From Nitrospinota bacterium (GTDB taxonomy: Bacteria; Nitrospinota; Nitrospinia; UBA9942), in the NCBI GenBank assembly GCA_003489165.1, contig DNJG01000007.1, forward strand, positions 1 through 54,793: a DNA stretch of 54,793 nt, in the 5' to 3' direction. Within the stretch, counting starts at the first letter, position 1. Every line of letters begins with the position of its first letter. Shown here piece by piece: positions 1 through 54,793 of the stretch. Under the pieces are notes generated by a model. It made no database searches. It was not told the origin of the DNA and worked only from the letters and a program-made list of their open reading frames with translations. The translations under genes and the position numbers were made by a program.

Positions 1-1
1 G

Positions 2-2299
2 AAATGGAAGGAAAGGTCAGGGGGTGAGATAATAAGACAGCTTAAGAGACTCGGTGCCTCATGCGACTGGAAGAGGGAGAGATTTACAATGGATGAAGGG
101 CTCTCCAAGTCAGTGAGGGAGGTCTTTGTCCGGTTATATGAAGAGGGACTAATTTACAAAGGAGATAGATTAATTAACTGGTGTCCGAGATGCCATACGG
201 CACTATCTGATTTAGAAGTTGAGCATGAAGAACAAAAGGGACATCTGTATTATATAAAATATCCGCTAACCCACCCCGGAGAGGGTTTCATAACTATTGC
301 AACTACGCGCCCTGAGACAATGCTCGGAGATACAGCGGTGGCAGTAAACCCCGACGATGAGAGATATAAAAATTTTATTGGAAAGACCGTAACCCTTCCG
401 ATTGTCAACAGAGAGATTTCTGTAATTGCAGATTCCTATGTGGATAAGAGTTTTGGGACAGGGGCATTAAAAATTACACCTGCCCATGACCCTAACGACT
501 TTGAAATCGGAACAAGGCACAACCTGCCTAATTTAAAGGTAATTGCTGAAGATGGGACAATGAATGAAAATGCAGGAAAATATAAAGGTTTAGACAGATT
601 TAAGTGTCGAAAGGTATTGTTAAGTGATTTAGAAAAGGAAGGATTTTTACTAAAGGTTGAGGATTATATACATTCTGTCGGTAAATGCTACCGATGTAAG
701 ACAATTGTGGAGCCGAATCTGTCAAAGCAGTGGTTTGTCAAAATCAAACCCCTCTCCGAGCCTGCCCTTGAGGCTGTAAAGGATGGGAGAATCAGGATAA
801 TACCAAAGGGATGGGAGAACACATACTTTGAATGGATGAACAATATAAAGGACTGGTGCATCTCAAGACAAATCTGGTGGGGGCACAGGATTCCTGCATG
901 GAATTGTTTAGACTGTGGTGAGATAACAGTTTCAAAAACTGATGTAAAGGAATGCAGTAAATGCAAAAGCAAAAATATTGAACAGGAGAACGATGTCCTT
1001 GATACATGGTTCAGCTCAGCCCTCTGGCCATTTTCCACACTCGGCTGGCCGGAGAATACAAAAGAGCTTAAGACATTCTATCCGACCTCTGTTTTAGTGA
1101 CAAGTTTTGATATTCTGTTTTTCTGGGTTGCAAGAATGATTATGATGGGTCTCAAGTTCAGAGGAGATATTCCATTCAGGGATGTATATATCCATGCCCT
1201 CGTAAGGGATGCAGAAGGACAGAAGATGAGTAAATCAAAGGGGAATGTTATAGACCCTCTCATAATGATGGAGAAATATGGAACCGATGCCTTCAGATTT
1301 ACCCTCGCAGCCTTCGCCGCACAGGGGAGGGATATAAAACTCTCTGAGGAGAGGATAGAGGGATATAGAAATTTTGCAAACAAAATCTGGAATGCCTTCA
1401 GGTTTGCAATGATGAACTTGGAAGATTTTAAGAATACAGTTTCCGCTTCCGATATAACCCGTCTAAATCTCCAACTCTCTGACAAATGGATTTTGAGCAG
1501 ACTGCAAAAGGCTATACGAGATACAAGGAAAGGGCTTGAAGAATATAAATTCAATGAGTCGGCAGGAATTATCTATCAGTTTTTCTGGCATGAGCTATGT
1601 GATTGGTATATAGAAATTATAAAGCCAAGACTTGCCGCATCTGCTAAAGAGAGAAAAACTGCACAATCGGTATTATTATATGTCATGGAGAACAGCTTAA
1701 GGCTCCTCCATCCATTCATGCCTTTTATAACAGAAGAATTATGGCAGCAGCTGCCCCACAAGGGGGAGAGTATTATGGCTGCCGAATATCCGGAATTCAA
1801 TGAAGCACTATTAAATGAAGAAAATGAAAAAGAAATGAACCTCATCATGGGGATATCAAGGGGGATAAGAAATATAAGAAGCGAAATGAATATATCCCTT
1901 GCAAAAAAAATAGATGTTATATTAAGGACAGGGGATGAGAAAAAACTACAGATGATTGAGAGGCAGAATTTATATATATCCGAACTTTCCAGATTAAAAA
2001 ACTTAAGTATTACAAGAAACGGAAAAGAGCCAAAGATGGCTGCAACTGCTGTTGTAGAGGATGTTGAGATTTTTGTCCTTCTTGAAGGCATTATTGATAT
2101 TCAGGAAGAAAAAAACAGGCTCAGCAGAGAACTTGAAAAAATCAACTCAGATATAGCGACACTGAATAAGAGATTATCAAATCAGGACTTTATAAACAGA
2201 GCGCCTAAAGATGTGGTAGAAAAAGATAAGGAAAAACACCAGTCCTTGACTGTAATGGCAGAAAAAATTCAGCAGAATATTAATAAGATTCAGGGCTGA
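2..2299 (+). CDS. valS: Valine--tRNA ligase, 5'-partial (N-terminus lies outside the window)
   Basis: Frame 2 is open from nt 2 (KWKERSGGEIIRQLKRLGASCDWKRERFTMDEG...). It has the class-I KMSKS motif (QKMSKSKGN), a CPRC...CYRC zinc knuckle and the long C-terminal coiled coil typical of ValRS. Confidence 0.95.
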   Translation, partial: KWKERSGGEIIRQLKRLGASCDWKRERFTMDEGLSKSVREVFVRLYEEGLIYKGDRLINWCPRCHTALSDLEVEHEEQKGHLYYIKYPLTHPGEGFITIATTRPETMLGDTAVAVNPDDERYKNFIGKTVTLPIVNREISVIADSYVDKSFGTGALKITPAHDPNDFEIGTRHNLPNLKVIAEDGTMNENAGKYKGLDRFKCRKVLLSDLEKEGFLLKVEDYIHSVGKCYRCKTIVEPNLSKQWFVKIKPLSEPALEAVKDGRIRIIPKGWENTYFEWMNNIKDWCISRQIWWGHRIPAWNCLDCGEITVSKTDVKECSKCKSKNIEQENDVLDTWFSSALWPFSTLGWPENTKELKTFYPTSVLVTSFDILFFWVARMIMMGLKFRGDIPFRDVYIHALVRDAEGQKMSKSKGNVIDPLIMMEKYGTDAFRFTLAAFAAQGRDIKLSEERIEGYRNFANKIWNAFRFAMMNLEDFKNTVSASDITRLNLQLSDKWILSRLQKAIRDTRKGLEEYKFNESAGIIYQFFWHELCDWYIEIIKPRLAASAKERKTAQSVLLYVMENSLRLLHPFMPFITEELWQQLPHKGESIMAAEYPEFNEALLNEENEKEMNLIMGISRGIRNIRSEMNISLAKKIDVILRTGDEKKLQMIERQNLYISELSRLKNLSITRNGKEPKMAATAVVEDVEIFVLLEGIIDIQEEKNRLSRELEKINSDIATLNKRLSNQDFINRAPKDVVEKDKEKHQSLTVMAEKIQQNINKIQG

Positions 2300-3281
2300 C
2301 TTTTTCAAATGGCTCATCCTTCTCAAAATCAGGACAGTAATAATCCCTGCTTGAATACTCCTGAATCCATCCATTCTCAAGCCCAAACATTTTAAAATAA
2401 TCAATTACCCTCTCGTATTCAGCTTCAGTTAAAGAATTTGAGAGCAGTATGTTTTCTTTTGCCTTATGTGTCGGGAAGTATTGGGACATTACACTGAGAA
2501 AAGTTTCTCTGCCGACCTCATTGCTTATAAATCTTAAACTCTCCTCACTCCCGGCTATACCATTAGGCAGAACAAGATGTCTTATAATCAAGCCTCTTAT
2601 GGCAATATCATTATCATCAACAATGAGATTTCCAACCTGCCTCTTCATCTCTAAAATTGCTGCCTTTGATTGTCTTACATAATCTTCCGCCCTTGAATAA
2701 TCAAAGGAATTATTATTATCACTGTATTTGATGTCAGGAAGATAGATATCAATTATACCGTCCAGAAGTTTTAGTGTATAAAGCGACTCGTAGCTGTTGG
2801 TATTATATACAAGTGGAATCTTTAATCCCTTTTTAACTGCTATTTCAAGAGCCTTTACAATCTGGGCAGCAAAGTGTGATGGCGATACGAGGTTTATGTT
2901 ATGGCATCCCTTAGTCTGAAGCTCAATCATTATGTCTGCAAGCCTTTCAAAACTCATCTCTTGATTTCTTTGGGATTTTTCAGGCTGAGATATCTGGTGA
3001 TTCTGGCAGAAAATACAGTGGAGATTACAGTTTCCAAAAAATATTGTCCCTGAACCTTTATTACCGGAAATTACAGGCTCCTCCCCATGATGAACACAAT
3101 AGCTTGAAACAATAGGAAGATAACCTGAACGGCAGAAACCAATCTCACCCGCCTTACGGTTGATATGACAACTGTGAGGACAGAGTGTGCAATCCTCAAG
3201 CAAATTATCTAAACTTGCAACACGATTATGGAGTTCACCTGAACTGATGAGACTTAAATAATTAGGAGTGTTATAGCTCAT
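2280..3281 (-). CDS. Radical SAM protein, PflX / pyruvate-formate-lyase-activase-related family
   Basis: CNLHCIFCQN CxxxCxxC triad plus an N-terminal Cys-rich segment (CTLCPHSCHINRKAGEIGFC). Its 3' end overlaps the valS 3' end by 20 nt (convergent). Confidence 0.75.
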   Translation of the reverse strand: MSYNTPNYLSLISSGELHNRVASLDNLLEDCTLCPHSCHINRKAGEIGFCRSGYLPIVSSYCVHHGEEPVISGNKGSGTIFFGNCNLHCIFCQNHQISQPEKSQRNQEMSFERLADIMIELQTKGCHNINLVSPSHFAAQIVKALEIAVKKGLKIPLVYNTNSYESLYTLKLLDGIIDIYLPDIKYSDNNNSFDYSRAEDYVRQSKAAILEMKRQVGNLIVDDNDIAIRGLIIRHLVLPNGIAGSEESLRFISNEVGRETFLSVMSQYFPTHKAKENILLSNSLTEAEYERVIDYFKMFGLENGWIQEYSSRDYYCPDFEKDEPFEKVSPESY

Positions 3282-3283
3282 AG

Positions 3284-3369
3284 TGCCGAGGGCCGGAATC
3301 GAACCGGCACGGCAGTTTCCCGCCGAGGGATTTTAAGTCCCTTGCGTCTACCTATTCCGCCACCCCGGC
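3284..3369 (-). tRNA. tRNA-Leu (anticodon UAA), class II with long variable arm
   Basis: Reverse complement reads GCCGGGGTGGCGGAATAGGTAGACGC...GGGACTTAAAATCCC...GGTTCGATTCCGGCCCTCGGCA. It has a 7-bp acceptor stem, anticodon loop CT-TAA-AA and a TPsiC arm GGTTCGATTCC. CCA is not encoded. Confidence 0.9.
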
Positions 3370-3414
3370 ATTCAAAACAAAGACCTGATTAATTTTATAA
3401 TTTCGTTTATTATA

Positions 3415-4281
3415 CTATAACTCTGCCTCATTTAAAAGATATGGCAGATAAGATTCTATGCCAATAGGCATAATATGAATACTCCTGACCATCCCTTTTA
3501 TCTCTCTGATAAATTCAGCCGCAATCCTTATCCCCTCTTCCGTCTGATTCTCTGCCGTCTCTACCCGCTTTGAAATATTCTCAGGAATTTTTTTAGTCAA
3601 TACCTTTTCATTCAAAAAGTTAATCATCTTTATAGACTTAATCGGAGAAATCCCGATAAGAAACTTTGTATTCAATCCCCTCACCTCTTCAAGAAATTTT
3701 TCCAGAGATTCCTTGTCAAAAAACGGCTGTGTCTGAAAAAACTCAGCACCTGCATCAATTTTCTTTTTGATTTTTATCAGCTCAAGTTCAAACGGCTCAA
3801 AAAAAGGATTGGCAACCCCCCCTACAAAAAATTTTGCAGAACTCTCTAACCTCTTGCCCGACATACAGACGCCCGTTTCCATTTCTTTGATTACCTTTAT
3901 AAGCTGAATAGAGTCTAAATCAAAAACAGGCTTCGCATCAGGGTGGTCTCCCAATTTTGGATGGTCGCCTGTCATTACACAGATATTCTCAATCCCGAGC
4001 GCACCTGCCCCAAGGATATCGGATTGAAGGGCAAGCCTGTTTCTGTCCCTTGTACAGGCCTGCATTATAGGATTATGGCCAATCTCTTTTAAAAGATGAC
4101 TGAATGCAAGAGAGCACATCCTCATAATGCCCCTCTGGTTATCAGTTACATTGATTCCATCAACCCTTCCTAAAATCTTTTTTGCAATATCAAGGCTTGA
4201 TGCAGTATTGACACCCTTTGGAGGCGGAATTTCAGTTGTAACTACAAAATCTTTTTGAACAAATATTTCTCTAAGCCCCAT
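3415..4281 (-). CDS. metF: Methylenetetrahydrofolate reductase, MetF (acetogen / Wood-Ljungdahl-associated type)
   Basis: 288 aa, with TTEIPPPKG, NVTDNQ and TGDHPKLGDHP motifs characteristic of MTHFR. Start is translationally coupled to the upstream metV. Confidence 0.85.
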   Translation of the reverse strand: MGLREIFVQKDFVVTTEIPPPKGVNTASSLDIAKKILGRVDGINVTDNQRGIMRMCSLAFSHLLKEIGHNPIMQACTRDRNRLALQSDILGAGALGIENICVMTGDHPKLGDHPDAKPVFDLDSIQLIKVIKEMETGVCMSGKRLESSAKFFVGGVANPFFEPFELELIKIKKKIDAGAEFFQTQPFFDKESLEKFLEEVRGLNTKFLIGISPIKSIKMINFLNEKVLTKKIPENISKRVETAENQTEEGIRIAAEFIREIKGMVRSIHIMPIGIESYLPYLLNEAEL

Positions 4282-4918
4282 TTATAACTCTTCCCGGAAT
4301 CGTCCCTGCCGAGTGCCTCTTTGCCGGAAGCACCTTTGATAATCTGTCAATTGTGTTAGATTTTTTCATCCTATCATATATTGAAATCCATACACATTCT
4401 TTTTTGTTATCCACCTCACACATCCCCTTTATACTCCCCCCGCATGGCCCATTTAAAAGACTCTTTGAACACCTTGTAACAGGGCAGATACCCCCATAGT
4501 TTCCTATAACACACTCCCCGCAGGTGGAACACTTTTCATAGAAATGTTGATGCCTAAATACATTCCCAAGAAAAAGACTGTCGCAACCCGGATACACACT
4601 GCAATTCACAGCCTCTGCAACTGCCTGAACACCGGCGCCGCAGGCAAGCACAAGTATTGCCTCTGTCTTATCAACAGCAACCTTATTCTGTCTTAATACC
4701 CTTCGTGTATCAAGCTCAAGGCATGGTGCATTGATTACAGCAGTGCCAGTGACGGTCTTCCCCTTCTCAGTCAATTTTGATGACATCTCAGCTACCTCTT
4801 TTTCTCCGCCTGTCCTGCATATAGTCGCACATTCCCCGCACCCCACAATAAACACAGAATCCTGTCCATCCATCATTCCAAGCAACTCATCAAAATCCTT
4901 TTGTTTTGTGATAATCAT
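4271..4918 (-). CDS. metV: Methylene-THF reductase C-terminal-domain protein (MetV, Cys-rich FeS/Zn subunit)
   Basis: 215 aa, Cys-rich (GCGECATICRTGG, CSTCGECV, CPVTRCSKSLLNGPCGG). Lies immediately upstream of and overlapping metF, the known metV-metF arrangement. SD GGGAGGAA precedes the ATG. Confidence 0.8.
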   Translation of the reverse strand: MIITKQKDFDELLGMMDGQDSVFIVGCGECATICRTGGEKEVAEMSSKLTEKGKTVTGTAVINAPCLELDTRRVLRQNKVAVDKTEAILVLACGAGVQAVAEAVNCSVYPGCDSLFLGNVFRHQHFYEKCSTCGECVIGNYGGICPVTRCSKSLLNGPCGGSIKGMCEVDNKKECVWISIYDRMKKSNTIDRLSKVLPAKRHSAGTIPGRVINGA

Positions 4919-5173
4919 AATTCCTCCCTAAAAATATTTAGCCATATACTTTCATCCTTTTAGAAATAGAGGCTAAAAATTGTTTATATTTGCTTTCCTT
5001 CGCACATAAAGAGAATCATCCCGTTTATTCCATACGGTGTTCTTTGCCAAATTTGAAAGGTAATATTTTAATTATCTAAAGATTCTATATGTTAATAACT
5101 ATGCTGATAAAACTTACCAATGCCTTTAAGGTTGAAATGTGGGAGATGTTTGATTTTGGTCATATACCCTGCT

Positions 5174-6991
5174 TTATTCCACTGTTACACTCTTTGCCAA
5201 ATTCCGGGGTCTATCCACATTGAGCCCCCTGCGGAGTGCCACATAGTAAGCCAGAAATTGAAGTGGTATGGACATGATTATGGGAGTAAGATACTCACTC
5301 GCATGAGGGACATAGAGGACATGCCTTGCCATTTTAATAACCTCAGTATCACCCTCAGTTGCAAAAACGATGACAACACCATTTCTCGCCTTTACCTCTT
5401 CTATATCTATCAGACTCTTTTCATATAAACTGTTCTTTGGTGCAAGAATTACTACAGGTGTATGTTCATCAATAAGGGCTATTGGTCCATGCTTCATCTC
5501 CCCTCCCGGATACCCTTCTGCATATATATAAGAAAGCTCCTTCATCTTCATTGCCCCTTCCAATGCAACCGGATAGTTTATCCCTCTTCCAAGATATAGA
5601 AATCCCTTCTTTTCGTAGAACATCTTTGAGAGCCCCTCTATCTCCTCCTCAAGCCCCATGACATCCTCTATCTTTCCAAGGACAGTAACAATATCATTAA
5701 TCAATCCTGCAGTTTCATTTTCATTTATAACACCCTTAAATTTTGCAAGATATACCGAGAGTATGTAAAGGGCTGAAAGGCTGCTTGTAAATGTCTTTGT
5801 AGATGCAACACTTATTTCAGGACCAGCGTGGATATTTATGGTACTGCCAGACTCCCTTGATAGACTGCTTTCAATAGTATTGCAGATGGATACAGTCTTT
5901 GCCCCCTTTTTTTTTCCATCCCGCAGGGCGGCAATTGTATCTACTGTCTCTCCCGATTCAGATATGGCAATTATCAGTGTATCTGAATCTATAATGGGGT
6001 TTCTGTATCTAAGCTCCGAGCTTATATCCACCTCTACAGGAATCCTGCTTATCCCCTCTATCATGAATTTCCCGATTAATCCTGCATGCCATGATGTACC
6101 ACAGCCCGTTATAAACACCTTTTTTATATTTTTAATATCTAAATCAGTAAGTTTGAAATCCTCAAAAATAATCTTTCCGCCGGAAACCCTTCCTCTCACT
6201 GTATCCCATATAGCCCTTGGCTGTTCAAAGATTTCCTTGAGTATGAAATGCTTATATCCACCCTTCTCCATTAATATGGGGTTTAAGCCGAGCCTCCTTA
6301 TATTTTTTTCAACCTGTCTATTATTTTTGTCATATACCTGCACACCCTCTTTCTTGATGACAGCAATCTCCCCATCATCAAGAAATATAATATCCTTTAC
6401 ATAATTCAATATTGCAGAGGCATCGGAGGCAATAAAAAATTCACCCCTTCCTAAACCTATTACAATGGGGTTTTCATTCCTTGCAATAACAATCTTCTCC
6501 GGATCGGCAGGACTTATGGCAACAATGGCATAAGTCCCTGAAATCTCCTTAAGGGTTTTCTGAACTGCATTTTCTAAATTACCTGTAAATTTTTTATCAA
6601 TGAGATGGGCAATAACCTCTGTATCGGTATCTGACAGAAACTTTCTACCTTCTTTCAGAAGGGATTCTTTCAGAGAAAGATAATTCTCAATAATGCCATT
6701 ATGGACAATTGCTGTCTTACCGGCTATATGAGGGTGGGCATTTTCCACAGAAGGTTTGCCGTGAGTAGCCCATCGGGTATGTCCAATACCAATCATTCCT
6801 ATTAAAGGCTCATTATAGAGGCTTTCCTTCAGGACATCTATATTCCCAACCCTCTTCCTTATGCCGAGGCTATTGTCTTTAATTACAGCTATACCTGTAG
6901 AGTCATAACCCCTGTATTCAAGCCTCTTTAAGGTATCAATCAGTATTGGGACAGCATTCTGCCACCCTATGTAACCCACGATTCCTGACAT
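5174..6991 (-). CDS. glmS: Glutamine--fructose-6-phosphate aminotransferase (isomerizing); N-terminus reads Met-Ser, not Met-Cys
   Basis: 605 aa, full-length colinear GlmS (MxGIVGYIG..., two SIS domains, C-terminal NLAKSVTVE). Codon 2 is TCA (Ser), read directly from nt 6988-6986. Confidence 0.93.
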   Translation of the reverse strand: MSGIVGYIGWQNAVPILIDTLKRLEYRGYDSTGIAVIKDNSLGIRKRVGNIDVLKESLYNEPLIGMIGIGHTRWATHGKPSVENAHPHIAGKTAIVHNGIIENYLSLKESLLKEGRKFLSDTDTEVIAHLIDKKFTGNLENAVQKTLKEISGTYAIVAISPADPEKIVIARNENPIVIGLGRGEFFIASDASAILNYVKDIIFLDDGEIAVIKKEGVQVYDKNNRQVEKNIRRLGLNPILMEKGGYKHFILKEIFEQPRAIWDTVRGRVSGGKIIFEDFKLTDLDIKNIKKVFITGCGTSWHAGLIGKFMIEGISRIPVEVDISSELRYRNPIIDSDTLIIAISESGETVDTIAALRDGKKKGAKTVSICNTIESSLSRESGSTINIHAGPEISVASTKTFTSSLSALYILSVYLAKFKGVINENETAGLINDIVTVLGKIEDVMGLEEEIEGLSKMFYEKKGFLYLGRGINYPVALEGAMKMKELSYIYAEGYPGGEMKHGPIALIDEHTPVVILAPKNSLYEKSLIDIEEVKARNGVVIVFATEGDTEVIKMARHVLYVPHASEYLTPIIMSIPLQFLAYYVALRRGLNVDRPRNLAKSVTVE

Positions 6992-7730
6992 ATATCTCCT
7001 CTGCCTTTTTCAATTCCTCCTGTGTATTTATACCCATTATCTCATCAGGGTCTTCTGCTATTAGGGTCTCTATCTTTAGAGACGATTTAAAGGCAAGACC
7101 AACTACATCTGTAAGATAATATTCCTGCTGTAAATTATTCGTATCTATTTTTTTTAATGAATTAAATAAAAAATCTTTTTTAAAGCAATATATCCCTGAA
7201 TTTATCTCTGTTATCTTCTTTATCCCAGGTGATGCATCTTTTTCTTCAATTATATTTATAGCTCTTCCTTCTGAATCCCTGATTATCCTTCCATATCCTG
7301 TAGTATTATCCACATTAGCTGTTAAAATTGTAACCACTGCACCTGAGTTTATATGTATTCTAATAAGTTTTCTGACTGTGTCTATCCTTAACAATGGGAC
7401 ATCGCCTGACAGAATTAGCAGATTGCCATTATAATTTTTCAGTGCCTCTTCGGTCTGCCGAACTGCATGTCCGGTCCCTAACTGTTCCTTTTGCTCTACA
7501 AACTTTATTTTTTCCACTGACAACTGTTTCACTTTTTCTGCACCGTGGCCAATCACAACAATCATCTTTTCAGGATTTAACCCCTTTGCAAGGTCAATTA
7601 CATGGACTAATAAAGGCCTATTAGCTAATGGATGGAGAACCTTCGGCAGATGAGATTTCATCCGTTTCCCCCTCCCTGCCGCCAGAATTATAATAGCCAA
7701 TCTTTTCATAAAATATATAAAGTCTAACAT
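6936..7730 (-). CDS. glmU: GlmU-like N-acetylglucosamine-1-phosphate uridyltransferase domain only (no LbH acetyltransferase domain)
   Basis: LAIIILAAGRGKRMKSxLPKVLH nucleotidyltransferase signature. The ORF stops 56 nt inside glmS, and no hexapeptide-repeat region follows in any frame. Alternative start is the ATG at 7709 (MKRLAIIIL). Confidence 0.8.
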   Translation of the reverse strand: MLDFIYFMKRLAIIILAAGRGKRMKSHLPKVLHPLANRPLLVHVIDLAKGLNPEKMIVVIGHGAEKVKQLSVEKIKFVEQKEQLGTGHAVRQTEEALKNYNGNLLILSGDVPLLRIDTVRKLIRIHINSGAVVTILTANVDNTTGYGRIIRDSEGRAINIIEEKDASPGIKKITEINSGIYCFKKDFLFNSLKKIDTNNLQQEYYLTDVVGLAFKSSLKIETLIAEDPDEIMGINTQEELKKAEEIYVRNRGLHRVAECCPNTD

Positions 7731-7902
7731 TTAAAACTGCATGGTGTCAAAATATGTTATCAAAAGTCATAATAACCCATAAAAACATGGGATTTTTCAA
7801 ATGTCAAAATAAATTAAAATAATACTTGACAAGTTTTATAAGGTATATTACATTAATGCCTAACAGATATATTTAACATTTTTTAATTTTTTACGAGGTT
7901 GT

Positions 7903-8811
7903 ATGATTTCTTATAATCTAACCCATTTAAAACATCTTGAGGCGGAGTCAATACACATCATTCGTGAGGTGGCGGCCGAATTCAACAACCCTGTGATGCT
8001 ATATTCCATAGGAAAGGACTCTTCGGTTCTTGTCCATTTATCCCGTAAGGCATTTTATCCCGCCCCAATCCCATTTCCTCTCCTCCATGTGGATACCACA
8101 TGGAAGTTTAAAGACATGATAACCTTCAGGGACAGCTTCTGCAAGGAGCATAACCTTAAATTAATCGTGCATATAAATAAGGAGGGCATAGAAAAGAACA
8201 TCAACCCATTTGACCACGGCTCAAATATCTATACCAACATTATGAAGACAGAGTCCCTGCGTCAGGCTCTGGATAACGGGGGATATGACGCCGCATTCGG
8301 CGGGGCAAGGCGGGACGAGGAAAAATCAAGGGCAAAGGAGAGAATATATTCGTTCAGGGACGAAAGACATCAGTGGGACCCAAAGAACCAGCGTCCAGAA
8401 CTCTGGAACATATACAATGGAAAGGTAAAAAAGTGTGAATCTATCCGTGTATTTCCACTGTCAAACTGGACTGAACTTGATGTCTGGCAGTATATCTATC
8501 ATGAGAATATAAAAATCGTCCCCCTCTATTTTGCCGGAGAGAGGCCTGTAGTAAAAAGGAATGGAAATCTGATAATGGTGGATGACGAGCGTTTTCGCTT
8601 TCTTCCCGGAGAAAAATCCGAGATGAAAATGGTCCGCTTCCGAACACTCGGTTGCTATCCGCTCTCAGGGGCGATAGAATCAACTGCGACGACCCTGCCC
8701 GAGATTATACAAGAGATGCTCCTTACGAGGCAATCCGAAAGACAGGGACGGGTCATAGACCATGACGAGGCAGCATCTATGGAGAAGAAAAAGCGGGAAG
8801 GTTATTTTTAG
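7903..8811 (+). CDS. cysD: Sulfate adenylyltransferase subunit 2
   Basis: 302 aa with a PAPS-reductase/ATP-sulfurylase fold signature ([31 protein letters not shown]). SD GAGG lies upstream. Confidence 0.93.
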
Positions 8812-8816
8812 ATAGT

Positions 8817-9006
8817 AAAGGAACAAAAACCTGATTAACCACAGAGGTCACAGAGAAAGAAAAAAAATAAAGACACTGAAAGACACAGATAAATTATGAT
8901 TAACACAGAAATAAAGAACTATAAAAATCATAAATAATCAGTGTAAATCTGTGTCAAAAAATTTAGTTTTTTCCCTCTGTGTCTCCGTGTCTCTGTGGCA
9001 AATCTT
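8817..9006. repeat. CCACAGAG-type palindromic (MITE-like) repeat, copy A, between cysD and cysN
   Basis: Terminal inverted arrays CCACAGAGGTCACAGAG ... CTCTGTGTCTCCGTGTCTCTGTGG flank an AT-rich core. The core (~150 nt) differs from copy B (14710-14889) at 3 positions by hand alignment. Confidence 0.9.
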
Positions 9007-9013
9007 ATAATTT

Positions 9014-10942
9014 ATGAACGAACAGGAGCTTATACAAAAAGATATATTGGCATATTTGAAGCGGCAGGAAAACAAAGGGCTTCTCCGCTTTCTTACCTGC
9101 GGCTCTGTGGATGACGGCAAAAGCACCCTCATCGGCAGGCTTTTGCACGATAGTATGCTCATTTATGAAGACCAGCTCGCTTCTATAAAGAAAGAAAGCG
9201 AGAAAAGCGGCTCGGCAGGCGATGAGTTGGACCTATCTCTCCTCGTTGACGGACTTGCCGCAGAGAGAGAGCAGGGAATAACAATAGATGTGGCATATCG
9301 CTATTTCTCTACCGAAAGGCGCAAATTTATTATTGCAGATACGCCGGGGCATGAGCAGTATACACGCAATATGGCTACGGGGGCTTCTAATAGCGATTTA
9401 GCCGTTATTCTGGTTGACGCCCGTTACGGCATCCTGCCGCAAACAAAGAGGCACAGCTTTATATGCTCCCTCCTTGGCATAAAACATATAGTAGTAGCCG
9501 TAAATAAGATGGATCTCGTTGATTACAGTGAGGATGTATTTGAGAAGATATGCGATGACTATAGGTCGTTCTCCGTAAGGCTTGAAATAGACGACATCCA
9601 TTTCATCCCTATCTCTGCACTGAAGGGCGATAATGTAGTTGAGGCAAGCAATAAAATGACATGGTTTAAATCAGGTCCGCTTCTCAACTATCTTGAGACT
9701 GTTCATATTGCATCAGACCGCAATCTTATAGACTTACGGCTTCCAATCCAGTATGTCGTCAGACCCGACTTAAACTTCAGGGGCTTTGCAGGGACGATGG
9801 CATCGGGCATACTCCGTCCTGGAGATGAGGTGGTCGTTCTCCCCGGCGGACAGAAAAGCCATGTAAAAAAAATAGTCACATTTGACGGCAATTTAGAGGA
9901 GGCATTCCCTCCGCTATCAGTAACCCTCACACTTGAAGATGAGATAGATGTAAGCCGCGGCGATATCATCGCCCGTCCGGACAACCAGCCAAGGGTTGGA
10001 AGAGAACTGGAGGCAATGATTGTCTGGATGGCGGAGCAGCCAATGACACCTATGAACAGATACCTCTTTAAGCATACCTCTAACATGATTAGCGGAACTG
10101 TATCTATGCTTAGATACAGGATTAATGTAGATACCCTTGAAAGGGAAGACTCAAAGGAACTGAAAATGAACGAAGTGGGGCGGTGCAGGGTATCGCTGGA
10201 GCGGTCAATCCCCTTTGACCCTTATAAAAGAAACCGCACTACAGGTGCATTCATAATTATAGACAGACTCACCTTTAACACCGTAGGTGCAGGTATGATA
10301 ATTGACCGCGAGGCAGAAGGCGAGGATGGAAAGGATTTCTGGGGTGTAGAAGTATCGGATGAATTTTTAAGACATCAAAAGAGTCGTGTATCCATAAAAG
10401 AAAGGATAGAACTTCACAAGCACGAGCCTTTGACTATACTTCTTACAGGTCTTCCATTCACTGGAAAGACAACTATAGCCTATGCCCTTGAAAGACGGCT
10501 CTTTGACAATAGACTAACAGTTACTGTGCTTGACGGGTCAGATATGAGGAGCGGCATCAGCAAGGATTTGGGTTTTACTGCAAAGGAAAGGTCGGAAAAC
10601 ATGCGCCGTGCAGCCGAAATTGCACTTATGTTCAATAATTCAGGGTTAATCTGCATCTGCTCATTTGTTGCTCCAGATGCCGGGGTGCGTGAAAAAGCGC
10701 GAAAATTGATTGGCGGTGACCGTTTCTTAGAGATATATCTCACTGCCTCGGAAGAGACCCGCCGCAAACGCGACGAACAGGGTGCATATAATAAGGCAGA
10801 CAAAGGGGAGATAAATGAATTCCCGGGAATATCGGCGGCTTATGATGTGCCTGAGTCACCAGACCTTATTCTTGAAACCGATAAGCTAAATGTTGAGGAG
10901 TGTGTGGACAGGATAATACGTCTGCTGGAAAAGAGGAGATAA
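9014..10942 (+). CDS. cysNC: Bifunctional sulfate adenylyltransferase subunit 1 (GTPase) / adenylylsulfate kinase
   Basis: 642 aa. The N-terminal translational-GTPase domain has GSVDDGKST, DTPGH and NKMD. The C-terminal APS-kinase domain has a P-loop LTGLPFTGKTT. Confidence 0.92.
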   Translation: MNEQELIQKDILAYLKRQENKGLLRFLTCGSVDDGKSTLIGRLLHDSMLIYEDQLASIKKESEKSGSAGDELDLSLLVDGLAAEREQGITIDVAYRYFSTERRKFIIADTPGHEQYTRNMATGASNSDLAVILVDARYGILPQTKRHSFICSLLGIKHIVVAVNKMDLVDYSEDVFEKICDDYRSFSVRLEIDDIHFIPISALKGDNVVEASNKMTWFKSGPLLNYLETVHIASDRNLIDLRLPIQYVVRPDLNFRGFAGTMASGILRPGDEVVVLPGGQKSHVKKIVTFDGNLEEAFPPLSVTLTLEDEIDVSRGDIIARPDNQPRVGRELEAMIVWMAEQPMTPMNRYLFKHTSNMISGTVSMLRYRINVDTLEREDSKELKMNEVGRCRVSLERSIPFDPYKRNRTTGAFIIIDRLTFNTVGAGMIIDREAEGEDGKDFWGVEVSDEFLRHQKSRVSIKERIELHKHEPLTILLTGLPFTGKTTIAYALERRLFDNRLTVTVLDGSDMRSGISKDLGFTAKERSENMRRAAEIALMFNNSGLICICSFVAPDAGVREKARKLIGGDRFLEIYLTASEETRRKRDEQGAYNKADKGEINEFPGISAAYDVPESPDLILETDKLNVEECVDRIIRLLEKRR

Positions 10943-10952
10943 AAATTGGAAG

Positions 10953-11086
10953 CAACCACAGATAAACACGGATGAACACAGAATTTTTTAGATGCAAGAT
11001 GCAAGAAAAAAATCTTACTTCTGGCTTCTCACCTCTTGCTTCTTGTTTTTCTCTGTGCCTCTGTATCTCAGTGCTTTAATTATGTT
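10953..11086. repeat. CCACAGA-type palindromic repeat, diverged copy F, with internal GATGCAA x2 and degenerate CTTCTGR units
   Basis: Left arm CAACCACAGATAAACACGGATGAACACAGAA; right arm TTCTCTGTGCCTCTGTATCTCAGTG. Confidence 0.7.
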
Positions 11087-11132
11087 TTTGTTCCTATAAG
11101 GTATTTTAACAATTCTAATGGAGGTGATAATT

Positions 11133-12170
11133 ATGTCAAAGATAAAGTCAAAAAAGGATATGAGAATCACTGTTGACCATAATCTGGAGGAGAATGTTAA
11201 AAAGAAGATTGTTGTTGATGCTGAGATTGAAGGCAAGGTTGGAAAGATAGATTTTAATGAATTGAAGTCCGGCGGTTTTATAAAACAGAGACAGAAGGAT
11301 CTATTTACCGCAAGGATGAGATGCCCTGGCGGAAGGATACCGGTCAAGAAACTGAAGAAGATTGCAGAGATTGCTGAAAAATACGGCGGGGAATATGTCC
11401 ACTTAAGCTTCAGGCAGTCCCTTGAAATCCCCTATGTTAATTATAAAAGCTTCAACAAGATGATAGAAGAACTAAAAGAGGTAGACCAGAATATTGCCTC
11501 TTGCGGCCCAAGAGTAAGAGTGCCTACAGCATGCAGCGGTTGTGAATACAATCCAAATGGACTGACAGACACTCAGAAAATGGCACAGGTGGTAAATGAA
11601 AAATTCTTCGGATATAGGTGTAATCATAAATTTAAAATATCATTTTCTGGCTGTCCCATAGATTGTGCAAGGACAAATGAGATGGACTTGGGATTTCAGG
11701 GCGCTGTATTTCCCGAATGGAATGAAGACCCATGCACAGGATGCACTATATGTGCATCTGCATGTCTGGAAGGGGCTATAGTTCCGCATCCACAAACAGG
11801 AAAACCTATATTTGATGTATCTAAATGCCTATATTGTTCCGATTGTATAAGGGCATGTCCCACAGGTGCATGGCAGCCCGGCAAGATAGGGCATGTGGTA
11901 AGAATTGGGGGAAGGCATGGGAGACATCCGCTAAACGGCTCTGTTATAGCCAAATTCATAACTGATGAGGAGGTTCCAAAGGTAATAGAGATCGTTCTTG
12001 AATGGTATAAAAAGAATGGCGAGGGCAAAGGCAGGGTAAGGATAGGAGAAATACTTATGGAGCCGGGGAAACTTGAGAGCTTAGTTAAAGAACTTGAAAA
12101 AGCTATTGGCGGCAAGGTTATAAAAAGTGCAAAACCGCCTCATGCGGTTCATATAAATCAATATGATTAA
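11133..12170 (+). CDS. Sulfite reductase-like protein (nitrite/sulfite reductase fold with inserted 2x[4Fe-4S] ferredoxin domain; Dsr/Asr-like small type)
   Basis: SFSGCPIDCA siroheme-FeS CxxxC motif and two ferredoxin motifs (CTGCTICASACLEGA, CLYCSDCIRACPTGA). Sits in the cys operon. SD GGAGGTG precedes the ATG at 11133; the tracked start at 11118 is less likely. Confidence 0.7.
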   Translation: MSKIKSKKDMRITVDHNLEENVKKKIVVDAEIEGKVGKIDFNELKSGGFIKQRQKDLFTARMRCPGGRIPVKKLKKIAEIAEKYGGEYVHLSFRQSLEIPYVNYKSFNKMIEELKEVDQNIASCGPRVRVPTACSGCEYNPNGLTDTQKMAQVVNEKFFGYRCNHKFKISFSGCPIDCARTNEMDLGFQGAVFPEWNEDPCTGCTICASACLEGAIVPHPQTGKPIFDVSKCLYCSDCIRACPTGAWQPGKIGHVVRIGGRHGRHPLNGSVIAKFITDEEVPKVIEIVLEWYKKNGEGKGRVRIGEILMEPGKLESLVKELEKAIGGKVIKSAKPPHAVHINQYD

Positions 12171-12205
12171 TTTCAGTATTTAAGAAAGGAGGTTTTAAAC
12201 ACATT

Positions 12206-12466
12206 ATGAGCAATGTAAAAGTAAGTGCGAACACAGATATCGGAGTAGATGACTCAATAAATCTCTCCAATGAAGTCTGTCCTATGACCTTCGTCCTAAC
12301 GAAGATGAAACTGGATGCCTTGAAGCCCGGCCAGCATCTTGAGGTCGTATTGCCCGCAGGAGAACCGGTGAGAAATGTCTCTATAAGTGTTAAAGAAGAA
12401 GGTCATAAGGTTTTAAAGGTAGAAAAGATGGGTGATTTTTTCAGGCTTATAATAGAGAAGGGATGA
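12206..12466 (+). CDS. TusA/SirA-family sulfur-carrier protein
   Basis: 86 aa with a conserved Cys-Pro motif (EVCPMTFVLTKMKLDAL). SD AGGAGG upstream. Confidence 0.75.
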   Translation: MSNVKVSANTDIGVDDSINLSNEVCPMTFVLTKMKLDALKPGQHLEVVLPAGEPVRNVSISVKEEGHKVLKVEKMGDFFRLIIEKG

Positions 12467-12472
12467 GAAAAA

Positions 12473-13171
12473 ATGAAAAAAATAGATGAAGCGGAAATAG
12501 AAAGACTTGGATTGGAGTTTGAGAAAAAAACTCCTCAAGAGATTATCAGGTTTGCTTTAGATAAATATGGCAACAGGGTGTCCTTTGCATCAAGCTTTGG
12601 TGCGGAAGATGTAGCAATAATAGACATGATTACAAAGATAAAACCCGGGGTAAGGGTGTTTACTTTGGAAACAGGTTATCTCTTTCCAGAGACACACGAT
12701 GTTATAAAGCGGATTAAAGAAAAATATAATATAAAACTTGAAACTTATGCCCCTTCTACGACTGTAGAGGAATTTGAGAGACAGTATGGAAAACTATATG
12801 AGACAGACCCTGATAAGTGCTGTGCAATAAGAAAGATTGAGCCTTTAAACAGGGCAATAGCAGATAACTTAGATGCATGGATTACAGGTATAAGGAGGGA
12901 CCAGTCACCTACAAGGGCGAATACAAAAAAGGTAGAGGTGGATAAGAAATTTAATCTTGTGAAATTCAATCCAATAGCCGATTGGATATCTGAAAAAGTA
13001 TGGAATTATATAAGAAAGAACAATGTCCCGTATAATGTCCTCCACAATAAAAATTATCCAAGCATAGGCTGTGCCCCCTGCACAAAGCCTGTAAAATCAG
13101 GGGAAGACCCGAGGGCAGGAAGATGGGCAGGAAAAGAAAAAACAGAGTGCGGACTACATACATCTAAATAA
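12473..13171 (+). CDS. cysH: Adenylylsulfate (APS)/PAPS reductase, FeS-cluster-containing type
   Basis: 232 aa with a C-terminal ECGLH catalytic motif. It also has the KCCAIRK and CAPC cysteine pairs that mark the [4Fe-4S] APS-reductase subclass. Confidence 0.88.
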   Translation: MKKIDEAEIERLGLEFEKKTPQEIIRFALDKYGNRVSFASSFGAEDVAIIDMITKIKPGVRVFTLETGYLFPETHDVIKRIKEKYNIKLETYAPSTTVEEFERQYGKLYETDPDKCCAIRKIEPLNRAIADNLDAWITGIRRDQSPTRANTKKVEVDKKFNLVKFNPIADWISEKVWNYIRKNNVPYNVLHNKNYPSIGCAPCTKPVKSGEDPRAGRWAGKEKTECGLHTSK

Positions 13172-13204
13172 TTTAAGATTGAATATTTATAAAGTCTCCT
13201 ATAA

Positions 13205-13237
13205 TTTTCAATTTTCAGTCTTCAATCTTCAATCAAG
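13205..13237. repeat. Tandem heptamer array TYTTCAR x4.5 abutting the PiT start codon
   Basis: TTTTCAA TTTTCAG TCTTCAA TCTTCAA TCAAG, followed directly by the ATG at 13238. A complementary AAGATTGAA lies at 13175-13183. Confidence 0.75.
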
Positions 13238-14218
13238 ATGGAAACCATTCACATAATCGCAATAGGTATATCCTTTCTCCTCGCTATGAATATAGGTGCA
13301 TCCAACTCTGCCGCAGAGATGGCTGCTGCTTACGGTGCAGGCGCGCGCACTAAAAGAGAAGCAGTAACACTGATTGCTATATTTGCATTGCTCGGTGCAA
13401 TAATCAGCGGCGGTGCTGTAATAAAAACTCTCGGAAGCGGATTAGTTCCAGGCAATACTTTCTCTGACACCTTTGCAACTGTATTTATAGTCCTAATTGT
13501 AGCCACTACTTTTGTAATATTTGCAAATTACTTAAAATCACCTATTGCCACAACCCATGCAATAGTATGTGCTGTTGTAGGGGTCGGACTTTATACAGGC
13601 GAATTAAATACGAAAAAATTTATCCAGATAATAATATGGTGGATTCTCACCCCTTCCCTTGCCTTTATACTCAACTATCTTATTGGTAAATATCTATATT
13701 TCAAGATACTCCATTATCTTACAACCCTTGGTTCTGAAGAAAAGATAAAGAAATTGCTTTCCATTATAATAACTATATCAGGGTGTTATGTCGCATTCTC
13801 CGCAGGCTCAAATAACGCTGCAAATGCAGTAGGTGCAATTGTCGGAGCGGGGGTTATACCATCTTCAAATGCCTCTATACTTGCTGGACTTGGGATGGGG
13901 CTTGGGGCTATACTATTTGGCGGGAGGATACTTGATACAGTTGGAAAAGGAATCACTGATATTGGTATTGTAAGGGCAATATCCATTGAATCAACAGGTG
14001 CAACAATAATATATATTGCATCTCTCATGGGTATTCCTGTATCACTAAATGAGACAATTACAGCAGGAATAATTGCTACCTCATGTGCCAGAGCAGGTTT
14101 TAAAAAGACTGCAAAAAATGAGCATGTTGTAAGAATACTATTTTTCTGGTTTATTGCACCATTCTTTGCTGTAGGTTTAAGTTATGGATTGACTGCACTA
14201 TGGATGAATTTAAAATAG
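13238..14218 (+). CDS. PiT-family inorganic anion permease, probably a sulfate permease given the operon context (CysP-like)
   Basis: 326 aa polytopic protein with duplicated PiT signatures (GASNSAAEMAAAYG, GSNNAANAVGAIVG). A PiT-family sulfate permease in a cysH operon is known from Bacillus subtilis CysP. Confidence 0.75.
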   Translation: METIHIIAIGISFLLAMNIGASNSAAEMAAAYGAGARTKREAVTLIAIFALLGAIISGGAVIKTLGSGLVPGNTFSDTFATVFIVLIVATTFVIFANYLKSPIATTHAIVCAVVGVGLYTGELNTKKFIQIIIWWILTPSLAFILNYLIGKYLYFKILHYLTTLGSEEKIKKLLSIIITISGCYVAFSAGSNNAANAVGAIVGAGVIPSSNASILAGLGMGLGAILFGGRILDTVGKGITDIGIVRAISIESTGATIIYIASLMGIPVSLNETITAGIIATSCARAGFKKTAKNEHVVRILFFWFIAPFFAVGLSYGLTALWMNLK

Positions 14219-14454
14219 ACAAAGAGTTAAATCTGAAAGGAACTATCTGTCCATATAATTTTATTAAGACAAAACTTGCCATTGAAGGCATGGACAAAGG
14301 GCAGATAATAAGGGTCATTGTTGATTTTCCAACAGCACCAGATGATGTATCAAGAGGGATGGAATACGAAGGGCATACTATTTTAAAAATGAATCAGCTA
14401 AATCAAACAGACTATGAGATTGTCATAAAAAAAGGGGATGGGCAAGAGAATTAG
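14200..14454 (+). CDS. TusA/SirA-family sulfur-carrier protein (second copy)
   Basis: 84 aa with a GTICPYNFIKTKLAIEGM Cys-Pro motif. Overlaps the permease 3' end by 19 nt. Confidence 0.7.
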   Translation: MDEFKIDKELNLKGTICPYNFIKTKLAIEGMDKGQIIRVIVDFPTAPDDVSRGMEYEGHTILKMNQLNQTDYEIVIKKGDGQEN

Positions 14455-14470
14455 AGTAATTTTAAAATTT

Positions 14471-15040
14471 GCTGGAGCAGATTATAAGCCGGATTCTGTC
14501 CACCACTTAAAGTGGGAGATGACCATTTATCTGCCCTTTATGTCGCCATAAAGGTTTAGCGGCTTACCCGAAGACATCGGACGGGCAGTCCTATCGCCTT
14601 CCTATTTAGCCTTGCTCCGGGTGGGGTTTTCCATGCCCATGATGTCACCACCATGGCGGTGAGCTCTTACCTCGCCTTTTCACCCTTACCCCGCACACCA
14701 TGAAACATGAAAGAACAAAAACATGATTAACCACAGAGGTCACAGAGAAAGAAAAAAAATAAAGACACTGAAAGACACAGATAAATTATGATTAACACAG
14801 AAATAAAGAACCATAAAAACCATAAATAATCAGTGTAAATCTGTGTCAAAAAATTTAGTTTTTCTTCTGTATTCTCTGTGGCAAATTTTCATGCTTCATT
14901 ATATGTGCGGGGCGGTATATTTTCTGTGGCACTATCCGTAAGGTCGCCCCTCCTTCCTGTTAGGAAGCACCCTGCCCTCTGGAGTCCGGACTTTCCTCCC
15001 CCACACTTATGTGTGGGAGCGGCCATCCATCTGCTCCAGC
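14471..15040 (-). ncRNA. rnpB: RNase P RNA, bacterial type A, with a ~180-nt repeat insertion in P12
   Basis: P1 GCUGGAGCAG pairs with CUGCUCCAGC. GGGAGGAAAGUCCGGACUCC, AAGGGUGAAAAGGCGAGGUAAGAGCUCACC, CCCACCCGGAGCAAGGCUAAAUAGG and ACAGAAUCCGGCUUAUAA all occur in canonical order on the minus strand. Confidence 0.9.
14710..14889. repeat. CCACAGAG-type palindromic repeat, copy B, inserted in the rnpB P12 loop
   Basis: Near-identical to copy A, but the right arm has one fewer 8-mer unit. Flanked by the P12 arms CCCCGCACA / UGUGCGGGG. Confidence 0.9.
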
Positions 15041-15054
15041 AAATAAATAATACA

Positions 15055-15144
15055 GACTAAAAGTCTAAGAGTCTAAGAGAAAATGATAAAAATCAAATGA
15101 TTTAAACTTTTAGACTTTTAGACCCTTAGTCTCTTAGACTCTTA
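15055..15144. repeat. Inverted tandem-octamer hairpin (AGTCTAAG x2 ... CTTAGACT-like x4) between the Zn-ribbon gene and rnpB
   Basis: AAGTCTAAGAGTCTAAGAG ... CTTTTAGACTTTTAGACCCTTAGTCTCTTAGACTCTTA. Probable stem-loop or terminator on the minus-strand transcript. Confidence 0.8.
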
Positions 15145-15849
15145 CTATCCTGTCCAGTAAAGCACCCTCTGGCAGTGGGGACATTTAATAAGAACTTCAT
15201 TTTTTCTGATTTCACTTGCCAATTGTGGAGGAAGGCTTAAAAAACAACCCTGACATATCCCGTCTGAAAATCTTGCCACTGCTATCCCTTCTCTGTTCTT
15301 ACTCACCTTGAGGTAATTCTGAAGAACTTTATTGTCCAGTGAACTGCTTATGGATTCCCTCTGCTGTTTTTTTTCTTCTATAGTTTTTTTAAATCCCTCT
15401 GTATCTTTTTCTTTTTCTCCTTTAACCTCCTGAAATCTTTTCTCTTCTTCCTTGAGTAGTTTTTCCTTTTCTTTTAGTGTCTTTTGTTCTTCATCTATTA
15501 GCTCCATCAAGTTTAAATCTTCGTCTTCTAATTTTTTTATCTTCTCCTTCGCACTATCAACCTCTTTAAGAAGGGCTGAATATTCTTCATTTGTTTTAAC
15601 CTGAGAGAGTTTGACCTTTGTCTTAGAGATATGGTCATTTTCAATCTCAACCCCCCTCTCCTTCTCACGTCTGTCTTTATTATGCAGGTCTAACTTTTGT
15701 TTAATCTGGACTATCTCTTCTTTTATCTGCTGGCAGATATGATATAGCTGGTCTATCTCCTGAGGTATTTTTTTATAATTATCTTCTAATTTCCCGAGTT
15801 CAATATCAATATCTTGAAGATTTATCAGCAACTCCAATTGCCTATTCAC
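15145..15849 (-). CDS. C4-type zinc-ribbon / coiled-coil protein (COG1579-like)
   Basis: 234 aa: a long Glu/Lys coiled coil followed by CQGC...CPHCQRVLYW. Confidence 0.7.
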   Translation of the reverse strand: MNRQLELLINLQDIDIELGKLEDNYKKIPQEIDQLYHICQQIKEEIVQIKQKLDLHNKDRREKERGVEIENDHISKTKVKLSQVKTNEEYSALLKEVDSAKEKIKKLEDEDLNLMELIDEEQKTLKEKEKLLKEEEKRFQEVKGEKEKDTEGFKKTIEEKKQQRESISSSLDNKVLQNYLKVSKNREGIAVARFSDGICQGCFLSLPPQLASEIRKNEVLIKCPHCQRVLYWTG

Positions 15850-15874
15850 TCTTAAATACTACCATACCTTAGCT

Positions 15875-16393
15875 TTAAAATCTATTCAGTATGTCCTCTA
15901 TAAGTTTTTTGTTCAATTCACCCTTAAATTTTTCCTTTATCCTCCCTTCACGGTCAATGAAAAATGTAACCGGCAGCCCAATCACTCCATAATCCATTGA
16001 TACCTTCAGATCAGAGTCTATAAGTATAGTAAATTCTACCCCTTTTTCTGATATAAATTTTTTGACCCTGTCATAACTTTCATTGTAATTTATACCTATA
16101 ACCTCAATACCCTCACCCTTTCTATTATTATAAACCTCTTGTAAGAGAGGCATCTCATTGACACAGGGCGGACACCATGTTGCCCAAAAATTGAGCATAA
16201 CCTTTTTACCTTTGTAATAATCAAGGTTTATAGCCTTTTTGCTTAAATCGGTCAAGGCAAAGTTAGGTGCATAGCTACCAATATTTACATTAGTGTTCTC
16301 ATTATCCCTTTTACATCCTGATATTATTATTGCCAAAAGAAAAATAATGAAGAAAGCAATTTGATTATGCCTGCCGAATTTATCTTTATTCAT
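15875..16393 (-). CDS. TlpA/ResA-family periplasmic thiol:disulfide oxidoreductase (lipoprotein)
   Basis: FWATWCPPCVNEMP thioredoxin motif. Signal peptide with lipobox IISGC. Confidence 0.85.
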   Translation of the reverse strand: MNKDKFGRHNQIAFFIIFLLAIIISGCKRDNENTNVNIGSYAPNFALTDLSKKAINLDYYKGKKVMLNFWATWCPPCVNEMPLLQEVYNNRKGEGIEVIGINYNESYDRVKKFISEKGVEFTILIDSDLKVSMDYGVIGLPVTFFIDREGRIKEKFKGELNKKLIEDILNRF

Positions 16394-19353
16394 CTATATC
16401 CTGCCTTTGAAATATTCTTTATCTTCTCTATCTCGGAATTTATTAAATTCCTCTCCTGTTCTGTAATTTTTAATCCAAGTCCTCTGCTGTAATAGTCCAT
16501 AGCCTTCATTAGGTCAATCTCATAATATGTATATATGCTCCCCAAATTCAGATAAGGACTAAAATATTTTCCATCAAGTGTTATAGCATATTCAAATTCA
16601 TTTACAGCCCTTTTTATATCTTTTTTAGACAGGAATAAAAGTCCTCTGAGATTATAAAGCTGTGGCGTAAACTCATTGTCTCTGTCTAACCCTATACATT
16701 CATTTATAAGCTCAAATCCTTTATCTATCTCTCCTGTAGAAAGAATCCTGTATATACTGTTAATGTTTAAATTTATAAGCTCATATCTTGCATCTGTATT
16801 TTCACTATTAATTTCAGCCGCTTTTCTAAAACTATATACTGCATCCTCAAGGCTGTTATCGTTTACACCAACCTGCCCTTTTAAAAAATAAGTGTAAGAA
16901 TTAAAATATTTTTCTATTTCTTCACCTTTGTTTGAGTCCAAATCTCGGACTAATCCTTTTACAGATTTCCGATATTTCAGCATATTCAGCAGATTCTTCC
17001 CCTTTATAGATGTCCCAACATGATGAATCCTCGGTGCTGTAAATTCTACATAGGGGTTATTATCAGTAACAATAGGAACTCCATCAATAAATTTATGTAA
17101 ATCTTCTTCATCCATCATAAATGTAGAGAGGAGTTGAAATGGATTGAATATTCCTATCTCTTTCAGACTTTCCTGTATCTTTTTATTATTAAGCCTTTCC
17201 CTGAAATTCTCAAAATCTATTGCCAATTTTTTATCAGAACCTATCATAATTGCATCCCATTTTGTAAACCACATTGTGGAATGCGGAAATACAGACACAA
17301 AAGTTGAAACCAGCATCTTAAAATCATCTTCTGAAAGATGATGAAGGGGTATCCAATGAGATACCATTCCGCCCTCTTTAAGACGGGATTTACAGAGCAT
17401 ATAATACTCCCTGCTGTAGAGATTCACAATACCTGCATTTGACGGCGGGGGGGGTTCTGATGTGATAAGGTCAAATTTTTTATCTGTTGTCAGCAGAAAA
17501 TTTCTCCCATCCTCAATAATCATTTTAAATCTGCTGTTATTAAGTATGTCCCTGTTTCCATCAGAGAAATATCTGCCGCCGTTGAATACCTCTCTTGATA
17601 TATCTACTGCATATATCTCACTGACATTGTGGTCACCGACAGCCCCTGCCGTTGAACCAGTTCCAAAACATATAATCAGTGCATCCTTTGGGTCAGGATG
17701 GAATAAGAGGGGGAGATGCGCCTGAAGCCTCTCAAGTTGTAATGCACCCCTGAATTCACCTGCAATAGGGTCTCCATTTATCCAGAGCCTCTTTACAGGT
17801 TTTCTAAAGGGGGTAAGGTCTGTCTCCTGAGATGAGACAAGGACAGTCCCTGCTATCCCTTCTTTATAATAAAGTATTTCATTCCCTTTATCTATCTTCC
17901 CGATGCTGATTAATTTTGGAATATCTCCCGTTCTTAATATAAAAATAATAATGATAACACTGATAGTAATAGATAATATGGAAATAAAATATCGGGCAAT
18001 GCTTCTTTTGCTTATATAAATCAGGATAATACCAAATAGAAGGGGAATAGCTCCTGTCCATATGATAGATTTCTGTATTCCTATGAGGGGAAGAAGTATA
18101 AAGCCTGCAGAAAAAGAACCTATTATTGCACCTATAGTATTAATCAGATATACCTTTCCTATACCTTTCCCGATATCTTTCATCTCAAATTTCAGGGTTT
18201 GAGCTACTGCAGGAAAACTTGCTCCCATTAATAGTGTAGGAATAATCATTATGAAAAATGCCATTAAAAAGGTTGCAAACATTCTCCCTTGCCAATGTCC
18301 GATACCAACAAATTGTGATGCCCATGAAATGAAGTTATTGAGCTGAGAGGCAATGAAATTGTGATTTGCAAACAGAAGGAGAGATAAAAATCCCATCAGA
18401 CCAATCAAAATTTGAAAGACTGCAAAAATGGTTACCAAGTTCTCACTTTTAAAAAATTTAGGTCTTAAATTCCGAAATCTAAAATCCGAAATCCAAAATC
18501 CAAATATAAGGCTCCCACCTGCTATACCGAGGAGAAATGTAAATAGGATTATTGAAAACGCATATATGGTATTATCCAGAATCAGTATAAGAACCCTTGT
18601 CCATAACACCTCATAGGAGAGTGCCGCCATTCCTGAGAAACCAAAGGCAAGAAGGATTAAGGTCGATAGTTGGGAGTTGGGAGTTGGGAGTTTTGAATCT
18701 TGAGTTTTTAGTTCTGACTTCTGACTTCTGACTTCTGACTTCTGACTTATTATATACGCCCCTCCCCCTGCAATTAAATTCAAGAGGGCAGCTGAATAAA
18801 GCGATTGTGTAACACCAATAACCTCTATCAGGTAAAAACCTGTAATAATACATCCTGCAACTGCCCCGAAGGTATTTAAGGAATATATAACTCCTGTATC
18901 AACCCCTATTTTGTTCTCACTCTTTATAAGAAATCTTGATATAACAGGAAGCGTCCCCCCCATCATAGTTGTTGGAAATATCAGGATTAAAGAAGATATT
19001 AGAAATCTTTCTGCAGAGAGAAGTAAAAAGCTTCCCCCTGTTAATACATGAAGTTTTACATACAGCCATTCTGTAAGTGAAAAAATATTTGGCAATAAGA
19101 TAGCGTATAAACCTATTAGAATCTCAAGAAGTGCATATACCTTCAGAGGATTCCCCCTCTTATCTATGAGTCTGCCAAAGATATATCCCCCTATACCAAG
19201 CCCTGCCATAAATACGGTAAGTACAGTGCTTATTGCAAATGAGGATACACCAAATACGAGTGAAAGGAGGCGGGTCCAGACGATTTCATAGATAAGCCCT
19301 GAGGCGCCTGATAGGAAAAATATGAGGAGGATTAAAGGTCTTGCATAGTTCAT
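16390..19353 (-). CDS. Fused polytopic membrane / spermidine-synthase-like (SAM-MTase fold) / TPR protein
   Basis: 987 aa. The N-terminus (FFLSGASGLIYEIVWTRLLS) is typical of fused MFS-like spermidine synthase proteins. A central aminopropyltransferase-like block (ICFGTGSTAG, DLITSEPPPP) is followed by C-terminal TPR-like repeats. Confidence 0.7.
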   Translation of the reverse strand: MNYARPLILLIFFLSGASGLIYEIVWTRLLSLVFGVSSFAISTVLTVFMAGLGIGGYIFGRLIDKRGNPLKVYALLEILIGLYAILLPNIFSLTEWLYVKLHVLTGGSFLLLSAERFLISSLILIFPTTMMGGTLPVISRFLIKSENKIGVDTGVIYSLNTFGAVAGCIITGFYLIEVIGVTQSLYSAALLNLIAGGGAYIISQKSEVRSQKSELKTQDSKLPTPNSQLSTLILLAFGFSGMAALSYEVLWTRVLILILDNTIYAFSIILFTFLLGIAGGSLIFGFWISDFRFRNLRPKFFKSENLVTIFAVFQILIGLMGFLSLLLFANHNFIASQLNNFISWASQFVGIGHWQGRMFATFLMAFFIMIIPTLLMGASFPAVAQTLKFEMKDIGKGIGKVYLINTIGAIIGSFSAGFILLPLIGIQKSIIWTGAIPLLFGIILIYISKRSIARYFISILSITISVIIIIFILRTGDIPKLISIGKIDKGNEILYYKEGIAGTVLVSSQETDLTPFRKPVKRLWINGDPIAGEFRGALQLERLQAHLPLLFHPDPKDALIICFGTGSTAGAVGDHNVSEIYAVDISREVFNGGRYFSDGNRDILNNSRFKMIIEDGRNFLLTTDKKFDLITSEPPPPSNAGIVNLYSREYYMLCKSRLKEGGMVSHWIPLHHLSEDDFKMLVSTFVSVFPHSTMWFTKWDAIMIGSDKKLAIDFENFRERLNNKKIQESLKEIGIFNPFQLLSTFMMDEEDLHKFIDGVPIVTDNNPYVEFTAPRIHHVGTSIKGKNLLNMLKYRKSVKGLVRDLDSNKGEEIEKYFNSYTYFLKGQVGVNDNSLEDAVYSFRKAAEINSENTDARYELINLNINSIYRILSTGEIDKGFELINECIGLDRDNEFTPQLYNLRGLLFLSKKDIKRAVNEFEYAITLDGKYFSPYLNLGSIYTYYEIDLMKAMDYYSRGLGLKITEQERNLINSEIEKIKNISKAGYR
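18668..18748. repeat. In-frame heptamer arrays (TTGGGAG x3 and CTTCTGA x5) inside the 987-aa gene
   Basis: AGTTGGGAGTTGGGAGTTGGGAG at 18668-18690 and TTCTGAC x5 at 18712-18748. Together they encode ...QKSEVRSQKSELKTQDSKLPTPNSQLST... Confidence 0.9.
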
Positions 19354-19357
19354 AAAA

Positions 19358-19425
19358 AGTTTCAGAATATCAAAGTGTCAAAGTGTCAAAGACTTTTAAC
19401 TCTGATACTCTGAAACTTTGACACT
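19358..19425. repeat. Inverted tandem-octamer hairpin (TCAAAGTG x2.5 ... CTTTGACAC)
   Basis: AGTTTCAGAATATCAAAGTGTCAAAGTGTCAAAG ... CTCTGAAACTTTGACACT, between the propeller gene and the 987-aa gene. Confidence 0.75.
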
Positions 19426-20551
19426 ATTTCTTTAATATCTCCTCCGGCGGGCTCACCTTAACTTTCAAATCTGACTTTTTTGATATGCTTCCGATTTTAG
19501 ACAAATTCAGCTTGCCTATCTTATTTCCTGACATCATTGTAAACCATATGTTATTTTTTAAATCTGCCGTTATTGCAAGCGGCTGACTATCCTTCATCGG
19601 TATATCGTATTCTTTAAAAATTTCTGAATCAGGGTCAAATCTTACAATCTTGTTTTCATATCTCAAGGCAAGCCAAATATTATTCTCTTTATCTATAGCC
19701 ATACGCTGCGCCCCCTTTTTCCCCGGAATTGGAAAGTCCTTGAATTCACCCGTGGCGGGATTAAGTCTTACCAGCTTTTTGTCCTTCAGCCTGCAAAACC
19801 ATACATTCCCTTTTGAATCAATTGCAGTGCCTATAGGCATACTCAATGGCTGTTTTAGTTCATACTCCTTGAATTTTCCATTTTCATGATTTATCATTCC
19901 AATTTTGTTTCCACCCTTTTGAACAAACCACATATTTCCTTTTGAATCACTGGCGAGACCTGATGACTGGCTCATGGGGGTAGGGATATCATATTCCTTA
20001 AACCTCTCCTTAATCCCCTCTTTTTGAGAAGAGGGTGGGGTAAACTTAGTTATTTTATTTCTGTTCCACTCTACAAACCATACATTGCCCTTTGAATCTG
20101 CCGATATAGAGGCAGGATTACTCTGTGGAACCCGAAGGTCAAACTCCTCAAACTCCAATGTCCGTGTATTAAACTTTCCAAGCTGATTGCCTTCCTGCTC
20201 CGTGAACCACAGGTTATTATCTTTATCTATTGTCATATCCGTAGATTCACTTTTAGTTGTAGGTATCTCAAACTCCTCAAAGATATTTTTTGAAGGGTCC
20301 AACTTTCCAATCTTATTTGCACTATATTCCAGGACCCATACGATACCAGAACGGTCTACAGCAATATCAGTCGGAGAACTTAAAGGGGTAAGAATGGGAA
20401 ATTCTTCAAAAGGGGTATCTTCGGAGGCAAAGGCAAGAAAAACAGAAGACAGAAGACAGAAGACAGAGAACAGAGAACAGAGAACAGAGGACAGAAGAAA
20501 AACTCTAACTTCTGACTTCTGACTTCTGACTTCTGACTTCTTATTTCTCAT
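19424..20551 (-). CDS. Secreted Vgb (streptogramin-lyase-like)/NHL-type beta-propeller protein
   Basis: Repeated blades of the form D..GN.WF.E...NKIGK......F.EY.IP. The likely start is the ATG at 20551, which overlaps the upstream stop (ATGA) and gives MRNKKSEVRSQKSEVR + hydrophobic core + AFA|SE. The tracked start at 20629 lies inside the upstream gene. Confidence 0.65.
   Translation of the reverse strand: MRNKKSEVRSQKSEVRVFLLSSVLCSLFSVFCLLSSVFLAFASEDTPFEEFPILTPLSSPTDIAVDRSGIVWVLEYSANKIGKLDPSKNIFEEFEIPTTKSESTDMTIDKDNNLWFTEQEGNQLGKFNTRTLEFEEFDLRVPQSNPASISADSKGNVWFVEWNRNKITKFTPPSSQKEGIKERFKEYDIPTPMSQSSGLASDSKGNMWFVQKGGNKIGMINHENGKFKEYELKQPLSMPIGTAIDSKGNVWFCRLKDKKLVRLNPATGEFKDFPIPGKKGAQRMAIDKENNIWLALRYENKIVRFDPDSEIFKEYDIPMKDSQPLAITADLKNNIWFTMMSGNKIGKLNLSKIGSISKKSDLKVKVSPPEEILKK
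20443..20540. repeat. Heptamer arrays (CAGAAGA x3, CAGAGAA x3, ... then CTTCTGA x4-5) that encode the signal peptide of the 19424-20551 gene
   Basis: Read directly: CAGAAGACAGAAGACAGAAGACAGAGAACAGAGAACAGAGAACAGAGGACAGAAGA ... CTTCTGACTTCTGACTTCTGACTTCTGACTTC. Confidence 0.9.
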
Positions 20552-21855
20552 ACTGCCTTTTTCTTTACAAAAACCAAAGCTGATATGACAACAACCACTA
20601 TGAGCAGTATGCCTGATATATAAACCCATAAAGGCACTTTACCACCAACTGCCGATTTCTGCATCTCTTCTGCATACCTTTTATCCCCTTCCGAGTGTTC
20701 ATGTTTGTGTGCCTCATGAATTTCAGGAACAGAAGAAATAACTAATTGTCCAATCTTATTTGCCCCTCTCTCATTCTCTGTAAACCATATATCCCCTTTT
20801 GAATCTATAGCCATATTCATAGGCTGGGAATTTATTGTTGGTATGTCAAAATCGTGGAATGATGCAGAATGCGGCTCAAAGTAGCCTATTTTATTCATCA
20901 TATCATCTATATACCAAAGCCTCCCTGTTTTATCAAATATGATGCTCTGCGGAACGCTATTATAACCGGGGAGTACTGCCTCACTCATCATACCCGTTGA
21001 CGGGACAAGCATTGTAACCTTGTGGCTGTGAAGCTGTGGAAACCATATATTTTTTGAGTTGTCAATCAATATCTTACCCGGTCGGCTTAGAGGGGTAACT
21101 ATCGGAAATACCTTATAGGTTTTGGTCTTTGGGTTAAACCTTCCTATCTCATTCATTGCCACATCGCTAATCCAGATATTGTCTTCTTCATCTACTGCAA
21201 TGCCTGCGGGATGACTACTGGATTTAAGGTCATATTCAACAACCTTCTTTATCTTAAAGTCAAGCTTTCCGATTTTACCGCTATTCCATTCAATAAACCA
21301 CACATTACCCTCTGAATCCAGTGCTAAGTCATTGGGACTGCTCTGTGGTGTCGGTATATCATATTCTACAAATTTTTCTGTGGATGGTTCAAAACTGCCG
21401 ATTTTATTGCCAATCTGCTCCACAAACCATAATTTGTCATTTTTATCTATAATAATGGCGCCCGGACTGCCAAGAGATACATCATAAACCTCTTTTGGAG
21501 GGGTTTTTTCTGTAGGTGAATATTTCCAGTTACTCTTTGGAATTGATGCCGTAGATGGTATCTGATATTCTTTGAAGGTCTGATTTACAGGATCAAATTT
21601 AACTATCTTATTTGTAACCTGTGCTGTAAACCAAATATTATCTTTTGAGTCAACCACTATCCCGAATGGATGGCTGTAAGGGGTTGGGATTACATATTCA
21701 TTAATTACAGGTCCTTCGCCATTTCTTGCAGAAGGAGCAATTTTGGTATCCCCATGCATTGAATGCTGTCCCTGTTCGTCTCCCGTAGATATATTAACAA
21801 GGAGATATAAAAATAGAAATGCAAACAATAAGAATATTTTTTTAAATGGATTCAT
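20548..21855 (-). CDS. Vgb/NHL-type beta-propeller protein with N-terminal signal peptide, His-rich linker and C-terminal membrane anchor
   Basis: 435 aa with the same blade repeat as its neighbour. It has an HSMHGD motif after the signal peptide, then EIHEAHKHEHSEGD followed by a TM helix (LWVYISGILLIVVVVISALVFV) and KKKAV. Confidence 0.65.
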   Translation of the reverse strand: MNPFKKIFLLFAFLFLYLLVNISTGDEQGQHSMHGDTKIAPSARNGEGPVINEYVIPTPYSHPFGIVVDSKDNIWFTAQVTNKIVKFDPVNQTFKEYQIPSTASIPKSNWKYSPTEKTPPKEVYDVSLGSPGAIIIDKNDKLWFVEQIGNKIGSFEPSTEKFVEYDIPTPQSSPNDLALDSEGNVWFIEWNSGKIGKLDFKIKKVVEYDLKSSSHPAGIAVDEEDNIWISDVAMNEIGRFNPKTKTYKVFPIVTPLSRPGKILIDNSKNIWFPQLHSHKVTMLVPSTGMMSEAVLPGYNSVPQSIIFDKTGRLWYIDDMMNKIGYFEPHSASFHDFDIPTINSQPMNMAIDSKGDIWFTENERGANKIGQLVISSVPEIHEAHKHEHSEGDKRYAEEMQKSAVGGKVPLWVYISGILLIVVVVISALVFVKKKAV

Positions 21856-21880
21856 AGAAAAGTAATAGGATTTGAAAATT

Positions 21881-21935
21881 CAAGGGTTCGAGGGTTCCAG
21901 TAAAGCACTTGACCCCTTGACCCCTTATACCCTTA
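21881..21935. repeat. Inverted tandem-octamer hairpin (CAAGGGTT/CGAGGGTT ... GACCCCTT x2, ATACCCTT)
   Basis: Read directly; imperfectly complementary arms between the subunit IV/heme c gene and the propeller gene. Confidence 0.7.
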
Positions 21936-21942
21936 TCTTTTA

Positions 21943-22635
21943 TTACCATGTAAATGTCGGTTCATACATATGACGCATCTGCCAGTTGGCGTCTTTATAT
22001 GTTTCTGCTCCGGCAAGGTCATAAGTCTTTTCCCCTGTTGTTTCATCAATACTTACCATCTTCCCTGCCTTATACTTGGCACTTTTTATCTGTCTTGCCC
22101 TGTCAACTTGATAATATTCTGCCACATTAACAGGCGGTGTATACATCCTGTGTCCCATTGATGAGTTATGACAGGCATCACATCCAAGAATCTTTGCCTG
22201 ATAACCGCTCTTAAAAGTAATGCCTGCTAAAAATACTGCTATGAGCAGGACAGGGGTATTGAATACTAATTTACTAAAAAAGCCCATTGGCTCTTTATTG
22301 CCGGGATTAACCTCTGCCTTTCGTTTAAATGGTATCCTAATAAACGGCAGAAAGATTAGAAAGAACAAAAAAATGAATGGGACAATTGCACTATAAGCAA
22401 GCAAATGTTTAGTTTCACCCGTAAAATACCAGAATGGCTGCCAGAGAAGCAAAAAATACCATTCAGGTCCTGGTATATATTGTCCATCATCAGGACCAGG
22501 GATAATAGCAGGTGCATCGTCAGGAACCTGAAATTTTATTGCAAGAATAACCACTACAATTAATATTATAATCGCCAGCGAGCCTGCCTTTAATACATGA
22601 TGGGGCCACCAGGTTTTTTGTTTGGTTTCTTTCAT
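21943..22635 (-). CDS. Cytochrome b C-terminal (subunit IV-like) domain fused to a mono-heme c domain
   Basis: 230 aa with the Qo-site PEWY motif (GPEWYFLLLWQPF), TM helices and one CxxCH (CDACH). SD GGAGGGAGA upstream. Confidence 0.75.
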   Translation of the reverse strand: MKETKQKTWWPHHVLKAGSLAIIILIVVVILAIKFQVPDDAPAIIPGPDDGQYIPGPEWYFLLLWQPFWYFTGETKHLLAYSAIVPFIFLFFLIFLPFIRIPFKRKAEVNPGNKEPMGFFSKLVFNTPVLLIAVFLAGITFKSGYQAKILGCDACHNSSMGHRMYTPPVNVAEYYQVDRARQIKSAKYKAGKMVSIDETTGEKTYDLAGAETYKDANWQMRHMYEPTFTW

Positions 22636-22654
22636 TTTAGTATCTCCCTCCTAT

Positions 22655-22775
22655 GAAAAAATCTAATTAAACCACTGAGACACTGAGGCACAGAGAAAAA
22701 CTTACAACCTGCAACTGTTGTCCGTTGTTTGTTGTCGGTTCTTCATCTCCGTGTCTCCGTGCCTCTGTGGTAATT
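22655..22775. repeat. CACTGAG/CACAGAG-type palindromic repeat, copy D, between the two cytochrome b halves
   Basis: AACCACTGAGACACTGAGGCACAGAG ... CTCCGTGTCTCCGTGCCTCTGTGG. Confidence 0.8.
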
Positions 22776-22802
22776 TTTTTCTTTTTTAATTTTGAATTCT
22801 CT

Positions 22803-23426
22803 TTATAATGGCTCTGCTACACCTAACTTCCTTACCATCTTAAAATGAAAAATCAAGATAAACAATACAATGGCGGGGAGCACCCATACATGAATGACAA
22901 AACTCTTGCCTATTGTAAATGCTGAGATAAAGGGTATAATTAAACGCTCACCAATGATTGGTATTGTGCCAAACCAGTCTGCCCATACAACCAACTCCCA
23001 GTAACTCCTCCAATCCCATGGAAGTGTAATACCTGTCCCCATAAAGAGAAACATAAGCAAGAAGAGTAATATTCCCGACCACCAGTTCAATTCTCTCGGA
23101 CTTTTATATGCCCGTCTTGTAATAACATTAACTGTATGGATGAACAGGAATGCAACAATGAGGGTTGCACTCCATCTGTGCATGTTCCTCATTAATCCTC
23201 CATAGGGAATATTATTACAAAGATATTTTATGCTATCCTGTGCCTTTTCTGCAATTGGAACATAAAAAAACATCATAAATACGCCTGAAAAGACTTGAAG
23301 AACTATTAGAAAAAATGCAAGTCCCCCGAAACAAAACCAGAAATTTGCATGGGAAGGTACTGGATAATTTAACTGTTTAACGATTCGTTCTTTGATACCT
23401 GTTCTTTCATTTAACCATTTAATCAT
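22803..23426 (-). CDS. Cytochrome b6-type cytochrome b (N-terminal four-helix domain)
   Basis: 207 aa. Bis-His pairs are H-x13-H (HRWSATLIVAFLFIH) and H-x14-H (HVWVLPAIVLFILIFH). NFWFCFGG matches the b6/Firmicute motif whose Cys carries heme ci. SD GAGGAGAA upstream. Confidence 0.85.
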   Translation of the reverse strand: MIKWLNERTGIKERIVKQLNYPVPSHANFWFCFGGLAFFLIVLQVFSGVFMMFFYVPIAEKAQDSIKYLCNNIPYGGLMRNMHRWSATLIVAFLFIHTVNVITRRAYKSPRELNWWSGILLFLLMFLFMGTGITLPWDWRSYWELVVWADWFGTIPIIGERLIIPFISAFTIGKSFVIHVWVLPAIVLFILIFHFKMVRKLGVAEPL

Positions 23427-23473
23427 GACATTCTCCTCATTAATGTATGACTATAAATTGAACCTGAATTATA

Positions 23474-23612
23474 CATTAACCACAGATGAACACGGATAAA
23501 CACTGCTCAAACAAAAAACTATTATAATTCTTCCTTCACTTAAAAAGTAAAATATATTTTTCTTTTAATTCATTGAATAATCTGTGTTAATCTGTGTTTA
23601 CCTGTGATTTCA
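23474..23612. repeat. CCACAGA-type palindromic repeat, copy E
   Basis: TTAACCACAGATGAACACGGATAAACACTG ... AATCTGTGTTAATCTGTGTTTACCTGTGATTTCAC. Confidence 0.75.
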
Positions 23613-23635
23613 CGCATTATTTGGGTTTATATTTT

Positions 23636-24094
23636 TTATCCCTCTTTTTTAAAACTCTCCTCATCCTTTGTCTCAGCCATAAAGTCTATCTTCCACCTTT
23701 TTTCCTTCTCATCAAGAATCAGATGAGTCTGACTCTTTGATACAAACGGACTGCCTAAAATAGAGGGTATAGTATATTCAACCGTTACCTTTGCAATTAT
23801 ATTCCCTTTAGCATCTCTTTTATTTAATATTGAACTATCAAGGATTTTTATCTTTGTGTCGGGGTCAAACTGCTCTGTCCATCTTCTAAAAGTATCCTCT
23901 TCAATCTCCTCATATTTTGTGCTTATCAGTTTACGAGCCTCTGCGGCGGCAGCCTTGCCTTTCTGGGACAATAAAAAATAAAATCTCTTAACAACCTCTT
24001 CAGGGGGTTCTTTTGGCAAATCAGCCTGAGACCAACTGCAACCTATTAAATTAGATATTAAGACTGCCAATATTATTGAAATGACTTTATTCAT
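23636..24094 (-). CDS. Lipoprotein of unknown function
   Basis: 152 aa with a signal peptide and lipobox (LISNLIGC). I recognise no catalytic motif. Confidence 0.6.
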   Translation of the reverse strand: MNKVISIILAVLISNLIGCSWSQADLPKEPPEEVVKRFYFLLSQKGKAAAAEARKLISTKYEEIEEDTFRRWTEQFDPDTKIKILDSSILNKRDAKGNIIAKVTVEYTIPSILGSPFVSKSQTHLILDEKEKRWKIDFMAETKDEESFKKEG

Positions 24095-24269
24095 AAGAAC
24101 CGTTTATTATTTAATAAAGAACATCTGATATTACATCTGTCATATATAATATTTATGATTAAAATCATATAACAGATATTTTAGTCTGAAATTTATTTAA
24201 TTCTCCGCTAAAATGTAAGTGTTATAATATTATTATCTATACAAAAATGTCAATAATAATCTTAAAACA

Positions 24270-24304
24270 ATAAAGAAAGGGGTTAGGATTTAACTCCTAA
24301 CCCC
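24270..24304 (-). terminator. Rho-independent terminator after the NosZ-like gene
   Basis: On the minus strand, GGGGTTAGGAG-TTAAA-TCCTAACCCC is followed by TTTCTTTATT. Confidence 0.7.
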
Positions 24305-24344
24305 TTCCATTCAAACTGCCCTGAAAAAACTTAATCCTCGAAAT

Positions 24345-26144
24345 TTATATCGCAGGCTCATTACCCTCTTTAAGTGTATTCAACAGCCTATTGCCGCCTG
24401 TGATAAATTCCCTCTCTTCTGGATCTCCAAGCTGATATTCAAGTTTTGACATCTCATCATAATCCCCGACGGAGAGTGATGCTGTTCCTCCCGGTGGGTC
24501 AACAAAGAATGTCCCTCTCATTTCAAGGTGGAGTGGTCCGCAGAACTGCTGGCAGTAGAATTCAAATTCACCTGCCTTATCAGCAATGAATTCTCCTACG
24601 CCTGACATACCCCTTACTCCGTCTATCCTTGTCTTCTGGCCATAATATCCTGCTGGCAAGAATCCCATAGTAACATCAGGATTCTTTGTAAGACCTGCTG
24701 CCTTATCAATGTTTGTAAGGATTATTCTTACCTTTGCACCCTTTTTAACATGGATAAACCTTGGGATATACCCATAGCTGAATGCCTTTATCCTTACTAC
24801 AGTGACATCCCCTTCCTGGGTTACACCTGGCTTTCCATCATCCCTCGGGATAAAATATCTCTTTGCACCAGCAAGATGAAGCGGCTCTAATGACGGCCTC
24901 TTTGTCAGGCTTCTGCCCGGAGTATTTTTATCATCAAAGCTGACCTTTACATCCCCCAGCTCATAACCCTTGGCAAACAAGTCACCACCCGTACCTGTAT
25001 TCCATCTCTGGATAGTGGTAGAGAATATCTGCCTGCCTTCATGCGGCTCTCCATTTATTGGAACAATTTTTACACTCTTTCCATAGGTTGGAGAGAGTTC
25101 ATCAATATCCTGCTCCTCAAAATTAATCGCAAATACTATACCTGTCGGATTGAAAAGACCTGTGGAGAACTTATTCTGAGATACATAGTAATGGTCATCA
25201 GGTGAAATTGAATTGTGTCCCACCCTGTAGTGGATTGGGAACTCATCAACCATCTGCATTCTGCCAAGGTCAACCTTACAGGTTGAGTCAGAAACAAAGC
25301 TGCTTATATAGTTATACTTTCCATAGGAATCAGGCTGATTGTGAAGAGGGCCTGCACCAACTGGAATAACCCTATGAACCTTTAACTGCCTCACATCAAT
25401 AACAGACTGAGTTGCAGAAAGCTTATCACAAACTACAGCCCATCTGTTCGTCGGCACAAAATTGGTTCCATGCGGGTTCTTACCGACCGGGATTTCCTTT
25501 ATAAATTTAAAAGGGTCCTGGCTGAAGACCATAACCGCACTGTGATAATAGTTACCTGCAAATACATATTTTCCATCCTTGCTTGCATCAGGATAGTCAG
25601 GTGCGCTTGGTGCCGGTGGCACATCAATTACTGTTGTTGCACCATCCGCAACCCTCATCTTTGCCATCTTGCCTGAAAGCTCGCCTGTTAGAAATATATA
25701 TTTACCATTCGGACTCATTGCTGCTGAGTGGTGAATACCAAATGGTTTTGGATTTGCAAGAATCCTCTCTGCAAAACCAGTTTGTAAATTCAACTCAATA
25801 ACTGCATCTGCACCCTTGTCTGATACCCAGAGAAACTTTCCATCAGGTGTTCCGTTGTTGTTACCGGCATTTGAACCGCTGAATGGGAAGTTGTGCATAT
25901 CAACGCCCATTTTAATATATCTGTAAACCTTCATACTTGGGATACCAATAACACCGATATTCCCGTCATGTCCGCCAGCCTCATAGAGCATTGCATAATC
26001 TCTCAGAGGCGAGTCGCTGTCCTGAGGTGCTATTACCTGCCAATCCCTCTGGTCAGCAGGCGTAAGCTCCGTCTTACGGGCTTCTGCTATCCCTGCTAAA
26101 AATAATACTGCTAAAATTAAGGCTAAAAAGCCCTTTTTATTCAT
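24345..26144 (-). CDS. Nitrous-oxide-reductase-like protein: Sec signal, beta-propeller, C-terminal CuA-type cupredoxin; divergent metal ligands
   Basis: GGHDGNIGVIGIPSM resembles the NosZ N-terminus. His-containing blades are FGIHHS, NPHGTNF, GPLHNQ, VGHNS and EPHEG. C-terminal YCQQFCGPLHLEM matches the CuA CxxxCxxxHxxM motif. Strong SD GGAGGTGA upstream. Confidence 0.7.
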   Translation of the reverse strand: MNKKGFLALILAVLFLAGIAEARKTELTPADQRDWQVIAPQDSDSPLRDYAMLYEAGGHDGNIGVIGIPSMKVYRYIKMGVDMHNFPFSGSNAGNNNGTPDGKFLWVSDKGADAVIELNLQTGFAERILANPKPFGIHHSAAMSPNGKYIFLTGELSGKMAKMRVADGATTVIDVPPAPSAPDYPDASKDGKYVFAGNYYHSAVMVFSQDPFKFIKEIPVGKNPHGTNFVPTNRWAVVCDKLSATQSVIDVRQLKVHRVIPVGAGPLHNQPDSYGKYNYISSFVSDSTCKVDLGRMQMVDEFPIHYRVGHNSISPDDHYYVSQNKFSTGLFNPTGIVFAINFEEQDIDELSPTYGKSVKIVPINGEPHEGRQIFSTTIQRWNTGTGGDLFAKGYELGDVKVSFDDKNTPGRSLTKRPSLEPLHLAGAKRYFIPRDDGKPGVTQEGDVTVVRIKAFSYGYIPRFIHVKKGAKVRIILTNIDKAAGLTKNPDVTMGFLPAGYYGQKTRIDGVRGMSGVGEFIADKAGEFEFYCQQFCGPLHLEMRGTFFVDPPGGTASLSVGDYDEMSKLEYQLGDPEEREFITGGNRLLNTLKEGNEPAI

Positions 26145-26172
26145 TTATTTTCACCTCCATTCCCTTTTAAAA

Positions 26173-26592
26173 TCATGGCTCATGCCCAAAATATACCCCT
26201 GCCTTCATATCTGACTCTAACCTCTTAATCATGTAATCATCTGGATTCAGGATGCTTATCTTCCTTGCCAGCCATTTACCATCTTTGGGCCATCCATGAA
26301 CCTCTGCAAGAGTCCCCTCTTTCAACTCAGCAAATTTCTTGAATGCACCTCTCTCTGATGGATCCTTTGTTGTCTTTACCTGAATCTGACACTCATCCTG
26401 CATATTGAGCTTCCATGTCTTTGGGGTCTTCTCAAATTTTGTTGTAAGCTCAATAACCCTTGCACCCCTGTCAATCTTTGTGATTGTCCCTATATATGAT
26501 GTATCATCAGGAAGAGACCCATCATAAGAGAAGGCTATGCCGCTGGAAAGAACAAACAATGAAATAACTATAATTGATAGATATTTTTTCAA
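26173..26592 (-). CDS. Small secreted protein of unknown function
   Basis: Signal peptide (KKYLSIIVISLFVLSSGIAFS). The likely start is the TTG at 26592, 8 nt after SD GGAGG; the tracked GTG at 26601 abuts the SD. Confidence 0.55.
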   Translation of the reverse strand: MKKYLSIIVISLFVLSSGIAFSYDGSLPDDTSYIGTITKIDRGARVIELTTKFEKTPKTWKLNMQDECQIQVKTTKDPSERGAFKKFAELKEGTLAEVHGWPKDGKWLARKISILNPDDYMIKRLESDMKAGVYFGHEP

Positions 26593-26863
26593 ATTTTTCA
26601 CCTCCTTTCATTTTTAAAATTAGTGATTAACGGATGTATAACTAAGCAAGATATATGCCACTGTCAAAAAAAAGTTAAAACCATATAACTATTTGATATT
26701 TATAGCTATTCATTCAGGCATCTCAAACTAAAATAGTAGAAATATCACATTAATGTTACACATTAAAATAAAGATATTTGAAACCTATTGAATTTATAGA
26801 ATAATGTTATTCTCAAATAAATACAGATTTGTCACTTTAATGTTACAATCCTATTAAACATCT

Positions 26864-27604
26864 TTATTTTAGCGGTTTTAAGGGATGAAATATGTCCGAA
26901 ATAGTTACATCAATATCAAAGGCATCCTTCAACAATTCGCTTGCTATTATCTCATGCGGCTCGCCAGATGCTATCAACATGCCATCTTTAACTATATATA
27001 CACAATCAAACTGAAATGCCATATTTATATCATGTAAAGCCATAACAACAGATATATTCTTAATATCTCTAAGGTTCCTGAGCAATCTTATCAACTCTAT
27101 CTGATACTTAATATCAAGGTTTGCGAGAGGTTCATCAAGAAGTAAAATCCCTGCCCCCTGAAGCAGTGTCATAGCTATAAAGACCCTCCTCCTCTCGCCG
27201 CCGCTTAACTCCGTTATGAAAGAATCTGTTTTTTCGCCAAGGCCAACCATTTTTATAGCCTCTTCAGGTGATAGCTGAGGGAGGATGTCATAAGGATAAA
27301 GTCCCATACTGACAAGTTCCCTCACCCTGAATGGGACATTAATATCAAGCATCTGCGGAAGATAACTTAGGAGCTTTGCCCTGTCTTTTCCCTTATACTG
27401 ATGGAGCGGTTTATTCCACAAGTTTATCTCTCCCATTTGAGGCGCAAGAATCCCCGCCGATAGTTTTAGTAATGTGGACTTCCCTGAGCCGTTTGCCCCT
27501 AACAGGCCAATGAACTCCCCGCCATTAACGGATATTGAGAGGTCTTTTATAAATCCTTTTCTGTTGTATGAAAATGAAATTTTCTTTAAATCAAGTATTC
27601 CCAC
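26864..27604 (-). CDS. btuD: ABC transporter ATP-binding protein, FecE/BtuD family
   Basis: Walker A GANGSGKST, signature LSGGERRR, Walker B ILLLDEP. GTG start lies directly after the permease stop. Confidence 0.85.
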   Translation of the reverse strand: MGILDLKKISFSYNRKGFIKDLSISVNGGEFIGLLGANGSGKSTLLKLSAGILAPQMGEINLWNKPLHQYKGKDRAKLLSYLPQMLDINVPFRVRELVSMGLYPYDILPQLSPEEAIKMVGLGEKTDSFITELSGGERRRVFIAMTLLQGAGILLLDEPLANLDIKYQIELIRLLRNLRDIKNISVVMALHDINMAFQFDCVYIVKDGMLIASGEPHEIIASELLKDAFDIDVTISDIFHPLKPLK

Positions 27605-27605
27605 C

Positions 27606-28565
27606 CTACACCCCCATTATCTCCCTTTTCCTTAAAAGATAAAGGAAGTATGGTGCGCCAATTATAGCAGTAATAATCCCTGCTGGAATTTCTGTCGGCG
27701 ATACAATTGTCCTGCCGATTGTATCTGCCATACACAAAAAAGTCCCTCCAACCAAGGCAGACAGGGGCAATAGAAATCTGCAATCAGAACCAACGAAAAA
27801 CCTGATTATGTGAGGTATCAGAAGCCCTATAAAACCTACAACACCGCCTAATGATACGGATGATGCAGTCATAAGCCCTACTGAAATAAACAAAATCAAT
27901 CTTTCTTTAAATGGAGAAAAACCAAGGCTGTAGGCAATCTCGTCTCCCAGTATCAGTGCATTTAAACCCTTTACCCGCCAGATGGAAAGCAGAAAACCTG
28001 CAAAGATAAAAATTAATCCATATGGAATCAGCGACCAATCTGCCATTGATAAATCTCCAAATATCCAAAGCATCGCCCTTTTTAATCCCTCATCCGCAGA
28101 GATGCTCATAAGAAGCATAAGGATTGAAGAAAAGAGAAAACCTATTCCAATACCTGCAAGTAGTAATCTCTCAGGGAGAAGCCCTCCCCTTTTATATCCC
28201 ATAATACCAACTGCAATGCCGGTAGAAATTGCACCAATAAAGGCAAGCAATGGAATTGTAAAGAGTCCAAATATAATTTTTCCAAATATAAGACCTGCGG
28301 CAGCCGTCAGTGTTGCACCGCTTGATATGCCAAGTATATAGGGGTCTGCAAGTGGATTTCTAAGAAGCCCTTGAAGTATAGCCCCTGATACACCAAGGGC
28401 TGACCCCATAAGTATAGAAACGATAACACGCGGAAGCCTTATTGAGAAAATGATTTGACTGCCTGTGTCATCCAGATTGAATGGGTTAATAAACTTTGGC
28501 CATATAAAGACAGAAACAAACAATATGCAGATAGAGACAATAATCAATAATATAATCTTTCTCAT
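27606..28565 (-). CDS. btuC: FecCD/BtuC-family ABC permease
   Basis: 319 aa polytopic protein with typical FecCD motifs (RLPRV, NPLADPYILGISSGA, GAPYFLYLL). Confidence 0.88.
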   Translation of the reverse strand: MRKIILLIIVSICILFVSVFIWPKFINPFNLDDTGSQIIFSIRLPRVIVSILMGSALGVSGAILQGLLRNPLADPYILGISSGATLTAAAGLIFGKIIFGLFTIPLLAFIGAISTGIAVGIMGYKRGGLLPERLLLAGIGIGFLFSSILMLLMSISADEGLKRAMLWIFGDLSMADWSLIPYGLIFIFAGFLLSIWRVKGLNALILGDEIAYSLGFSPFKERLILFISVGLMTASSVSLGGVVGFIGLLIPHIIRFFVGSDCRFLLPLSALVGGTFLCMADTIGRTIVSPTEIPAGIITAIIGAPYFLYLLRKREIMGV

Positions 28566-28573
28566 TCTTTTTA

Positions 28574-29527
28574 TTACTTCTGGTTTCTTGCTTCTGGCTT
28601 CTGACCTCTATTTAAATACCCTTTCAACTCTTCAATCCCCTCTACTATCCTCGGTCCAAGCCTGTAAAGTGCATCACCCGTATAATAAACCCTCCCATTC
28701 TTTACAGCCTTAAGCATGCCAAGTTTTTCTAAAAGCCCTTTTGAGAGTTCCTTTGTATCAGCACCCATACTCTTTCCTATTAAAATGGCATTAGGTGAAC
28801 GATGTATAACCTCCTCAATTGAATATTTAGGATACCCTCCCACGACATCAGATGCAATATTCTCCCAGCCAAGCAATTGTAGGGCATCATCAATTGTTGT
28901 GCCATGTCCTGCTACAAGCAGAGGCTCGGGCCAGACAATAAAGAGAGCCTTTCCTTTAACTTCTGGCTTCTGACTTCCAGCTTCTGACTTCTGAAGTTTG
29001 TTTTCTATCTCTTCTGCAAGTTTATTCGCCCTTTCTCCTGCACCGAGGGTAATACCTAACTCCCTTATTCCTTCTGACAGTTCAGAAAGCCGCCTTGCCC
29101 TGAATACATAGGTCTGTATTCCAAGTTGTTTCAACCTCTCTTCAAACCCCTTTGGATTTCCATCTGTAGTCATTACAACAATATCTGGCTTCATAGAGAC
29201 AACGGCCTCAAGGGATGGATTAGACATACCTCCGATTTTAGGCTTCTCTTTTGCTCGAGGCGGGTAATCGCAGAAATTGGTTACCGCTAAAATCTTATCT
29301 TCAAGCTCAATGGCATAGAGAATCTCAGTGATGTTAGGTGCAAGTGATACAATTCTCTCAATGGGTGAGGAGAAAGCTGTGCTTGATAAAAATATAAATA
29401 TAATCAACCACAGAGAACCCAAAGAAAGAAAATAAAAAAATAAATTATATATATTGTCTAAAGAAAACCTGCTTCCTATTTGATTTAATATCTTTATTTT
29501 TCTCTGTGTCCTCTGTGGTAAATACAT
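28574..29527 (-). CDS. btuF: Periplasmic cobalamin/siderophore-binding protein (BtuF-like); start codon uncertain
   Basis: RIVSLAPNITEILYAIELEDKILAVTNFCDYP is typical of class III SBPs. The 5' ~120 nt run through repeat copy G. The C-terminal tail and an internal linker are encoded by CTTCTGR heptamers. Confidence 0.75.
   Translation of the reverse strand: MYLPQRTQRKIKILNQIGSRFSLDNIYNLFFYFLSLGSLWLIIFIFLSSTAFSSPIERIVSLAPNITEILYAIELEDKILAVTNFCDYPPRAKEKPKIGGMSNPSLEAVVSMKPDIVVMTTDGNPKGFEERLKQLGIQTYVFRARRLSELSEGIRELGITLGAGERANKLAEEIENKLQKSEAGSQKPEVKGKALFIVWPEPLLVAGHGTTIDDALQLLGWENIASDVVGGYPKYSIEEVIHRSPNAILIGKSMGADTKELSKGLLEKLGMLKAVKNGRVYYTGDALYRLGPRIVEGIEELKGYLNRGQKPEARNQK
29402..29524. repeat. 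CCACAGAG-type palindromic repeat, copy G, lying within the annotated 5' end of btuF
   Basis: AATCAACCACAGAGAACCC ... TTTCTCTGTGTCCTCTGTGGTAAAT. Confidence 0.8.
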
Positions 29528-29530
29528 AAA

Positions 29531-31519
29531 TTAAAATTGCGCCGATAACCCCGCAAGAAAATTAATCTCAGTGGAAGGATAATATGCCTTTTGAGCCGGA
29601 AAGCCGCCTATTACTCCATATTCTGAATATTCTTTATTAGTTATATTATTGATGTCCAAGAATGCTTCTGTCTTTTTCCATCGGTATTTAAGCTTTGTAT
29701 TGAGCACAATATACTGTTCCTGAGAGCTGAAGCTGTTTGAAAAGTCGCTTATAAAGGGCCGTTCTCCGACATATATCCCACCCACATTAAGAGTTAAACC
29801 TCTTGCCGGAGTAAAAGAAGCATCTGCTGCTGCTTTATGCCTCGGAACATCGGGTATATCCTTTCCTGCAAAGCTGCCGTCTTTTGTCTTCGCTTCCATA
29901 TAGGTATAGCTTCCTCTAATAACCATCCAGTCAAATTCATTACTGCAAGAGATTTCCATTCCCTCCCGCCTTGTTAAACCATCCATATTCATATTGGCAT
30001 AACTCAGAGCGTTATAGAAAATCTCATTCTTTGTGTCAACCCTGAAAAAACTCACATTACCATATCGCTTACTGCTAAAAGGAATCTTTACTCCAAGCTC
30101 AAAATCATCAGAGTTTTGATTGAGAAGACCTGTGTTTACAGTATTTGTAAAGAAGCTGTACAACTCATCCAATACAGGGTATCTAAAGCTTCTGGTAAAG
30201 CTGATGTATGGAAAATATTTCCCGTTGAGATTATAATTAACTCCTATAGTATAAGATGATTCACTCCATGTCTTTTTTGCGGGAGTGCCGGGCTCAAAGG
30301 AATAATCTGCACTGTCGCTTCGATAGCCCCCTGATACTCTGAGACCTTGTAAAAGCTCAAGCTCATCAAACATGTAATAACCATAGTTGGTTTTACCGAG
30401 CTTATACTTTCCCAAAGAACTTATTCCAAAATATAATGAATCATTTGTGATATCCTCGCCTGCACTATAATAATCAAGACCAATGGTCAGCTTATTATTT
30501 AAATTTGCAACATCATTATTTAAAAAAAGTTGTGGCAGAAGCGCAAATGTTCCGATTGTTGTATCCCCTTTAAAATTTCCACCCGCAAATGACGAGTATG
30601 ATAAAGAGTCTCTTTTCCGAAAAGATGTATCTACTTTAAAGGAGCTGTCATTCTTAAAATATATCTCCGGCACCATGTGAATATAGTAATCTTTGACATC
30701 AGCAAAGTCATCTGGATTTAGCGATGATGTCCTTGATACCCCTGATGCAAGGTCACTTTCTTTAAGTGCCCCCGGAAGACCGGTTTTATCTTCATGATAC
30801 CCGCCGCTTATATTAACGGCAAGGCTATTAAAATGATACTCCATATTTATTCCGCTGTCCTTTGCATTTGTATAGCTGTTTCTCCTATAGCCATTGGAAT
30901 TAAGAAGACTCCCTGAGATGAATAGAGAGGCATTATCTGAACTGTTGCTGATATATGCTTCGCCTCTGGATGTCCCAAAACTTCCTCCATCTATCTCTCC
31001 ACCTGATTTCAATTCCTCTCCCTTTTTTGTAATTATATTGATGACCCCTCCGGCGGCATTATCACCATAGAGCACAGATCCCCTTCCTCCCCTGATGACT
31101 TCAATCCTCTTTACTCTGTCAAGAGGAATCTGTGTCCAATCTGTCCCGCTCAAATCCACATGGTTAACTTTTCTGCCGTCTATCAGTACCAGTGTATTCA
31201 GTCCGCCCGTTTCTCCAAATCCTCGTATATCTACATTATAACTTCTTTTGTTTCCAGCTATATCACTTACCTTTATATCAGCCTGCGTTTTTAAAAGGTC
31301 GGGTATAAACTGTGCTGTGCTGTTTTCAATATCTTCTTCGGTTATAACGGATACATTCAATGGGACAAAATTATACTCCTCTTTGTATCGTGTGGCTGTA
31401 ACAACAATTTCAGGTAAGGTTTCTACTGATTCTTGAGCAAAGGCAATGGTTGAAAGGCATGTAATTGATGAAGTGAAACCAAACAAAATAAAGCAGATAA
31501 AAAGAATGAACTCTCTCAT
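29531..31519 (-). CDS. btuB: TonB-dependent outer-membrane receptor (cobalamin receptor by riboswitch context)
   Basis: 662 aa with a signal peptide, TonB box EIVVTATR, a plug domain and a C-terminal aromatic residue (LSAQF). SD GAGGGAGGG upstream. Confidence 0.88.
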   Translation of the reverse strand: MREFILFICFILFGFTSSITCLSTIAFAQESVETLPEIVVTATRYKEEYNFVPLNVSVITEEDIENSTAQFIPDLLKTQADIKVSDIAGNKRSYNVDIRGFGETGGLNTLVLIDGRKVNHVDLSGTDWTQIPLDRVKRIEVIRGGRGSVLYGDNAAGGVINIITKKGEELKSGGEIDGGSFGTSRGEAYISNSSDNASLFISGSLLNSNGYRRNSYTNAKDSGINMEYHFNSLAVNISGGYHEDKTGLPGALKESDLASGVSRTSSLNPDDFADVKDYYIHMVPEIYFKNDSSFKVDTSFRKRDSLSYSSFAGGNFKGDTTIGTFALLPQLFLNNDVANLNNKLTIGLDYYSAGEDITNDSLYFGISSLGKYKLGKTNYGYYMFDELELLQGLRVSGGYRSDSADYSFEPGTPAKKTWSESSYTIGVNYNLNGKYFPYISFTRSFRYPVLDELYSFFTNTVNTGLLNQNSDDFELGVKIPFSSKRYGNVSFFRVDTKNEIFYNALSYANMNMDGLTRREGMEISCSNEFDWMVIRGSYTYMEAKTKDGSFAGKDIPDVPRHKAAADASFTPARGLTLNVGGIYVGERPFISDFSNSFSSQEQYIVLNTKLKYRWKKTEAFLDINNITNKEYSEYGVIGGFPAQKAYYPSTEINFLAGLSAQF

Positions 31520-31624
31520 TTTTCCCTCCCTCGAGAAAATTTAGTTTGTTTTGGCAGAGTCTCTTGTTCGTGTTTTTAACCCATAACTCCGAACTCCAAA
31601 CTCTGAACTTGTTTTGGCTTGGAT

Positions 31625-31775
31625 AGGTCTTCCGGCTTAAGGGCTACCTACTTACCTGCCTTCCCATCATGGCATTACCCATGACAGTGGCATGTAGGTT
31701 TTCGTTCCCTTTTACGGCTGCGGGGCAGCGGAGGATTTTCACCTCTCTTCCCTGGCATCCAGCCACCAATAATTG
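31625..31775 (-). promoter_or_regulatory. Cobalamin (B12) riboswitch
   Basis: Minus strand reads ...GGTGGCTGGATGCCAGGGAAGAGAGGTGAAAATCCTCCGCTGCCCCGCAGCCGTAAAAGGGAACG...ATGCCACTGTCATGGG...GGGAAGGCAGG. This covers the conserved GGTGAAAATCC core and the B12 box GCCACTG. Confidence 0.85.
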
Positions 31776-31919
31776 TCTTTACTTCTTACTGTTTAAGTTA
31801 TCACCTCCTTCCACTAACACCGATTCACTGTTTTTATATTTAAACAGCTTTTTAATTTTTTTGTCAAGTTTTTTATCTCTTTTCCATTATGGTTTTTAAT
31901 GCCTGACCCCATAAATTGA

Positions 31920-32108
31920 CATTTTTCCGATGTTCAAAAGAGACTTCCCTATTTCATAGAACATGTGTATAATCAAAAGCGTTTGCATTCATCCCTTGGT
32001 TACAGACCACCGGATGAGTTTGAGAGAATGCACTTAAAAACCCTGTCTGATTGCTCTAACTTAAAATGTCCGGTCTCAGGGGTGCAGTCCCTCTTGGATT
32101 TCTTTTAA
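31920..32108 (+). pseudogene. Remnant of the C-terminus of an IS3-family transposase (integrase-core tail)
   Basis: Translates to ...YFIEHVYNQKRLHSSLGYRPPDEFERMHLK...*, the canonical end of IS3 OrfB. No upstream catalytic domain or inverted repeats are present. Confidence 0.7.
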
Positions 32109-32157
32109 CAAGATTCTTCACTGAAGTTCAGAATGACAGAGGCAAAAGGAAATCGTA

Positions 32158-32841
32158 ATGAACGGTATTTTATACATTGTCAGCACACCTATAGGAAATC
32201 TTGAGGACATCACATTAAGAGCATTGAAGATTTTAAAAGAGGTTAATTTGATAGCGGCTGAGGATACGAGGAGGACAAAGGGGTTGCTTACCCATTATGG
32301 AATTTCAAAGTCATTAACAAGCTACTTTAGCCACAATGAAAAGGAGAAGGGTGAAGAGCTCCTGAATAAATTAAAAGATGGAGAAAATATAGCACTTGTT
32401 TCAGATGCTGGGACACCCGGCATATCAGACCCTGCATATTCCCTGATAAAATTAGCTCTTGAGAATAATATAGAAGTCCGCCCTATACCCGGTCCTGCAG
32501 GTGTTATTACTGCACTATCAGTATCAGGTCTCCCCACTGATAAATTTATTTTTGAGGGATTTCTGCCAAGAAAACCGGGAAAGAGATTAAAGAGGTTAGA
32601 ATCCTTTATAAATGAAGACAGAACTATTATAATATATGAATCGCCACATAGAATCCTTGCCACTTTACAGAAGATAGGAGATATACTCGGCAATAGGCCT
32701 GTAGCAGTGGGAAGAGAGATGACAAAGGTCTATGAAGAGGTTATCAGGGGGAGTGTGGAGGAGGTTATGCAGAAATTAAGGGGAAGGACGATGAAGGGGG
32801 AGATAACATTGATTGTCGGCGCCCATCAAAAAGAACCTTAA
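32158..32841 (+). CDS. rsmI: 16S rRNA (cytidine1402-2'-O)-methyltransferase
   Basis: LYIVSTPIGNLEDITLRALKILKEVNLIAAEDTRRT signature of the tetrapyrrole-methylase-fold RsmI. Confidence 0.88.
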   Translation: MNGILYIVSTPIGNLEDITLRALKILKEVNLIAAEDTRRTKGLLTHYGISKSLTSYFSHNEKEKGEELLNKLKDGENIALVSDAGTPGISDPAYSLIKLALENNIEVRPIPGPAGVITALSVSGLPTDKFIFEGFLPRKPGKRLKRLESFINEDRTIIIYESPHRILATLQKIGDILGNRPVAVGREMTKVYEEVIRGSVEEVMQKLRGRTMKGEITLIVGAHQKEP

Positions 32842-32860
32842 TATTAATGGAGGTGGGGAT

Positions 32861-33109
32861 ATGGATACTGAGAAGGTAACAATCTATACAGAAAAATTTA
32901 TGATTGTGGGTGAGGCTGCTATCACGAGAAAAGGATACAGAAAAAGATTATCTGATTTTTTAAATGATAAGGATGTTCAGTTTATCCCTATTATAAAGGC
33001 AAAACTATCTCCCCTTGATATGAAGAGGGATGCCACAGAGGCAGAAATATTGATATTAAATAAAAATGAAATAATCATGATATTGCCTGAAAAGGGAGTT
33101 GAATTATAG
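32861..33109 (+). CDS. Hypothetical small protein
   Basis: 82 aa from the ATG at 32861, preceded by SD GGAGGTGG. No motif recognised. Confidence 0.45.
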   Translation: MDTEKVTIYTEKFMIVGEAAITRKGYRKRLSDFLNDKDVQFIPIIKAKLSPLDMKRDATEAEILILNKNEIIMILPEKGVEL

Positions 33110-33181
33110 ATTAGCTACTTATTAACGCGGACTTAAAAGAAAATTTTTTAGTCAGTGAAAGTCTGTGGCTGATTATTTATT

Positions 33182-34693
33182 ATGAAATCTAAAAAGGTCT
33201 ATCTTATAGGTGCGGGTCCTGGCGACCCGGGATTACTTACGCTCAAGGGGAAGAGGTGTATTGAGGAGGCTGATGTAATTATTTACGACCATCTTGTCAA
33301 TAAAAAACTTCTTGAGTTTGCAAAGGATGGCGCTGAAATCATATATGTTGGAAAAGTAGCCGGGAAACATACCAAATCTCAAGAGGAGATAAATTTATTG
33401 CTTGTAACAAAGGCAAAAGAGGGAAAGATTGTAGCCCGTCTTAAAGGGGGCGACCCTTTTATATTTGGGAGGGGCGGAGAGGAGGCATTGGAGCTTGTAA
33501 GCCATAAAATACCATTTGAGGTTATACCCGGAATTACTGCCGCCACATCAGTCCCCGCTTATGCAGGGATACCGCTCACACACAGGGATTTTAATTCTTC
33601 TATAGCTCTTATTACAGGGCATGAAGACCCGTCAGAAGGCGGCTCAAAGATAGAGTGGAAGGGACTTTCCACCTGTATAGAAAATCTAATCTTTTTTATG
33701 GGAGCAAAGAATCTCACCAATATAGTTAAAAAATTAATAGAAAATGGGAGAAAACCTGATACACCTATTGCAGTCATAAGATGGGGGACAACCCCTTTAC
33801 AGGAGACAATAATAGGGAGATTGAATGATATTACTGAAAAAGCCAAGAATGTAAAACCTCCTGCCATTATAGTTGTAGGCGGTGTTGTGGCATTAAGAGA
33901 AAAATTAAACTGGTTTGAGAAAAAACCGCTCTTTGGCAAGAGGATACTTATAACGAGGCCAAAGGGGCAGGCAAAGAGTTTTGTTGAACTCCTTGAGAAT
34001 GAGGGTGCAATTACCATACAGATGCCTACAATAGAAACCGTCCCCCCTGATTCATGGGATGCATTGGATAATGCCATAAATAGGCTTGATACATATCAAT
34101 GGCTCATTTTCACAAGTGCAAATGGTGTGAGATTTTTCATTGAAAGGCTTAAGGCTAATAAAAAGGATATTAGAGAACTTAAGGGTATAAAAATCTGTGC
34201 AATAGGTCCAAAGACTGCGGCATCTGTAAAGGCTCTCGGAATAAGGGTTGATGCCATGCCTGAAAAGTATATAGCAGAGGGTGTAATAGAGGAGATGAAG
34301 AAACATGGAATAGAGGGGAAGAAGATACTTCTCCCGAGGGCTTCTGTTGCAAGAGATATTCTGCCGCTGGAGCTAAAGAAAATGGGTGCTGAAATATATG
34401 TGGTTGATGCCTATAAAACAGTTAAGCCTGTAGAAAAAGCAAATGAGATAAAAAATATGCTGAAAAATGGGGAGATAGATGTGATAACATTTACTTCATC
34501 ATCTACTGTAAAAAATTTCATGCCATATTTTGAAGAAGACAAGAAAATGCTTGATAATGTAACAATCGCCAGTATAGGACCAATTACTGCAAAGACAGTT
34601 GAGGAGTTTGGATTAAAAAATAATATTGTATCGGATAAACACACGATTGAGAGATTTACTGGAAAGATAATTGAATATTTTGGGAGGGAATAA
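33182..34693 (+). CDS. cobA/hemD: Bifunctional uroporphyrinogen-III C-methyltransferase / uroporphyrinogen-III synthase
   Basis: N-terminal SUMT domain (VYLIGAGPGDPGLLTLKG, GGDPFIFGRGGEE) fused to a C-terminal HemD-like domain (~250 aa). Confidence 0.88.
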   Translation: MKSKKVYLIGAGPGDPGLLTLKGKRCIEEADVIIYDHLVNKKLLEFAKDGAEIIYVGKVAGKHTKSQEEINLLLVTKAKEGKIVARLKGGDPFIFGRGGEEALELVSHKIPFEVIPGITAATSVPAYAGIPLTHRDFNSSIALITGHEDPSEGGSKIEWKGLSTCIENLIFFMGAKNLTNIVKKLIENGRKPDTPIAVIRWGTTPLQETIIGRLNDITEKAKNVKPPAIIVVGGVVALREKLNWFEKKPLFGKRILITRPKGQAKSFVELLENEGAITIQMPTIETVPPDSWDALDNAINRLDTYQWLIFTSANGVRFFIERLKANKKDIRELKGIKICAIGPKTAASVKALGIRVDAMPEKYIAEGVIEEMKKHGIEGKKILLPRASVARDILPLELKKMGAEIYVVDAYKTVKPVEKANEIKNMLKNGEIDVITFTSSSTVKNFMPYFEEDKKMLDNVTIASIGPITAKTVEEFGLKNNIVSDKHTIERFTGKIIEYFGRE

Positions 34694-34694
34694 T

Positions 34695-35003
34695 ATGGCA
34701 AAAAAAGAAGAGCCTGTGGCAGGAGAATTGATGCTTGAGATTAATCAGTTGATAGAGGGCGGGGTTTACAGTAATGCGGCAAATATCATCCATAGCAAAA
34801 ATGAATTTATATTTGATTTTGCCATTATCCTTCCGGGTAAAAACGCAGCAAGGGTTCAATCAAGGGTAATTACAAACCCTCTCCATGCAAAACAACTATT
34901 GATAGCACTTCAGAACAATATATCTAAATATGAGCAGTCTTTCGGTGAGATAAAGGTTGACGCAGCTCAGCCAATACTGAAGACACCAGAAACAATGCAT
35001 TAA
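34695..35003 (+). CDS. DUF3467-family protein
   Basis: ATG at 34695 follows SD GGGAGGG. NEFIFDF...HAKQLLIALQNNISKYEQSFGEI resembles DUF3467. Confidence 0.6.
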   Translation: MAKKEEPVAGELMLEINQLIEGGVYSNAANIIHSKNEFIFDFAIILPGKNAARVQSRVITNPLHAKQLLIALQNNISKYEQSFGEIKVDAAQPILKTPETMH

Positions 35004-35020
35004 TAAATGGGAGGTAAAAA

Positions 35021-35995
35021 ATGGGATTTCCAGTTATACGAATGAGAAGGTTAAGAAAAAATGAGAATCTAAGAAGGATGGTCAGAGAAACCACTCTTTC
35101 AGTGGATAATCTGATTTACCCGCTATTTGTTACATTTGGGAAAGGTATAAAGGATGAGATTGGCTCAATGCCGGGGACAGCTCGCTTTTCCATAGACATG
35201 CTCTCCAAAGAGATAAAAGAAGTAAAGGGACTTGGCATTCCTGCTGTCATACTCTTTGGAATACCTGAGAAAAAAGATGATGTAGGTTCTGAGGCATATA
35301 ACCCTAATGGGATTGTCCAGAGGGCTATAAAAGAGATTAAGTCTATAGCCCCTGATTTAATTGTCATAACAGATGTCTGTATAGATGAATATACATCACA
35401 TGGGCACTGCGGTATTGTAAAAGGAAATGAGATATTGAATGACCCCACACTGGAGCTGTTATCAAAGATGGCATTAACCCATGTCAAGGCAGGTGCTGAT
35501 ATGGTGGCACCATCTGATATGATGGATGGAAGGGTTGGTGCAATAAGAAAGGGACTTGATGAAAAGAATTTTACAGATATACCGATTATGTCTTATGCCG
35601 CAAAGTATGCCTCAGCTTTTTATGGGCCATTCAGGGACGCCTGTGATTCTTCCCCAAAATTCGGAGACAGAAAATCTTATCAAATGGATCCCGGGAATAG
35701 TGACGAGGCGATAAGGGAGGTAGCCCTTGATATTGAAGAGGGGGCAGATATTATCATGGTAAAACCTGCAATGGCATTTCTTGATATTGTAAGAAGGGTA
35801 AAGGATGAATTCAACATACCTGTTGCTGCATATAATGTTAGCGGTGAATATTCTATGGTAAAGGCGGCGGCTGAAAAGGGTTGGATAGATGGTGAAAAGA
35901 TTATGATGGAGATTCTTCTAAATATTAAAAGGGCAGGTGCGGATATGATTCTAACCTACTTTGCCAAAGACGCAGCAAAGATTTTAAATAGATAA
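35021..35995 (+). CDS. hemB: Porphobilinogen synthase (delta-aminolevulinate dehydratase)
   Basis: 324 aa with the active-site lysine contexts (MVKPA...) and a metal motif [14 protein letters not shown]. Confidence 0.92.
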
Positions 35996-35999
35996 ATTT

Positions 36000-37406
36000 A
36001 TGCTTATTAATGGTGAATGGAGAGCAGGTAAAGAATATTTTGATGTAAAAAATCCGTATGACGGTAGTTCTTTAGATTTAGTGCCCCTCTCTTCAAAAAA
36101 GGATGTAGAGGATGCAATAGAATCTGCTAAAAATGCCTTTGCTGTTATGTCAGAAATGCCTGCCTATAAAAGGTCAGTTATACTTTCAAATACCTCAAAA
36201 ATTATAGAAAGCACAAAAAGAGAGATTTCAGAGTTAATAACAAAGGAATCGGGAAAGGCGATTAAATACTCTCTCGCCGAAGTAGAGCGTTCAATACAGA
36301 CATTTCAATTCGCTGCTGAGGAGGCAAAACAGATTCATGGTGAGACTATACCGATGGATGCCTCGCCAAATTCAGAAAAGAGGTTTGCATTTTATCAGCC
36401 ATTCCCGATTGGTATTATAGGTGCTATTACACCCTTCAATTTTCCTTTAAACCTTGTTGCCCATAAGATAGCCCCTGCAATTGCCTCCGGCAATTCTGTA
36501 GTTTTAAAACCTGCAAGCTATACACCCCTTACATCTATTAAACTTGGTGAGATAATGATGGAGGCAGGACTTCCAAAGGGTGCATTAAATATAGTCTTCG
36601 GTGGAGGCTCAACTGTCGGGGAGTGGCTCGTAGAGAGTCAGGATTTAGCAATGATTTCTTTTACAGGGAGTCCATCTGTCGGAAAGAGGATTAAAGAAAG
36701 GGCAGGGATGAAAAGGGTGGCACTTGAACTCGGCTCAAATTCCGCAGCAATAATAGAGCCTGATGCTGATATAGATATGGCAATACCGAGATGTATCATG
36801 GGCGCATTCTCCAATTCAGGACAGGTTTGTATCTCACTCCAGAGGATATATATTCATGAAAAAGTCTTTGATGAGTTTAAAGATAAATTCATAAGGACAG
36901 CAAAAAAGTTAAAGGTTGGGAATCCAATGGAGACTGATACAGAATATGGGCCAATGATAAATGAGAAAGAGGCCGTAAGGGCAGAGGAATGGATAAAAGA
37001 AGCTGTTAGTAAGGGGGCAAAAATTCTATGCGGTGGAGAGAGAAATGGTAATATAATAACACCAACAGTTATGACAGAGGTAAAAAAGGATATGAAGGTT
37101 GTATGTAACGAGGCATTTGCACCCCTTGCAGCATTGATTAAATACAGAAAATTTGATGAGGCACTTGACATGGTGAATGACTCAATTTATGGCCTTCAGA
37201 CAGGTATTTTTACGAGAGATATAAATAAGGCGTTTAATGGATTTAAGAAGCTTCATGTTGGTGGGGTAATAATAAACGATGGCCCTACATTCAGGGTTGA
37301 CCACATGCCCTATGGAGGAGTCAAAGAAAGCGGGACAGGCCGTGAGGGAATCAAGTTTGCCATAAGAGAAATGGCTGAGCTGAAATTAATGGTTTTCAAC
37401 CTTTGA
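36000..37406 (+). CDS. NAD(P)-dependent aldehyde dehydrogenase
   Basis: 468 aa with the ALDH motifs FTGSPSVGKRI, ELGSNSA and the catalytic Cys in GQVCISLQRIY. Confidence 0.88.
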   Translation: MLINGEWRAGKEYFDVKNPYDGSSLDLVPLSSKKDVEDAIESAKNAFAVMSEMPAYKRSVILSNTSKIIESTKREISELITKESGKAIKYSLAEVERSIQTFQFAAEEAKQIHGETIPMDASPNSEKRFAFYQPFPIGIIGAITPFNFPLNLVAHKIAPAIASGNSVVLKPASYTPLTSIKLGEIMMEAGLPKGALNIVFGGGSTVGEWLVESQDLAMISFTGSPSVGKRIKERAGMKRVALELGSNSAAIIEPDADIDMAIPRCIMGAFSNSGQVCISLQRIYIHEKVFDEFKDKFIRTAKKLKVGNPMETDTEYGPMINEKEAVRAEEWIKEAVSKGAKILCGGERNGNIITPTVMTEVKKDMKVVCNEAFAPLAALIKYRKFDEALDMVNDSIYGLQTGIFTRDINKAFNGFKKLHVGGVIINDGPTFRVDHMPYGGVKESGTGREGIKFAIREMAELKLMVFNL

Positions 37407-37411
37407 AAAAT

Positions 37412-37696
37412 ATGAAAAATATAGTAATAATAATTTTTGTAATGCTTTTATTTGTCGGATGTGGAGGCGGAATCAATCTGATTAAGACAGACCTGCTTAA
37501 ACCTGAAAAGGTCCGTCTTATAAAAATCAAGGTTACCACTAAGGAGGAAATAATAAATATTTTTGGAGAGCCTCTAAATATACTAGATGTAGATGAAAAA
37601 GAGCAGTATTTCTATAAAGATGAAAATCTAAAATCCCTCTGGATAGAGTTTGATAAGGATGGAAAGGTTTACGACTATATCTATTCAAAAAAATAA
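37412..37696 (+). CDS. Small lipoprotein, unknown function
   Basis: MKNIVIIIFVMLLFVGC lipobox. The tracked start at 37403 is a TTG that overlaps the upstream stop. Confidence 0.5.
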   Translation: MKNIVIIIFVMLLFVGCGGGINLIKTDLLKPEKVRLIKIKVTTKEEIINIFGEPLNILDVDEKEQYFYKDENLKSLWIEFDKDGKVYDYIYSKK

Positions 37697-37735
37697 AGAA
37701 TATTCAGCCACTAATCTACACAAATATTCATGAAA

Positions 37736-37764
37736 TTGACAGTCTATAAACTTATCTTTAGTAT
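37736..37764 (+). promoter_or_regulatory. Putative sigma70-type promoter (TTGACA-17 nt-TAGTAT), possibly producing a leaderless mRNA
   Basis: TTGACA at 37736-37741 and TAGTAT at 37759-37764, with the ATG at 37771 and no SD in between. Confidence 0.4.
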
Positions 37765-37770
37765 TTTCCT

Positions 37771-38889
37771 ATGAAACAACATATAATTCCAATATTCATT
37801 CCATATTCAGGCTGTCCCCACCGCTGTATCTTTTGCAATCAAAATAAGATTGCTGGAGAAAATATATATTTTAATACAGAAACAATAAGGAAAACTATTG
37901 ATAACCGGCTCTCCTTATCATCTGTCAGCTATTGGCTATCCGCTATTGGCAGCAGACAGGTTGCATTCTATGGAGGCAGTTTCACTGCCATCCCCTTAGA
38001 AAGGCAGGAGAGTCTCCTGTCTTCTGTATTACCCTATTTAAACAATAGAGTAATTGACAGCATAAGATTATCTACAAGACCTGATAGTATAACTGTTGAA
38101 AATCTTGCACTCTTAAAGAGATATAAAGTTAAGACTGTTGAACTTGGTGTTCAGTCAATGGATAACTCTGTTTTATCAGTGTCGGAAAGGGGGCATTCAG
38201 CAGCTGAAGTGAGGAGTTCTTGCAAACTCCTTAAATCCCACGGTTTTGAGGTAGGAATCCAGATTATGCCGGGTCTTCCCGGTGATACATTTGAAAGCTC
38301 ATTATATACTGCGGATGAGGTTATAAAACTTAAACCCGATTTTGTGAGGATATACCCGGCAGTTGTTATAAAGAATACAGGGCTTGCTGATTTGTATCTA
38401 AGTGGTTCTTTTAAACCCTTGAGCCTTGGCGATGCTGTAAGACTGGCTAAAAATCTGCTTGTCAGGTTTGAGGTCAATAATATTCCTGTCATCCGAATAG
38501 GACTCCAGCCTACTTCATCATTATTAGAAAAAGATGTCATTTTAGACGGGCCATTTCATCCTGCTTTCAGACAATTAGTAGAATCAGCGATAGCCTATGA
38601 AATGATGAGGTATGCAATATACAGAAGTCAGAAGTTAAAACATGGTAGTTTTTTTATCCCATCCATTGAATTATCCAACTTCATAGGACAAAAAAGGGAA
38701 GTTATAAAAAAAATAGAATCTGAGTTTGATATTAAGGTTGATGTAAAGCCTGACAGCAGGCTTAAACCAGGAGAGTTTGATTTTGACAACAGCCTTAAAA
38801 AAATACACATTAAAAGAAAAGAGGTTTTAAAAGAATTTCTTTCCTCAACAGCTGCAAACTATGCAATTACAGGTAACAGAAATTTTTAA
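37771..38889 (+). CDS. Radical SAM protein, Elp3-like family
   Basis: IPIFIPYSGCPHRCIFCNQ (CxxxCxxC at the extreme N-terminus), as in the Elp3-like radical-SAM group. Confidence 0.65.
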   Translation: MKQHIIPIFIPYSGCPHRCIFCNQNKIAGENIYFNTETIRKTIDNRLSLSSVSYWLSAIGSRQVAFYGGSFTAIPLERQESLLSSVLPYLNNRVIDSIRLSTRPDSITVENLALLKRYKVKTVELGVQSMDNSVLSVSERGHSAAEVRSSCKLLKSHGFEVGIQIMPGLPGDTFESSLYTADEVIKLKPDFVRIYPAVVIKNTGLADLYLSGSFKPLSLGDAVRLAKNLLVRFEVNNIPVIRIGLQPTSSLLEKDVILDGPFHPAFRQLVESAIAYEMMRYAIYRSQKLKHGSFFIPSIELSNFIGQKREVIKKIESEFDIKVDVKPDSRLKPGEFDFDNSLKKIHIKRKEVLKEFLSSTAANYAITGNRNF

Positions 38890-39523
38890 AAGCATTCAGG
38901 GGGAATCTTCACTCTCAGGAACCCCCTGTGTATTCATACGGTTAACAGGCTGCAACCTTAGATGTCGCTACTGTGATACAGTCTATGCGTATGAAGGCGG
39001 AGATTGGCTTTCAATAGATGATATACTCTCAAAGGTCGATGATTACAAATGCGACTTAGTAGAAATAACAGGGGGCGAGCCTCTCCTTCAGAATGGTGTA
39101 TATCTTTTGATAAGTGCCTTATTAAAAACAGGTAAATATATCTTGATTGAGACAAATGGGAGTATTGATATTGGAAGGGTTCAAGAGTTCAAGGGTTTAA
39201 GGATTCAAAGACTCAAAATAATCATGGATATCAAATGCCCTGACAGTGGTATGTCAGAAAGGATGAATTGGAGGAATTTAGATAAATTGTATAATAATGA
39301 CGAGGTGAAGTTTGTTATAAGCAGCAGAGGAGATTATGACTGGTCAAAAGAGATAATAAAAAAATATTCACTTACTGATAGATGCCATATTTTAATGTCC
39401 CCTGTTTATGATAATTTGACTGCTGAAGAATTGTCAGGGTGGATACTTAATGATAATCTGAATGTAAGATTGAATCTCCAGATACATAAATACATCTGGG
39501 GTGAATCCGTGAAAGGGGTATAA
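38861..39523 (+). CDS. queE: 7-carboxy-7-deazaguanine synthase
   Basis: EIFKSIQGES, RLTGCNLRCRYCDT, ITGGEPLLQ, ETNGS and a C-terminal LQIHKYIWG. Confidence 0.88.
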   Translation: MQLQVTEIFKSIQGESSLSGTPCVFIRLTGCNLRCRYCDTVYAYEGGDWLSIDDILSKVDDYKCDLVEITGGEPLLQNGVYLLISALLKTGKYILIETNGSIDIGRVQEFKGLRIQRLKIIMDIKCPDSGMSERMNWRNLDKLYNNDEVKFVISSRGDYDWSKEIIKKYSLTDRCHILMSPVYDNLTAEELSGWILNDNLNVRLNLQIHKYIWGESVKGV

Positions 39524-39524
39524 G

Positions 39525-39758
39525 ATGAAAGATATACAGACCGAACTTGAATGCATAAGCATTAGACTGGAGATGTTGAATGATGAAAGCAGGAGGCTTT
39601 ATAAACTTTTAGAAAATTTCAAAGTGCCAAACGCCATACCGCCTGAAGAGATAAAAATAAAAATACTTGAAACGCTTGAAAAGAGAAAAAAAGAAATGAA
39701 AGACGAAATTGAGGAACTGTCAATCAGGATTAGAGAACTAAACAATATAAAATATTAA
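39525..39758 (+). CDS. Hypothetical coiled-coil protein
   Basis: 77 aa, Glu/Lys-rich, with its start 2 nt after the queE stop. Confidence 0.4.
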   Translation: MKDIQTELECISIRLEMLNDESRRLYKLLENFKVPNAIPPEEIKIKILETLEKRKKEMKDEIEELSIRIRELNNIKY

Positions 39759-39799
39759 ACAGCTATATTCCCCTCACCTCTCTAAGAATTTGACTTTAT

Positions 39800-40075
39800 T
39801 TACTTGTTTACCGCATCCTTAAAATACTTTCCTGATTTAAACCTGACCACACTGCGGGCGGATATTTCTGCCTCCTTGCCAGTCTTTGGATTCCTTCCAA
39901 TCCTTGTATTTTTATTTCTTACAGAGAACGATCCAAACCTCCTGAGGACAACCGCTTCACCTTTACCCAGTGTCTCCTTTATCTTTTCAATTATCAGCTC
40001 TACAGCCTCCTCTGCCTGAGGTTTAGGCAAACCAGCCTTTTCAACAACCCTGTTTATTATATCTAACTTTGTCAT
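39800..40075 (-). CDS. HU/IHF-family DNA-binding protein
   Basis: 91 aa with RRFGSFSVRNKNTRIGRNPKTGKEAEISARSVVRFKSGK (the beta-arm of HU/IHF). Confidence 0.9.
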   Translation of the reverse strand: MTKLDIINRVVEKAGLPKPQAEEAVELIIEKIKETLGKGEAVVLRRFGSFSVRNKNTRIGRNPKTGKEAEISARSVVRFKSGKYFKDAVNK

Positions 40076-40092
40076 ACAGTCCTCCCCATCAA

Positions 40093-41121
40093 CTAAAATT
40101 CTATAACCTTTACATCTGCTTTTTTTCTTAAATCTGCCAAATATTCAGATACTTTCTTGTTTGCTTCCATTGATTTCAAAAAGTTTTTTAGCCTGTCGTG
40201 CACCTCACTCTGCGGTATTGTCCTTGAAGGTTTCTTGTCGGTTAACTTTATTATATGATAACCAAACTCTGTTTCCACAACCTCACTAACCTCATCCTTC
40301 TTTAGGCTAAATGCAGCCTTTTCAAAATTTGGCACCATCATACCTTTGCTAAAAAATCCAAGGTCGCCGCCATTCTGACCGCTTCCTTTATCATCTGAAT
40401 TTTCTTTTGCAAGTTTTGCAAAATCCTCACCCTTCTTCACCCTGATTAAAAGCCCATCAATCTTCTTCTTTGCAGTCTCTTTCGCATCTTTGGCTGCATT
40501 CTTATCAACCATTAAAAGAATATGACTTGCTTTGATAGATTCACCTTCAATAAACTTGTCAGGATTATTTTTATAGTATTCATTAATTGCCTTCTCATCA
40601 ACAATTATCTTATCCTCTATATCATTTTTCATTAATTTCTTTATGGCTAAAGCCTTCCTCACATCGCTCTTTACCTCATCAATTGTCAGGTTCTGGGATT
40701 TTACTGCCTGATTGAACTGCTCTTCAGTTTGAAATTTTGACTTGATAGAGGTAATTTCTTTATTCAATTCATCATCCGATACCTTTATCCCTGTCTTGCT
40801 ACAATTTTGGATAAGCAATTCTCTGTTCACCAAATCATCAACAATGGTCTTATTAATCTCCTTTGAATGTTCTGGAGTAGCTTCTTGCCCCATCATTGCC
40901 AGCCTTCTCTTATAATTCTGCAGTCCTTTACTGAACTCAACACCACTAATCTTTACACCATTTATAGTGGCTACCACATCAGGAACCTTCTCACTCTTTT
41001 CTGCCATCTTTACATCCGGCGAACCTTTACCTTTCCCGCTTTCAGCATAACCATCCTGATAAGACAACAAAAAACCGCCTACAGCTAAAATCATCAAAAA
41101 ACCCTTCACTTTTTTATTCAC
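40093..41121 (-). CDS. Periplasmic parvulin-type peptidyl-prolyl isomerase (SurA/PrsA-like)
   Basis: Signal peptide, SurA-N-like chaperone region and a PpiC domain (ASHILL...GGDLGFF...FGYHIIK). Confidence 0.85.
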   Translation of the reverse strand: MNKKVKGFLMILAVGGFLLSYQDGYAESGKGKGSPDVKMAEKSEKVPDVVATINGVKISGVEFSKGLQNYKRRLAMMGQEATPEHSKEINKTIVDDLVNRELLIQNCSKTGIKVSDDELNKEITSIKSKFQTEEQFNQAVKSQNLTIDEVKSDVRKALAIKKLMKNDIEDKIIVDEKAINEYYKNNPDKFIEGESIKASHILLMVDKNAAKDAKETAKKKIDGLLIRVKKGEDFAKLAKENSDDKGSGQNGGDLGFFSKGMMVPNFEKAAFSLKKDEVSEVVETEFGYHIIKLTDKKPSRTIPQSEVHDRLKNFLKSMEANKKVSEYLADLRKKADVKVIEF

Positions 41122-41190
41122 AATGCTCTCCCTTCACCCCGTAAGACCTTCGGTCCCTTATGGAGTTCACAAATAAGTTAATAAACTAAA

Positions 41191-41266
41191 TGGTGGAGCT
41201 GAGGGGGATCGAACCCCTGACCTACAGACTGCCAGCCTGTCGCTCTCCCAGCTGAGCTACAGCCCC
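41191..41266 (-). tRNA. tRNA-Ala (anticodon GGC), CCA encoded
   Basis: Reverse complement reads GGGGCTGTAGCTCAGCTGGGAGAGCGACAGGCTGGCAGTCTGTAGGTCAGGGGTTCGATCCCCCTCAGCTCCACCA. The G3:U70 identity pair is present. Confidence 0.92.
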
Positions 41267-41356
41267 ATGTTAGCGTAAGTGCCTGTGTTTAGTATTATTA
41301 TCACTAAAAATTAAAATTAACATTAACACTAAATTGTGTCAAGTCTATTTCACCTT

Positions 41357-43261
41357 CTATTTCACCTTCGTTCCTGACTTTACTTCCCCGTCAAATCCTA
41401 TAAGAACCAACCTTCCATCCCCACCTGCTGCTAATACCATACCTTGAGATTCTATGCCCATCAGCTTTGCAGGTTTAAGATTTGCTACCAATAATATTTT
41501 TCTGCCTATTAATTCTTCAGGTTTGTAATGCTCGGCAATACCTGCTACAACCTGTCTCTCCTCAGTCCCTATATCAACTTTCAATTTCAGGAGTTTTTTG
41601 GATTTTTCAACCCGTTCAGCCTGTTTTATCTCTCCAACCCTCAAATCAACTTTTGCAAATTCATCAATACCTATTACCTGCCTTTCTTCTGCTTCTGCCA
41701 CTGCCGATTCTGTTGCTGTCACTTTATCAACACTTTCCATTTTCTCCTCCACTCTCGGAAAAAGCTGCCTTCCTATTTTAATTTCAATGCCATCTTTAAG
41801 TCCACCCCATTTTATTGATTCTTTAAAATTGCAATTTTCTATTTTATCCTTAATCCCTAATTGATTCCAGATTTCCTGCCCTGTCTCTGGCATGAAGGGA
41901 TAAATATAAACTGCAATAATACGCAGACCTTCAGCAAGAGTATATAAAGTATTTGATAGTATTCCGTCGTCTTTCTCTGCCCATGGTGCAGCCGTTTGTG
42001 CATAGACATTCATTGACCTGATAACAGCCCAAAGTCGTGTTAACATATAATTAAAATTCAATTCATTCATCAAATCATCATACTCTTTAAACTTAACCAA
42101 ATCCTTAATGTCTTGCTCTAATTTCCTGTCTTTGTTTTTAATTTCAGATGGAATTTTACCTTCTCTATATTTTTTTATCATATTGAGCGTTCTGCTTAAG
42201 AGATTACCAAGGTCATTGGCAAGGTCGCTGTTTATCCTTCCAACCAATGCCCTCTGTGAAAAATCCCCATCAAGACCAAAGGGGACTTCTCTCATCAAAA
42301 AATACCTGAAGGCATCTACTCCATATTCATCTATCAATTCATTAGGATTTACAAAATTTCCTTTGGATTTTGACATCTTCTCGCCATTCACAGTCCACCA
42401 CCCGTGCGCAAATATATTTTCTGGGAGCGGCAGTCCCAATGCCTTGAGCATTGTTGACCAGTAAACTGAATGAGTTGTGAGTATATCCTTCCCTAAAAGA
42501 TGGTGGTTAGAGGGCCACCAGCTTTTAAACTTGTCTTTATCGTATTCAAACCCTATTGCAGATATATAATTGACAAGGGCATCAAACCATACATAGGTAA
42601 CATAATTTTCATCAAATGGAAGTGATATTCCCCATGACAACCTTTCCTTTGGACGGGAGATACAGAGGTCTCCTAATGGTCTTCCAAGAAAACCCAGAAC
42701 TTCATTTCTACGGCTTTCGGGCATTATGAATCGTGGATTATCTTTTATATATTGAATAAGCCAATCTTGATATTTGCCCATTCTGAAAAAATAGTTCCAC
42801 TCTTTTATATATTCAACCTTCCTGCCGCAATCAGGACAACTGCCATCTTTAAGGTCTTTCTCCATCCAGAACCTCTCATCTGAAAGGCAATACCATCCTT
42901 CATAGCTCTCTTTATATATATCCTTTTTATCAAATAATATTTGAAGTGCCTTCTGAACCACCTTTTTATGCCTGTCCTCCGTGGTTCTTATGAAATCATC
43001 ATTTGAGATATTCAATTTTCTCCACAGATTTTTAAAGGCTATATTAAGTTCATCTGCATGTTTTTGAGGGACAACCCCCCTTTTCTCTGCTGCCTGCTGA
43101 ACCTTCTGTCCATGCTCATCTGTCCCTGTAAGAAAAAACACCTGATAACCGCAAAGCCTTTTATATCGTGCTATGACATCTGCCGCTAAAGTTGTATAGG
43201 CATGACCTATGTGAGGAACATCATTTACATAGTAGATAGGTGTGGTTACGTAGAATTTCAT
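41357..43261 (-). CDS. metG: Methionine--tRNA ligase with C-terminal tRNA-binding (Trbp111-like) domain
   Basis: HIGHAY, KMSKSKGN, zinc knuckle CPDCGRK and a C-terminal OB-fold (DLRVGEI...). Confidence 0.95.
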   Translation of the reverse strand: MKFYVTTPIYYVNDVPHIGHAYTTLAADVIARYKRLCGYQVFFLTGTDEHGQKVQQAAEKRGVVPQKHADELNIAFKNLWRKLNISNDDFIRTTEDRHKKVVQKALQILFDKKDIYKESYEGWYCLSDERFWMEKDLKDGSCPDCGRKVEYIKEWNYFFRMGKYQDWLIQYIKDNPRFIMPESRRNEVLGFLGRPLGDLCISRPKERLSWGISLPFDENYVTYVWFDALVNYISAIGFEYDKDKFKSWWPSNHHLLGKDILTTHSVYWSTMLKALGLPLPENIFAHGWWTVNGEKMSKSKGNFVNPNELIDEYGVDAFRYFLMREVPFGLDGDFSQRALVGRINSDLANDLGNLLSRTLNMIKKYREGKIPSEIKNKDRKLEQDIKDLVKFKEYDDLMNELNFNYMLTRLWAVIRSMNVYAQTAAPWAEKDDGILSNTLYTLAEGLRIIAVYIYPFMPETGQEIWNQLGIKDKIENCNFKESIKWGGLKDGIEIKIGRQLFPRVEEKMESVDKVTATESAVAEAEERQVIGIDEFAKVDLRVGEIKQAERVEKSKKLLKLKVDIGTEERQVVAGIAEHYKPEELIGRKILLVANLKPAKLMGIESQGMVLAAGGDGRLVLIGFDGEVKSGTKVK

Positions 43262-43290
43262 TTATGTTTCATAAAGGAAAAAATCCATGA

Positions 43291-43341
43291 ACCAGAATTC
43301 AGAATCCAGAATAAATTCTGACTCCTGACTCCTGAATTCTG
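43291..43341. repeat. Inverted tandem-heptamer hairpin (CAGAATY x3 ... CTCCTGA x2, ATTCTG)
   Basis: ACCAGAATTCAGAATCCAGAATAAATTCTGACTCCTGACTCCTGAATTCTG, between ymdB and metG. Confidence 0.8.
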
Positions 43342-43346
43342 CCTTT

Positions 43347-44159
43347 TCATCCTGTCAACTGCAGTCTCTTAATCCCATTTGCCAAGCCTGAATTCTCATC
43401 TATATCAACTACAACACCATTAAACTGCCCTTCGCCGCCTGCCATCTCAAACTTTTTAGGCATCTTTGTAAGAAACTTTTCCAGTGCAATTTCCTTTTTA
43501 ATTCCTATGACCGAGTTGGACGGCCCTGTCATTCCCACATCTGTAATATAAGCAGTACCACCCGTGAGTATCTTTTCATCTGCCGTCTGGACATGTGTAT
43601 GTGTCCCGATAACAGCACTAACCCTGCCATCAAGATACCACCCTATTGCAATCTTTTCTGATGTCGCCTCAGCATGCATATCAACTATTGTAACCTTTAT
43701 CCCGTTATGCTGTTCTGATGAATTAAGTTTGGATGACTTTAACCATGCAATCTCCCTATCTGCTACCTTAAATGGACAATCAAGACTGTCCATAAACACC
43801 CTCCCGGAGAGATTCATAACACATACCTTTATCCCTGTGCGTGTCTCAAAGATTCCACTTCCAAATCCAGGGACTCCATCCTCAGGATAGTTTGCTGGGC
43901 GTAGTATCCGTCTGTCATCATTAATAAACTGTGCCGTCTCTTTTTTATCCCATATATGGTTGCCAGAAGTAAGGACATCTATCCCGCTCTTAAAAATCTC
44001 ATCCGCTATCTCCCTCGTAATGCCAAATCCACCTGCGGCATTCTCACAATTGGCAATGGAAAAGTCTATCTTCATCTGATCAACAACCTTAAATAAGGTA
44101 TTTGCCAGAACCCTCCTCCCGACTTTCCCTACTATATCTCCAACCAATAATACCTTCAT
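43347..44159 (-). CDS. ymdB: YmdB-family metallophosphoesterase (TIGR00282)
   Basis: MKVLLVGDIVGKVGR, GNHIWDKKE and GTHTHVQTADE motifs. Lies downstream of rny, as in other bacteria. Confidence 0.88.
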   Translation of the reverse strand: MKVLLVGDIVGKVGRRVLANTLFKVVDQMKIDFSIANCENAAGGFGITREIADEIFKSGIDVLTSGNHIWDKKETAQFINDDRRILRPANYPEDGVPGFGSGIFETRTGIKVCVMNLSGRVFMDSLDCPFKVADREIAWLKSSKLNSSEQHNGIKVTIVDMHAEATSEKIAIGWYLDGRVSAVIGTHTHVQTADEKILTGGTAYITDVGMTGPSNSVIGIKKEIALEKFLTKMPKKFEMAGGEGQFNGVVVDIDENSGLANGIKRLQLTG

Positions 44160-44168
44160 AAATAAGTC

Positions 44169-44229
44169 GATGAGCTAATGAGTTCAGAAGTTAATGAGTT
44201 AACTCATTAACTCATAAACCCATTAACTC
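44169..44229. repeat. Inverted repeat hairpin built from TAATGAGTT / AACTCATTA units
   Basis: GCTAATGAGTTCAGAAGTTAATGAGTTAACTCATTAACTCATAAACCCATTAACTC. Confidence 0.8.
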
Positions 44230-45795
44230 TTATCGTGCGTATTCTATCGCCCTAACCTCTCTTAAAACCGTTACCTTAATTTCTCCGGGATATGCCATGT
44301 CCGACTCAATCTTTTTTGCAATATCCTTTGCAAGAAACATGACCTCTGAATCATTCAACTTGTCAGGTTCAACAATAACCCTGATTTCCCTTCCTGCATG
44401 TATTGCGTAAGCCTTGTCCACACCCTTAAAGGAATCGCAGACCTTCTCAAGCTGCTCCAATCTCTTGACATAACTCTCCAGCATCTCCCTTCTTGCACCT
44501 GGTCTTGATGCCGATAGTGCATCCGATGCGGCTACAAGGACTGCTATAATAGACTCAGCCTCAACATCTTCATGATGTGATGCAATGGCATTTATTACTA
44601 TCTTTGATTCATTATATCTCCTCGCAAGGTCAACACCTATCTGTGTATGTGTCCCCTCTGTCTGATGGTCAACTGCCTTTCCAATATCATGGAGGAGACC
44701 TGCCCTCTTTGCCATCTTAATATTAGCCCCGAGTTCAGCAGCCATCATGCCGCACAAAAACGCCACTTCTTTTGAATGCTGAAGCACATTCTGGGAATAA
44801 CTTGTCCTGTATTTTAATCTGCCAAGAAGCTTAATTACTTCAGGATGCAGGCCGTCAATTCCCACCTCAAAGGCTGCTTTTTCCCCCTCATCTTTTATAG
44901 AAATTGCAACCTCCTTCTTTACCTTCTCAACAACATCCTCAATCCTGCCGGGGTGTATCCTTCCGTCTGACATAAGCCTCTCAAGAGTTATCTTTGCAAC
45001 CTCTCTTTTTATAGGGTCATAAGAAGATATTGTGACAGCGCCAGGGGTATCATCTACTATAAGGTCAACCCCTGTTGCAATTTCAAGAGACCTGATATTT
45101 CTTCCTTCCCTGCCTATAATTCTACCCTTCATATCGTCATCCGGCAGATCAACTACAGATACGGTAGTCTCTGCAACATGGTCAGAGGCACACCGCTGAA
45201 TCGCAAGGCTTAATATCATCTTTGCCTTATCTGATGCCGCTGCCTTCGCCTCATCCTCTATTTTTTTTATCAGATTTGCCGAATCAGCCCTTGCATCATT
45301 TAAGAGCTTTACCTTAATCTCCTCCTTTGCCTGCTCGGCAGTCATGCCCGAGACCCTTTCTAATCTTTTAAGCTCTTCTTCAATAAGAGAATTATATCTT
45401 TGTTCAATTGCCTTTATTTTAGATTCTGCATTGGCTATCTCTCTCTCCCGTCGGCTTATATCTTTATCCTTACGGTCTATTAATTCTATCCTCTTTTCAA
45501 GATTCTCTTCCCTCTGAAGAATCCTCTTCTCTAAAAGCTGAATCTCATTTCTCTTTTCATGCGTTTCTTTTTCAAACTCTGCCTTGAGCTTATATAAGCT
45601 CTCCTTTGCCTCCAATAGTGACTCTTTCTTCTTATTCTCCGCCTCTTTCTCTGCCTCAAGTAATATCTTTTTTGCAAGTGACTCAGCAGTTTTGACTTTT
45701 GTCTCTGCAAAAATCTTACGAATCAGATATCCCAAGAGGATACCAATTAAAAATATAGCGGATAATATTATCACCGCCTTAACGCTTATAATCAT
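44230..45795 (-). CDS. rny: Ribonuclease Y
   Basis: N-terminal TM helix, coiled coil, KH domain ([12 protein letters not shown]) and HD domain (LLHDIGKA). Confidence 0.95.
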
Positions 45796-46361
45796 ATTGT
45801 CTCCCCCCTCCTCAAATTAGTAATATGTTTATGACAGTCAATTACCCTTTTCTCGGTTATAACCTTATCAATAATAAAATCATGACTATCCGCAGGTATC
45901 TTACCTACCACCTGAAAATCAAAGGCAATCCCTATGGTCTTAACATCCCCGGAAAGCCTGTAAAGGAATCTGTCATAAAATCCCTTCCCAAATCCTATGC
46001 GGCTGCCAGACTCATCAAATGCCACTCCCGGAACCATAACTATTTCTATTTCATTTCCTGAAACAACTTCCCCTGATTCGCCTTTATTTGTAAATTCCGA
46101 TACTAAAATATTTTTATTTTTAAAATCCGTAACCGGCAAAAAAACCCGTTTTTTCATATCAATAGCCCTTTTTATCATTACTCTTGTCTGCACCTCTTTC
46201 TTAAATGCATCGTAAAACAAAATATTCTTACTCTCTAAAAAATCTTTGTCTTCAAACACTCTTTCTTCAATCTGAATACTCACATCTCTTATCCACTCGT
46301 CATCAAGCCCGTTTCTCAAAGAGAGTATTCTCTTTCTTATCTCATCTTTATCATTTTGCAT
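45792..46361 (-). CDS. 5-formyltetrahydrofolate cyclo-ligase
   Basis: [17 protein letters not shown]..., [22 protein letters not shown]. The 3' end overlaps the rny start by 4 nt. The tracked start at 46391 lies in the CACGAAT repeat. Confidence 0.85.
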
Positions 46362-46377
46362 AGAGAACAAAGACTTA

Positions 46378-46495
46378 AACACGAATAACACGAATGGGAC
46401 AAATCACACGAATAACTACTAATTACAGAAAATATTTTTACTTTTGATTTTAGTTTTTATTCGTGACATTCGTATATTCGTGAAATTCGTGTTCT
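46378..46495. repeat. Inverted tandem arrays of CACGAAT / ATTCGTG units
   Basis: AACACGAATAACACGAATGGGACAAATCACACGAATAAC ... TTATTCGTGACATTCGTATATTCGTGAAATTCGTGTTC. Confidence 0.85.
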
Positions 46496-46867
46496 TATTA
46501 GGAAGATATTCAGAAAGGTTTAGATGGGGAAAAAACAATCTGACAGCAGATTAAGGAATTACAGGGCTAAAAAGTTTCTGACAAAAAGTATCTCTATTAT
46601 TTGATTCAGCATGCAAGATATAAGATTCATTATTTAAAACTCCATCATATATCTTGTGGTGTAGGGTGGACGCTGCTACAAAGGAGTAACTTATAAAATT
46701 ACCACACCCTTTATTTAAAAAGGAATCCACTATCAATGTGATTAACCTTTTGACATGCCTATAGACAGAGAAGCCTATTAATCTATCAAAAAATATTGTC
46801 AGAAATTTCATATACTTAAGCCCAATAATCTTAAACATCATTTTCCCCAAGACCTTTAGAATATCAA

Positions 46868-47058
46868 CAAAATTAATCCCCCATCCTATGCCGTATGAAA
46901 AAGAAATTTTGAACCTGGCAAACCAGGTGGGTTCCGCATGGGCTACTTTAGGTTTCCCGCCGAGGCAGGCATACACACCATAGCCACAAATTGGTTCCCA
47001 TTCTAAGCGTAATGGATCAAAAATTCTTCTCCACCTCGTGCATGATAGGGGATTAAAC
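46868..47058 (-). ncRNA. ssrS: Candidate 6S RNA
   Basis: Sits between zapA and 5-FCL, the conserved position of ssrS in E. coli. The closing stem pairs UUAAUCCCCUAUCAUGC with GCAUAGGAUGGGGGAUUAA. The 3'-bubble hairpin CACCUGGUUUGCCAGGUUCAAAA resembles E. coli CACCUUGAACCAAGGGUUCAAGG. Length is ~190 nt and the region is locally GC-richer. Confidence 0.55.
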
Positions 47059-47105
47059 TTACCCTGCTCTATCCACCAATAAGCTAACATAAAAAAATTA
47101 TTACA

Positions 47106-47396
47106 TCAAGTAAAATTTTTTGTATTATCCTTAATCATTTTAATTAATCTTTCAATCCTTTCATCAGACTGAAGATTTTTATCTTCATGCTCTTTTCTAA
47201 TCTGAAAAAGATCATTTGCTATATTAATTGATGCAAGAATATATATCTTATGTGATGATATGGCAGAATAATTCTCAGCCACCTCTCTTATCTTTTTATC
47301 TACAAAATCTGCAACTTCAGCGGTATATGAAGGGTCTGAATCGCTTCTTATTGTATATTTTTTGCCAAAGATTTCAACCTGTGTAGTGTATTTCAT
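47106..47396 (-). CDS. zapA: Cell division protein ZapA
   Basis: 96 aa, VEIFGKKYTIRSDSDPSYTAEVADFVDKKIREV. Confidence 0.85.
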   Translation of the reverse strand: MKYTTQVEIFGKKYTIRSDSDPSYTAEVADFVDKKIREVAENYSAISSHKIYILASINIANDLFQIRKEHEDKNLQSDERIERLIKMIKDNTKNFT

Positions 47397-47604
47397 TTCT
47401 CTCTATCCCAAGGTTTTCCAAATTTCTCAGCATACCTTCAACCTTTAATTTTATTGATTCCCTCTCTTTTGTAAGCACGACATTCTCTTTTTTAAGCTGG
47501 ATAATCTTGTCTCTTAAAGAGGCATTTTCAGTTTTCAATTTAGAGAGGTGTTCAATCAGAATTAATATATTAGACTCTAACTGGTCTAATTTTGTAATAT
47601 CCAT
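47374..47604 (-). CDS. ZapB-like coiled-coil cell-division protein
   Basis: MDITKLDQLESNILILIEHLSKLKTENASLRDKIIQLKKEN..., a leucine-zipper-like coiled coil directly upstream of and overlapping zapA. Confidence 0.6.
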   Translation of the reverse strand: MDITKLDQLESNILILIEHLSKLKTENASLRDKIIQLKKENVVLTKERESIKLKVEGMLRNLENLGIERNEIHYTG

Positions 47605-47691
47605 AGGCAAAAGAATACACCTACTCCAAATTTGTGTCAAGAGAATTGCCTTTTCCAATATAATTGGTTATTATTTTACTGTAAAATGTAT

Positions 47692-47724
47692 AAATTTGCC
47701 ACAAAGACACAGAGAAACAAAAAC
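47692..47724. repeat. Solo arm of the CCACAGAG-type repeat
   Basis: AAATTTGCCACAAAGACACAGAGAAACAAAAAC is the reverse complement of the right-arm consensus ...CTCTGTG..CTGTGGCAAAT. Confidence 0.6.
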
Positions 47725-47741
47725 AAGGGGATTTTTAAATA

Positions 47742-49073
47742 ATGAAGGCAGCTTTTACAACAATAGGATGCAGGTTTAATCAGTTTGAGACCGCTGAGAT
47801 GGAGGACTTATTCAAGGCGATGAACTTTGATATAGTACCGTTTTCAGACAGTGCGAATATATATATCATTAATACATGCACAGTGACAAACAGGAGCGAT
47901 TATCGCTGCAGACAGACCATACGGAGGGCAATCCAGACAAATAAAGACGCATTTATTGTTGTAACAGGCTGTTATTCCCAGATAAACCCTGAAGAGATAG
48001 GCTCCATCAAAGGGGTAGATATGATTCTGGGCAATATGGAAAAACTGAATATAGTCAATTATCTTGAGGAGTTTAACGCATTTAAAAACGGCAAAAAAGA
48101 GATAAAAAAACTTGATGATACAAGGATAGTTGTCACTGATATAAATACCGCAAGAGAATTTAAGTCCCGCAAGATTTCAAATTTTTCGGGAAGGACAAGT
48201 GCATATCTGAAAATCCAGACAGGGTGCGACCAGACATGCTCATTTTGTATTGTAACAATTGCAAGGGGACCGAGTATAAGCGAGAAACCTGAAGTTATCC
48301 TGAATCAGGCACAGGAACTTGCAGATTCAGGGTTTAAAGAAATTGTCTTAACAGGGGTCAACCTTGGAAGTTATGGAGACAACCTAAAGCCAAAGACAGA
48401 ACTCTCCGACCTTGTTGAAATGTTGACAGGTGTAAAGGGTATAGAAAGGATAAGGCTAAGCTCTATAAATCCAAGGAAGGTGAGTGATAGGCTTGTATCG
48501 TTAATTAAAAATTCAGAGAAGGTATGCAGACACCTACATATACCATTACAGAGCGGTGATAATGAGATACTCAAGATAATGCGTAGGGATTACAGTTCTG
48601 GATTCTATAAAGACCTCATAATGAAATTAAAGGGCAATATACCTGATATAGGCATTGGTGCAGATGTAATTGTGGGATTCCCCGGCGAAAACGAGGAAAA
48701 ATTTACAAATACATACAGGCTTATTGAAGAACTCCCATTGAGCTACCTTCACGTATTCACTTACTCACAGAGAGAGGGGACTGATGCATTTGGATATGAA
48801 GGACAGATAACTGAATCCACAAAAAAGGAAAGGGGTTCACTCGTCAAAAAACTGGGAGAGCATAAATCAAATATATTCAGAGAGGGTTTCATAGGAAAGA
48901 TATGTAACGTGCTTATTGAAAATACAAGGGATAGGGAAACAGGGCTATTGAAGGGATATACAGATAATTATATACCTGTCATCTTAAAAGGCGGAAATGG
49001 GTTAATGAATAAGATTGTGAGTGTTAGAATAACTGAGATGTCAGACGATGTAGCCATAGGCGAATTAACCTAA
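47742..49073 (+). CDS. mtaB: tRNA (t6A37) methylthiotransferase, MiaB-like
   Basis: UPF0004 N-domain (NTCTVT), radical-SAM triad CDQTCSFC and a C-terminal TRAM domain. Confidence 0.85.
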   Translation: MKAAFTTIGCRFNQFETAEMEDLFKAMNFDIVPFSDSANIYIINTCTVTNRSDYRCRQTIRRAIQTNKDAFIVVTGCYSQINPEEIGSIKGVDMILGNMEKLNIVNYLEEFNAFKNGKKEIKKLDDTRIVVTDINTAREFKSRKISNFSGRTSAYLKIQTGCDQTCSFCIVTIARGPSISEKPEVILNQAQELADSGFKEIVLTGVNLGSYGDNLKPKTELSDLVEMLTGVKGIERIRLSSINPRKVSDRLVSLIKNSEKVCRHLHIPLQSGDNEILKIMRRDYSSGFYKDLIMKLKGNIPDIGIGADVIVGFPGENEEKFTNTYRLIEELPLSYLHVFTYSQREGTDAFGYEGQITESTKKERGSLVKKLGEHKSNIFREGFIGKICNVLIENTRDRETGLLKGYTDNYIPVILKGGNGLMNKIVSVRITEMSDDVAIGELT

Positions 49074-49078
49074 TAATA

Positions 49079-49876
49079 ATGAAACAAACCGGTATCATCA
49101 CTTTAACAACTGACTTTGGGCTATCCGACCCCTTTGTTGGAATAATGAAAGGGGTAATGTTCGGGATAAATCCTTTAATAAAATTTATAGATATCTCCCA
49201 CCTAATTGAGCCTCAGAATATAATACAGGCTTATTATACTTTAAAATTCTCTTACAAATATTTTCCCTCTGGGACAATACACCTGTCTGTTGTTGACCCT
49301 GGAGTTGGAAGCGAGAGAAGACCAATATTAATAGAGTCAAAGGACTACTTTTTCATTGGGCCAGACAATGGCATCTTCTCCTTCATATTTAAAGATGACC
49401 CATCAGTAAATATAATTGAGCTTACAGAGAAAAAATTCTTTCTTCCTTCTTTAAGCCAGACATTCCACGGAAGGGACATATTTGCAAGCGTAGCAGGCTG
49501 GCTATCAAATGATGCCAAGCCCTATGAGTTCGGCATACCTATTAACAATCCTGCCATCCTGAAAACCCCTGAACCAGATATAGGAAAGGAAAAAATATCA
49601 GGAGAGGTTATACATATTGACAGATTTGGAAACCTGATAATAAATATATCTGAAGCCCAATTTCATTCACTTGTCAATGGGAGAGACGGCAAAGTTAGGA
49701 TAAGGATAAAAAATTTTATTATTTCATCCCTCTGCAAATCTTACTCCGAGGCTGTTGCTCAAAAACCTTCTTCTATCATTAACAGCTGGGGACTATTGGA
49801 GATTTTTATCAAAAATGGCAACGCAAGTAAAAAACTGAAAATTAAAAAAGGCAATAAAGTTGTAATAGGTTTATGA
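49079..49876 (+). CDS. SAM hydrolase / SAM-dependent halogenase family protein (DUF62)
   Basis: ITLTTDFGLSDPFVGIMKGVM, VVDPGVGSERRP, FHGRDIFA. Confidence 0.85.
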   Translation: MKQTGIITLTTDFGLSDPFVGIMKGVMFGINPLIKFIDISHLIEPQNIIQAYYTLKFSYKYFPSGTIHLSVVDPGVGSERRPILIESKDYFFIGPDNGIFSFIFKDDPSVNIIELTEKKFFLPSLSQTFHGRDIFASVAGWLSNDAKPYEFGIPINNPAILKTPEPDIGKEKISGEVIHIDRFGNLIINISEAQFHSLVNGRDGKVRIRIKNFIISSLCKSYSEAVAQKPSSIINSWGLLEIFIKNGNASKKLKIKKGNKVVIGL

Positions 49877-49906
49877 GTTTTTGAGTTTGTCGGTAAATCA
49901 AAAAGT

Positions 49907-50572
49907 ATGGACTCTTTATTCTATATTTCCTCAGCATTCCTTCTGGGTGCCTTCCATGCATTAGAACCAGGCCACGGAAAGATGATACTCATGACATATC
50001 TTATCAGCTCCAAGGGAAGGATTATTGACGCAATACTATTAGGCATTATTTCAACATTCACCCATACATTCAGCATCCTTATCCTTGGTATTATCGCCAC
50101 CCTTTCATCCGTTTTGATTATCCCAGAAACAATTGAACGCCTTACAGAAATTATAGGAGGCATACTTGTTCTAATAGTCGGAGTATGGATGTTAATATCC
50201 GGATTTAAAAATAATCACACCCATATAGAAGGACATGCTCATAAAAAGAGAGAGGGATTAATTGGATTAATAACAATTGGAATATCAGGCGGTATAGTCC
50301 CCTGCCCTGCTGCATTGGCTGTCCTGTCAGCAACAATTGCTGGGGGAAGGACAGCAGATGGATTCTTCCTTGTTCTTATATTCAGCCTTGGACTCGGTGC
50401 AGTATTAATAAGTATGGGAGTGCTTTTTGTAAAGGCATCTAATTTTTTTGAAAAATATATAGGAGGGATATTTGGCAAAAAGGTAAGGATGGCAAGTGCT
50501 GTTTTAATTATAATGCTCGGCTTATTCCTTTTACTTAAAAATATACTCCCCCACCTTTTTCTTGCCCCCTAA
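49907..50572 (+). CDS. NicO/RcnA-family nickel/cobalt transporter
   Basis: HALEPGHGK signature, six TM segments and a His-rich loop HTHIEGHAHKK. Confidence 0.75.
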   Translation: MDSLFYISSAFLLGAFHALEPGHGKMILMTYLISSKGRIIDAILLGIISTFTHTFSILILGIIATLSSVLIIPETIERLTEIIGGILVLIVGVWMLISGFKNNHTHIEGHAHKKREGLIGLITIGISGGIVPCPAALAVLSATIAGGRTADGFFLVLIFSLGLGAVLISMGVLFVKASNFFEKYIGGIFGKKVRMASAVLIIMLGLFLLLKNILPHLFLAP

Positions 50573-50636
50573 CTCAAAGTCAAATCAAAAGTTTTGTTGA
50601 CATAATGAAAGCAAATGGGTTATCATTTATAAAAGT

Positions 50637-50655
50637 GATAATGGTTATCAATTTC
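50637..50655 (+). promoter_or_regulatory. Fur box upstream of feoB, overlapping a putative promoter
   Basis: GATAATGGTTATCAATTTC matches the 19-bp Fur consensus GATAATGATAATCATTATC at 15 of 19 positions (hand count). TTGACA at 50597-50602 and TATCAT at 50621-50626 lie upstream. Confidence 0.6.
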
Positions 50656-50685
50656 ATTTAATGATTTTATTTTTTGGGGTCTCAA

Positions 50686-52662
50686 ATGCACGAACACCAT
50701 CTTAAATCTGAAGAGGCTGTAAACGGGGCATCCACAATTGTCCTCCTCGGCAACCCTAATGTAGGGAAGAGTGTAATATTTGGCTTGCTGACAGGGAAGT
50801 ATGTGGATGTATCAAATTATCCCGGCACGACTGTAGAGGTAAGTAAGGGAATTATGCCGTTCCATAAGAATGGCAAATTGGTGCTGATTGACAGCCCCGG
50901 AGTAAACAGCCTCATACCGAGGTCTGAAGATGAGAGGATAACGAGGGATATATTGCTTGATAAGAAACATGAAGGGGTCGTTCAGGTTGTTGATACAAAG
51001 AATCTTAAGAGAGGTCTCCTCATAACCCTTCAGCTTGCAGAGGCTGGAATTCCTATTATTCAGGTGCTCAATATATATGACGAGGCTACTGAGAGGGGAA
51101 TAGAGGTAAATAGAGGAAAGCTGGCGGGTATATTGGGCACAAGGGTAATACCGATGGTGGCAACAGAGAGAATGGGGCTGTCTGACTTAAAAAGGGATAT
51201 TAATAACCTTCGTAAATCTTCTATTAAAACCAATTTTAATGAGCATATAGAAAATGCAATAAAAGAACTTTCGGCAATCCTTCCTGAGACATATATATCA
51301 AAAAGGGGCTTATGCCTCATGCTCCTATCAGGAGATGATACCATTATCACAAAACTTAAAGAGATGTCGCCTGATTTGGATTTAACCAGTGTTAAGAAAA
51401 TCATTGACGGGACACAGAATCATTTTAAAGACCCGTTAAGCTATGTAATACAGAGAGAGAGGCAGGCTGTAATAGAAGATATATATAATAAATGTGTAAA
51501 GAGTGAGGGTGGGACAGCAGCAGTAATCAGGACAAAGATTGGCAACTACTCCATGCACCCTGTATGGGGCATTCCGATACTCCTATTCGTGCTGTATTTT
51601 ATGTATAAGCTCGTAGGTGAATTTGGTGCCGGAGTGGTTGTAGATTTCATGGAAGAGACCATCTTCGGCCAATACATAAATCCGTGGTTTACAATTCTCA
51701 TAGACTCCATCATACCAATCCAGATTGTCCACGATGCTTTTGTTGGAGAATACGGAATAATCACCATGGGCGTTACTTATGCCGTATCTATAGTCCTGCC
51801 GATTGTAAGTTTTTTCTTTATCTTCTTCGGCACTTTGGAGGATTCAGGCTACCTGCCGAGGCTAACGGTAATGTCAAACAAGGCATTCAAAAAGATGGGA
51901 CTGAGCGGAAAGGCTGTTCTGCCGATGGTTCTGGGGCTGGGATGCGATACTATGGCTACACTTACTGTGAGAATCCTTGAAACGAGAAAGGAGAGGATTA
52001 TTGCAACACTCCTGCTTGCCCTCGGAATCCCATGCTCAGCCCAATTGGGTGTTGTCATGGGGATGCTCGGCGGGATTTCAGAGAGGGCACTGTTTTTTAT
52101 TGTAATCACTGTCCTTCTCCAGCTTTTGATAGTAGGGTATCTGGCATCAAAGGTTGTCCCGGGAAAATCATCAGATTTTTTCATGGAACTGCCCCCTATC
52201 AGAATTCCAAAATTTTCAAATATCTTAAGAAAGACATATTACAGGGTAAAGTGGTTTTTAAAAGAGGCTGTGCCGCTATTTATTATAGGGACATTCAGTC
52301 TATTTATTCTGGACAGGCTCGGTCTGTTGAGGATTATAGAGAAGATAGCAAATCCTGTTGTAACTGGAATTCTTGGACTGCCTGACAAGGCTACATGGGC
52401 ATTTATCGTGGGATTTTTAAGAAGGGATTATGGTGCGGCGGGATTATTTAATCTTCAAAAAAACAATCAGCTTGATTTGATTCAGACAACTGTTGGCGTT
52501 GCAGTTATGATACTTTTTGTCCCCTGCCTCGCAAACTTCCTTGTAATAATAAAAGAGCAGGGTTTAAAAAGGGCGGCAATGATTGTATCTTTCATATTCT
52601 TCTATGCAGTATTTGTAGGGTGGATTTTGAATCTACTCCTTCACAGTATCAGAATCCTCTGA
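50686..52662 (+). CDS. feoB: Ferrous iron transporter FeoB
   Basis: N-terminal G-domain (GNPNVGKS, DSPG) followed by a gate/nucleoside-recognition membrane domain. The ATG at 50686 is preferred over the tracked TTG at 50674. Confidence 0.92.
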   Translation: MHEHHLKSEEAVNGASTIVLLGNPNVGKSVIFGLLTGKYVDVSNYPGTTVEVSKGIMPFHKNGKLVLIDSPGVNSLIPRSEDERITRDILLDKKHEGVVQVVDTKNLKRGLLITLQLAEAGIPIIQVLNIYDEATERGIEVNRGKLAGILGTRVIPMVATERMGLSDLKRDINNLRKSSIKTNFNEHIENAIKELSAILPETYISKRGLCLMLLSGDDTIITKLKEMSPDLDLTSVKKIIDGTQNHFKDPLSYVIQRERQAVIEDIYNKCVKSEGGTAAVIRTKIGNYSMHPVWGIPILLFVLYFMYKLVGEFGAGVVVDFMEETIFGQYINPWFTILIDSIIPIQIVHDAFVGEYGIITMGVTYAVSIVLPIVSFFFIFFGTLEDSGYLPRLTVMSNKAFKKMGLSGKAVLPMVLGLGCDTMATLTVRILETRKERIIATLLLALGIPCSAQLGVVMGMLGGISERALFFIVITVLLQLLIVGYLASKVVPGKSSDFFMELPPIRIPKFSNILRKTYYRVKWFLKEAVPLFIIGTFSLFILDRLGLLRIIEKIANPVVTGILGLPDKATWAFIVGFLRRDYGAAGLFNLQKNNQLDLIQTTVGVAVMILFVPCLANFLVIIKEQGLKRAAMIVSFIFFYAVFVGWILNLLLHSIRIL

Positions 52663-52676
52663 TAAAAAGTTACTTC

Positions 52677-53900
52677 TCATAATTTCTGAGGCACAATTTT
52701 TACAAATCTCTTTTTCCCTATCTTAAGTATATATTCACCTCGCCTTAACTTCTTCTCTATATCTGTCACCCTCTCTCCATTTACAGTAACCGCCCCTTCT
52801 TTAATTAATCTCCTTGCCTCTGAACCGCTTGTTGGCGGAACTGTTGTAGATATTATACGCGGCAGCCACAGTTCATCTCCATCCCACTTTAATTCTACAA
52901 CAGGCATATCATCCGGAAGCTCCCTCTGGCTGAATACTTTTTCAAATTCCCTCTGTGCATCAGATGCCTCAACCTCACTATGAAATCTCCGAATAATCTC
53001 ACTTGCCAGTTTCTTTTTTAGTTCCATAGGATGTATGGAACCATCATTTATTCCCTTTTTAAATTTCTCAAGTTCATCCATACTAATATCACTCAGGAGT
53101 TCATAATATCTCACCATCAGCTCATCCGATATTGACATTATCTTTCCAAACATTTCCTTCGGAGATTCTGTTATGCCTATATAATTGCCAAGACTCTTAC
53201 TCATCTTTTGCACTCCATCTGTCCCCTCTAAGAGAGGCATCATAACAACCACCTGTTCCTCCACCCCCATTGTTTTCTGCATATGTCTTCCCATAAGGAG
53301 ATTAAAACGCTGGTCAGTCCCGCCTAATTCTATATCAGCCTTTAAATAAACAGAATCATAAGCCTGAAACAGCGGGTAATAGAATTCAAGTATAGTTATC
53401 TCCTGCTGACTGGCAAACCGTTTTTTAAAATCTTCTCTCTCAAGCATCCTTGCTACTGTCCGCATTGCACCAAGAGATACAACTTCCATTGCACTCATTT
53501 TTTCAAACCATTCACTATTAAATCGTACCTGGGTTTTTTTGGGGTCAAGGATTTTAAATATCTGTTCTTTATAGGTTTCGGCATTTTTCAATACATCTTC
53601 CCTTGTTAACGGCTTTCTTGTTTCAGACCTTCCTGTTGGGTCTCCAATTATTCCGGTAAAATCACCGATTAAAAATATCACCTCATGCCCCAACTCCTGA
53701 AACTGCCTCATCTTATGGATTAATACCGTATGCCCAAGATGAATATCAGGTGCAGTTGGGTCAAATCCTGCCTTAACCTTAAGGGGAACACCTGTAGAGA
53801 TTGATTTTTCAAGCTTTTTCACAAGCTCATCGTCCGTTATAATCTCTACAGTCCCTCTTTTTATGATTTTAAGCTGCTCTTTAATGTCTTTAGTTGACAT
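52677..53900 (-). CDS. tyrS: Tyrosine--tRNA ligase
   Basis: [12 protein letters not shown] and a C-terminal S4 domain. The ATG at 53900 ([10 protein letters not shown]) is more plausible than 53921. Confidence 0.93.
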
Positions 53901-53981
53901 AGTGATATAATTAAAAGTCAAAGTTCAAGCGAAGATAACAGAAGAAGGGGTTGAAGGGTTAATAGTTTAAGCACTCAATTT

Positions 53982-54254
53982 TCATTTCACCTTAATCTTC
54001 AGTCCTTTTATTTTTTTTCTGAGTGTATTTCGGTTTATGCCTAATATTTCCGATGTCTTTACCTGATTTCCTTTGGTCTCATCAAGAACCATTTTTATGA
54101 GGGGCTCTTCAACAAGATTGATTATTGTGCCATATAAATTACCATTATCTAAATGCTTCATTTTGGATAGATGTTTTTGGAGTTTGCTTTTGAGGACATC
54201 TTCAAATGTGCAGCCACACCCCTCTTTTTCTTTTGCCTCACGAATCTCTTTCAT
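53982..54254 (-). CDS. Fis-family helix-turn-helix DNA-binding protein
   Basis: C-terminal GNQVKTSEILGINRNTLRKKIK HTH_8 motif. Confidence 0.75.
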   Translation of the reverse strand: MKEIREAKEKEGCGCTFEDVLKSKLQKHLSKMKHLDNGNLYGTIINLVEEPLIKMVLDETKGNQVKTSEILGINRNTLRKKIKGLKIKVK

Positions 54255-54453
54255 AAAAATAACCTGCCCGTCATTGATGCTAAATTTTGAAACGATTTTA
54301 CCTCATAGGGTAAAAGGGGTATAAATTTACTAAATCAACTTTTGATTTAACCGAGGAATGAATAATATTATCAAAATTAATAACCTTGTCAAGAACAAAA
54401 ATATTTAGTTTTTAAAATCTGTGATAGAATACAGACTTACGCCAAATAGAGAT

Positions 54454-54630
54454 GAACAAAAACCTGATTAAACCACTGAGACACTGAGGCACAGAGAGAA
54501 ACAAAAACAAAAAAGATTAAGGAGAAAGGGAGAAGATGGAGAGATAGAGAAAAGGGAAAATAAAATATTTTTTCTACTCCCCATTTCTCTTTATTGTTTT
54601 CCTCTGTGTCTCCGTGCCTGTGCAAATTTT
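54454..54630. repeat. CACTGAG/CACAGAG-type palindromic repeat, copy C
   Basis: It shares GAACAAAAACCTGATTAA at the left end with copy A. The right end (CCTCTGTGTCTCCGTGCCTGTGCAAATTTT) resembles the right arm of copies A and B. The internal sequence differs. Confidence 0.8.
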
Positions 54631-54645
54631 TATAATTTCCTTTAC

Positions 54646-54793
54646 ATGAACGAGCTAAACTCAAAAAACATATTAATTGTAAGAATAGGTGCGGTGGGAG
54701 ATGTGCTGATGGCAACACCGCTTGTATCAGCCATTCGGAGGGCATACCCTGACTCTCATATCGGATTTTTTACATCCCATTATGCTATGCCGC
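54646..54793 (+). CDS. Glycosyltransferase family 9 (LPS heptosyltransferase-like), 3'-partial
   Basis: MNELNSKNILIVRIGAVGDVLMATPLVSAIRRAYPDSHI is the typical GT9 N-terminus. The ORF runs off the window end. Confidence 0.7.
   Translation, partial: MNELNSKNILIVRIGAVGDVLMATPLVSAIRRAYPDSHIGFFTSHYAMP

Follow-up and report, generated by a model that had tools for sequence, protein, structure and literature searches.

A Nitrospinota RNase P RNA gene with a copy of a dispersed palindromic repeat at the tip of helix P12

Can an RNase P RNA that carries a copy of a dispersed repeat within one of its helices still be the working ribozyme of its organism, and how did the repeat come to lie there? The question is raised by an rnpB gene on a contig of a Nitrospinota bacterium, of which we analyzed a stretch of 54,793 nucleotides ("the window"). 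A sequence-only reading had placed a type-A RNase P RNA on the minus strand (14471-15040) and had ascribed its excess length to a near-identical copy of a dispersed repeat within P12, in a host judged not to be cyanobacterial. The last point was borne out: the genomes closest to the host are Nitrospinota/Nitrospinae MAGs from groundwater.

Results and discussion

The RNase P RNA gene and its core

The covariance-model search of the window yielded a single rnpB copy within the 55 kb: a match to RF00010 (RNaseP_bact_a) at 15038..14469 on the minus strand, with 312.8 bits (E = 1.3e-101; the gathering score is 100 bits), which spans model positions 1-367 and is not truncated. The earlier gene and strand assignment therefore stands, with ends that were 2 nt off. 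A proposed check was whether the model would connect the sequences on both sides of the excess; it joined the two flanks as one class-A RNA, and the ~205 extra nt all fall between model positions 136 and 137, that is, in the P12 loop. In the alignment P4 and the core strands (GAGGAAAGUCCGG ... ACAGAAUCCGGCUUA) are present, P1/P2 are closed and the core contains few non-canonical pairs. Judged by its score, as compared to 325.5 bits for the insert-free relative L044, the catalytic core is intact, as had been claimed. The gene and its parts are:

14469..15038, minus strand: rnpB, bacterial class-A RNase P RNA gene, 570 nt (RF00010)
14914..15038, minus strand: rnpB 5' core (P1-P11 5' strands, J11/12), 56.8% GC (RF00010 alignment)
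14469..14688, minus strand: rnpB 3' core (J12/13, P13, P14, P15-P18, P19 and the P4/P2/P1 3' strands), 51% GC
15047..15075, minus strand: promoter-like site TAGACT-17-TATTAT (consensus match only)

The rnpB 5' end lies 9 nt downstream of the last position of the -10 box in this promoter-like sequence. The 5' core is 98% identical to that of L003 and 93.5% to that of L044. Gene callers place spurious 45-aa ORFs on the 570-nt gene.

Integrity of the gene and of the assembly

The interrupted copy might be dead, and another, intact rnpB at a different locus might do the work. The insert is large and the rnpB search covered 55 kb of the genome, yet we consider this highly improbable: the core shows no decay in comparison to the insert-free allele (see the scores above) and rnpB lies here at the syntenic position that is conserved throughout the clade, downstream of a gene encoding a CT398-like Zn-ribbon protein. 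The same 570-nt gene was recovered with zero differences in L001, L002 and L036, and its first 318 nt in L005. L036 represents a distinct strain (24 mismatches over 5.7 kb), so that its rnpB has stayed identical over 570 nt while 24/5705 flanking positions differ. The core helices of insert-bearing relatives carry compensatory changes (e.g. CCAUGG...UCAUGG in L007 vs CUCCGG...UCGGAG), which also argues against a pseudogene.

Metagenome assemblers can mis-join at repeats, and a second copy of the element lies 5.9 kb away, between cysD and cysN. A repeat-induced mis-join that put the cysDN-type repeat into rnpB is nevertheless close to inconceivable. The same junctions, with the insert spanned identically, occur in at least three other assemblies (ENA ERZ28564412, ERZ27254739 and JGI 3300025013; partially in ERZ909578), which were made with different assemblers from different samples; the repeat-collapse artefact that the sequence-only reading had named as a possible refutation did not materialize. 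Furthermore, substitutions and a deletion of 9 nt distinguish the rnpB copy from the cysDN copy, and the P12 helix is continued perfectly by both flanks.

We therefore turn to the reading that this gene supplies the working RNase P RNA of the organism, with a P12 tip that is enlarged to a 224-nt composite hairpin, which on the sequence data we consider probable (about 75%).

The build of helix P12

The arms that had been proposed for P12, together with their extension, were located at paired coordinates, and the excess indeed consists of a near-identical copy of a dispersed repeat:

14904..14912, minus strand: P12 basal stem, 5' strand, RNA CCCCGCACA (P12 5' strand of RF00010)
14689..14697, minus strand: P12 basal stem, 3' strand, RNA UGUGCGGGG (pairs with 14904-14912)
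14887..14899, minus strand: P12 extension, 5' strand AUGAAGCAUGAAA, two degenerate CATGAAA heptamers
14700..14712, minus strand: P12 extension, 3' strand UUUCAUGUUUCAU, two TTTCATG heptamers
14710..14889, minus strand: inserted palindromic 'CACAGAG' element, termini GATTAACCACAGAGGTCACAGAG... / ...TCTCTGTGGCAAAT, 28% GC (homology to 8818-9006, hairpin)
8818..9006, plus strand: sister copy of the element in the cysD-cysN spacer (sequence homology)

The predicted hairpin would be built in three layers: the native 9-bp basal stem, of which the strands are 9/9 complementary; a 13-bp stem that resembles the short tandem (STRR) heptamer repeats of cyanobacteria, with two CATGAAA/TTTCATG heptamers; and, as the apex, the ~177-nt copy of the dispersed non-coding repeat. 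The ends of the element overlap the heptamer stems by 3 nt. The insert contains no ORF and has a GC content of 28-32%, vs 51-57% for the rnpB core. The element is self-complementary and, as described earlier, a long imperfect palindrome. For the P12 composite a folding energy of -74.9 kcal/mol was obtained, vs -38.7 +/- 4.1 for shuffled sequences (z = -8.8), and 0/200 shuffles fold as stably. The energies obtained for the composite hairpin range from -74.9 to -80.2 kcal/mol.

Over the stretch 14710-14863 the element differs from 8818-8971 at 4 positions in 154 nt (97% identity). Three of these positions are internal and one is at the edge; three had been counted before by hand over ~150 nt. 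Over the full length (14710-14889 vs 8818-9006) the BLAST identity is 91.5%, with the 9-nt gap in one arm. The two copies have opposite orientations relative to transcription. The high identity to the sister copy, together with the absence of the element in relatives, points to a recent arrival of the rnpB copy. We looked for an empty site at cysD-cysN as well; there, the element is fixed, with an identical copy in 11/11 contigs that encode an identical CysD, and hence the locus shows no polymorphism.

When the cysDN copy was swapped into P12, the predicted fold became more stable (-91.3 vs -80.2 kcal/mol for the resident copy). Adaptive tuning of the rnpB copy was rejected on this ground, and the P12 extension shows no sign of selection. 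A U-rich tract (AUGUUUUUGUUCUUUC) that follows the 3' arm of the element on the rnpB strand could cause some premature termination.

The CACAGAG repeat family

The sequence-only reading had called the insert a complete MITE-like element. The inverted ends, the size, the copy number and the presence/absence pattern all agree with that description; a target-site duplication and a transposase were looked for and not found. The element is short (~177-186 nt), has no ORF and has ends (GATTAACCACAGAG / CTCTGTGGCAAATC) that are 86% complementary over 14 nt. Next to the two copies at 97% identity, at least three more members that share the termini are found within the 55 kb, as well as a solo end:

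22657..22793: family member, only the termini shared (AATTAAACCACTGAGACACTGAGGCACAGAGA ... TCTCCGTGTCTCCGTGCCTCTGTGGTAAT), interior different
29397..29525: member of the family by its termini (AATCAACCACAGAGAAC ... TCTCTGTGTCCTCTGTGGTAAAT)
54458..54625: likewise a member by its termini; left end 93% identical to 22657-22701
47684..47728: solo end of the CACAGAG family (ATTTGCCACAAAGACACAGAGAAAC)

For the 23-mer terminal motif 0.00 matches are expected by chance and 3 were found. The arms of the family consist of tandem 8-9-mers (xxCACAGAG). Empty sites exist as well as filled ones, since P12 is without the element in L044, L006, L007, L038, L008 and others. The edges of the two near-identical copies, which are fuzzy by +/- 3 nt, show no direct repeat at either copy. 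An autonomous long version with the same ends, searched as pairs of termini >700 bp apart, was not found among 125 matches in 770 kb of metagenome loci (two loose candidates only). The Rfam scan of 8700-9100 gave only chance matches (E > 7) as RNA family for the element, and within the window no ribozyme or intron model overlapped the insert at the gathering threshold.

The element is not confined to the present genome: exact matches to the terminal motif occur in >120 metagenome contigs, many of them unrelated, with GC contents of 30-69%. The copies are mostly intergenic and lie between co-directional (34), convergent (14) or divergent (5) genes. The CACAGAG motif strings had no match in the literature that was searched, and the family appears to be extremely widespread in environmental bacteria without prior characterization.

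P12 alleles among relatives

The comparison with rnpB of close relatives, which had been suggested as a check, revealed a hypervariable P12 within a conserved surrounding: the flanking core is 89-98% identical across the P12 alleles. The following kinds of alleles were found: a minimal P12 (L044; rnpB of 367 nt) that consists of an 8-bp stem with a GAAA loop (CAGGCGAC-GAAA-GUCGCCUG); full palindromic heptamer arrays (L008, L009 and L011; 434-468 nt); a GIY-YIG ORF (L003, L006 and L007, 641-642 nt; L038, 666 nt); and a different palindromic element that follows directly on the first two codons of the ORF (L039-L043; 528-589 nt). Different cargo has repeatedly been gained, swapped and lost at the P12 tip, a hot spot of this Nitrospinota clade. 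The tips of P3, P15/16 and P19 also vary in the clade, to a lesser extent than that of P12. The presence of other cargo at the same spot in relatives, among it a small nuclease gene, suggests that selfish DNA can land in P12 and be tolerated there. We did not rely on L003 for the role of nearest strain with a differing P12. Over 1 kb upstream of rnpB its identity to the window is 100%, and downstream of P12 it is 92-98%, so that either recombination has taken place with a breakpoint at P12 or the metagenome contig is chimeric. Its ORF allele is independently confirmed by L006 and L007.

Fate of the RNA

Intervening sequences are cut from helices 25 and 45 of 23S rRNA by RNase III, and RNase P RNAs that were rebuilt from fragments, or circularly permuted in P12, stay active. 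By analogy, RNase III might cut the insert from the long P12 duplex and leave a functional two-piece RNase P RNA, of which the remaining structure would keep the pieces together. At the level of sequence the insert has every hallmark of an intervening sequence in rRNA: it sits in place of a peripheral helix tip (RF00010 alignment), it is AT-rich with respect to the host RNA, it is sporadic among close relatives and it is bracketed by an extended duplex (9 + 13 bp), which in the ORF-bearing alleles takes the form of perfect 19-20-bp stems (CCCCUACACCUUUCAAGUCU/AGACUUGAAAGGUGUGGGGG and CCCCGCACACAACUCGCAU/AUGCGAGUUGUGUGCGGG). However, the duplex in the window is broken by a UAUA/GG internal loop and many bulges and therefore is not an obvious RNase III substrate, and the STRR-containing P12 of cyanobacteria is, as far as is known, kept in the mature RNA. 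We regard the excision of the insert as unlikely.

We favor a working RNase P RNA with an enlarged P12. The element would fold on itself during transcription and lengthen P12 away from the catalytic core as a coaxial extension, as the sequence-only reading had proposed, so that the ribozyme with its insert would still fold and work and the insert would be neutral or nearly neutral cargo. Its recent arrival could be due to some mobilization mechanism or to recombination between repeats.

Origin of the insert and the GIY-YIG genes nested in rnpB

The ORF in P12 of the relatives is an intact GIY-YIG nuclease gene that encodes 85-97 aa and is under purifying selection. The product is a minimal UPF0213-type GIY-YIG protein, with 1zg2 as the closest PDB entry. 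Homologous GIY-YIG ORFs were found in the P3 loop of rnpB in WOR-3, in Patescibacteria and in a third metagenome lineage; a description of GIY-YIG genes nested in rnpB hairpins was not found in the literature that was searched.

The palindromic element may have displaced an earlier GIY-YIG cassette, by recombination or deletion, an origin that would be compatible with either fate of the RNA. Such a replacement is seen in L039-L043, where CCCCTACATCTTTCAAGTCTGAATTATGTTC, comprising the stem and the first two codons of ORF type A, is followed by a GACGCAGAT-type palindromic element. As for the window itself, the type-B ORF alleles of L038 and L047 have the basal stem CCCCGCACA/UGUGCGGGG too, and AUAAUGAAGCAUGAAAA agrees at 14/17 nt with the codons for YYEAY in the L038 ORF. 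Yet such a stem is also in keeping with the generic C-rich/G-rich consensus of RF00010 for P12, chance may account for a match as short as 14/17 nt, and tblastn retrieved no other ORF remnant in the window. We thus consider a replacement at this locus doubtful, albeit conceivable.

A broader view, which we put forward tentatively, is that the tips of P12, P3 and P19 constitute a safe harbor or homing site of selfish DNA across phyla, with a dedicated lineage of genes for minimal GIY-YIG nucleases (~85 aa, UPF0213-type) nested inside. The ORF would always be bracketed by a perfect 17-20-bp stem (in P12 in the Nitrospinota and in P3 elsewhere), the nested gene would spread or persist by nuclease-driven recombination, and the palindromic insert in the window would represent a decayed or replaced state of the nuclease site. 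If so, transcripts of ORF-bearing rnpB genes could be bifunctional (ribozyme and mRNA) or naturally fragmented ribozymes. In several phyla, inserts in P3, P12 and P19 are again flanked by stems of the CCCCGCAC... type. We considered these stems as a mobile module; as they also fit the generic C-rich/G-rich consensus of P3, P12 and P19, we report their recurrence as an observation only.

Comparison with known systems

According to Vioque, in 1997, heterocyst-forming cyanobacteria reportedly carry STRR heptamers in P12. This precedent, to which the sequence-only reading had pointed, is real and lies closer to the present case than had been noted. The RNA and the helix are the same, and genome-wide short repeats lengthen the P12 hairpin and leave the core untouched. 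Moreover, P12 consists of palindromic tandem heptamers in L008, L009 and L011, and the window keeps two TTTCATG/CATGAAA units per arm as compared to those full arrays. In L009 the heptamer of P12 (GCAATGA) is also arrayed just upstream of rnpB; within the window there are no CATGAAA arrays elsewhere, whereas other 7-8-mer arrays are abundant. Unlike in the STRR case, the bulk of the insert is a discrete palindromic element of ~177 nt with defined termini and not a heptamer array, the host is a member of the Nitrospinota and not a heterocyst-forming cyanobacterium, and in sister alleles the site is occupied by a gene that encodes a protein.

ORF-bearing insertions in the rRNA genes of CPR bacteria are said to have been described by Brown et al. 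in 2015. The intervening sequences in bacterial 23S/16S rRNA genes (PMC11270868) form another system for comparison. Like these, the insert is an AT-rich extended stem-loop in an essential structured RNA, where it stands in place of a peripheral helix tip, and it is sporadic among close strains, with some versions that contain ORFs or homing-endonuclease genes. It differs in that the host RNA is RNase P RNA and in that the nuclease is of the minimal UPF0213-type GIY-YIG kind and not a LAGLIDADG protein, with no intron core.

The Correia/NEMIS, ERIC, REP/BIME and Rickettsia palindromic elements resemble the CACAGAG element in being small and non-coding, with terminal inverted repeats and many copies, and the MITE/REP-type repeats likewise are mostly intergenic and depleted between divergent genes. 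Rickettsia palindromic elements also occur inside functional genes, including an RNA gene. The present family deviates from the MITE/REP type by its arms of tandem 8-9-mers, by the range of GC contents over which the terminal motif is spread, unusually broad for a MITE or REP family, and in that no partner transposase or RAYT was found.

Seen in this context, the invasion of P12 by repeats is not confined to the cyanobacteria: the locus adds another phylum and a cargo of a new class. It would constitute a natural tolerance experiment, in which the specificity domain of RNase P appears to accept a hairpin of >200 nt or a whole gene at the P12 tip, and the clade offers a natural allele series (367 to about 670 nt) for studies of folding and activity. 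The occurrence of rnpB-nested GIY-YIG genes in several phyla may represent an undescribed niche of homing-type nucleases outside introns and rRNA, and raises the question how a single transcript can serve both a ribozyme gene and a gene for a protein.

Among the literature searched for rnpB insertions of the MITE, GIY-YIG or IVS kind, only Vioque 1997 (NAR 25:3471) and Lui et al. 2021 were relevant. The latter report that peripheral helices of CPR rnpB can be greatly extended, in which case covariance models under-call the gene, and that P12 is absent in Mycoplasma fermentans; repeats or ORFs are not mentioned as content of the extensions (PMC8172020). The same under-calling was encountered here: the covariance model did not call the rnpB of L184 and aligned those of L178 and L181 only downstream of the ORF. 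Since ORF-bearing rnpB genes are mis-aligned or missed in this way, they can be scored as 'missing' in completeness checks of MAGs.

The RNase P RNA gene and its P12 insert

Scanned with Rfam over its full length, the window yielded a single bacterial class-A RNase P RNA gene, rnpB (RF00010; 15038..14469, minus strand; 312.8 bits versus a gathering score of 100; E = 1.3e-101), in an untruncated alignment over model positions 1-367. The covariance model joined both flanks and inserts the ~205 extra nt at one point, between positions 136 and 137 of the model, in the P12 loop; this bears out the sequence-only reading of one RNA with a P12 insertion. The arms and extension of P12 described there were both found:

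14904-14912 / 14689-14697, minus strand: basal arms, CCCCGCACA / UGUGCGGGG
14887-14899 / 14700-14712, minus strand: extension arms, AUGAAGCAUGAAA / UUUCAUGUUUCAU

The rnpB core is intact and contiguous, and a promoter-like TAGACT-17-TATTAT (consensus match) ends 9 nt upstream of its 5' end. In several assemblies the public gene calls include a 45-aa ORF that is spurious and overlies the 5' portion of rnpB (L001:3824-3961, corresponding to window ~15026-14889).

The insert (14710-14889) sits at the P12 apex, is strongly self-complementary, holds no ORF and has a GC content of 28-32%, versus 51-57% for the rnpB core. The P12 composite forms one long imperfect hairpin of -74.9 kcal/mol (shuffles -38.7 +/- 4.1; z = -8.8), in keeping with the long imperfect palindrome noticed earlier. 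It represents a recent copy of a dispersed repeat. Aligned to 8818-8971 in the cysD-cysN spacer, 14710-14863 has 4 mismatches over 154 positions (three internal, one at the edge), so that the near-identity reported before stands and its count of three differences becomes four. The homology reaches 14889 and 9006, respectively, where one arm has a deletion of 9 nt and differs in a few places.

L-numbers denote comparison contigs (relatives and metagenomes). Contigs that encode exactly the neighbour, a CT398-like Zn-ribbon protein (15145-15849, minus strand), were looked up first. The identical 570-nt rnpB was found in three further assemblies, and L005 carries the first 318 nt of the gene:

L001, ENA ERZ28564412: 2 mismatches in 6.7 kb versus the window
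L002, ERZ27254739: 100% identical to the window
L036, JGI 3300025013: 24 mismatches in 5.7 kb versus the window, 0 in rnpB

These identical sequences and the copy-specific differences refute an assembly artefact, the chance of which is negligible. The host is, as supposed, not a cyanobacterium, because close homologues of the neighbour, like the related genomes in GTDB, bear Nitrospinae/Nitrospinota names (groundwater MAGs, ~39% GC).

P12 alleles across the clade

Throughout the clade rnpB lies downstream of the Zn-ribbon gene. We isolated P12 by cutting each rnpB at two conserved anchor sequences, ACAGAAAAYATACC and GTAAGGGTGAAA, and the element proved absent from the orthologous P12 sites of the relatives, a comparison that the sequence-only reading had proposed.

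P12 alleles in relatives (contigs; neighbour-protein identity, relative to the window; P12; rnpB length)
L044; 89%; minimal, CAGGCGAC-GAAA-GUCGCCUG; 367 nt
L046; 66%; minimal; partial (contig 3'-truncated)
L008, L009, L011; 63-71%; palindromic tandem heptamers; 434-468 nt
L003, L006, L007; 92-100%; GIY-YIG ORF type A, 85 aa; 641-642 nt
L038, L047; 83%, 69%; GIY-YIG ORF type B, 97 aa; 666 nt (L038)
L039-L043; 76%; remnant of ORF type A plus a different palindromic element; 528-589 nt

The heptamer units are of GGACTGG type in L008, GCAATGA in L009 (where they also form a palindromic array just upstream of rnpB) and GTGAAGA in L011. A perfect 20-bp stem (CCCCUACACCUUUCAAGUCU/AGACUUGAAAGGUGUGGGGG) has the type-A ORF as its exact loop; the type-B ORF is flanked by CCCCGCACACAACUCGCAU/AUGCGAGUUGUGUGCGGG. 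In L039-L043, P12 still has the stem of type A and codons 1 and 2 of its ORF (…GAATTATGTTC), after which comes a different palindromic element of GACGCAGAT units. The flanking core, by contrast, is 89-98% identical to the window's; the ribozyme is conserved, and P12 is its hypervariable landing site. The tips of P3, the P15/16 region and P19 gain and lose smaller insertions, some with a GCGAAGAGACTCTTCGC palindrome, and differ even among contigs with an identical neighbour protein (L039-L043).

Small hairpin insertions (tips of P3, P9/P10 region, P15/16 region and P19)
L039:3648-3705 and 3786-3838
L047:1512-1564
L008:2558-2584
L038, P19 region

A pseudogene, with a second rnpB elsewhere, is highly improbable, given the undecayed core, the conserved synteny and the compensatory changes among insert-bearing alleles; the search for a second rnpB covered the 55-kb window, where one copy was found.

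Three contigs deserve a remark. In L047 a scaffold gap (run of N) comes with a second copy of part of rnpB, which inflates the rnpB length of 788 nt there. L010, a 63% relative, has the Zn-ribbon gene without rnpB downstream, i.e. broken synteny. L003:1-1136 is 100% identical to window 16049-14914 over the 1 kb up to rnpB, and L003:1432-3905 is 83-98% identical to window 14689-12308 in most 200-nt segments (one 100%); the drop begins ~40 nt before P12, a pattern that reflects either recombination with a breakpoint at the P12 cassette or chimerism of the metagenome contig.

The insert as probable near-neutral cargo

During transcription the element would pair with itself and lengthen P12 away from the core, so that the ribozyme would fold normally and the insert would be near-neutral cargo; we give this explanation as a whole a probability of about three in four. 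It matches the behaviour of class-A RNAs, in which only the basal part of P12 contacts L13, and the tolerance of short tandem heptamer repeat (STRR) arrays in cyanobacterial P12, reportedly described by Vioque in 1997. It also matches the dispensability of P12, a peripheral helix that is even absent in Mycoplasma fermentans (PMC8172020). We saw no sign of selection for the P12 extension, and the cysDN version would give a more stable P12.

The closest known case is the STRR in P12 of heterocystous cyanobacteria, which shares the RNA, the helix and the logic. What sets this case apart is the other phylum, the discrete ~180-nt dispersed palindromic element in place of a heptamer array, and the series of alternative cargo at the clade's P12, including a protein gene. 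The window case may also work like an rRNA intervening sequence (IVS) or expansion segment.

GIY-YIG genes nested in rnpB

The P12 ORFs match Pfam GIY-YIG (PF01541; 69.7 and 54.5 bits versus a cut-off of 22.6), their closest solved structures being the UPF0213 proteins BH0048 and EF2693. They are intact in all five loci, encode 85-97 aa and each lie within a perfect 19-20-bp stem:

L003:1163-1417
L006:4940-5194
L007:4959-5213
L038:3488-3778
L047:1669-1959

The ORFs are under purifying selection, with a dN/dS of 0.17 for L038 versus L047 (at dS 0.86) and of 0.2-0.3 for two type-A pairs; the third such pair, L006 versus L007, has 0.82 on the basis of only four differences. The type-B reading frame crosses the 3' strand of the stem and enters the rnpB core (…CVRGKGEKAR*).

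The perfect stems of the ORF-bearing alleles, and the presence in the window insert of every sequence-level hallmark of an rRNA IVS, would also suit excision by RNase III to give a two-piece ribozyme, which we consider unlikely. Compatible with either RNA fate is a replacement, in which the insert took the place of a former GIY-YIG cassette and did not enter a pristine P12. The window's basal stem is common to the type-B alleles, and L039-L043 exemplify an ORF remnant joined to a palindromic element; against this, the window lacks a convincing ORF remnant, and we regard replacement as somewhat unlikely. Window 14883-14899, in P12 (AUAAUGAAGCAUGAAAA), matches 14 of 17 nt of AUUAUGAAGCAUAUAGA, the YYEAY codons of the L038 type-B ORF, and may be what is left of a former ORF or a chance match.

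A homologue search returned ~500 proteins of 81-128 aa, many from Patescibacteria and WOR-3. The three contexts examined were all again rnpB, here with the ORF in the P3 loop:

L181:1452-2098, ORF 1501-1758: JGI metagenome lineage (L181/L182), stem CCCCGCACATAAAGCTC/GAGCTTTATGTGCGGGG; P1 and P2 pairings checked by eye
L178:1455-2096, ORF 1501-1755: WOR-3 (L178-L180)
L184:~1420-2322, ORF 1501-1761: Patescibacteria (L183-L190), rnpB ~900 nt, also with a 192-nt insert in P19

For these genes the Rfam alignment was limited to sequence downstream of the ORF, or the gene went uncalled. Several further family members betray an rnpB context through over-extended gene calls: C-termini …CVRGKGEKAR translate GUGCGGGGUAAGGGUGAAAAGGCGAGGUAA, the sequence after P12, C-termini …GRKVR translate GGGAGGAAAGUCCGG, the sequence after P3, and N-terminal extensions …EGKCHRKYTAPHT or …DPAHNSH translate upstream rnpB sequence. 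No description of the association was found in the searchable literature. The helix tips of rnpB may tentatively be seen as a niche in which minimal GIY-YIG genes home across phyla, the window insert being a decayed or replaced site, a view to which we give slightly less than even odds.

The palindromic repeat family

At least three more elements in the window share the termini only, with unrelated interiors; the family termini read (A)ATTAA(A)CCAC[A/T]GAG-[xCAC[A/T]GAG]n … [CTC[C/T]GTGx]n-CTCTGTGG[T/C]AAAT:

22657-22793, intergenic
29397-29525, intergenic
54458-54625, intergenic
47684, solo end of the family

A metagenome-wide search with the 21-mer TTAACCACAGAGGTCACAGAG gave at least 120 contigs with an exact match (loci with the terminal motif, L048-L167). 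The matches listed come from soils, sediments, lakes and permafrost, on contigs with a GC of 0.30 to 0.69, and share one anatomy (terminal motif, tandem xxCACAGAG 9-mers, variable centre, mirror image) at sizes of ~55 to 270 nt. A crude ORF call puts 7 of 76 of them within an ORF, and the gene contexts (34 co-directional, 14 convergent, 5 divergent) indicate depletion between divergent genes; this depletion and the intergenic bias resemble REP/BIME-type repeats.

The anatomy agrees with the earlier label 'MITE-like'; a target-site duplication was not found at the flanks of the two near-identical copies (rnpB, cysD-cysN), nor a long autonomous version among the matches in 770 kb of metagenome loci. 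An Rfam scan of 8700-9100 found no family for the element, and no paper containing the terminal motif was found in the searchable literature. 'MITE-like' is for these reasons a description of anatomy, and the element at most a candidate member of the MITE class.

Other repeats and RNAs in the window

The intergenic spacers of the window are full of short tandem 7-9-mers in palindromic or inverted arrays (e.g. ATGAGTTA x4 then TTAACTCA x4), including octamer arrays of CTAAGAGT and TTAGACTC directly upstream of rnpB. The inverted arrays are an STRR-like genome habit outside cyanobacteria:

15057-15144
18466-18509
20439-20548
21879-21926
28577-28994
43282-43335
44170-44229
46378-46491

Heptamer arrays (GTCAGAA x5 then CTCCCAA x3 on the coding strand; 18668-18748) also lie inside ORF 16390-19353 (minus strand), which encodes a 987-aa spermidine-synthase-like/TPR protein; they encode …QKSEVRSQKSELKTQDSKLPTPNSQL… and show a protein gene that tolerates an in-frame repeat insertion. 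The Rfam scan further recovered:

46874-47054, minus strand: 6S RNA, 103.5 bits
31605-31777, minus strand: cobalamin riboswitch, 83 bits
41194-41266 and 3284-3369, both minus strand: two tRNAs

Follow-up and report, generated by a model that had tools for sequence, protein, structure and literature searches.

Organization of the locus

Which system is encoded by the genes surrounding a NosZ-like gene in a Nitrospinota bacterium, and how could electrons reach its product? A preliminary description of the stretch of DNA analysed here (54,793 nucleotides, hereafter the window) had read seven genes as a self-contained periplasmic redox module that matched no described system. Our analysis supports this interpretation in part. 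We propose, with a probability of about 60%, that the locus is the Nitrospinota form of the clade III (lactonase-type) nosZ respiratory gene cluster, organized in two transcription units and including a quinol/haem c route and periplasmic partners.

The order and coordinates of the seven minus-strand open reading frames stand as first described, but two start codons were revised. Propeller B most likely starts at 20551 (MRNKK), in agreement with the gene calls of identical contigs, and the NOV5WD8W protein most likely starts at a TTG at 26592, located 7-8 nt 3' of GGAGGT. The cluster and the two genes that follow it are:

19424-26601, minus strand: seven-gene cluster
26173..26592, minus strand: NOV5WD8W-family Sec-exported protein (NF052405), 139 aa from the TTG (142 aa if from a GTG at 26601)
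24345..26144, minus strand: L-NosZ, 599 aa; Sec signal peptide, 7-bladed propeller, C-terminal cupredoxin (CuA-type) domain
23636..24094, minus strand: lipoprotein, 152 aa; lipobox LIGC, predicted NTF2-like alpha+beta cone
22803..23426, minus strand: cytochrome b6-like protein (PF00033), 207 aa; four TM helices, two bis-His haem sites
21943..22635, minus strand: subunit IV-like protein with a C-terminal mono-haem c domain (~80 aa); three TM helices, PEWY, CDACH
20548..21855, minus strand: propeller A (PF24684), 435 aa; 7-bladed Vgb/NHL-type, N-terminal signal, C-terminal TM anchor
19424..20551, minus strand: propeller B, 375 aa; secreted, 7-bladed Vgb/NHL-type, start overlapping the propeller A stop (ATGA)
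16390..19353, minus strand: MFS/spermidine-synthase-like/TPR fusion (NF037959), membrane protein, 987 aa
15875..16393, minus strand: ResA/TlpA-like periplasmic thiol:disulfide oxidoreductase (WCPPC; Pfam AhpC-TSA and Redoxin), start overlapping the stop of the MFS fusion

Sequence comparison establishes the gene identities at the domain level, and the motifs previously listed for the b6-like, subunit IV-like and propeller A proteins were found again in place. The small secreted protein scored 192.8 bits against NF052405 (NCBIfam), above the cutoff of 170; it had no Pfam match, and a search for a conserved metal-binding motif found none. Pfam annotation assigned the remaining genes of the window to housekeeping, sulfate assimilation, tetrapyrrole synthesis and a TonB/ABC uptake operon controlled by a B12 riboswitch; NosD, F, Y, L, R and B are all missing. 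The absence of local nos accessory genes, as initially described, holds for the window and for 81 related loci. Self-containment cannot be supported, since the visible genome amounts to 55 kb and a Nitrospirota MAG encoding a lactonase-type NosZ carries nosDFLYX at another site (PMC11033732).

A lactonase-type nitrous-oxide reductase

By its sequence, the NosZ-like protein belongs to the clade III lactonase-type nitrous-oxide reductases (L-NosZ). The NCBIfam model NF052460 matches it with 582.5 bits (E 5e-175) over profile positions 2-479 of 480. This score (582) lies below the 700-bit cutoff of the model, as do those of all other Nitrospinota homologues tested (602-653 bits), whereas Proteobacterial and Desulfobacterota homologues pass it with 722-804 bits. 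The Nitrospinota subclade is therefore not tied by this model to N2O reduction, which is predicted for it. The motifs GIHH, PHG, GPLH, EPH and CQQFCGPLHLEM are present, and the protein passes the published motif filter for L-NosZ on every count.

A profile search matched the NosZ of P. stutzeri, for which structures have been solved, with an E value of 3e-35. In this comparison H225, H268, H310 and H368 align to the CuZ ligands, and the CuA Cys/Cys/His/Met are in register with the solved structures. In all 14 homologues aligned, Met stands in place of the first histidine of CuA (H583 in P. stutzeri), and no residues of these homologues align to the canonical HH pair (H129/H130) of P. stutzeri NosZ.

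We collected 232 L-NosZ homologues. One from Nitrospinota (DRJW01, locus L025), 73% identical to the window protein, had already been assigned to the lactonase-type clade (PMC11033732), which was first noted in 2024 as 'lactonase-domain NosZ-like' (PMC11033732). N2O reduction by L-NosZ was demonstrated in 2025 (He et al. 2025, Nature 646:152), as relayed in passages of PMC13477213, PMC13502197 and the MiDAS preprint 10.64898/2026.07.10.737647, and passages of two papers citing He et al. name Nitrospinota among the clade III hosts (PMC13502197, PMC13477213). That canonical accessory genes are missing and cytochrome genes lie nearby has also been reported for this clade (PMC13477213). With the enzyme so placed by these sources and the small upstream protein already named in NCBIfam, the system can no longer be called undescribed.

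Two predicted transcription units

The promoter and terminator elements of the cluster are conserved. The following elements were identified:

26831..26846, minus strand: distal palindrome copy GTAACATTAAAGTGAC, imperfect, 16-18 bp; candidate activator site
26744..26759, minus strand: proximal palindrome copy GTAACATTAATGTGAT, ~85 bp upstream of the -24/-12 element
26645..26660, minus strand: sigma-54-type -24/-12 element TGGCATATATCTTGCT (GG-N10-GC), 53 nt upstream of the NOV5WD8W start codon
24275..24308, minus strand: intrinsic-terminator-like hairpin, 14-bp stem with 7 G-C pairs, followed by TTTATTGTTT; begins 37 nt past the L-nosZ stop
24224..24253, minus strand: weak sigma-70-like match TTGACA-18-TATTAT (11/12), ahead of the lipoprotein gene
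24156..24167, no strand assigned: TGAT-N4-ATCA palindrome (FNR/CRP-type half-sites), 62 nt upstream of the lipoprotein start

The -24/-12 element is the sole strict sigma-54 match in the window and is invariant in an alignment of six relatives. In a relaxed form, the element is found in the 400 nt ahead of NOV5WD8W at 20 of 26 Nitrospinota-type loci, compared with 1 of 51 other loci upstream of nosZ and a background of 0.02 per 400 nt. The palindrome could be the upstream activator site of an enhancer-binding protein. It is found four times in the window against 1.0 expected, two of the matches being the upstream copies near NOV5WD8W. Close relatives have it in the perfect form GTAACATTAATGTTAC, and it is limited to the closest group (L007-L011, L018).

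The hairpin is kept in close relatives; in L011 a T-A pair is replaced by C-G, a compensatory change. Strong hairpins, defined by a z of -2 or lower against shuffles, follow nosZ in 24 of 24 Nitrospinota-type loci and 20 of 23 others, with unrelated stem sequences. Conservation of a hairpin after L-nosZ therefore implies two transcription units. A terminator between nosZ and the accessory genes permits independent regulation. The signals ahead of the lipoprotein gene are less widespread: the -35 part of the sigma-70-like match is restricted to the window and L009, and the TGAT-N4-ATCA palindrome is kept in five close relatives only and is not enriched in the window (4 found, 2.2 expected).

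The first unit would thus run from the sigma-54 promoter through NOV5WD8W and the Sec-exported L-NosZ to the hairpin. The second would comprise the lipoprotein, the b6-like protein, the subunit IV-like protein with its periplasmic haem c, the anchored propeller and the soluble propeller, to which the MFS/spermidine-synthase fusion and then the ResA/TlpA-like oxidoreductase would be added in this lineage.

A putative quinol/haem c route without a Rieske protein

The b6-like protein matches PF00033 with 135.7 bits. It reaches 174 bits against the cytochrome b6 model NF002990 (cutoff 325) and 173.9 bits against the ExtP model NF040969 (cutoff 290), the two being its equal-best NCBIfam matches and both remaining below cutoff. 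It contains NFWFCFGG with Cys32 and the pairs H83-x13-H97 and H179-x14-H194; H83 and H97 are invariant among orthologues, and Cys32, a candidate haem ci ligand, is present in 28 of 44.

In the subunit IV-like protein, PEWY (residue 57) lies in the first periplasmic loop and a single CDACH (residue 152) follows the third hydrophobic helix, a topology that places the haem c on the periplasmic side. P57, E58, W59, C152, C155, H156 and H222 are invariant in 40 orthologues and M160 is kept in 35 of them; the haem c domain has a conserved C-terminal motif of its own, YKDANWQxRHxYEPTFTW. The family comprises 135 proteins, its named members coming from the same lineages as the L-nosZ carriers. None of the members has a Pfam match, PF00032 matched none of 35 members, and the AlphaFold2 model, which is poor, gave no Foldseek match. 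Homology to subunit IV is suggested by the motif, the topology and a colinear hhalign alignment to PetD of low significance (E 0.007, probability 5%).

The earlier claim that the window encodes no Rieske protein agrees with a six-frame motif scan, in which no bc-type box turned up; the one loose CxH...CxxH match fell within a radical-SAM open reading frame. The result extends to the related loci, with no CxHxGC...CxCH box in 1,336,103 bp (81 loci and the window). In the proposed route, the b6-like protein and its subunit IV-like partner would together form a Qo-like pocket for quinol oxidation. In the absence of a Rieske head, the high-potential electron would go to the fused haem c and on to the CuA-type centre of L-NosZ, from which it would reach the CuZ-type centre that reduces N2O to N2. 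The preliminary description had proposed a b-type quinol module feeding a haem c and then a CuA-like centre; this is a reasonable route, and PEW and CxxCH are invariant in the 40 orthologues.

Putative periplasmic partners

Propellers A and B match PF24684 with 175.6 and 212 bits, and propeller A scores 153 and 139 bits against the Vgb(A) and Vgb(B) lyase models of NCBIfam (cutoff 600). Propeller A shows seven blade motifs and carries HSMH (residue 31) as well as HEAH and HEH (residues 380-387); its hydrophobic anchor, at 411-429, is present in 26 of 33 orthologues. Its conserved residues are W, P, G, D and N only, and neither propeller family has a conserved His, Cys or Met. The His/Met-rich tails, from which a maturation role had initially been proposed, are confined to the closest relatives (L007, L018 and partly L011), and that argument is not supported. 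The lipoprotein family conserves the lipobox Cys and no further Cys, His or Met. The lipoprotein had no sequence match in Pfam, NCBIfam or PDB, and the best Foldseek matches of its AlphaFold2 model (pLDDT 73) are NTF2-like folds (CaMKII hub, ARC6, SnoaL-like) with weak E values of ~0.04. With no conserved His, Cys or Met in the propellers and no metal ligands in the lipoprotein, direct copper handling therefore lacks support in the sequences. We infer that the propeller pair and the lipoprotein may be dedicated periplasmic partners of L-NosZ, acting in docking, stabilization or copper-site assembly, and that they could fill the place that NosDFYL/NosR hold in canonical clusters.

It is also conceivable, though rather unlikely, that the b6/subunit IV-c proteins, propellers and lipoprotein form a maintenance or maturation system comparable in role to NosR/NosX or NosDFYL that would keep the copper centres assembled or reduced, the bulk of electrons coming from soluble or other membrane cytochromes encoded elsewhere. 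The conserved hairpin separates the accessory genes from L-nosZ, as would be expected for low-stoichiometry helpers. Many L-nosZ loci have no b6/subunit IV-c pair and retain a propeller with other cytochromes: a ~315-aa cytochrome c directly after nosZ, and a CydA-like protein with c-type cytochromes. In many loci of the Gallionella, Nitrosomonadales and Zetaproteobacteria types, the CydA-like protein and c-type cytochromes take the place of the pair beside nosZ; some loci carry both. The propeller pair is the most widely kept partner, a propeller being found in 26 of the 30 loci with at least 9 kb on both flanks. However, no other cytochrome c lies nearby in the window or in any Nitrospinota-type locus, which makes the fused haem c the only local donor. 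The missing metal ligands also argue against a maturation system, and the ABC-2/GldG-like/DUF4340 set, a likelier analogue of NosFY, is missing here.

A further reading, which we consider improbable, makes the b6-like protein and its subunit IV-c partner the centre of an ordinary Rieske/cytochrome b complex whose Rieske protein is encoded elsewhere, the haem c being cytochrome c1/f-like as in Bacillus QcrC. The invariant PEW works against a Rieske head in known complexes, the fusion resembles QcrC, in which subunit IV is fused to a c-type cytochrome, and the inspected portion of the genome is 55 kb only. Yet known bc and b6f operons co-encode the Rieske gene, and none was detected in 1.34 Mb; moreover, the b6-like score lies far under the cytochrome b6 cutoff and equals that against ExtP, a b-type cytochrome from a Rieske-less operon.

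Comparison with known systems

Like the QcrABC of Bacillus/Firmicutes and b6f complexes, the module has a split cytochrome b with H-x13-H and H-x14-H pairs, a candidate haem ci Cys and a PEWY subunit IV, which as in QcrC carries a fused C-terminal c-type cytochrome. It differs from them in the lack of a Rieske gene in 81 loci, the b6 score below cutoff, a subunit IV part that Pfam does not recognize and the motif peculiar to its haem c domain. Geobacter ExtP, from the Rieske-less b-type modules found in metal-reducing bacteria, shares the four-helix dihaem b6-like architecture without a co-encoded Rieske protein, but its partners are multihaem cytochromes and a porin, whereas here they are L-NosZ, propellers and a lipoprotein, and the 290-bit cutoff is not reached. 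The clade II cluster of Wolinella (nosZ-nosB-nosG-nosH-nosC1-nosC2) reportedly includes a dedicated quinol dehydrogenase, according to Simon and co-workers. Both systems place a Sec-exported NosZ beside its own (here putative) membrane quinol-oxidizing module, with small c-type cytochromes feeding CuA; in Wolinella that module is NosGH (NrfCD-like) and here it is b6/subunit IV-like, the enzyme propeller is lactonase-type and nosDFYL or nosL are lacking. Like the canonical NosDFYL/NosR genes, the accessory genes here would follow nosZ as a transcription unit of their own, but the two sets have no homology. The window has no beta-helix NosD, ABC-2 NosFY or NosL copper chaperone; candidates to replace them are the pair of 7-bladed propellers and the NTF2-like lipoprotein, in which no metal ligands are conserved.

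With other clade III clusters the locus shares NF052460 as best model, the published motifs, Sec-type export, a host phylum named in the citing passages, the lack of canonical nos accessory genes and the vicinity of cytochrome genes. The Nitrospinota form is set apart by its score below the equivalog cutoff, NOV5WD8W, the MFS/spermidine-synthase fusion and the sigma-54 promoter. Of the genes found with L-nosZ in Proteobacteria, it has neither the ABC-2/GldG-like/DUF4340 transporter nor the CydA-like module, and the ~315-aa cytochrome c and the radical-SAM/Usp/FAD genes are missing as well. These differences in score and context, together with subclade-specific insertions and deletions and an identity of ~50-56% to the cutoff-passing subclades, are what might be expected if the protein were a diverged paralogue with a substrate other than N2O, in a different periplasmic copper redox system. 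We hold this to be very improbable, for all family-invariant His, Cys and Met positions are kept, the motif filter is passed in full, Nitrospinota are listed as clade III hosts in passages of PMC13502197 and PMC13477213, and the core of b6/subunit IV-c, propeller and lipoprotein is common to the passing subclades.

Conservation of the cluster

Gene content and order are strictly co-conserved. In 26 Nitrospinota-type loci a near-invariant order was found: NOV5WD8W, L-nosZ, lipoprotein, cytochrome b6, subunit IV-haem c, anchored propeller, soluble propeller and MFS/spermidine-synthase fusion. The order from L-nosZ through the lipoprotein, b6, subunit IV-c and propeller A to propeller B recurs in Nitrospirota, Desulfobacterota, Alpha- and Gammaproteobacteria and Magnetococcales; overall, order and content are kept across at least six phyla, down to ~30% protein identity. 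Within the Nitrospinota type, cytochrome b6 is present in 21 of 22 loci, subunit IV-c in 20 of 20 and propeller A in 18 of 19. Propeller B is found in 17 of 18 (27 of 44 others), and the lipoprotein, a conserved partner, in 24 of 24 (23 of 51 others). One Nitrospinota-type locus (L029) has b6/subunit IV-c and no propellers nearby. In a reverse test on metagenomes, propeller B relatives of at least 34% identity all lay in L-nosZ-type clusters, whereas those of 33% or less did not. A merely fortuitous adjacency of unrelated genes, for which the predicted terminator after nosZ and intergenic gaps of 87-250 bp, long for an operon, could be invoked, is rejected in view of this conservation across phyla and of the exclusive reverse test. 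The seven genes form one conserved module, as the preliminary description had proposed.

Some members are lineage-specific. Of 25 Nitrospinota-type loci, all have NOV5WD8W ahead of L-nosZ, compared with 1 of 49 others. The MFS fusion (108.8 bits against NF037959, cutoff 40) follows propeller B in 16 of 16 against 0 of 35, and is thus a lineage-specific eighth member of the cluster; in some loci a second MFS-fusion paralogue is found upstream of NOV5WD8W. The TlpA-like gene noted earlier is present and scores 154.7 against the ResA model NF002854 (cutoff 170) and 68 against the TlpA model (cutoff 230), but its adjacency is confined to the closest relatives (L007, L018, L092, L093). Such genes occupy other positions in L033, L034, L083, L084, L086, L095 and L103, which include some Desulfobacterota and Nitrospirota loci.

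Gene content and conservation of the L-nosZ locus

All seven open reading frames of the preliminary description were confirmed on the minus strand, in the order listed there and with every quoted motif present. Pfam identified a lactonase/YncE-type propeller followed by a cupredoxin tail in the 599-residue protein (L-NosZ, a clade III lactonase-type nitrous-oxide reductase), the N-terminal domain of cytochrome b/b6 in the 207-residue protein and Vgb_lyase-type propellers in the proteins of 435 and 401 residues. No Pfam match was obtained for those of 142, 152 and 230 residues. Corrections to two start sites are supported by the gene calls of 18 public contigs with an identical enzyme. The propeller B gene, once shortened, shares an ATGA overlap with that of propeller A. 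We then fetched 80 genomic loci encoding relatives of L-NosZ and scored every protein of the window against them.

Table. Occurrence of the genes accompanying L-nosZ (all on the minus strand of the window). In Nitrospinota-type loci the enzyme is at least 70% identical to that of the window, in other phyla 48–56%; denominators count only loci with enough flanking sequence.
Gene; Nitrospinota-type loci; other phyla
NOV5WD8W (corrected TTG start at 26592); 25/25; 1/49
Lipoprotein (152 aa); 24/24; 23/51
Cytochrome b6-like protein; 21/22; 19/49
Subunit IV fused to haem c (subunit IV-c, 230 aa); 20/20; 18/47
Propeller A; 18/19; 22/44
Propeller B (corrected start at 20551, 375 aa); 17/18; 27/44
MFS/spermidine-synthase fusion (16390–19353); 16/16; 0/35

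Gene order is almost invariant among Nitrospinota-type loci, and L-nosZ is again followed by lipoprotein, b6, subunit IV-c, propeller A and propeller B in Nitrospirota, Desulfobacterota, Hyphomicrobiales, Rhodospirillaceae, Halieaceae, Sedimenticola and Magnetococcales. The association was also examined in reverse, by scanning metagenomes with a narrow propeller B alignment, which returned 64 relatives. Those at least 34% identical are all surrounded by cluster genes, and wherever at least 6 kb of upstream sequence exists L-nosZ is there too, with the exception of one contig pair (L106/L107), where the lipoprotein gene is preceded not by L-nosZ but by an ABC-2/GldG-like/DUF4340 set, a binding protein and a 403-residue cytochrome b. 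Relatives of at most 33% identity are lone Vgb-like genes in unrelated contexts. Together, the conservation table, the recurring order and the reverse scan show that the adjacency of these genes is not fortuitous, and the co-conservation extends from Nitrospinota-type loci to other phyla. At one locus (L029, JAJDAS010000069.1), L-nosZ and the genes for the lipoprotein, b6 and subunit IV-c are present and no propellers are found within about 8 kb downstream.

L-NosZ is a diverged member of a known family

The locus had initially been taken for an undescribed system. This has to be withdrawn. The best NCBIfam model for L-NosZ is NF052460, 'clade III lactonase-type nitrous-oxide reductase' (582.5 bits, E = 5e-175), with an alignment spanning profile positions 2–479 of 480. 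The score lies below the equivalog cutoff of 700 bits, as do those of three further Nitrospinota-type homologues (602–653 bits), whereas six homologues from Proteobacteria and Desulfobacterota exceed it (722–804 bits). This pattern assigns the window enzyme to a diverged Nitrospinota subclade of the known family. The clade III motif filter of He et al. 2025, taken here from its quotation in the MiDAS preprint (10.64898/2026.07.10.737647), finds all its motifs in L-NosZ, namely CQQFCGPLHLEM (531), GIHH (136), PHG (224), GPLH (265) and EPH (366), at positions that are invariant among 14 homologues. The protein also has the lactonase-type 7-bladed propeller, matching PF10282 Lactonase (42.5 bits, cutoff 21.7) and PF21783 (42.9 bits), and a C-terminal cupredoxin domain, which scores slightly below the Cupredoxin_1 cutoff (26.7 bits, cutoff 27) and aligns with the CuA domains of NosZ and CoxB. 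It is not a canonical NosZ: the clade I and II models TIGR04244 and TIGR04246 give 109 and 154.7 bits (cutoff 625).

In 2024 a study naming the Nitrospinota MAG DRJW01 drew attention to a lactonase-type 'NosZ-like' clade (PMC11033732); the enzyme of that MAG (our locus L025) is 73% identical to the window protein. Clade III was then reported by He et al. 2025, as presented in papers citing that work (PMC13477213, PMC13502197), as a new N2O-reducing protein family; for the Nitrospinota subclade, N2O reduction is predicted. Enzymes of the L-NosZ type have only recently been recognised as a biological sink for N2O, a greenhouse gas. The source of the window is an uncultured Nitrospinota bacterium from groundwater; an identical L-NosZ is found on a 151-kb ENA scaffold, and loci with 95% identity occur in NC_groundwater Nitrospinota MAGs.

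A profile of the 14 L-NosZ homologues matches solved NosZ structures (E = 3e-35), which allowed the copper ligands to be compared with those of L-NosZ (24345–26144, minus strand). In P. stutzeri NosZ the CuZ/CuA ligands include H129/H130, H178, H326, H382, H433, H494 and H583. On this numbering, H225, H268, H310 and H368 of L-NosZ align with the CuZ ligands H326, H382, H433 and H494, and the HH pair at 138/139 was aligned at H178. The alignment did not recover the canonical set of seven CuZ histidines and a CuA His-Cys-Cys-His-Met in canonical positions: the segment holding the H129/H130 'HH' is a gap, and the first CuA histidine, H583, is replaced by Met493 ('DVTMGF') in 14/14 homologues. Four other histidines (H84, H201, H305 and H423) are invariant across the 14 aligned sequences. 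Judged from this alignment, the departures are traits of the family and not peculiarities of the window, and together they suggest that L-NosZ may have copper-site ligand sets unlike those in clades I and II.

A cytochrome b6-like and a putative subunit IV protein with a fused haem c

The b6-like protein has the two His pairs of a dihaem cytochrome b on helices B and D (H83/H97 and H179/H194; PF00033, 135.7 bits). Among 44 orthologues H83 and H97 never vary, and 28 retain Cys32, which occupies the haem ci ligand position. It falls below the cutoffs of both cytochrome b6 (NF002990) and ExtP (NF040969), with equal scores of 174.1 (cutoff 325) and 173.9 bits (cutoff 290).

Subunit IV-c contains three hydrophobic helices. 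The first periplasmic loop carries an invariant PEW (40 orthologues), an invariant CxxCH directly follows helix three, and the C-terminus bears a strongly conserved motif, YKDANWQxRHxYEPTFTW. The family is small, with 135 proteins in a collection of 5.8 billion; none of its members has a Pfam match, and PF00032 was not matched by any of 35 members checked. Neither this family nor that of the lipoprotein has a current model in Pfam or NCBIfam. In a profile search of the PDB, residues 231–312 of cytochrome b appeared at E = 0.2–0.9, ranked below spurious GPCR matches, and hhalign against approximate PetD sequences gave a colinear and weak alignment (E = 0.007, probability 5%). The AF2 model was poor (pLDDT 62.6) and a Foldseek search with it returned no usable match. 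Homology to subunit IV is proposed here as tentative, from the motif, the topology, the gene order and the weak colinear alignment.

A six-frame scan of 1,336,103 bp, taking in 81 loci and the window, gave no match to the Rieske motif CxHxG[CA]...CxCH. The original view is right in so far as there is a conserved module that locally lacks a Rieske gene and Nos accessory genes. On the simplest reading, the fused haem c would serve a Qo-like site as high-potential acceptor and pass electrons on to CuA. Alternatively, a Rieske protein serving the b6/subunit IV-c pair may be encoded elsewhere in the genome, beyond the neighbourhoods scanned.

Propellers, lipoprotein and NOV5WD8W

Propellers A and B have seven blades each, and their genes usually overlap. 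Propeller A carries a C-terminal membrane anchor in 26 of 33 orthologues; propeller B is soluble. Both contain the Vgb_lyase domain PF24684 (175.6 and 212.1 bits, respectively) and fall far short of the streptogramin B lyase models NF000022 and NF000096 (139–177 bits, cutoff 600), so that by these profile scores they share the Vgb fold but not the identity of the Vgb enzyme. A literature search returned no paper joining virginiamycin B lyase with nosZ. Conservation is confined to structural residues (W, P, G, D, N), and no His, Cys, Met or Glu is conserved across propeller orthologues. The His-rich tails of propeller A, on which the preliminary description had relied in proposing maturation or partner proteins, occur in the closest relatives only; because they are not conserved, the His/Met-rich tails were rejected as copper sites at the family level.

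The lipoprotein is predicted to adopt an NTF2-like cone (AF2 pLDDT 73, weak Foldseek matches), from a shallow alignment since the homologue search gave close relatives only. A PDB profile search found nothing for it. It shows no candidate metal ligands, the lipobox Cys being its only conserved Cys. A NosL copper chaperone was considered and discarded in view of the lack of any Pfam or NCBIfam match, of conserved Cu(I)-binding Met or Cys, and of the NTF2-like predicted fold. NOV5WD8W belongs to the family NF052405 (192.8 bits, E = 2e-57, cutoff 170) and contains no metal motif.

The constant association of the propellers, the lipoprotein and NOV5WD8W with L-nosZ argues for a dedicated role; judged by the sequences, docking or scaffolding is likelier than a direct binding of copper. 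Taken further, the b6-like protein, subunit IV-c, the two propellers and the NTF2-like lipoprotein could form one uncharacterised, membrane-bound machine dedicated to L-NosZ. It would combine Rieske-free, Qo-type quinol oxidation, in which the fused haem c takes the Rieske role, with docking or maturation that dispenses with NosDFYL and NosR. We hold this reading to be possible rather than probable, at about 0.3. If true, it would constitute a second, independent way to wire and assemble N2O reductase.

The value of the locus lies in this sharply defined, still uncharacterised partner set, the enzyme family itself being already known. The locus and its 80-plus relatives provide a short list of partners co-inherited with L-NosZ: the Rieske-less b6/subunit IV-haem c pair, the twin propellers and the lipoprotein, joined in Nitrospinota by NOV5WD8W and the MFS fusion. 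Such a set offers better genomic markers than L-NosZ alone, and makes electron supply and copper assembly experimentally approachable.

Lineage-specific genes

NOV5WD8W and the MFS fusion, an MFS/spermidine-synthase-like/TPR protein, are Nitrospinota traits; the latter follows the cluster in every Nitrospinota-type locus with enough flank. A paralogue of the fusion, 30–37% identical, lies just upstream of NOV5WD8W in four loci (L008, L015, L017, L025). The ResA/TlpA-like protein has a thioredoxin fold and a WCPPC motif, and scores below the models for ResA (154.7 bits, cutoff 170) and TlpA (68 bits, cutoff 230). Its gene adjoins the cluster in the closest relatives only, with similar genes elsewhere in some Desulfobacterota and Nitrospirota loci, and the original interpretation was wrong to lean on this gene.

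L-nosZ loci of other phyla commonly carry a cytochrome c of about 315 residues and a protein of 167–180 residues, both of which the window lacks. Three further groups found there are not in the window: an ABC-2 transporter with a GldG-like auxiliary protein and DUF4340, a CydA-like protein with three c-type cytochromes, and a trio of Usp/PCP_red, radical-SAM/SPASM and FAD-oxidoreductase proteins (extra-gene positions: L087 16483–21752; L088 1–9821 and 11833–21758; L036–L086). The ABC-2/GldG-like/DUF4340 set is a possible analogue of NosFY. In Gallionella, Nitrosomonadales and Zetaproteobacteria loci, no b6/subunit IV-c pair adjoins nosZ. The CydA-like module was rejected as a clean replacement of this pair, since five loci contain both.

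Predicted transcription of the cluster

NOV5WD8W is preceded, at a distance of 53 nt, by a sigma-54 -24/-12 element, TGGCATATATCTTGCT, which is the sole strict match in the window and is invariant in close relatives. A relaxed form occurs in 20/26 Nitrospinota-type loci vs 1/51 others (background 0.02 per 400 nt), making sigma-54 control of the cluster lineage-specific. Two palindromes lie upstream of the element in the closest group. L-nosZ is followed by a GC-rich hairpin and a T-run, and comparably strong hairpins with unrelated stem sequence follow nosZ in 24/24 Nitrospinota-type and 20/23 other loci. The element and the hairpin suggest two transcripts, probably one for NOV5WD8W with L-nosZ and a second for the accessory genes. 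In canonical nos clusters nosZ is likewise transcribed apart from nosDFYL, which the arrangement predicted here resembles.

Two other candidate sites were set aside. A sigma-70-like TTGACA ahead of NOV5WD8W overlaps the sigma-54 box, which is the conserved element, and an FNR-like box preceding the lipoprotein gene is shared by the closest relatives only and shows no enrichment.

Near-identical translation-initiation regions of 26 nt (ATTTTAAAA..GGAGGTGAAAA, coding strand) precede NOV5WD8W (26595–26620) and L-nosZ (26148–26173), and a third, partial copy of this sequence is found at 31735–31753.

Flanking genes and repeats

Directly upstream of the N2O-reductase unit lie genes for a TonB-dependent receptor and a BtuFCD-like ABC importer (26864–31519, minus strand), preceded by a cobalamin riboswitch (31605–31777, minus strand; Rfam RF00174, 83 bits, E = 2e-19). 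Genes for a tetrapyrrole methylase, HemD and HemB diverge on the opposite strand. N2O inactivates cobalamin; the adjacency of B12 uptake and N2O reductase is probably coincidental, because it is kept in only one close relative (L009).

Nested inverted repeats with 21-nt arms, 90% complementary, fill the 70 bp (19356–19425) that separate propeller B from the MFS fusion gene. An Rfam mir-2024 hit at 19351–19424 is a chance match to this hairpin (28.8 bits vs a threshold of 69).

Heptanucleotide tandem repeats, such as (TTCTGAC)n and (ACAGAAG)n, occur at:
13203–13234
18466–18509
18668–18748
20439–20548
28577–28603
28959–28994

Several are in frame within open reading frames, 21 nt encoding the seven residues 'SEVRSQK', in the n-region of the propeller B signal peptide, in a loop of the MFS fusion and in the middle and C-terminus of a periplasmic binding protein. 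The called length of propeller B differs by 7 residues among near-identical contigs (375 vs 368 aa), and the corresponding N-terminal stretch holds different repeats in other lineages (L011, 'QLAIGS' twice; L083). The heptanucleotide repeats of the window resemble cyanobacterial STRR or contingency repeats.

Follow-up and report, generated by a model that had tools for sequence, protein, structure and literature searches.

Tandem repeats within coding DNA for an export signal have a precedent in Neisseria opa, in which CTCTT pentamer repeats lie in the leader-peptide coding region (PMC5354566). TAACTGA heptamer arrays are described from Beggiatoaceae and cyanobacteria in a paper that also summarises Mrazek's long SSRs (PMC4679880), and Borg tandem repeats are reported to create new disordered protein regions (bioRxiv 10.1101/2022.05.18.492195). 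The locus compared with them here is the 5' end of a propeller gene (gene 2, 19424-20551, minus strand) in a 54,793-nt stretch of Nitrospinota DNA, called the window below. We know of no described natural case in which n-region and h-region of a signal peptide are written by a complementary tandem-array pair, and a full-text literature search for array hairpins in Nitrospinae and heptamer-encoded signal peptides found nothing specific. Repeats in the leader-peptide coding regions of pathogens and the sequence tolerance of signal peptides are known already; new, as read from the sequences compared, is an n-region and h-region from a complementary array pair, rewritten no fewer than six times at one orthologous site while the predicted export features were kept.

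Like opa, the gene 2 site carries a pyrimidine-rich tandem repeat, with a unit length not divisible by three, from which the hydrophobic portion of a signal peptide is read, and a change in unit number can shift the frame. The opa repeat is one direct array of a fixed unit in many copies, with documented on/off switching in a host-adapted pathogen, whereas at gene 2 two complementary arrays are arranged as a hairpin, repeats encode the n-region as well, the unit sequence is replaced between relatives and strain-level sequences are stable. With the TAACTGA and SSR systems the lineage shares a lineage-specific excess of 7-nt repeats, mostly intergenic and near start codons, and 7-nt indel steps between strains; those systems have one or few genome-wide units in direct repeats (one inverted set is reported in BOGUAY), whereas here units are mostly the locus's own, come in complementary pairs and are translated in several arrays. 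The STRR heptamers of cyanobacteria are another abundant heptanucleotide repeat; a genome-wide single-unit repeat of TAACTGA/STRR type was rejected for the present arrays because most units are locus-specific. Borg repeats are likewise fast-evolving, arise independently across intergenic and coding DNA and give new peptide segments at permissive sites, but are described as direct and as yielding intrinsically disordered regions; units in this lineage are 7-8 nt long, are read in all three frames, form inverted pairs and encode a predicted targeting signal, not a disordered insert. Textbook operon biology includes translational coupling at an overlapping ATGA where secondary structure masks the ribosome-binding site of the downstream gene, and gene 2 resembles such operons in its ATGA overlap and in the pairing of an SD-like block and AUG within a predicted stem; unlike the textbook case, the stem is about 125 nt long, consists of tandem repeats and at the same time codes for the signal peptide, and the coupling itself is presumed.

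Gene pair and signal segment

Gene 1 (20548..21855, minus strand) encodes a 435-aa Vgb-lyase-like beta-propeller (ORF list; Pfam PF24684, E = 1.3e-51) that starts with an ordinary signal peptide of its own (MNPFKKIFLLFAFLFLYLLVNISTG) and is anchored in the membrane C-terminally. Gene 2 is its paralogue (35% identical) and encodes 375 residues plus stop, the mature part (S43-K375, 19424..20425) being a Vgb-lyase-like beta-propeller without membrane anchor (PF24684, E = 6.4e-63; score 212.7 bits, cut-off 50; domain from residue 47). Its neighbours in the window include cytochrome b, a CxxCH protein and other propellers; on its predicted export, gene 2 is a periplasmic propeller in a cytochrome b-containing cluster of a groundwater Nitrospinota lineage. 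Two bases are common to the gene 2 ATG (20551-20549) and the gene 1 TGA (20550-20548), and this ATGA overlap (20548..20551, minus strand), already recognised in an earlier sequence-only reading of the window, is kept in every orthologue compared (L001-L009, L024-L033 and the outgroup L046). The same reading had placed the repeats at a gene junction; the ATGA junction is real, but neither the window nor any orthologue compared has an intergenic spacer there, and the whole repeat element lies inside the gene 2 CDS. An upstream ATG at 20629 (401-aa ORF) was rejected as the start because orthologues conserve the ATGA start and its context GCAGTATGAG; longer gene calls such as P0004 pass through gene 1 in another frame.

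Read on the minus strand, ...AAAGGCAGT is followed by ATG A GA AAT AAG, the 5' arm (AAGTCAG)x4 AAGTTAG, the link AGTTTTT, the 3' arm CTTCTGT CCTCTGT (TCTCTGT)x3 (CTTCTGT)x3, and TTTTCTTGCCTTTGCC|TCCGAAGAT, in which the bar marks the predicted cleavage site; the translation is MRNKKSEVRSQKSEVRVFLLSSVLCSLFSVFCLLSSVFLAFA|SEDTP, and ATG to cleavage site corresponds to the first 126 nt of gene 2. The purine-rich 5' arm (20504..20541; TRF period 7, 5.4 copies, 96% matches) encodes the basic n-region K5-R16 (KSEVRSQKSEVR) and the roughly complementary, pyrimidine-rich 3' arm (20442..20498; TRF period 7, 8.1 copies, 92% matches) encodes most of the hydrophobic core V17-F38, in agreement with the heptamer origin first proposed for both regions; the peptide is exactly the one first given. 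Both period-7 arrays fall inside codons 4-38, with a unit length that is no multiple of 3; read in all three frames, each 3'-arm unit gives LLSSVFC or LCSLFSV, with hydropathy averaging +2.2. Interruptions limit these short tracts to 4-5 perfect units. A non-repeat c-region, CTT GCC TTT GCC (20426..20437, minus strand), encodes L39-A40-F41-A42, with a predicted signal peptidase I site after A42 and S43 starting from 20425.

Export and cleavage were called from rule-of-thumb sequence features. The window n-region MRNKKSEVRSQKSEVR has a net charge of +4, and in 11 of 11 haplotypes examined the residues ahead of the hydrophobic core carry a net +1 to +6. The best 10-residue Kyte-Doolittle mean of the core is 2.63 in the window and 1.9-3.0 across the 11 haplotypes; the window's hydrophobic stretch comprises 25 residues (V17-F41), as against about 7-15 in a typical h-region. 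The AFA|SE site suggested earlier is present and conforms to the -3/-1 rule (A-F-A|S, no Pro at +1), and orthologues keep A at -1, A, V, S or I at -3 and S at +1; at the DNA level the flank TTTGCC|TCCGAAGAG is kept in nearly all of them, and the length from ATG to cleavage site is a multiple of 3 in all 11 haplotypes. Neither Cys of the window signal segment is preceded by a lipobox (L-x-[GAS]-C), and the segment has no RR pair of a Tat motif (S/T-R-R-x-F-L-K); L001 and L008 start with MRRKFP, which is not conserved among the other types. These features suggest that the first 126 nt are translated into an export signal of Sec type, which would be cleaved at AFA|SE or else kept as an N-terminal anchor; the predicted cleaved N-terminus would appear as the semi-tryptic peptide SEDTPFEEFPILTPLSSPTDIAVDR.

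Hairpin architecture and array replacement

An array finder returned 16 arrays in the window as against 0-1 in 20 shuffles, and the gene 2 pair was among the three top-scoring. Its arms are imperfectly complementary, as the sequence-only reading had stated: a repeat search gave inverted arms at 20443-20467 and 20511-20535 (25 nt, 88% complementary), and a longer inverted pair extends over 36 nt (78%). The predicted hairpin, in RNA or single-stranded DNA (20430..20559, minus strand), takes in the entire signal-peptide segment together with the start codon and the SD-like block; the RNA fold of 20430-20560(-) has an MFE of -52.0 kcal/mol (z = -9.6) and a slightly longer segment one of -54.6 kcal/mol (z = -8.0). 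In these folds the stem begins on its 5' side with the SD-like purine block AAGGCAG (20553..20559, minus strand), whose pairing partner is CUUGCCUU (20430-20437). An Rfam gathering scan of 20430-20560 matched no RNA family, and no terminator-like site was found near the arrays on the minus strand.

The likeness to spacer hairpins of this window, also claimed earlier, was borne out by inverted 7-8 nt arrays in six neighbouring spacers (15052-15144, 19358-19425, 21879-21926, 22673-22769, 43282-43335 and 44170-44229). Folds with z <= -3 occur in 10 of the 29 window spacers, and an array hairpin in nearly every spacer was rejected on that count. Most units across nine loci are confined to one or two places; the recurring one is the WIN unit CAGAAGT (WIN denotes the array type of the window's gene 2), found at at least seven other window loci, by which the WIN array was possibly copied in and not born locally. 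The gene 2 arrays share just the 7-nt unit with other loci, and a mobile hairpin of REP/MITE type was discarded because no extended conserved sequence goes past that unit at the gene 2 site. True dispersed elements of 45-92 nt are present elsewhere in the window, not at this site. Arrays also occur in frame within other window proteins; the process behind the repeats has likewise added peptides to other proteins and placed an element in RNase P RNA.

Between conserved flanks, six unrelated heptamer pairs occupy the gene 2 signal site in different Nitrospinota genomes, with 5'/3' units AAGTCAG/CTYCTGT in WIN, ATGAAGT/TTACTTC in L004, ATGCAGT/TACTGYY in L005 and L007, CAAGTTW/TCTTGCA in L006 and WGGCART/TGCCTAC in L009, and CACTCAT as the 3' unit of L001 and L008, which have no 5' arm. 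In all six types the n-region is basic, the core is hydrophobic and x-F/Y-A|S follows. Repeats are present in the lineage with differing unit and copy number and are absent from the outgroup L046. The flanks of L006 and L007 are 90-99% identical and their signal-peptide segments 48%, which shows rapid replacement; the lineage specificity of the arrays is shown by the outgroup comparison. Signal-peptide type is at odds with the mature-domain tree, and recombination, not repeated in situ birth, may lie behind part of the array diversity. Strong hairpins are predicted in WIN, L033, L004, L007 and L009 (z -5.6 to -9.0); L001 and L008, which lack the 5' arm, have z about 0, the L006 fold is on a par with those of shuffled sequence (z = -0.4), and no hairpin was found in the outgroup signal-peptide region (z +0.1) or in that of gene 1 itself (z +0.6). 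Because the hairpin is not universal, with weak folds in L001, L008 and L006, selection on RNA structure is not demonstrated, and the complementarity of the arms could be a by-product of the mutational process.

Signal peptides reportedly tolerate near-random sequence, as is said to have been found by Kaiser et al. in 1987 with random replacements of the invertase signal, and Blalock and Smith are said to have described hydropathy complementarity between sense and antisense in 1984. Across the heptamer arrays sense and antisense hydropathy are negatively correlated (r = -0.71). Since a heptamer is read in all frames and its two strands are opposite in hydropathy, a polar segment and then a hydrophobic one result when an A-rich arm precedes its T-rich complement. 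Hydrophobic heptapeptides are encoded by five of the six 3' arms against a baseline of 22% (binomial p = 0.0026); other units of the lineage are hydrophobic in just 4 of 30 stop-free orientations. Given the tolerance of signal peptides, unrelated arrays can all serve as the gene 2 signal; the earlier studies were laboratory or theoretical work, whereas the gene 2 site offers a natural series of six replacements.

Alternative readings and origin

That the repeats are untranslated, with a downstream start, a gene 2 pseudogene or an assembly artefact, is hardly credible. Gene callers did pick other starts (an ATG within the array in P0002, internal codons in P0118 and P0130), but P0130 and one P0118 contig are shortened by N runs, which is not biology, and the arrays were recovered alike in independent assemblies (JGI, ENA, NCBI, Logan). 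The next in-frame ATG, GTG or TTG of gene 2 is codon 84, inside the first propeller blade, the mature domain has a dN/dS of 0.12-0.17 against orthologues, and the reading frame is intact across array types in all but one of about 20 independently assembled orthologous loci; the arrays must therefore be translated, and in this respect the orthologue comparison shows translation through them, not a downstream start or a silent gene. An uncleaved signal anchor, by which the gene 2 propeller would be exported and held at the inner membrane through the array-encoded helix, is unlikely on balance: V17-F41, with 25 residues, and the similar stretch of L033 are enough for a membrane span and long for a cleaved signal peptide, and gene 1 is itself membrane-anchored via its C-terminal helix, yet x-F/Y-A|S-E/D is kept in protein and DNA in all six array types while the sequence upstream varies, cores are short in other types (L005 has 27 residues in total from the called start), and the window stretch is broken by six Ser and two Cys.

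It is improbable that the arrays are a contingency locus in which slippage by non-multiples of three units toggles gene 2 export or expression as in opa. The suggestion of slippage in the sequence-only reading stands as regards length, which differs among relatives (105, 126 or 135 nt from ATG to cleavage site in the WIN-type clade), and a 7-nt unit at the 5' end of a CDS would permit switching; in L048 exactly five units (35 nt), flanked by 22-nt direct repeats, are missing and the gene is frameshifted, its frame closing after 29 codons with the gene called from an internal GTG. That deletion could be an assembly collapse, however, and about 20 other contigs are in frame with none out of frame save L048; in P0001, a 90% cluster drawn from many samples, ten full-length members have essentially one and the same signal peptide, and no strain-level copy-number variation in the signal peptide was found in four 90% clusters. 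With tracts of so few perfect units and a free-living groundwater bacterium as the organism, phase variation of the gene 2 signal is only faintly suggested. Very improbable, too, is the birth that had been proposed for the signal, in which an absorbed intergenic hairpin gave a signal-less gene 2 protein a de novo export signal. It draws on the resemblance of the gene 2 arrays to this genome's spacer hairpins, on the occurrence of CAGAAGT also in spacers and other genes, and on the fact that gene 1 residues 1-50 have no counterpart in gene 2. The arrays are indeed translated and encode a predicted export signal, but birth is contradicted by L046, which has the same gene1-ATGA-gene2 junction and a full-length gene-2 orthologue (38% identical) with the ordinary non-repetitive signal peptide MKLAAYFSFLFLLFFHGISASA|QE; another gene-2-like homologue, P0016, has an ordinary signal peptide as well, and no orthologue compared has a spacer at the junction. 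Arrays are absent from the L046 (11 kb) and L047 (7 kb) loci and number 3-22 per 10 kb at loci of the lineage. From these comparisons it follows that the protein was exported before the arrays and that the junction never had a spacer; the outgroup comparison shows a predicted ordinary signal peptide as the ancestral state of gene 2, and on the same evidence the arrays arose within DNA that already coded for a signal peptide, or were copied there.

The reading preferred here, to which a probability of roughly 0.7 is given, is that a translated, array-encoded Sec-type signal of gene 2 overwrote an ordinary one, with the mutational mechanism and the coupling as its presumed parts. The lineage would build inverted tandem-array hairpins at many gene junctions, and at the spacerless ATGA junction arrays would have been placed in the sole sequence-tolerant coding DNA, the signal segment, overwriting the ancestral signal peptide. 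As the mutational mechanism behind the arrays we infer quick turnover via slippage and arm-to-arm templating, possibly with copying or recombination, and selection would retain in-frame, stop-free versions with a basic start, a hydrophobic core and an x-F/Y-A|S site. The hairpin would sequester the SD-like block and AUG of gene 2, and because both are held in the stem, gene 2 is probably translationally coupled to gene 1 and translated mainly by ribosomes terminating on it. A more tentative and somewhat doubtful extension is that a previously undescribed mutational or enzymatic process creates, homogenises and replaces inverted-array hairpins at junctions and, at a spacerless one, yields a dual-coded hairpin and signal peptide. 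If so, the same 125 nt would be both the stem gating translational coupling and a working signal peptide, an A-rich arm with its complement would be a ready-made signal by the hydropathy rule, and with six unrelated arrays at one site nature would have rerun signal-peptide evolution as in a replay experiment.

For the preferred reading, overwriting of an existing signal by translated arrays, the opposite hydropathy of sense and antisense arrays would provide a simple physical route from nucleic-acid hairpin to targeting signal. The six types may serve as ready natural variants for probing the minimal needs of a Sec signal, and the gene 2 site points to a lineage-specific repeat-generating process.

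The gene 1/gene 2 junction in the window

Every gene surrounding the gene 2 arrays was carried on the minus strand. Gene 1 (20548-21855, −; 435 aa) ended in ...AAG GCA GTA TGA, and its TGA was overlapped by the gene 2 start ATG (20551-20549, −), from which the frame ran to 19424; both genes encoded Vgb-lyase-like beta-propellers (PF24684), with the gene 2 domain beginning at residue 47. Gene 2 opened with ATG AGA AAT AAG, followed by four perfect AAGTCAG units and one AAGTTAG, a 7-nt link (AGTTTTT) and eight pyrimidine-rich heptamers in the order CTTCTGT, CCTCTGT, TCTCTGT (3×) and CTTCTGT (3×); the segment closed with the non-repeat TTTTCTTGCCTTTGCC and encoded the N-terminal peptide MRNKKSEVRSQKSEVRVFLLSSVLCSLFSVFCLLSSVFLAFA|SEDTP. 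TRF placed the purine-rich 5' arm at 20504-20541 (−) and the 3' arm at 20442-20498 (−). The best inverted match between the arms was 25 nt at 88%, and an array finder returned 16 arrays in the window vs 0-1 in shuffles, with both gene 2 arms within the top three scores. The sequence-only reading of complementary heptamer arrays encoding the gene 2 N-terminus with an ATGA overlap was thereby confirmed by sequence, TRF, inverted match and shuffles.

The next in-frame ATG/GTG/TTG past the ATGA start was codon 84, within the first blade, and the mature part was under purifying selection (dN/dS 0.12-0.17, five pairs), so that a full-length gene 2 propeller requires translation of both arrays. One propeller loop, TPPSSQKEGIKERF (19999-20041, −; residues ~171-184), was indel-variable between strains, with an HSPP insertion separating cluster members and PPHSPPLSKGGIKG in other orthologues. 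On the opposite strand the arrays were crossed by a 111-aa antisense ORF (20187-20522, +; containing ...KARKTEDRRQKTENREQRTEDRRKTLTSDF), which is most likely a by-product of stop-free repeats.

Orthologous loci, origin and turnover

Relatives of gene 2 were collected by protein search (close ones at 65-82% identity), and their DNA was taken from ENA, JGI, Logan, NCBI genomes and JGI metagenomes; the named genomes with orthologues were groundwater and Rifle Nitrospinota MAGs. The order cytochrome b, small protein, gene 1, gene 2, SpeE-like membrane protein was conserved, as were the junction flanks ...AAGAAAAAGGCAGT ATG A... and ...TTTGCC|TCCGAAGAGACCCCTTTTGAAGAATT. The space between these flanks was occupied by six unrelated heptamer sets (5' arm/3' arm): AAGTCAG/CTYCTGT in the window (WIN) and orthologous loci L025-27, L031 and L033; none/CACTCAT in L001-3, L008 and L029-30; ATGAAGT/TTACTTC in L004; ATGCAGT/TACTGYY in L005, L007, L024 and L028; CAAGTTW/TCTTGCA in L006; and WGGCART/TGCCTAC in L009.

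Outgroup locus L046 had the gene cluster and ATGA junction of the window, and its gene 2 (351 aa) shared 38% identity with the window protein along the entire length, C-terminal ...PPKELFK included. The N-terminus was a conventional signal peptide free of repeats, MKLAAYFSFLFLLFFHGISASA|QE, similar to that of the gene-2-like homologue P0016, and arrays were absent from L046 (11 kb) and from a second outgroup locus, L047 (7 kb). Because of this, the predicted export and the spacer-less junction are ancestral and the arrays derived and lineage-specific; the arrays replaced an existing signal, and did not create one. The proposal that an absorbed intergenic hairpin gave rise to a signal peptide de novo was contradicted by L046. 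Loci of the lineage carried 3-22 arrays per 10 kb, vs essentially none in unrelated genomes of similar G+C. The likeness to spacer hairpins held, since almost every spacer of the syntenic cluster in WIN, L001, L006, L007 and L009 contained an array hairpin built from a unit of its own; window-wide, 10/29 spacers folded with z <= -3. Downstream of gene 2, the hairpin in the spacer before the SpeE-like gene had an outer stem common to the window (19354-19423), L006 (7653-7774) and L007 (7048-7162); in L006 and L007 an (AGGAAGT)n/(CTGTCYT)n pair of arrays was nested in its loop, a comparison that shows hairpins to grow by internal array insertion.

Between loci L006 and L007, DNA identity was 90-99% in the two flanks but 48% over the last 150 nt ahead of the cleavage site, at a mature-domain dS of 0.16. 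Signal type was discordant with the mature-domain tree, where WIN (type 1) was nearest L024 (type 4), and identity profiles among gene 2 loci were mosaic, which argues that recombination contributes to array diversity. Some units look as if they arose in place: ATGCAGT partly coincides with the conserved start context GCAGTATG, and ATGAAGT includes the start codon, the outgroup gene 2 likewise opening with ATGAAGT. Although most arrays are locus-specific, CAGAAGT is a favoured unit in the window genome; its dimers (up to 2 mismatches) gave 19 matches vs 0.46 expected, at seven or more separate loci (11017, 18710-18751, 20443-20542, 28590, 28959-28993, 38622 and 43314-43341), and ACTGCCT occurred at three L009 loci.

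The RNA fold over the gene 2 arrays in the window reached -52 kcal/mol (z = -9.6), with the SD-like AAGGCAG predicted to pair with CUUGCCUU of the c-region codons. A predicted stem enclosed the SD-like block and AUG in WIN, L033, L004, L007 and L009 (z = -5.6 to -9.0); it was absent from L001 and L008, and the L006 fold was no better than shuffles. Signal-peptide regions of the outgroup (z = +0.1) and gene 1 (z = +0.6) had no excess structure, and neither a terminator-like site nor an Rfam family was found at the gene 2 arrays. Termination-reinitiation coupling would be the simplest reading of the stem and the conserved ATGA, whereby ribosomes ending gene 1 would melt the stem and reinitiate at the gene 2 AUG.

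Arrays and elements elsewhere in the window

The SpeE-like membrane protein (16390-19353, −; 987 aa) contained in-frame (AAGTCAG)n, (AACTCCC)n and (AAAATCC)n at 18665-18748 and 18468-18504, encoding loop inserts such as SQKSEVRSQKSELKTQDSKLPTPNSQLS; its AAGTCAG insert was kept with variable length in L002, L007, L009 and L027, and this unit was common to the WIN-type 5' arm 1.8 kb away. In the region 28440-28630 (−), plus 28959-28994 and 28577-28603, a BtuF-like binding protein (28574-29527, −) had degenerate (CAGAAGY)n arrays that encoded LQKSEAGSQKPEV and the C-terminal tail QKPEARNQK*. The tail array was predicted to pair, over an 8-nt junction, with the pyrimidine-rich codons that specify membrane helix 1 of the permease downstream, which would place a second junction hairpin within coding DNA. 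A cobalamin riboswitch (31605-31777, −) lay upstream of the transporter cluster to which the BtuF-like gene belongs. An octamer array, (AAGGGTTC)x5.8 (39172-39217, +), was in frame in ORF 38861-39523, a putative radical-SAM-like gene, and encoded GRVQEFKGLRIQRLKI. The RNase P RNA gene (14469-15038, −; RF00010, 312.8 bits) spanned 570 nt vs a 367-position model; because 14772-14863 within it was 97.8% identical to a 92-nt dispersed element at 8880-8971, this essential ribozyme appears to carry an inserted repeat element. A 45-49-nt dispersed repeat was present in three spacers (22657-22701, 54458-54502 and 11045-11093), and a 6S RNA (46874-47054, −) overlapped a spurious 179-aa ORF.

Signal-peptide properties and known systems

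In 11/11 haplotypes the length from ATG to cleavage site was a multiple of three (81-135 nt), n-region net charge was +1 to +6, the best 10-residue hydropathy was 1.9-3.0 and the predicted cleavage site was x-F/Y-A|S. Hydrophobic heptapeptides were encoded by 5/6 of the 3' units, vs 22% of stop-free heptamers by composition (p = 0.0026) and only 4/30 stop-free orientations of other lineage units, which argues for selection filtering gene 2 arrays for signal-peptide properties. Because translation passes through all three frames of a heptamer array, every base falls once at a codon second position; Leu, Phe, Val, Ile and Ser come from T-rich units, and Lys, Glu, Gln and Arg from their A-rich complements. 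Among all heptamers stop-free on both strands, mean hydropathies of sense and antisense peptides were opposed (r = -0.71), and where one arm was hydrophobic the other was polar in 88% (39% baseline); because of this opposition, placing the complement after a purine-rich arm intrinsically gives an n-region plus h-region shape.

Cleavage at the predicted site is probable, and the segment in the window, with a hydrophobic stretch of 25 residues, could alternatively be a signal anchor. As to phase variation of the signal peptide, which had also been proposed, unit number differed in the WIN-type clade (segment 105, 126 or 135 nt; 5' arm 2 or 5 units, 21 nt apart). In L048, an ENA contig (ERZ27254869 k141_161538, 1339-1408), exactly five 3' units (35 nt) were missing between 22-nt direct repeats; the gene 2 frame ended after 29 codons and the gene 1 TGA fell in the mature frame, with no start codon between them. 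This frameshifting deletion fits a slippage "off" allele of a contingency switch, but may also be an assembly collapse, and 10 full-length members of the same 90% cluster (dozens of contigs) shared one signal peptide, varying by a single substitution; switching is possible but not the main reading. Two other "truncated" calls were rejected as off alleles, being N-gap artefacts.

Among described systems Neisseria opa comes closest, with a CTCTT repeat in its leader-peptide region that forms one direct array of fixed unit with proven switching (PMC5354566). The heptamer excess of some bacteria (TAACTGA) consists of direct repeats of one unit (PMC4679880), and Borg tandem repeats, which like the gene 2 arrays enter ORFs, are described as direct and making disordered regions (bioRxiv 10.1101/2022.05.18.492195). 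Unlike these, the gene 2 arrays come as complementary pairs, repeats encode the entire n- plus h-region, and the unit is swapped between close relatives while the predicted function is kept.

Follow-up and report, generated by a model that had tools for sequence, protein, structure and literature searches.

A probable lactonase-type (clade III) nitrous oxide reductase and its cytochrome b gene module in a groundwater Nitrospinota bacterium

The analyzed stretch of DNA, 54,793 nucleotides from a groundwater Nitrospinota bacterium and here referred to as the window, carries a gene, L-nosZ (24345..26144; like all features located below, on the minus strand), whose product is in our judgement probably a periplasmic, Sec-exported, copper-dependent N2O reductase of the lactonase-type (clade III) lineage. 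Its sequence suggests that the most likely function of the 599-residue protein is the periplasmic reduction of N2O with electrons from quinol. No biological sink for N2O other than N2O reductase is known, and a third NosZ clade widens the range of organisms that may consume this gas. The protein possesses a Met-type CuA site and belongs to an Asn85 (Nitrospinota) subclade of the lactonase-type NosZ proteins.

The L-nosZ open reading frame is preceded, at a distance of 7 nt, by a GGAGGTG ribosome-binding site, and the motifs quoted in a preliminary description of this DNA were all located in the frame where they had been placed. The N-terminus (MNKKGFLALILAVLFLAGIAEA/RK) is devoid of a twin arginine and is therefore assigned to the Sec type, as had been claimed; the signal peptide, read from the sequence, spans residues 1-22 (26079..26144; ...AEA/RK), and the N-terminal helix is modelled by AF2 with low pLDDT. 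The gene is under purifying selection, with dN/dS values of 0.09-0.14 relative to its orthologues, and an identical protein is encoded on 18 contigs. A terminator-like hairpin (24275..24308; 14 bp with seven G-C pairs and a T-tail) is located 37 nt after the stop codon, as identified by a consensus scan, which does not constitute proof of function.

The best family model for the protein is NCBIfam NF052460 (L-NosZ, clade III lactonase-type nitrous-oxide reductase), with 582.5 bits and an E-value of 5e-175; the canonical models TIGR04246 (clade II) and TIGR04244 (clade I) returned 154.7 and 109 bits, respectively, both below their cutoff of 625. The NF052460 score lies below the equivalog cutoff of 700 bits, other Nitrospinota-type members attaining 602-653, Glu85 Met-type members 720-800 and the Desulfitobacterium type 914 bits. 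As this cutoff serves annotation and is centred on the Desulfitobacterium type, the window protein is placed in the lineage phylogenetically, and not as an NCBI ‘equivalog’. The top scorer on this model is the NosZ of Desulfitobacterium nosdiversum strain Sab5 (P0DXY7/WP_425804335.1, whose 90% cluster yields the 914 bits), with which the window protein shares 40% identity across 566 residues (E 1e-121), and which is probably the enzyme validated by He et al., Nature 2025. In a neighbor-joining (NJ) distance tree of 130 sequences with eight clade I/II representatives (40 bootstraps), the split between L-type and canonical NosZ, the Met-type core and the N-type subclade each received 100% support, and the window protein was found in the Met-type branch, within the Nitrospinota-specific subclade. 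The preliminary description had suggested that the protein is a relative of NosZ whose active site has been remodelled, perhaps from a distinct clade of N2O reductases; the best-scoring model and the 100% bootstrap grouping with the lactonase-type lineage, outside the clade I/II representatives, substantiate this proposal.

The window protein is a further member of an already published family, and the clade itself is not new. In 2024, PMC11033732 drew attention to a NosZ-like clade of the lactonase type and placed in it a Nitrospinota homologue with 73% identity to the window protein (DRJW01, locus L025); the designation clade III L-NosZ comes from He et al. (Nature 2025), cited in PMC13477213. 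Nitrospinota homologues have been treated as clade III nosZ in the later literature (PMC13477213, PMC13502197), with cytochrome and transporter neighbours and without the canonical nos accessory genes (PMC13477213). ‘Clade III-specific motifs’ of He et al. are mentioned in PMC13592168, and copper-site detail of the clade is absent from the papers citing that study. In this citing literature, no biochemical evidence was found on the Met-type branch or the Nitrospinota subclade, including any direct biochemical evidence for a different substrate in the latter. NCBI names the homologues ‘beta-propeller fold lactonase family protein’.

The protein combines a compact, lactonase-like seven-bladed propeller with a C-terminal cupredoxin, an architecture identified by Pfam (Lactonase, YNCE, nos_propeller and Cupredoxin_1), AF2 and Foldseek and previously described for the clade (PMC11033732). 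The AF2 model (pTM 0.78) displays the seven blades and the cupredoxin, and the top 50 Foldseek matches are all NosZ (E ~1e-29), confirming a NosZ-type fold; together with the NF052460 E-value, this puts the likeness far outside what chance would give. The TM of ~0.5 and rmsd of ~16-18 Å relative to NosZ may stem from the two domains being arranged differently with respect to each other. A profile-profile comparison by hhalign against canonical NosZ returned a probability of 100% and an E-value of 2e-62. The Lactonase and YncE matches (PF10282 and PF21783; 42.5 and 42.9 bits against gathering scores of 21.7 and 27.1) cover residues 90-251 only and represent likeness at the level of the fold.

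The propeller, delimited by the AF2 strand pattern, comprises residues 50-376 (25017..25997), and at ~327 residues as opposed to ~440 in canonical NosZ (alignment, AF2 and hhalign) it is as markedly shortened as had been supposed. It contains the motif AGGHDGNIGVIGIPSM (residues 56-71), GVDMHNFPFS with H84 and N85, and the blade motifs FGIHHS (135-140), NPHGTNF (223-229), GPLHNQ (265-270), VGHNS (308-312) and EPHEG (366-370). The hand alignment of these motifs was checked by MAFFT with eight canonical clade I/II representatives, by hhalign and against the AF2 strands, and was upheld, N85 and M493 (see below) indeed occupying places of canonical His residues. In both alignments, H84 corresponds to the first His of DxHH and N85 to the second, H138 to the blade-2 His, and H225, H268, H310 and H368 to the other four canonical CuZ His. 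In P. stutzeri, using the residue numbering of PMC8179356, the counterparts of H84, H138, H225, H268, H310 and H368 are H129, H178, H326, H382, H433 and H494, respectively, while H139 faces a Gly. A local HMMER register in blade 1, which treats GDCHHP of PDB NosZ as inserted and sets GVDLH against GWGLT, was rejected in favour of the MAFFT/hhalign register because the latter keeps the invariant D82 and H84 on the canonical D and H and agrees with the A-B hairpin predicted for blade 1. H59 (GGHDG) was likewise rejected as a ligand, since this position is variable within the family.

The preliminary description had considered one CuZ His to be lost. An Asn is indeed present in the place of the second DxHH His, but the invariant H139, the second His of FGIHHS, had been overlooked: it is conserved throughout the L-type family where canonical NosZ possesses Gly. 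All 187 CuZ-competent L-type sequences combine the lack of a His at position 85 with a His at position 139, the opposite pattern being present in 8/8 canonical representatives. As the His-to-Asn/Glu change at position 85 is always paired with the extra invariant H139, seven candidate CuZ His remain (H84, H138, H139, H225, H268, H310 and H368). The protein displays the L-type CuZ signature (DxH[E/N], HH, NPH, GPLH, GH and EPH) and departs, at N85 and M493, from the canonical clade I/II set of seven CuZ His, with both DxHH His, and both CuA His. The normal invariance of that set, which had been cited as established knowledge, was observed in the eight canonical representatives, each of which retains both DxHH His and the first CuA His. 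Furthermore, all candidate copper ligands are invariant in ~170 Met-type sequences, and the ligand columns of the window protein (D H N H H H H H H) equal those of relatives P0123 and P0336 except for N in place of E at position 85. As read from these alignments, the changed ligands are fixed within the lineage and are not quirks of the window protein.

The cupredoxin domain (residues 428-549; 24498..24863) was defined by Pfam Cupredoxin_1, alignments with PDB NosZ and CoxB, hhalign and the ligand columns. Its CuA-like site is predicted to be formed by M493, C531, the backbone carbonyl of residue 533, C535, H539 and M542. The motif YCQQFCGPLHLEM (residues 530-542) contributes C531, C535, H539 and M542, which align by MAFFT and hhalign with CuA ligands, in agreement with the CxxxCxxxHxxM motif first noticed at the C-terminus. 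The same alignments place M493 of DVTMGF at the first CuA His, so that the suspected His-to-Met replacement is genuine, and the CuA set of the reference enzyme (His, then Cys, Cys, His and Met) is altered at this residue. Since 172/190 sampled L-type sequences possess Met here, M493 marks a branch and does not exclude the window protein from the lineage. An invariant 6-residue insertion within KAAGLTKNP immediately precedes DVTMGF in protein order. The Gln reported in place of the Trp of CxWFC (Q533) is present, but it is not anomalous, as this position is itself variable among the canonical representatives, being W in four of the eight and N, E or Y in the others. The acidic C-terminal tail, previously estimated at ~45 residues, comprises 50 (residues 550-599; 24348..24497), among them 10 D+E versus 4 K+R and a conserved GDYDE motif; it is modelled by AF2 as low-confidence helices, is missing from Desulfitobacterium-type and canonical NosZ, and is ~20 residues longer in the Nitrospinota subclade, as judged from the alignments.

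L-nosZ is flanked by a conserved set of genes. A 142-residue secreted protein (26173..26601), encoded 28 nt upstream, is specific to Nitrospinota-type clusters, being detected by tblastn in 29/29 N-type versus 1/59 E-type loci; no conserved Cys, His or Met was found among the homologues compared. Downstream lies the gene for a 152-residue lipoprotein (23636..24094; LIGC lipobox), a conserved L-nosZ partner with homologues (29-44% identity) directly 3' of L-nosZ in Nitrospinota, Deltaproteobacteria and Alphaproteobacteria, and present in 27/29 N-type and 26/59 E-type loci (tblastn); the homologues compared share no conserved metal-binding residues. A promoter-like site 5' of this gene (TTGACA-18-TATTAT; 24224..24253) has 11/12 matches, although the number of such sites in the region is not above shuffled expectation. 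The lipoprotein gene is followed by those for a 207-residue cytochrome b6-type di-haem membrane protein (22803..23426; Pfam Cytochrome_B, 2e-39; cytochrome b6 structures matched over the full length, E 5e-39), syntenic in loci L004, L006, L007 and L088, and for a 230-residue membrane protein (21943..22635) that combines a subunit-IV/Qo-like PEW motif with a CxxCH haem c site at the C-terminal end. In the latter, the P.PEW and GC..CHN motifs are retained across 41 orthologues of both subclades, and identity to the syntenic genes is 39-48%. Credible Pfam matches were found for none of the 142-, 152- and 230-residue proteins, nor was a PDB match found for the last, whose subunit-IV-like assignment therefore rests on motifs and position. 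Both this gene and that for cytochrome b6 are syntenic with L-nosZ in Nitrospinota, Desulfobacterota and Alphaproteobacteria.

Further 3', two NHL/Vgb-lyase-type beta-propeller proteins are encoded, i.e., one of 435 residues (20548..21855; Pfam Vgb_lyase, 1e-51), with syntenic counterparts in every clade III branch examined other than the Desulfitobacterium type, and one of 375 residues as called in locus L001 (19424..20551; Pfam Vgb_lyase, 6e-63; also supported by synteny). These are followed by a 987-residue spermine-synthase-like/TPR protein (16390..19353; Pfam), which accompanies the Nitrospinota-type cluster (24/29 N-type versus 0/59 E-type loci by tblastn). No nosD, nosF, nosY or nosL was found in the whole 54.8-kb window, nor a Rieske protein gene in the cluster, and a NosY-like ABC2 permease was present within 10 kb in 0/29 N-type loci. 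An upstream FecCD/BtuF-type ABC system with a TonB receptor, situated beside tetrapyrrole genes, was considered unrelated to nos maturation. The cytochrome b6 and PEW/CxxCH genes 3' of L-nosZ, together with the lack of nosDFYL in the window, match the gene context reported for clade III, i.e., cytochrome and transporter neighbours without nosRDFYL (PMC13477213).

In the proposed mechanism, the quinol pool would most likely supply the electrons, which the cytochrome b6-like protein and the haem c protein resembling subunit IV, both encoded downstream, would hand on to CuA; from there they would reach CuZ, where N2O would be reduced to N2. The compact propeller would hold a CuZ-type copper-sulfide cluster bound by seven His, six of them at canonical positions (H84, H138, H225, H268, H310 and H368), while the seventh would have moved from blade 1 to blade 2 by the changes DxHH to DxHN and IHG to IHH (H139). 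The cupredoxin would hold a binuclear CuA-type electron-entry site with Met for the first His, i.e., Cys2-His-Met2 plus a backbone carbonyl. The relocation of the CuZ His is a hypothesis that carries real weight. P. stutzeri N2OR is left with an empty CuZ site when the second His of DxHH is removed (H130A; PMC8179356), yet such a site can apparently be built with the His pair shifted from blade 1 to blade 2.

It is conceivable, though we put it forward tentatively, that the Met-type branch as a whole (~90% of sampled lactonase-type NosZ, the window protein included) represents a mechanistically distinct kind of N2O reductase instead of further copies of the Desulfitobacterium enzyme, or acts on another substrate in the Nitrospinota subclade, with a Cys2-His-Met2 CuA site, Met in place of the flipping His, a Rieske-less cytochrome b6/subunit-IV-haem c quinol dehydrogenase and maturation without linked NosDFY. 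In P. stutzeri N2OR, this His (H583) flips on and off CuA (PMC8179356, PMC11573801), and the flipping has been proposed to gate electron entry in the canonical enzyme.

It appears unlikely that the window protein itself is a NosZ-like copper oxidoreductase which has drifted to another substrate or role (e.g., another small oxidant) on the same scaffold, with a retuned CuA site and subclade-specific partners. Such a drift would fit the CuA His-to-Met change, which is not found in the probable reference enzyme, the position of the N-type subclade under the NCBIfam cutoff, the accessory genes peculiar to it (the 142-residue protein in 29/29 and the spermine-synthase/TPR protein in 24/29 loci) and the lack of a NosFY-like ABC transporter nearby. 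However, none of the candidate CuZ ligands differs from its counterpart in the Desulfitobacterium N2O reductase, the module with cytochrome b is a shared one, the gene context suggests no alternative substrate, and the later literature treats the Nitrospinota homologues as clade III nosZ (PMC13477213, PMC13502197).

Two other readings are far less probable still. The Pfam Lactonase and YNCE matches, above gathering scores at residues 90-251, and the NCBI name of the homologues might point to an ordinary ‘lactonase/YncE-family’ beta-propeller protein without redox function, but these matches span no more than about three blades, NosZ accounts for all of the best structural matches, and the gene is linked to cytochrome genes; a lactonase function was rejected because of the cupredoxin/CuA domain, with its intact CxxxCxxxHxxM, and the ring of invariant His at the blade starts. 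Equally hard to credit is a decaying or non-catalytic NosZ-like relic: although ligand-losing, degenerate relatives exist in the superfamily (P0121, P0125 and P0129), all ligands of the window protein are intact and invariant, dN/dS is ~0.1, the identical protein recurs on 18 contigs, and the intact frame follows a strong ribosome-binding site.

For the favoured N2O reductase of the Nitrospinota type, the window provides a complete, well-conserved gene module from a groundwater lineage. Standard annotation misses this enzyme, as its homologues are named ‘lactonase family protein’ by NCBI and it scores below the cutoff of the L-NosZ equivalog model. Most clade III sequences possess Met for a CuA His that the probable reference enzyme retains; if Met-type enzymes are active N2O reductases, the models and HMM cutoffs used in nitrogen-cycle metagenomics should be widened to include them.

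Among the known systems, clade I NosZ (P. stutzeri N2OR, PDB 3SBP) shares the fold (Foldseek E ~1e-28) and a ligand framework that corresponds one-to-one except at two positions, yet differs in its Tat export, the presence of H130 and H583, a Ca2+-binding loop and larger inter-blade insertions, and the window protein attains 109 bits against the TIGR04244 cutoff of 625. Clade II NosZ (TIGR04246) resembles the window protein in its propeller and cupredoxin, Sec export, six of the seven CuZ His positions and a CuA CxxxCxxxHxxM motif with a variable inter-Cys residue, whereas identity is ~27% (155 bits against a cutoff of 625), DxHH is intact, blade 2 exhibits HG, His is the first CuA ligand, and the propeller is ~110 residues longer. 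Clade II NosZ is usually accompanied by nosB/D/F/Y/L. The cytochrome bc complex of the Bacillus type consists of QcrB, a cytochrome b6, and QcrC, a fusion of subunit IV and cytochrome c, an arrangement to which we liken, as an assumption, the order of a short cytochrome b6-type protein followed by a PEW(Y) and CxxCH membrane protein in the window; unlike that complex, the window cluster lacks a Rieske gene, and its 230-residue protein has no Pfam or PDB sequence match.

Closer still are the Met-type Glu85 L-NosZ proteins of Gallionella, Nitrosomonadales, Zetaproteobacteria, Magnetococcales, Desulfobacterota and Alphaproteobacteria (e.g., P0054, P0070 and P0100), which are 52-56% identical and share the Met493 CuA site, the seven His, the GDYDE tail motif and, in many cases, the module of lipoprotein, cytochrome b, PEW-haem c and NHL-propeller genes. 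They differ in carrying Glu at position 85, in passing the NCBIfam cutoff (720-800 bits), in a shorter tail, in the absence of the 22-residue linker insertion and, in some, in an 18-residue insertion after GPLH; their loci possess c-type cytochrome genes nearby in 55/59 and a NosFY-like ABC transporter in 16/59 cases, and lack the 142-residue and spermine-synthase/TPR genes. The Desulfitobacterium enzyme P0DXY7, a lipoprotein, retains the canonical CuA His (PAPMHGF versus DVTMGF in the window) and lacks the acidic C-terminal tail and the 22-residue linker insertion, and its gene has as neighbours a YtkA/FixH-like protein, MacB-type ABC transporters, a BNR propeller and NapC-type cytochromes in place of the lipoprotein, PEW-haem c protein and NHL propellers of the window. 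It nevertheless shares with the window protein the compact seven-bladed lactonase-like propeller and cupredoxin, Sec-type export, the CuZ signature of DxH-E/N in blade 1 and HH in blade 2 followed by NPH, GPLH, GH and EPH, the 6-residue insertion ahead of the first CuA ligand, the CxxxCGPLHLEM motif and a cytochrome b gene immediately 3'.

The ORF at 24345-26144 on the minus strand (L-nosZ, 599 codons) is intact and preceded by a GGAGGTG Shine-Dalgarno site, its product is encoded identically on 18 metagenomic contigs, and its dN/dS against orthologues at 81-95% identity is 0.09-0.14; it is therefore a real gene under purifying selection. All motifs of the preliminary description were located at the residues assigned to them, i.e., AGGHDGNIGVIGIPSM, GVDMHN (H84, N85), FGIHHS, NPHGTNF, GPLHNQ, VGHNS, EPHEG, DVTMGF (M493) and YCQQFCGPLHLEM, as were the Sec-type signal, which lacks a twin arginine, and the acidic C-terminal tail (10 Asp/Glu versus 4 Lys/Arg over the last 50 residues).

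Pfam searches returned only partial Lactonase/YNCE propeller matches, plus sub-threshold nos_propeller and Cupredoxin_1 matches. The NCBIfam model NF052460, ‘L-NosZ, clade III lactonase-type nitrous-oxide reductase’, matched the full-length protein (E 5e-175) at 582.5 bits, which is below its curated cutoff of 700 bits; the clade II and clade I models gave 155 and 109 bits, respectively (cutoff 625). An AlphaFold2 model (pLDDT 75.8, pTM 0.78) places a cupredoxin after seven four-stranded blades, its best 50 Foldseek matches in the PDB are nitrous-oxide reductases throughout (E about 1e-29, 20% identity), and hhalign profile-profile comparison with eight canonical clade I/II representatives returned a probability of 100% (E 2e-62). 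The NF052460, Foldseek and hhalign results thus bear out the proposed relationship to NosZ. Readings of the protein as a lactonase or as a pseudo-enzyme are effectively excluded.

In 2024, a Sec-type ‘NosZ-like’ clade combining a lactonase-type propeller with a cupredoxin was reported, with Nitrospinota DRJW01 named within it and expression detected in dysoxic groundwater (PMC11033732); the DRJW01 homologue (locus L025) is 73% identical to the window protein. As cited in PMC13477213, PMC13502197 and PMC13454781, clade III L-NosZ was set up as a family by He et al. (Nature 2025), and in Nitrospinota it is reported to have cytochrome and transporter neighbours without canonical nos accessory genes (PMC13477213). 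The earlier suggestion of a distinct N2O reductase clade was therefore correct, representing an independent rediscovery of this known family; what is new here is an added member, in a subclade missed by present NCBI thresholds.

Both MAFFT and hhalign reproduced the ligand alignment originally made by hand. In the P. stutzeri numbering of PMC8179356, H84, H138, H225, H268, H310 and H368 of the window protein correspond to H129, H178, H326, H382, H433 and H494, respectively, N85 to H130, and H139 to the Gly after H178, while in the CuA region M493 corresponds to H583, C531 to C618, Q533 to W620, C535 to C622, H539 to H626 and M542 to M629. A different blade 1 register, given by HMMER local alignment, was rejected, as it breaks the invariant D82/H84 pairing and misfits the predicted hairpin. 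The claimed replacement of one CuZ His by Asn stands at N85, but the second His of FGIHHS, H139, had been overlooked; it is invariant in the L-type lineage, and all canonical sequences have Gly there. The CuA His-to-Met replacement (M493) is evident in both alignments. Q533, listed as an oddity in place of Trp, is unremarkable, since half of the eight canonical representatives have Asn, Glu or Tyr at that site.

Among 190 full-length L-type sequences, all those with a complete His set possess D82, H84, H138, H139, H225, H268, H310 and H368, and position 85 is Glu or Asn, never His; in canonical representatives, blade 1 carries HH and blade 2 carries HG (8/8). This complete covariation, with no His85 alongside H139, suggests at the alignment level that the His pair shifted out of blade 1 into blade 2, preserving seven imidazoles round the central channel. 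Such a putative relocation matters because the H130A variant of P. stutzeri N2OR is inactive and its CuZ site is empty (PMC8179356). The L-type pattern has probably already been described, since PMC13592168 ascribes ‘clade III-specific motifs’ to He et al.

In an NJ tree (40 bootstraps), the Met-type core and, within it, an Asn85 subclade of 48 sequences that includes the window protein each received 100% support, and the latter together with the homologue P0048 received 97.5%. The Asn85 members run against NF052460 gave 582-653 bits, all under the cutoff, and Glu85 members 720-800 bits, above it. A scan of GTDB species representatives identified 126 stretches encoding a relative. The Asn85 type occurs mainly in MAGs labelled Nitrospinota, and its closest relatives are mostly groundwater-derived (NC_groundwater_1752, 95% identity; Rifle RIFCSP MAGs, 90%), so that an organism of this kind is very likely the source of the window. 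The Glu85 type is hosted by Gallionella, Nitrosomonadales, Zetaproteobacteria, Magnetococcales, Desulfobacterota and Rhodospirillaceae; Fe(II)-oxidiser lineages (Gallionella/Gallionellaceae, Mariprofundaceae/Zetaproteobacteria) are strikingly rich in it, and Magnetococcales likewise carry it strikingly often (loci L049-L080).

Downstream of L-nosZ, the minus strand encodes, one after the other, a 152-aa lipoprotein, a cytochrome b6-type protein (Pfam 2e-39; cytochrome b6 structures E 5e-39), a 230-aa membrane protein in which P.PEW and GC..CHN motifs are conserved, two NHL/Vgb-lyase-type propellers (Pfam) and a 987-aa spermine-synthase-like/TPR protein (16390-19353). All but the last of these are conserved in synteny with L-nosZ across Nitrospinota, Deltaproteobacteria and Alphaproteobacteria (26-50% identity), and cytochrome b also lies 3' of Desulfitobacterium-type L-nosZ. 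In a Deltaproteobacteria cluster (L006), a fusion of a NosD-like beta-helix protein and a c-type cytochrome domain (7946-9274) sits between the cytochrome b and PEW-haem c genes, and the window holds no counterpart of this fusion. Neither nosD/F/Y/L nor a Rieske gene was found within the 54.8-kb window. A NosY-like ABC2 permease is encoded near 16 of 59 Glu85-type loci and near none of 29 Asn85-type loci. Between L-nosZ and the lipoprotein gene (24224-24308, minus strand) lie a strong, terminator-like GC-rich 14-bp hairpin with a T-tail, 37 nt past the L-nosZ stop, and then a near-consensus promoter-like site (TTGACA-18-TATTAT); L-nosZ and the gene of a 142-aa secreted protein, 28 nt upstream, may form a transcription unit apart from the cytochrome genes.

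The remaining genes of the window are housekeeping. Directly upstream of the cluster, 26864-37406 encodes a TonB-dependent receptor, a BtuF-like binding protein, a FecCD permease and an ATPase, with divergent tetrapyrrole genes (two TP_methylase, HEM4, ALAD), probably for cobalamin or haem uptake and synthesis rather than copper/sulfur delivery to NosZ. Genes for assimilatory sulfate reduction are clustered at 7903-14218 on the plus strand, namely cysD, a fused cysN/cysC gene, one for a sulfite-reductase-like protein, cysH and a sulfate permease gene.

We consider it likely that the window protein is a periplasmic, quinol-fed N2O reductase. The cytochrome b6/PEW-haem c pair would oxidise quinol, the haem c would pass electrons to a Cys2-His-Met2 CuA-type site, and these would proceed to a seven-His CuZ-type cluster reducing N2O to N2; fold, family placement, ligand invariance, synteny and purifying selection are established here, whereas metal content, the role of H139, donor pathway and substrate are predicted features. 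The main rival, which assigns another substrate or role to the Met-type Nitrospinota subclade, appears rather improbable. It draws on the accessory genes of this subclade, since the 142-aa protein (29/29 N-type versus 1/59 E-type loci) and the 987-aa protein (24/29 versus 0/59) are specific to the Nitrospinota type; furthermore, we found no published experiment on this branch, and PMC11033732 left the function of the NosZ-like clade open. In one genome (L004), a second copy of the spermine-synthase-like/TPR protein (about 980 aa; copies at 6444-9200 and 16283-19213) lies on the opposite side of the cluster.

Met occupies position 493 in 172 of the 190 L-type sequences and His is kept in 15, i.e., a 13-cluster group around P0123, one Chloroflexi protein and the homologue P0128; on aligned residues, the His-to-Met change marks a branch of L-NosZ. 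Two L-type propeller-cupredoxin proteins, P0125 (505 aa) and P0129 (477 aa), have a complete canonical CuA motif, first His included, and are ‘CuZ-less’, having lost three of seven and all CuZ His, respectively. Another homologue, P0121 (1139 aa), looks like a pseudo-enzyme fusion, joining an L-NosZ-like N-terminal half with decayed ligands (HH to NN, EPH to DPN, CuA cysteines gone) to a C-terminal region some 600 residues long.

The 90% cluster of P0123, which has the highest NF052460 score among the proteins scored (914 bits), includes WP_425804335.1 (UniRef100_P0DXY7, ‘Nitrous-oxide reductase, Desulfitobacterium nosdiversum’), which we infer to be the enzyme on which the family definition was based. 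The division into a small His-type group, probably holding this reference enzyme, and a large Met-type group holding the window protein may be under-appreciated. In the Desulfitobacterium-type locus L088, a sigma-54 two-component pair precedes L-nosZ, which is followed by cytochrome b, a 191-aa protein, a YtkA/FixH-like protein, three MacB-type ABC sets and, further downstream, a BNR propeller, a cytochrome c and a NapC/NirT-type cytochrome; cytochrome b excepted, these accessory genes differ from those of the window. The Desulfitobacterium enzyme is 40% identical to the window protein over 566 residues (E 1e-121) and has a CuA His where the latter has Met; the two share the CuZ signature and a 6-residue insertion ahead of the first ligand of CuA.
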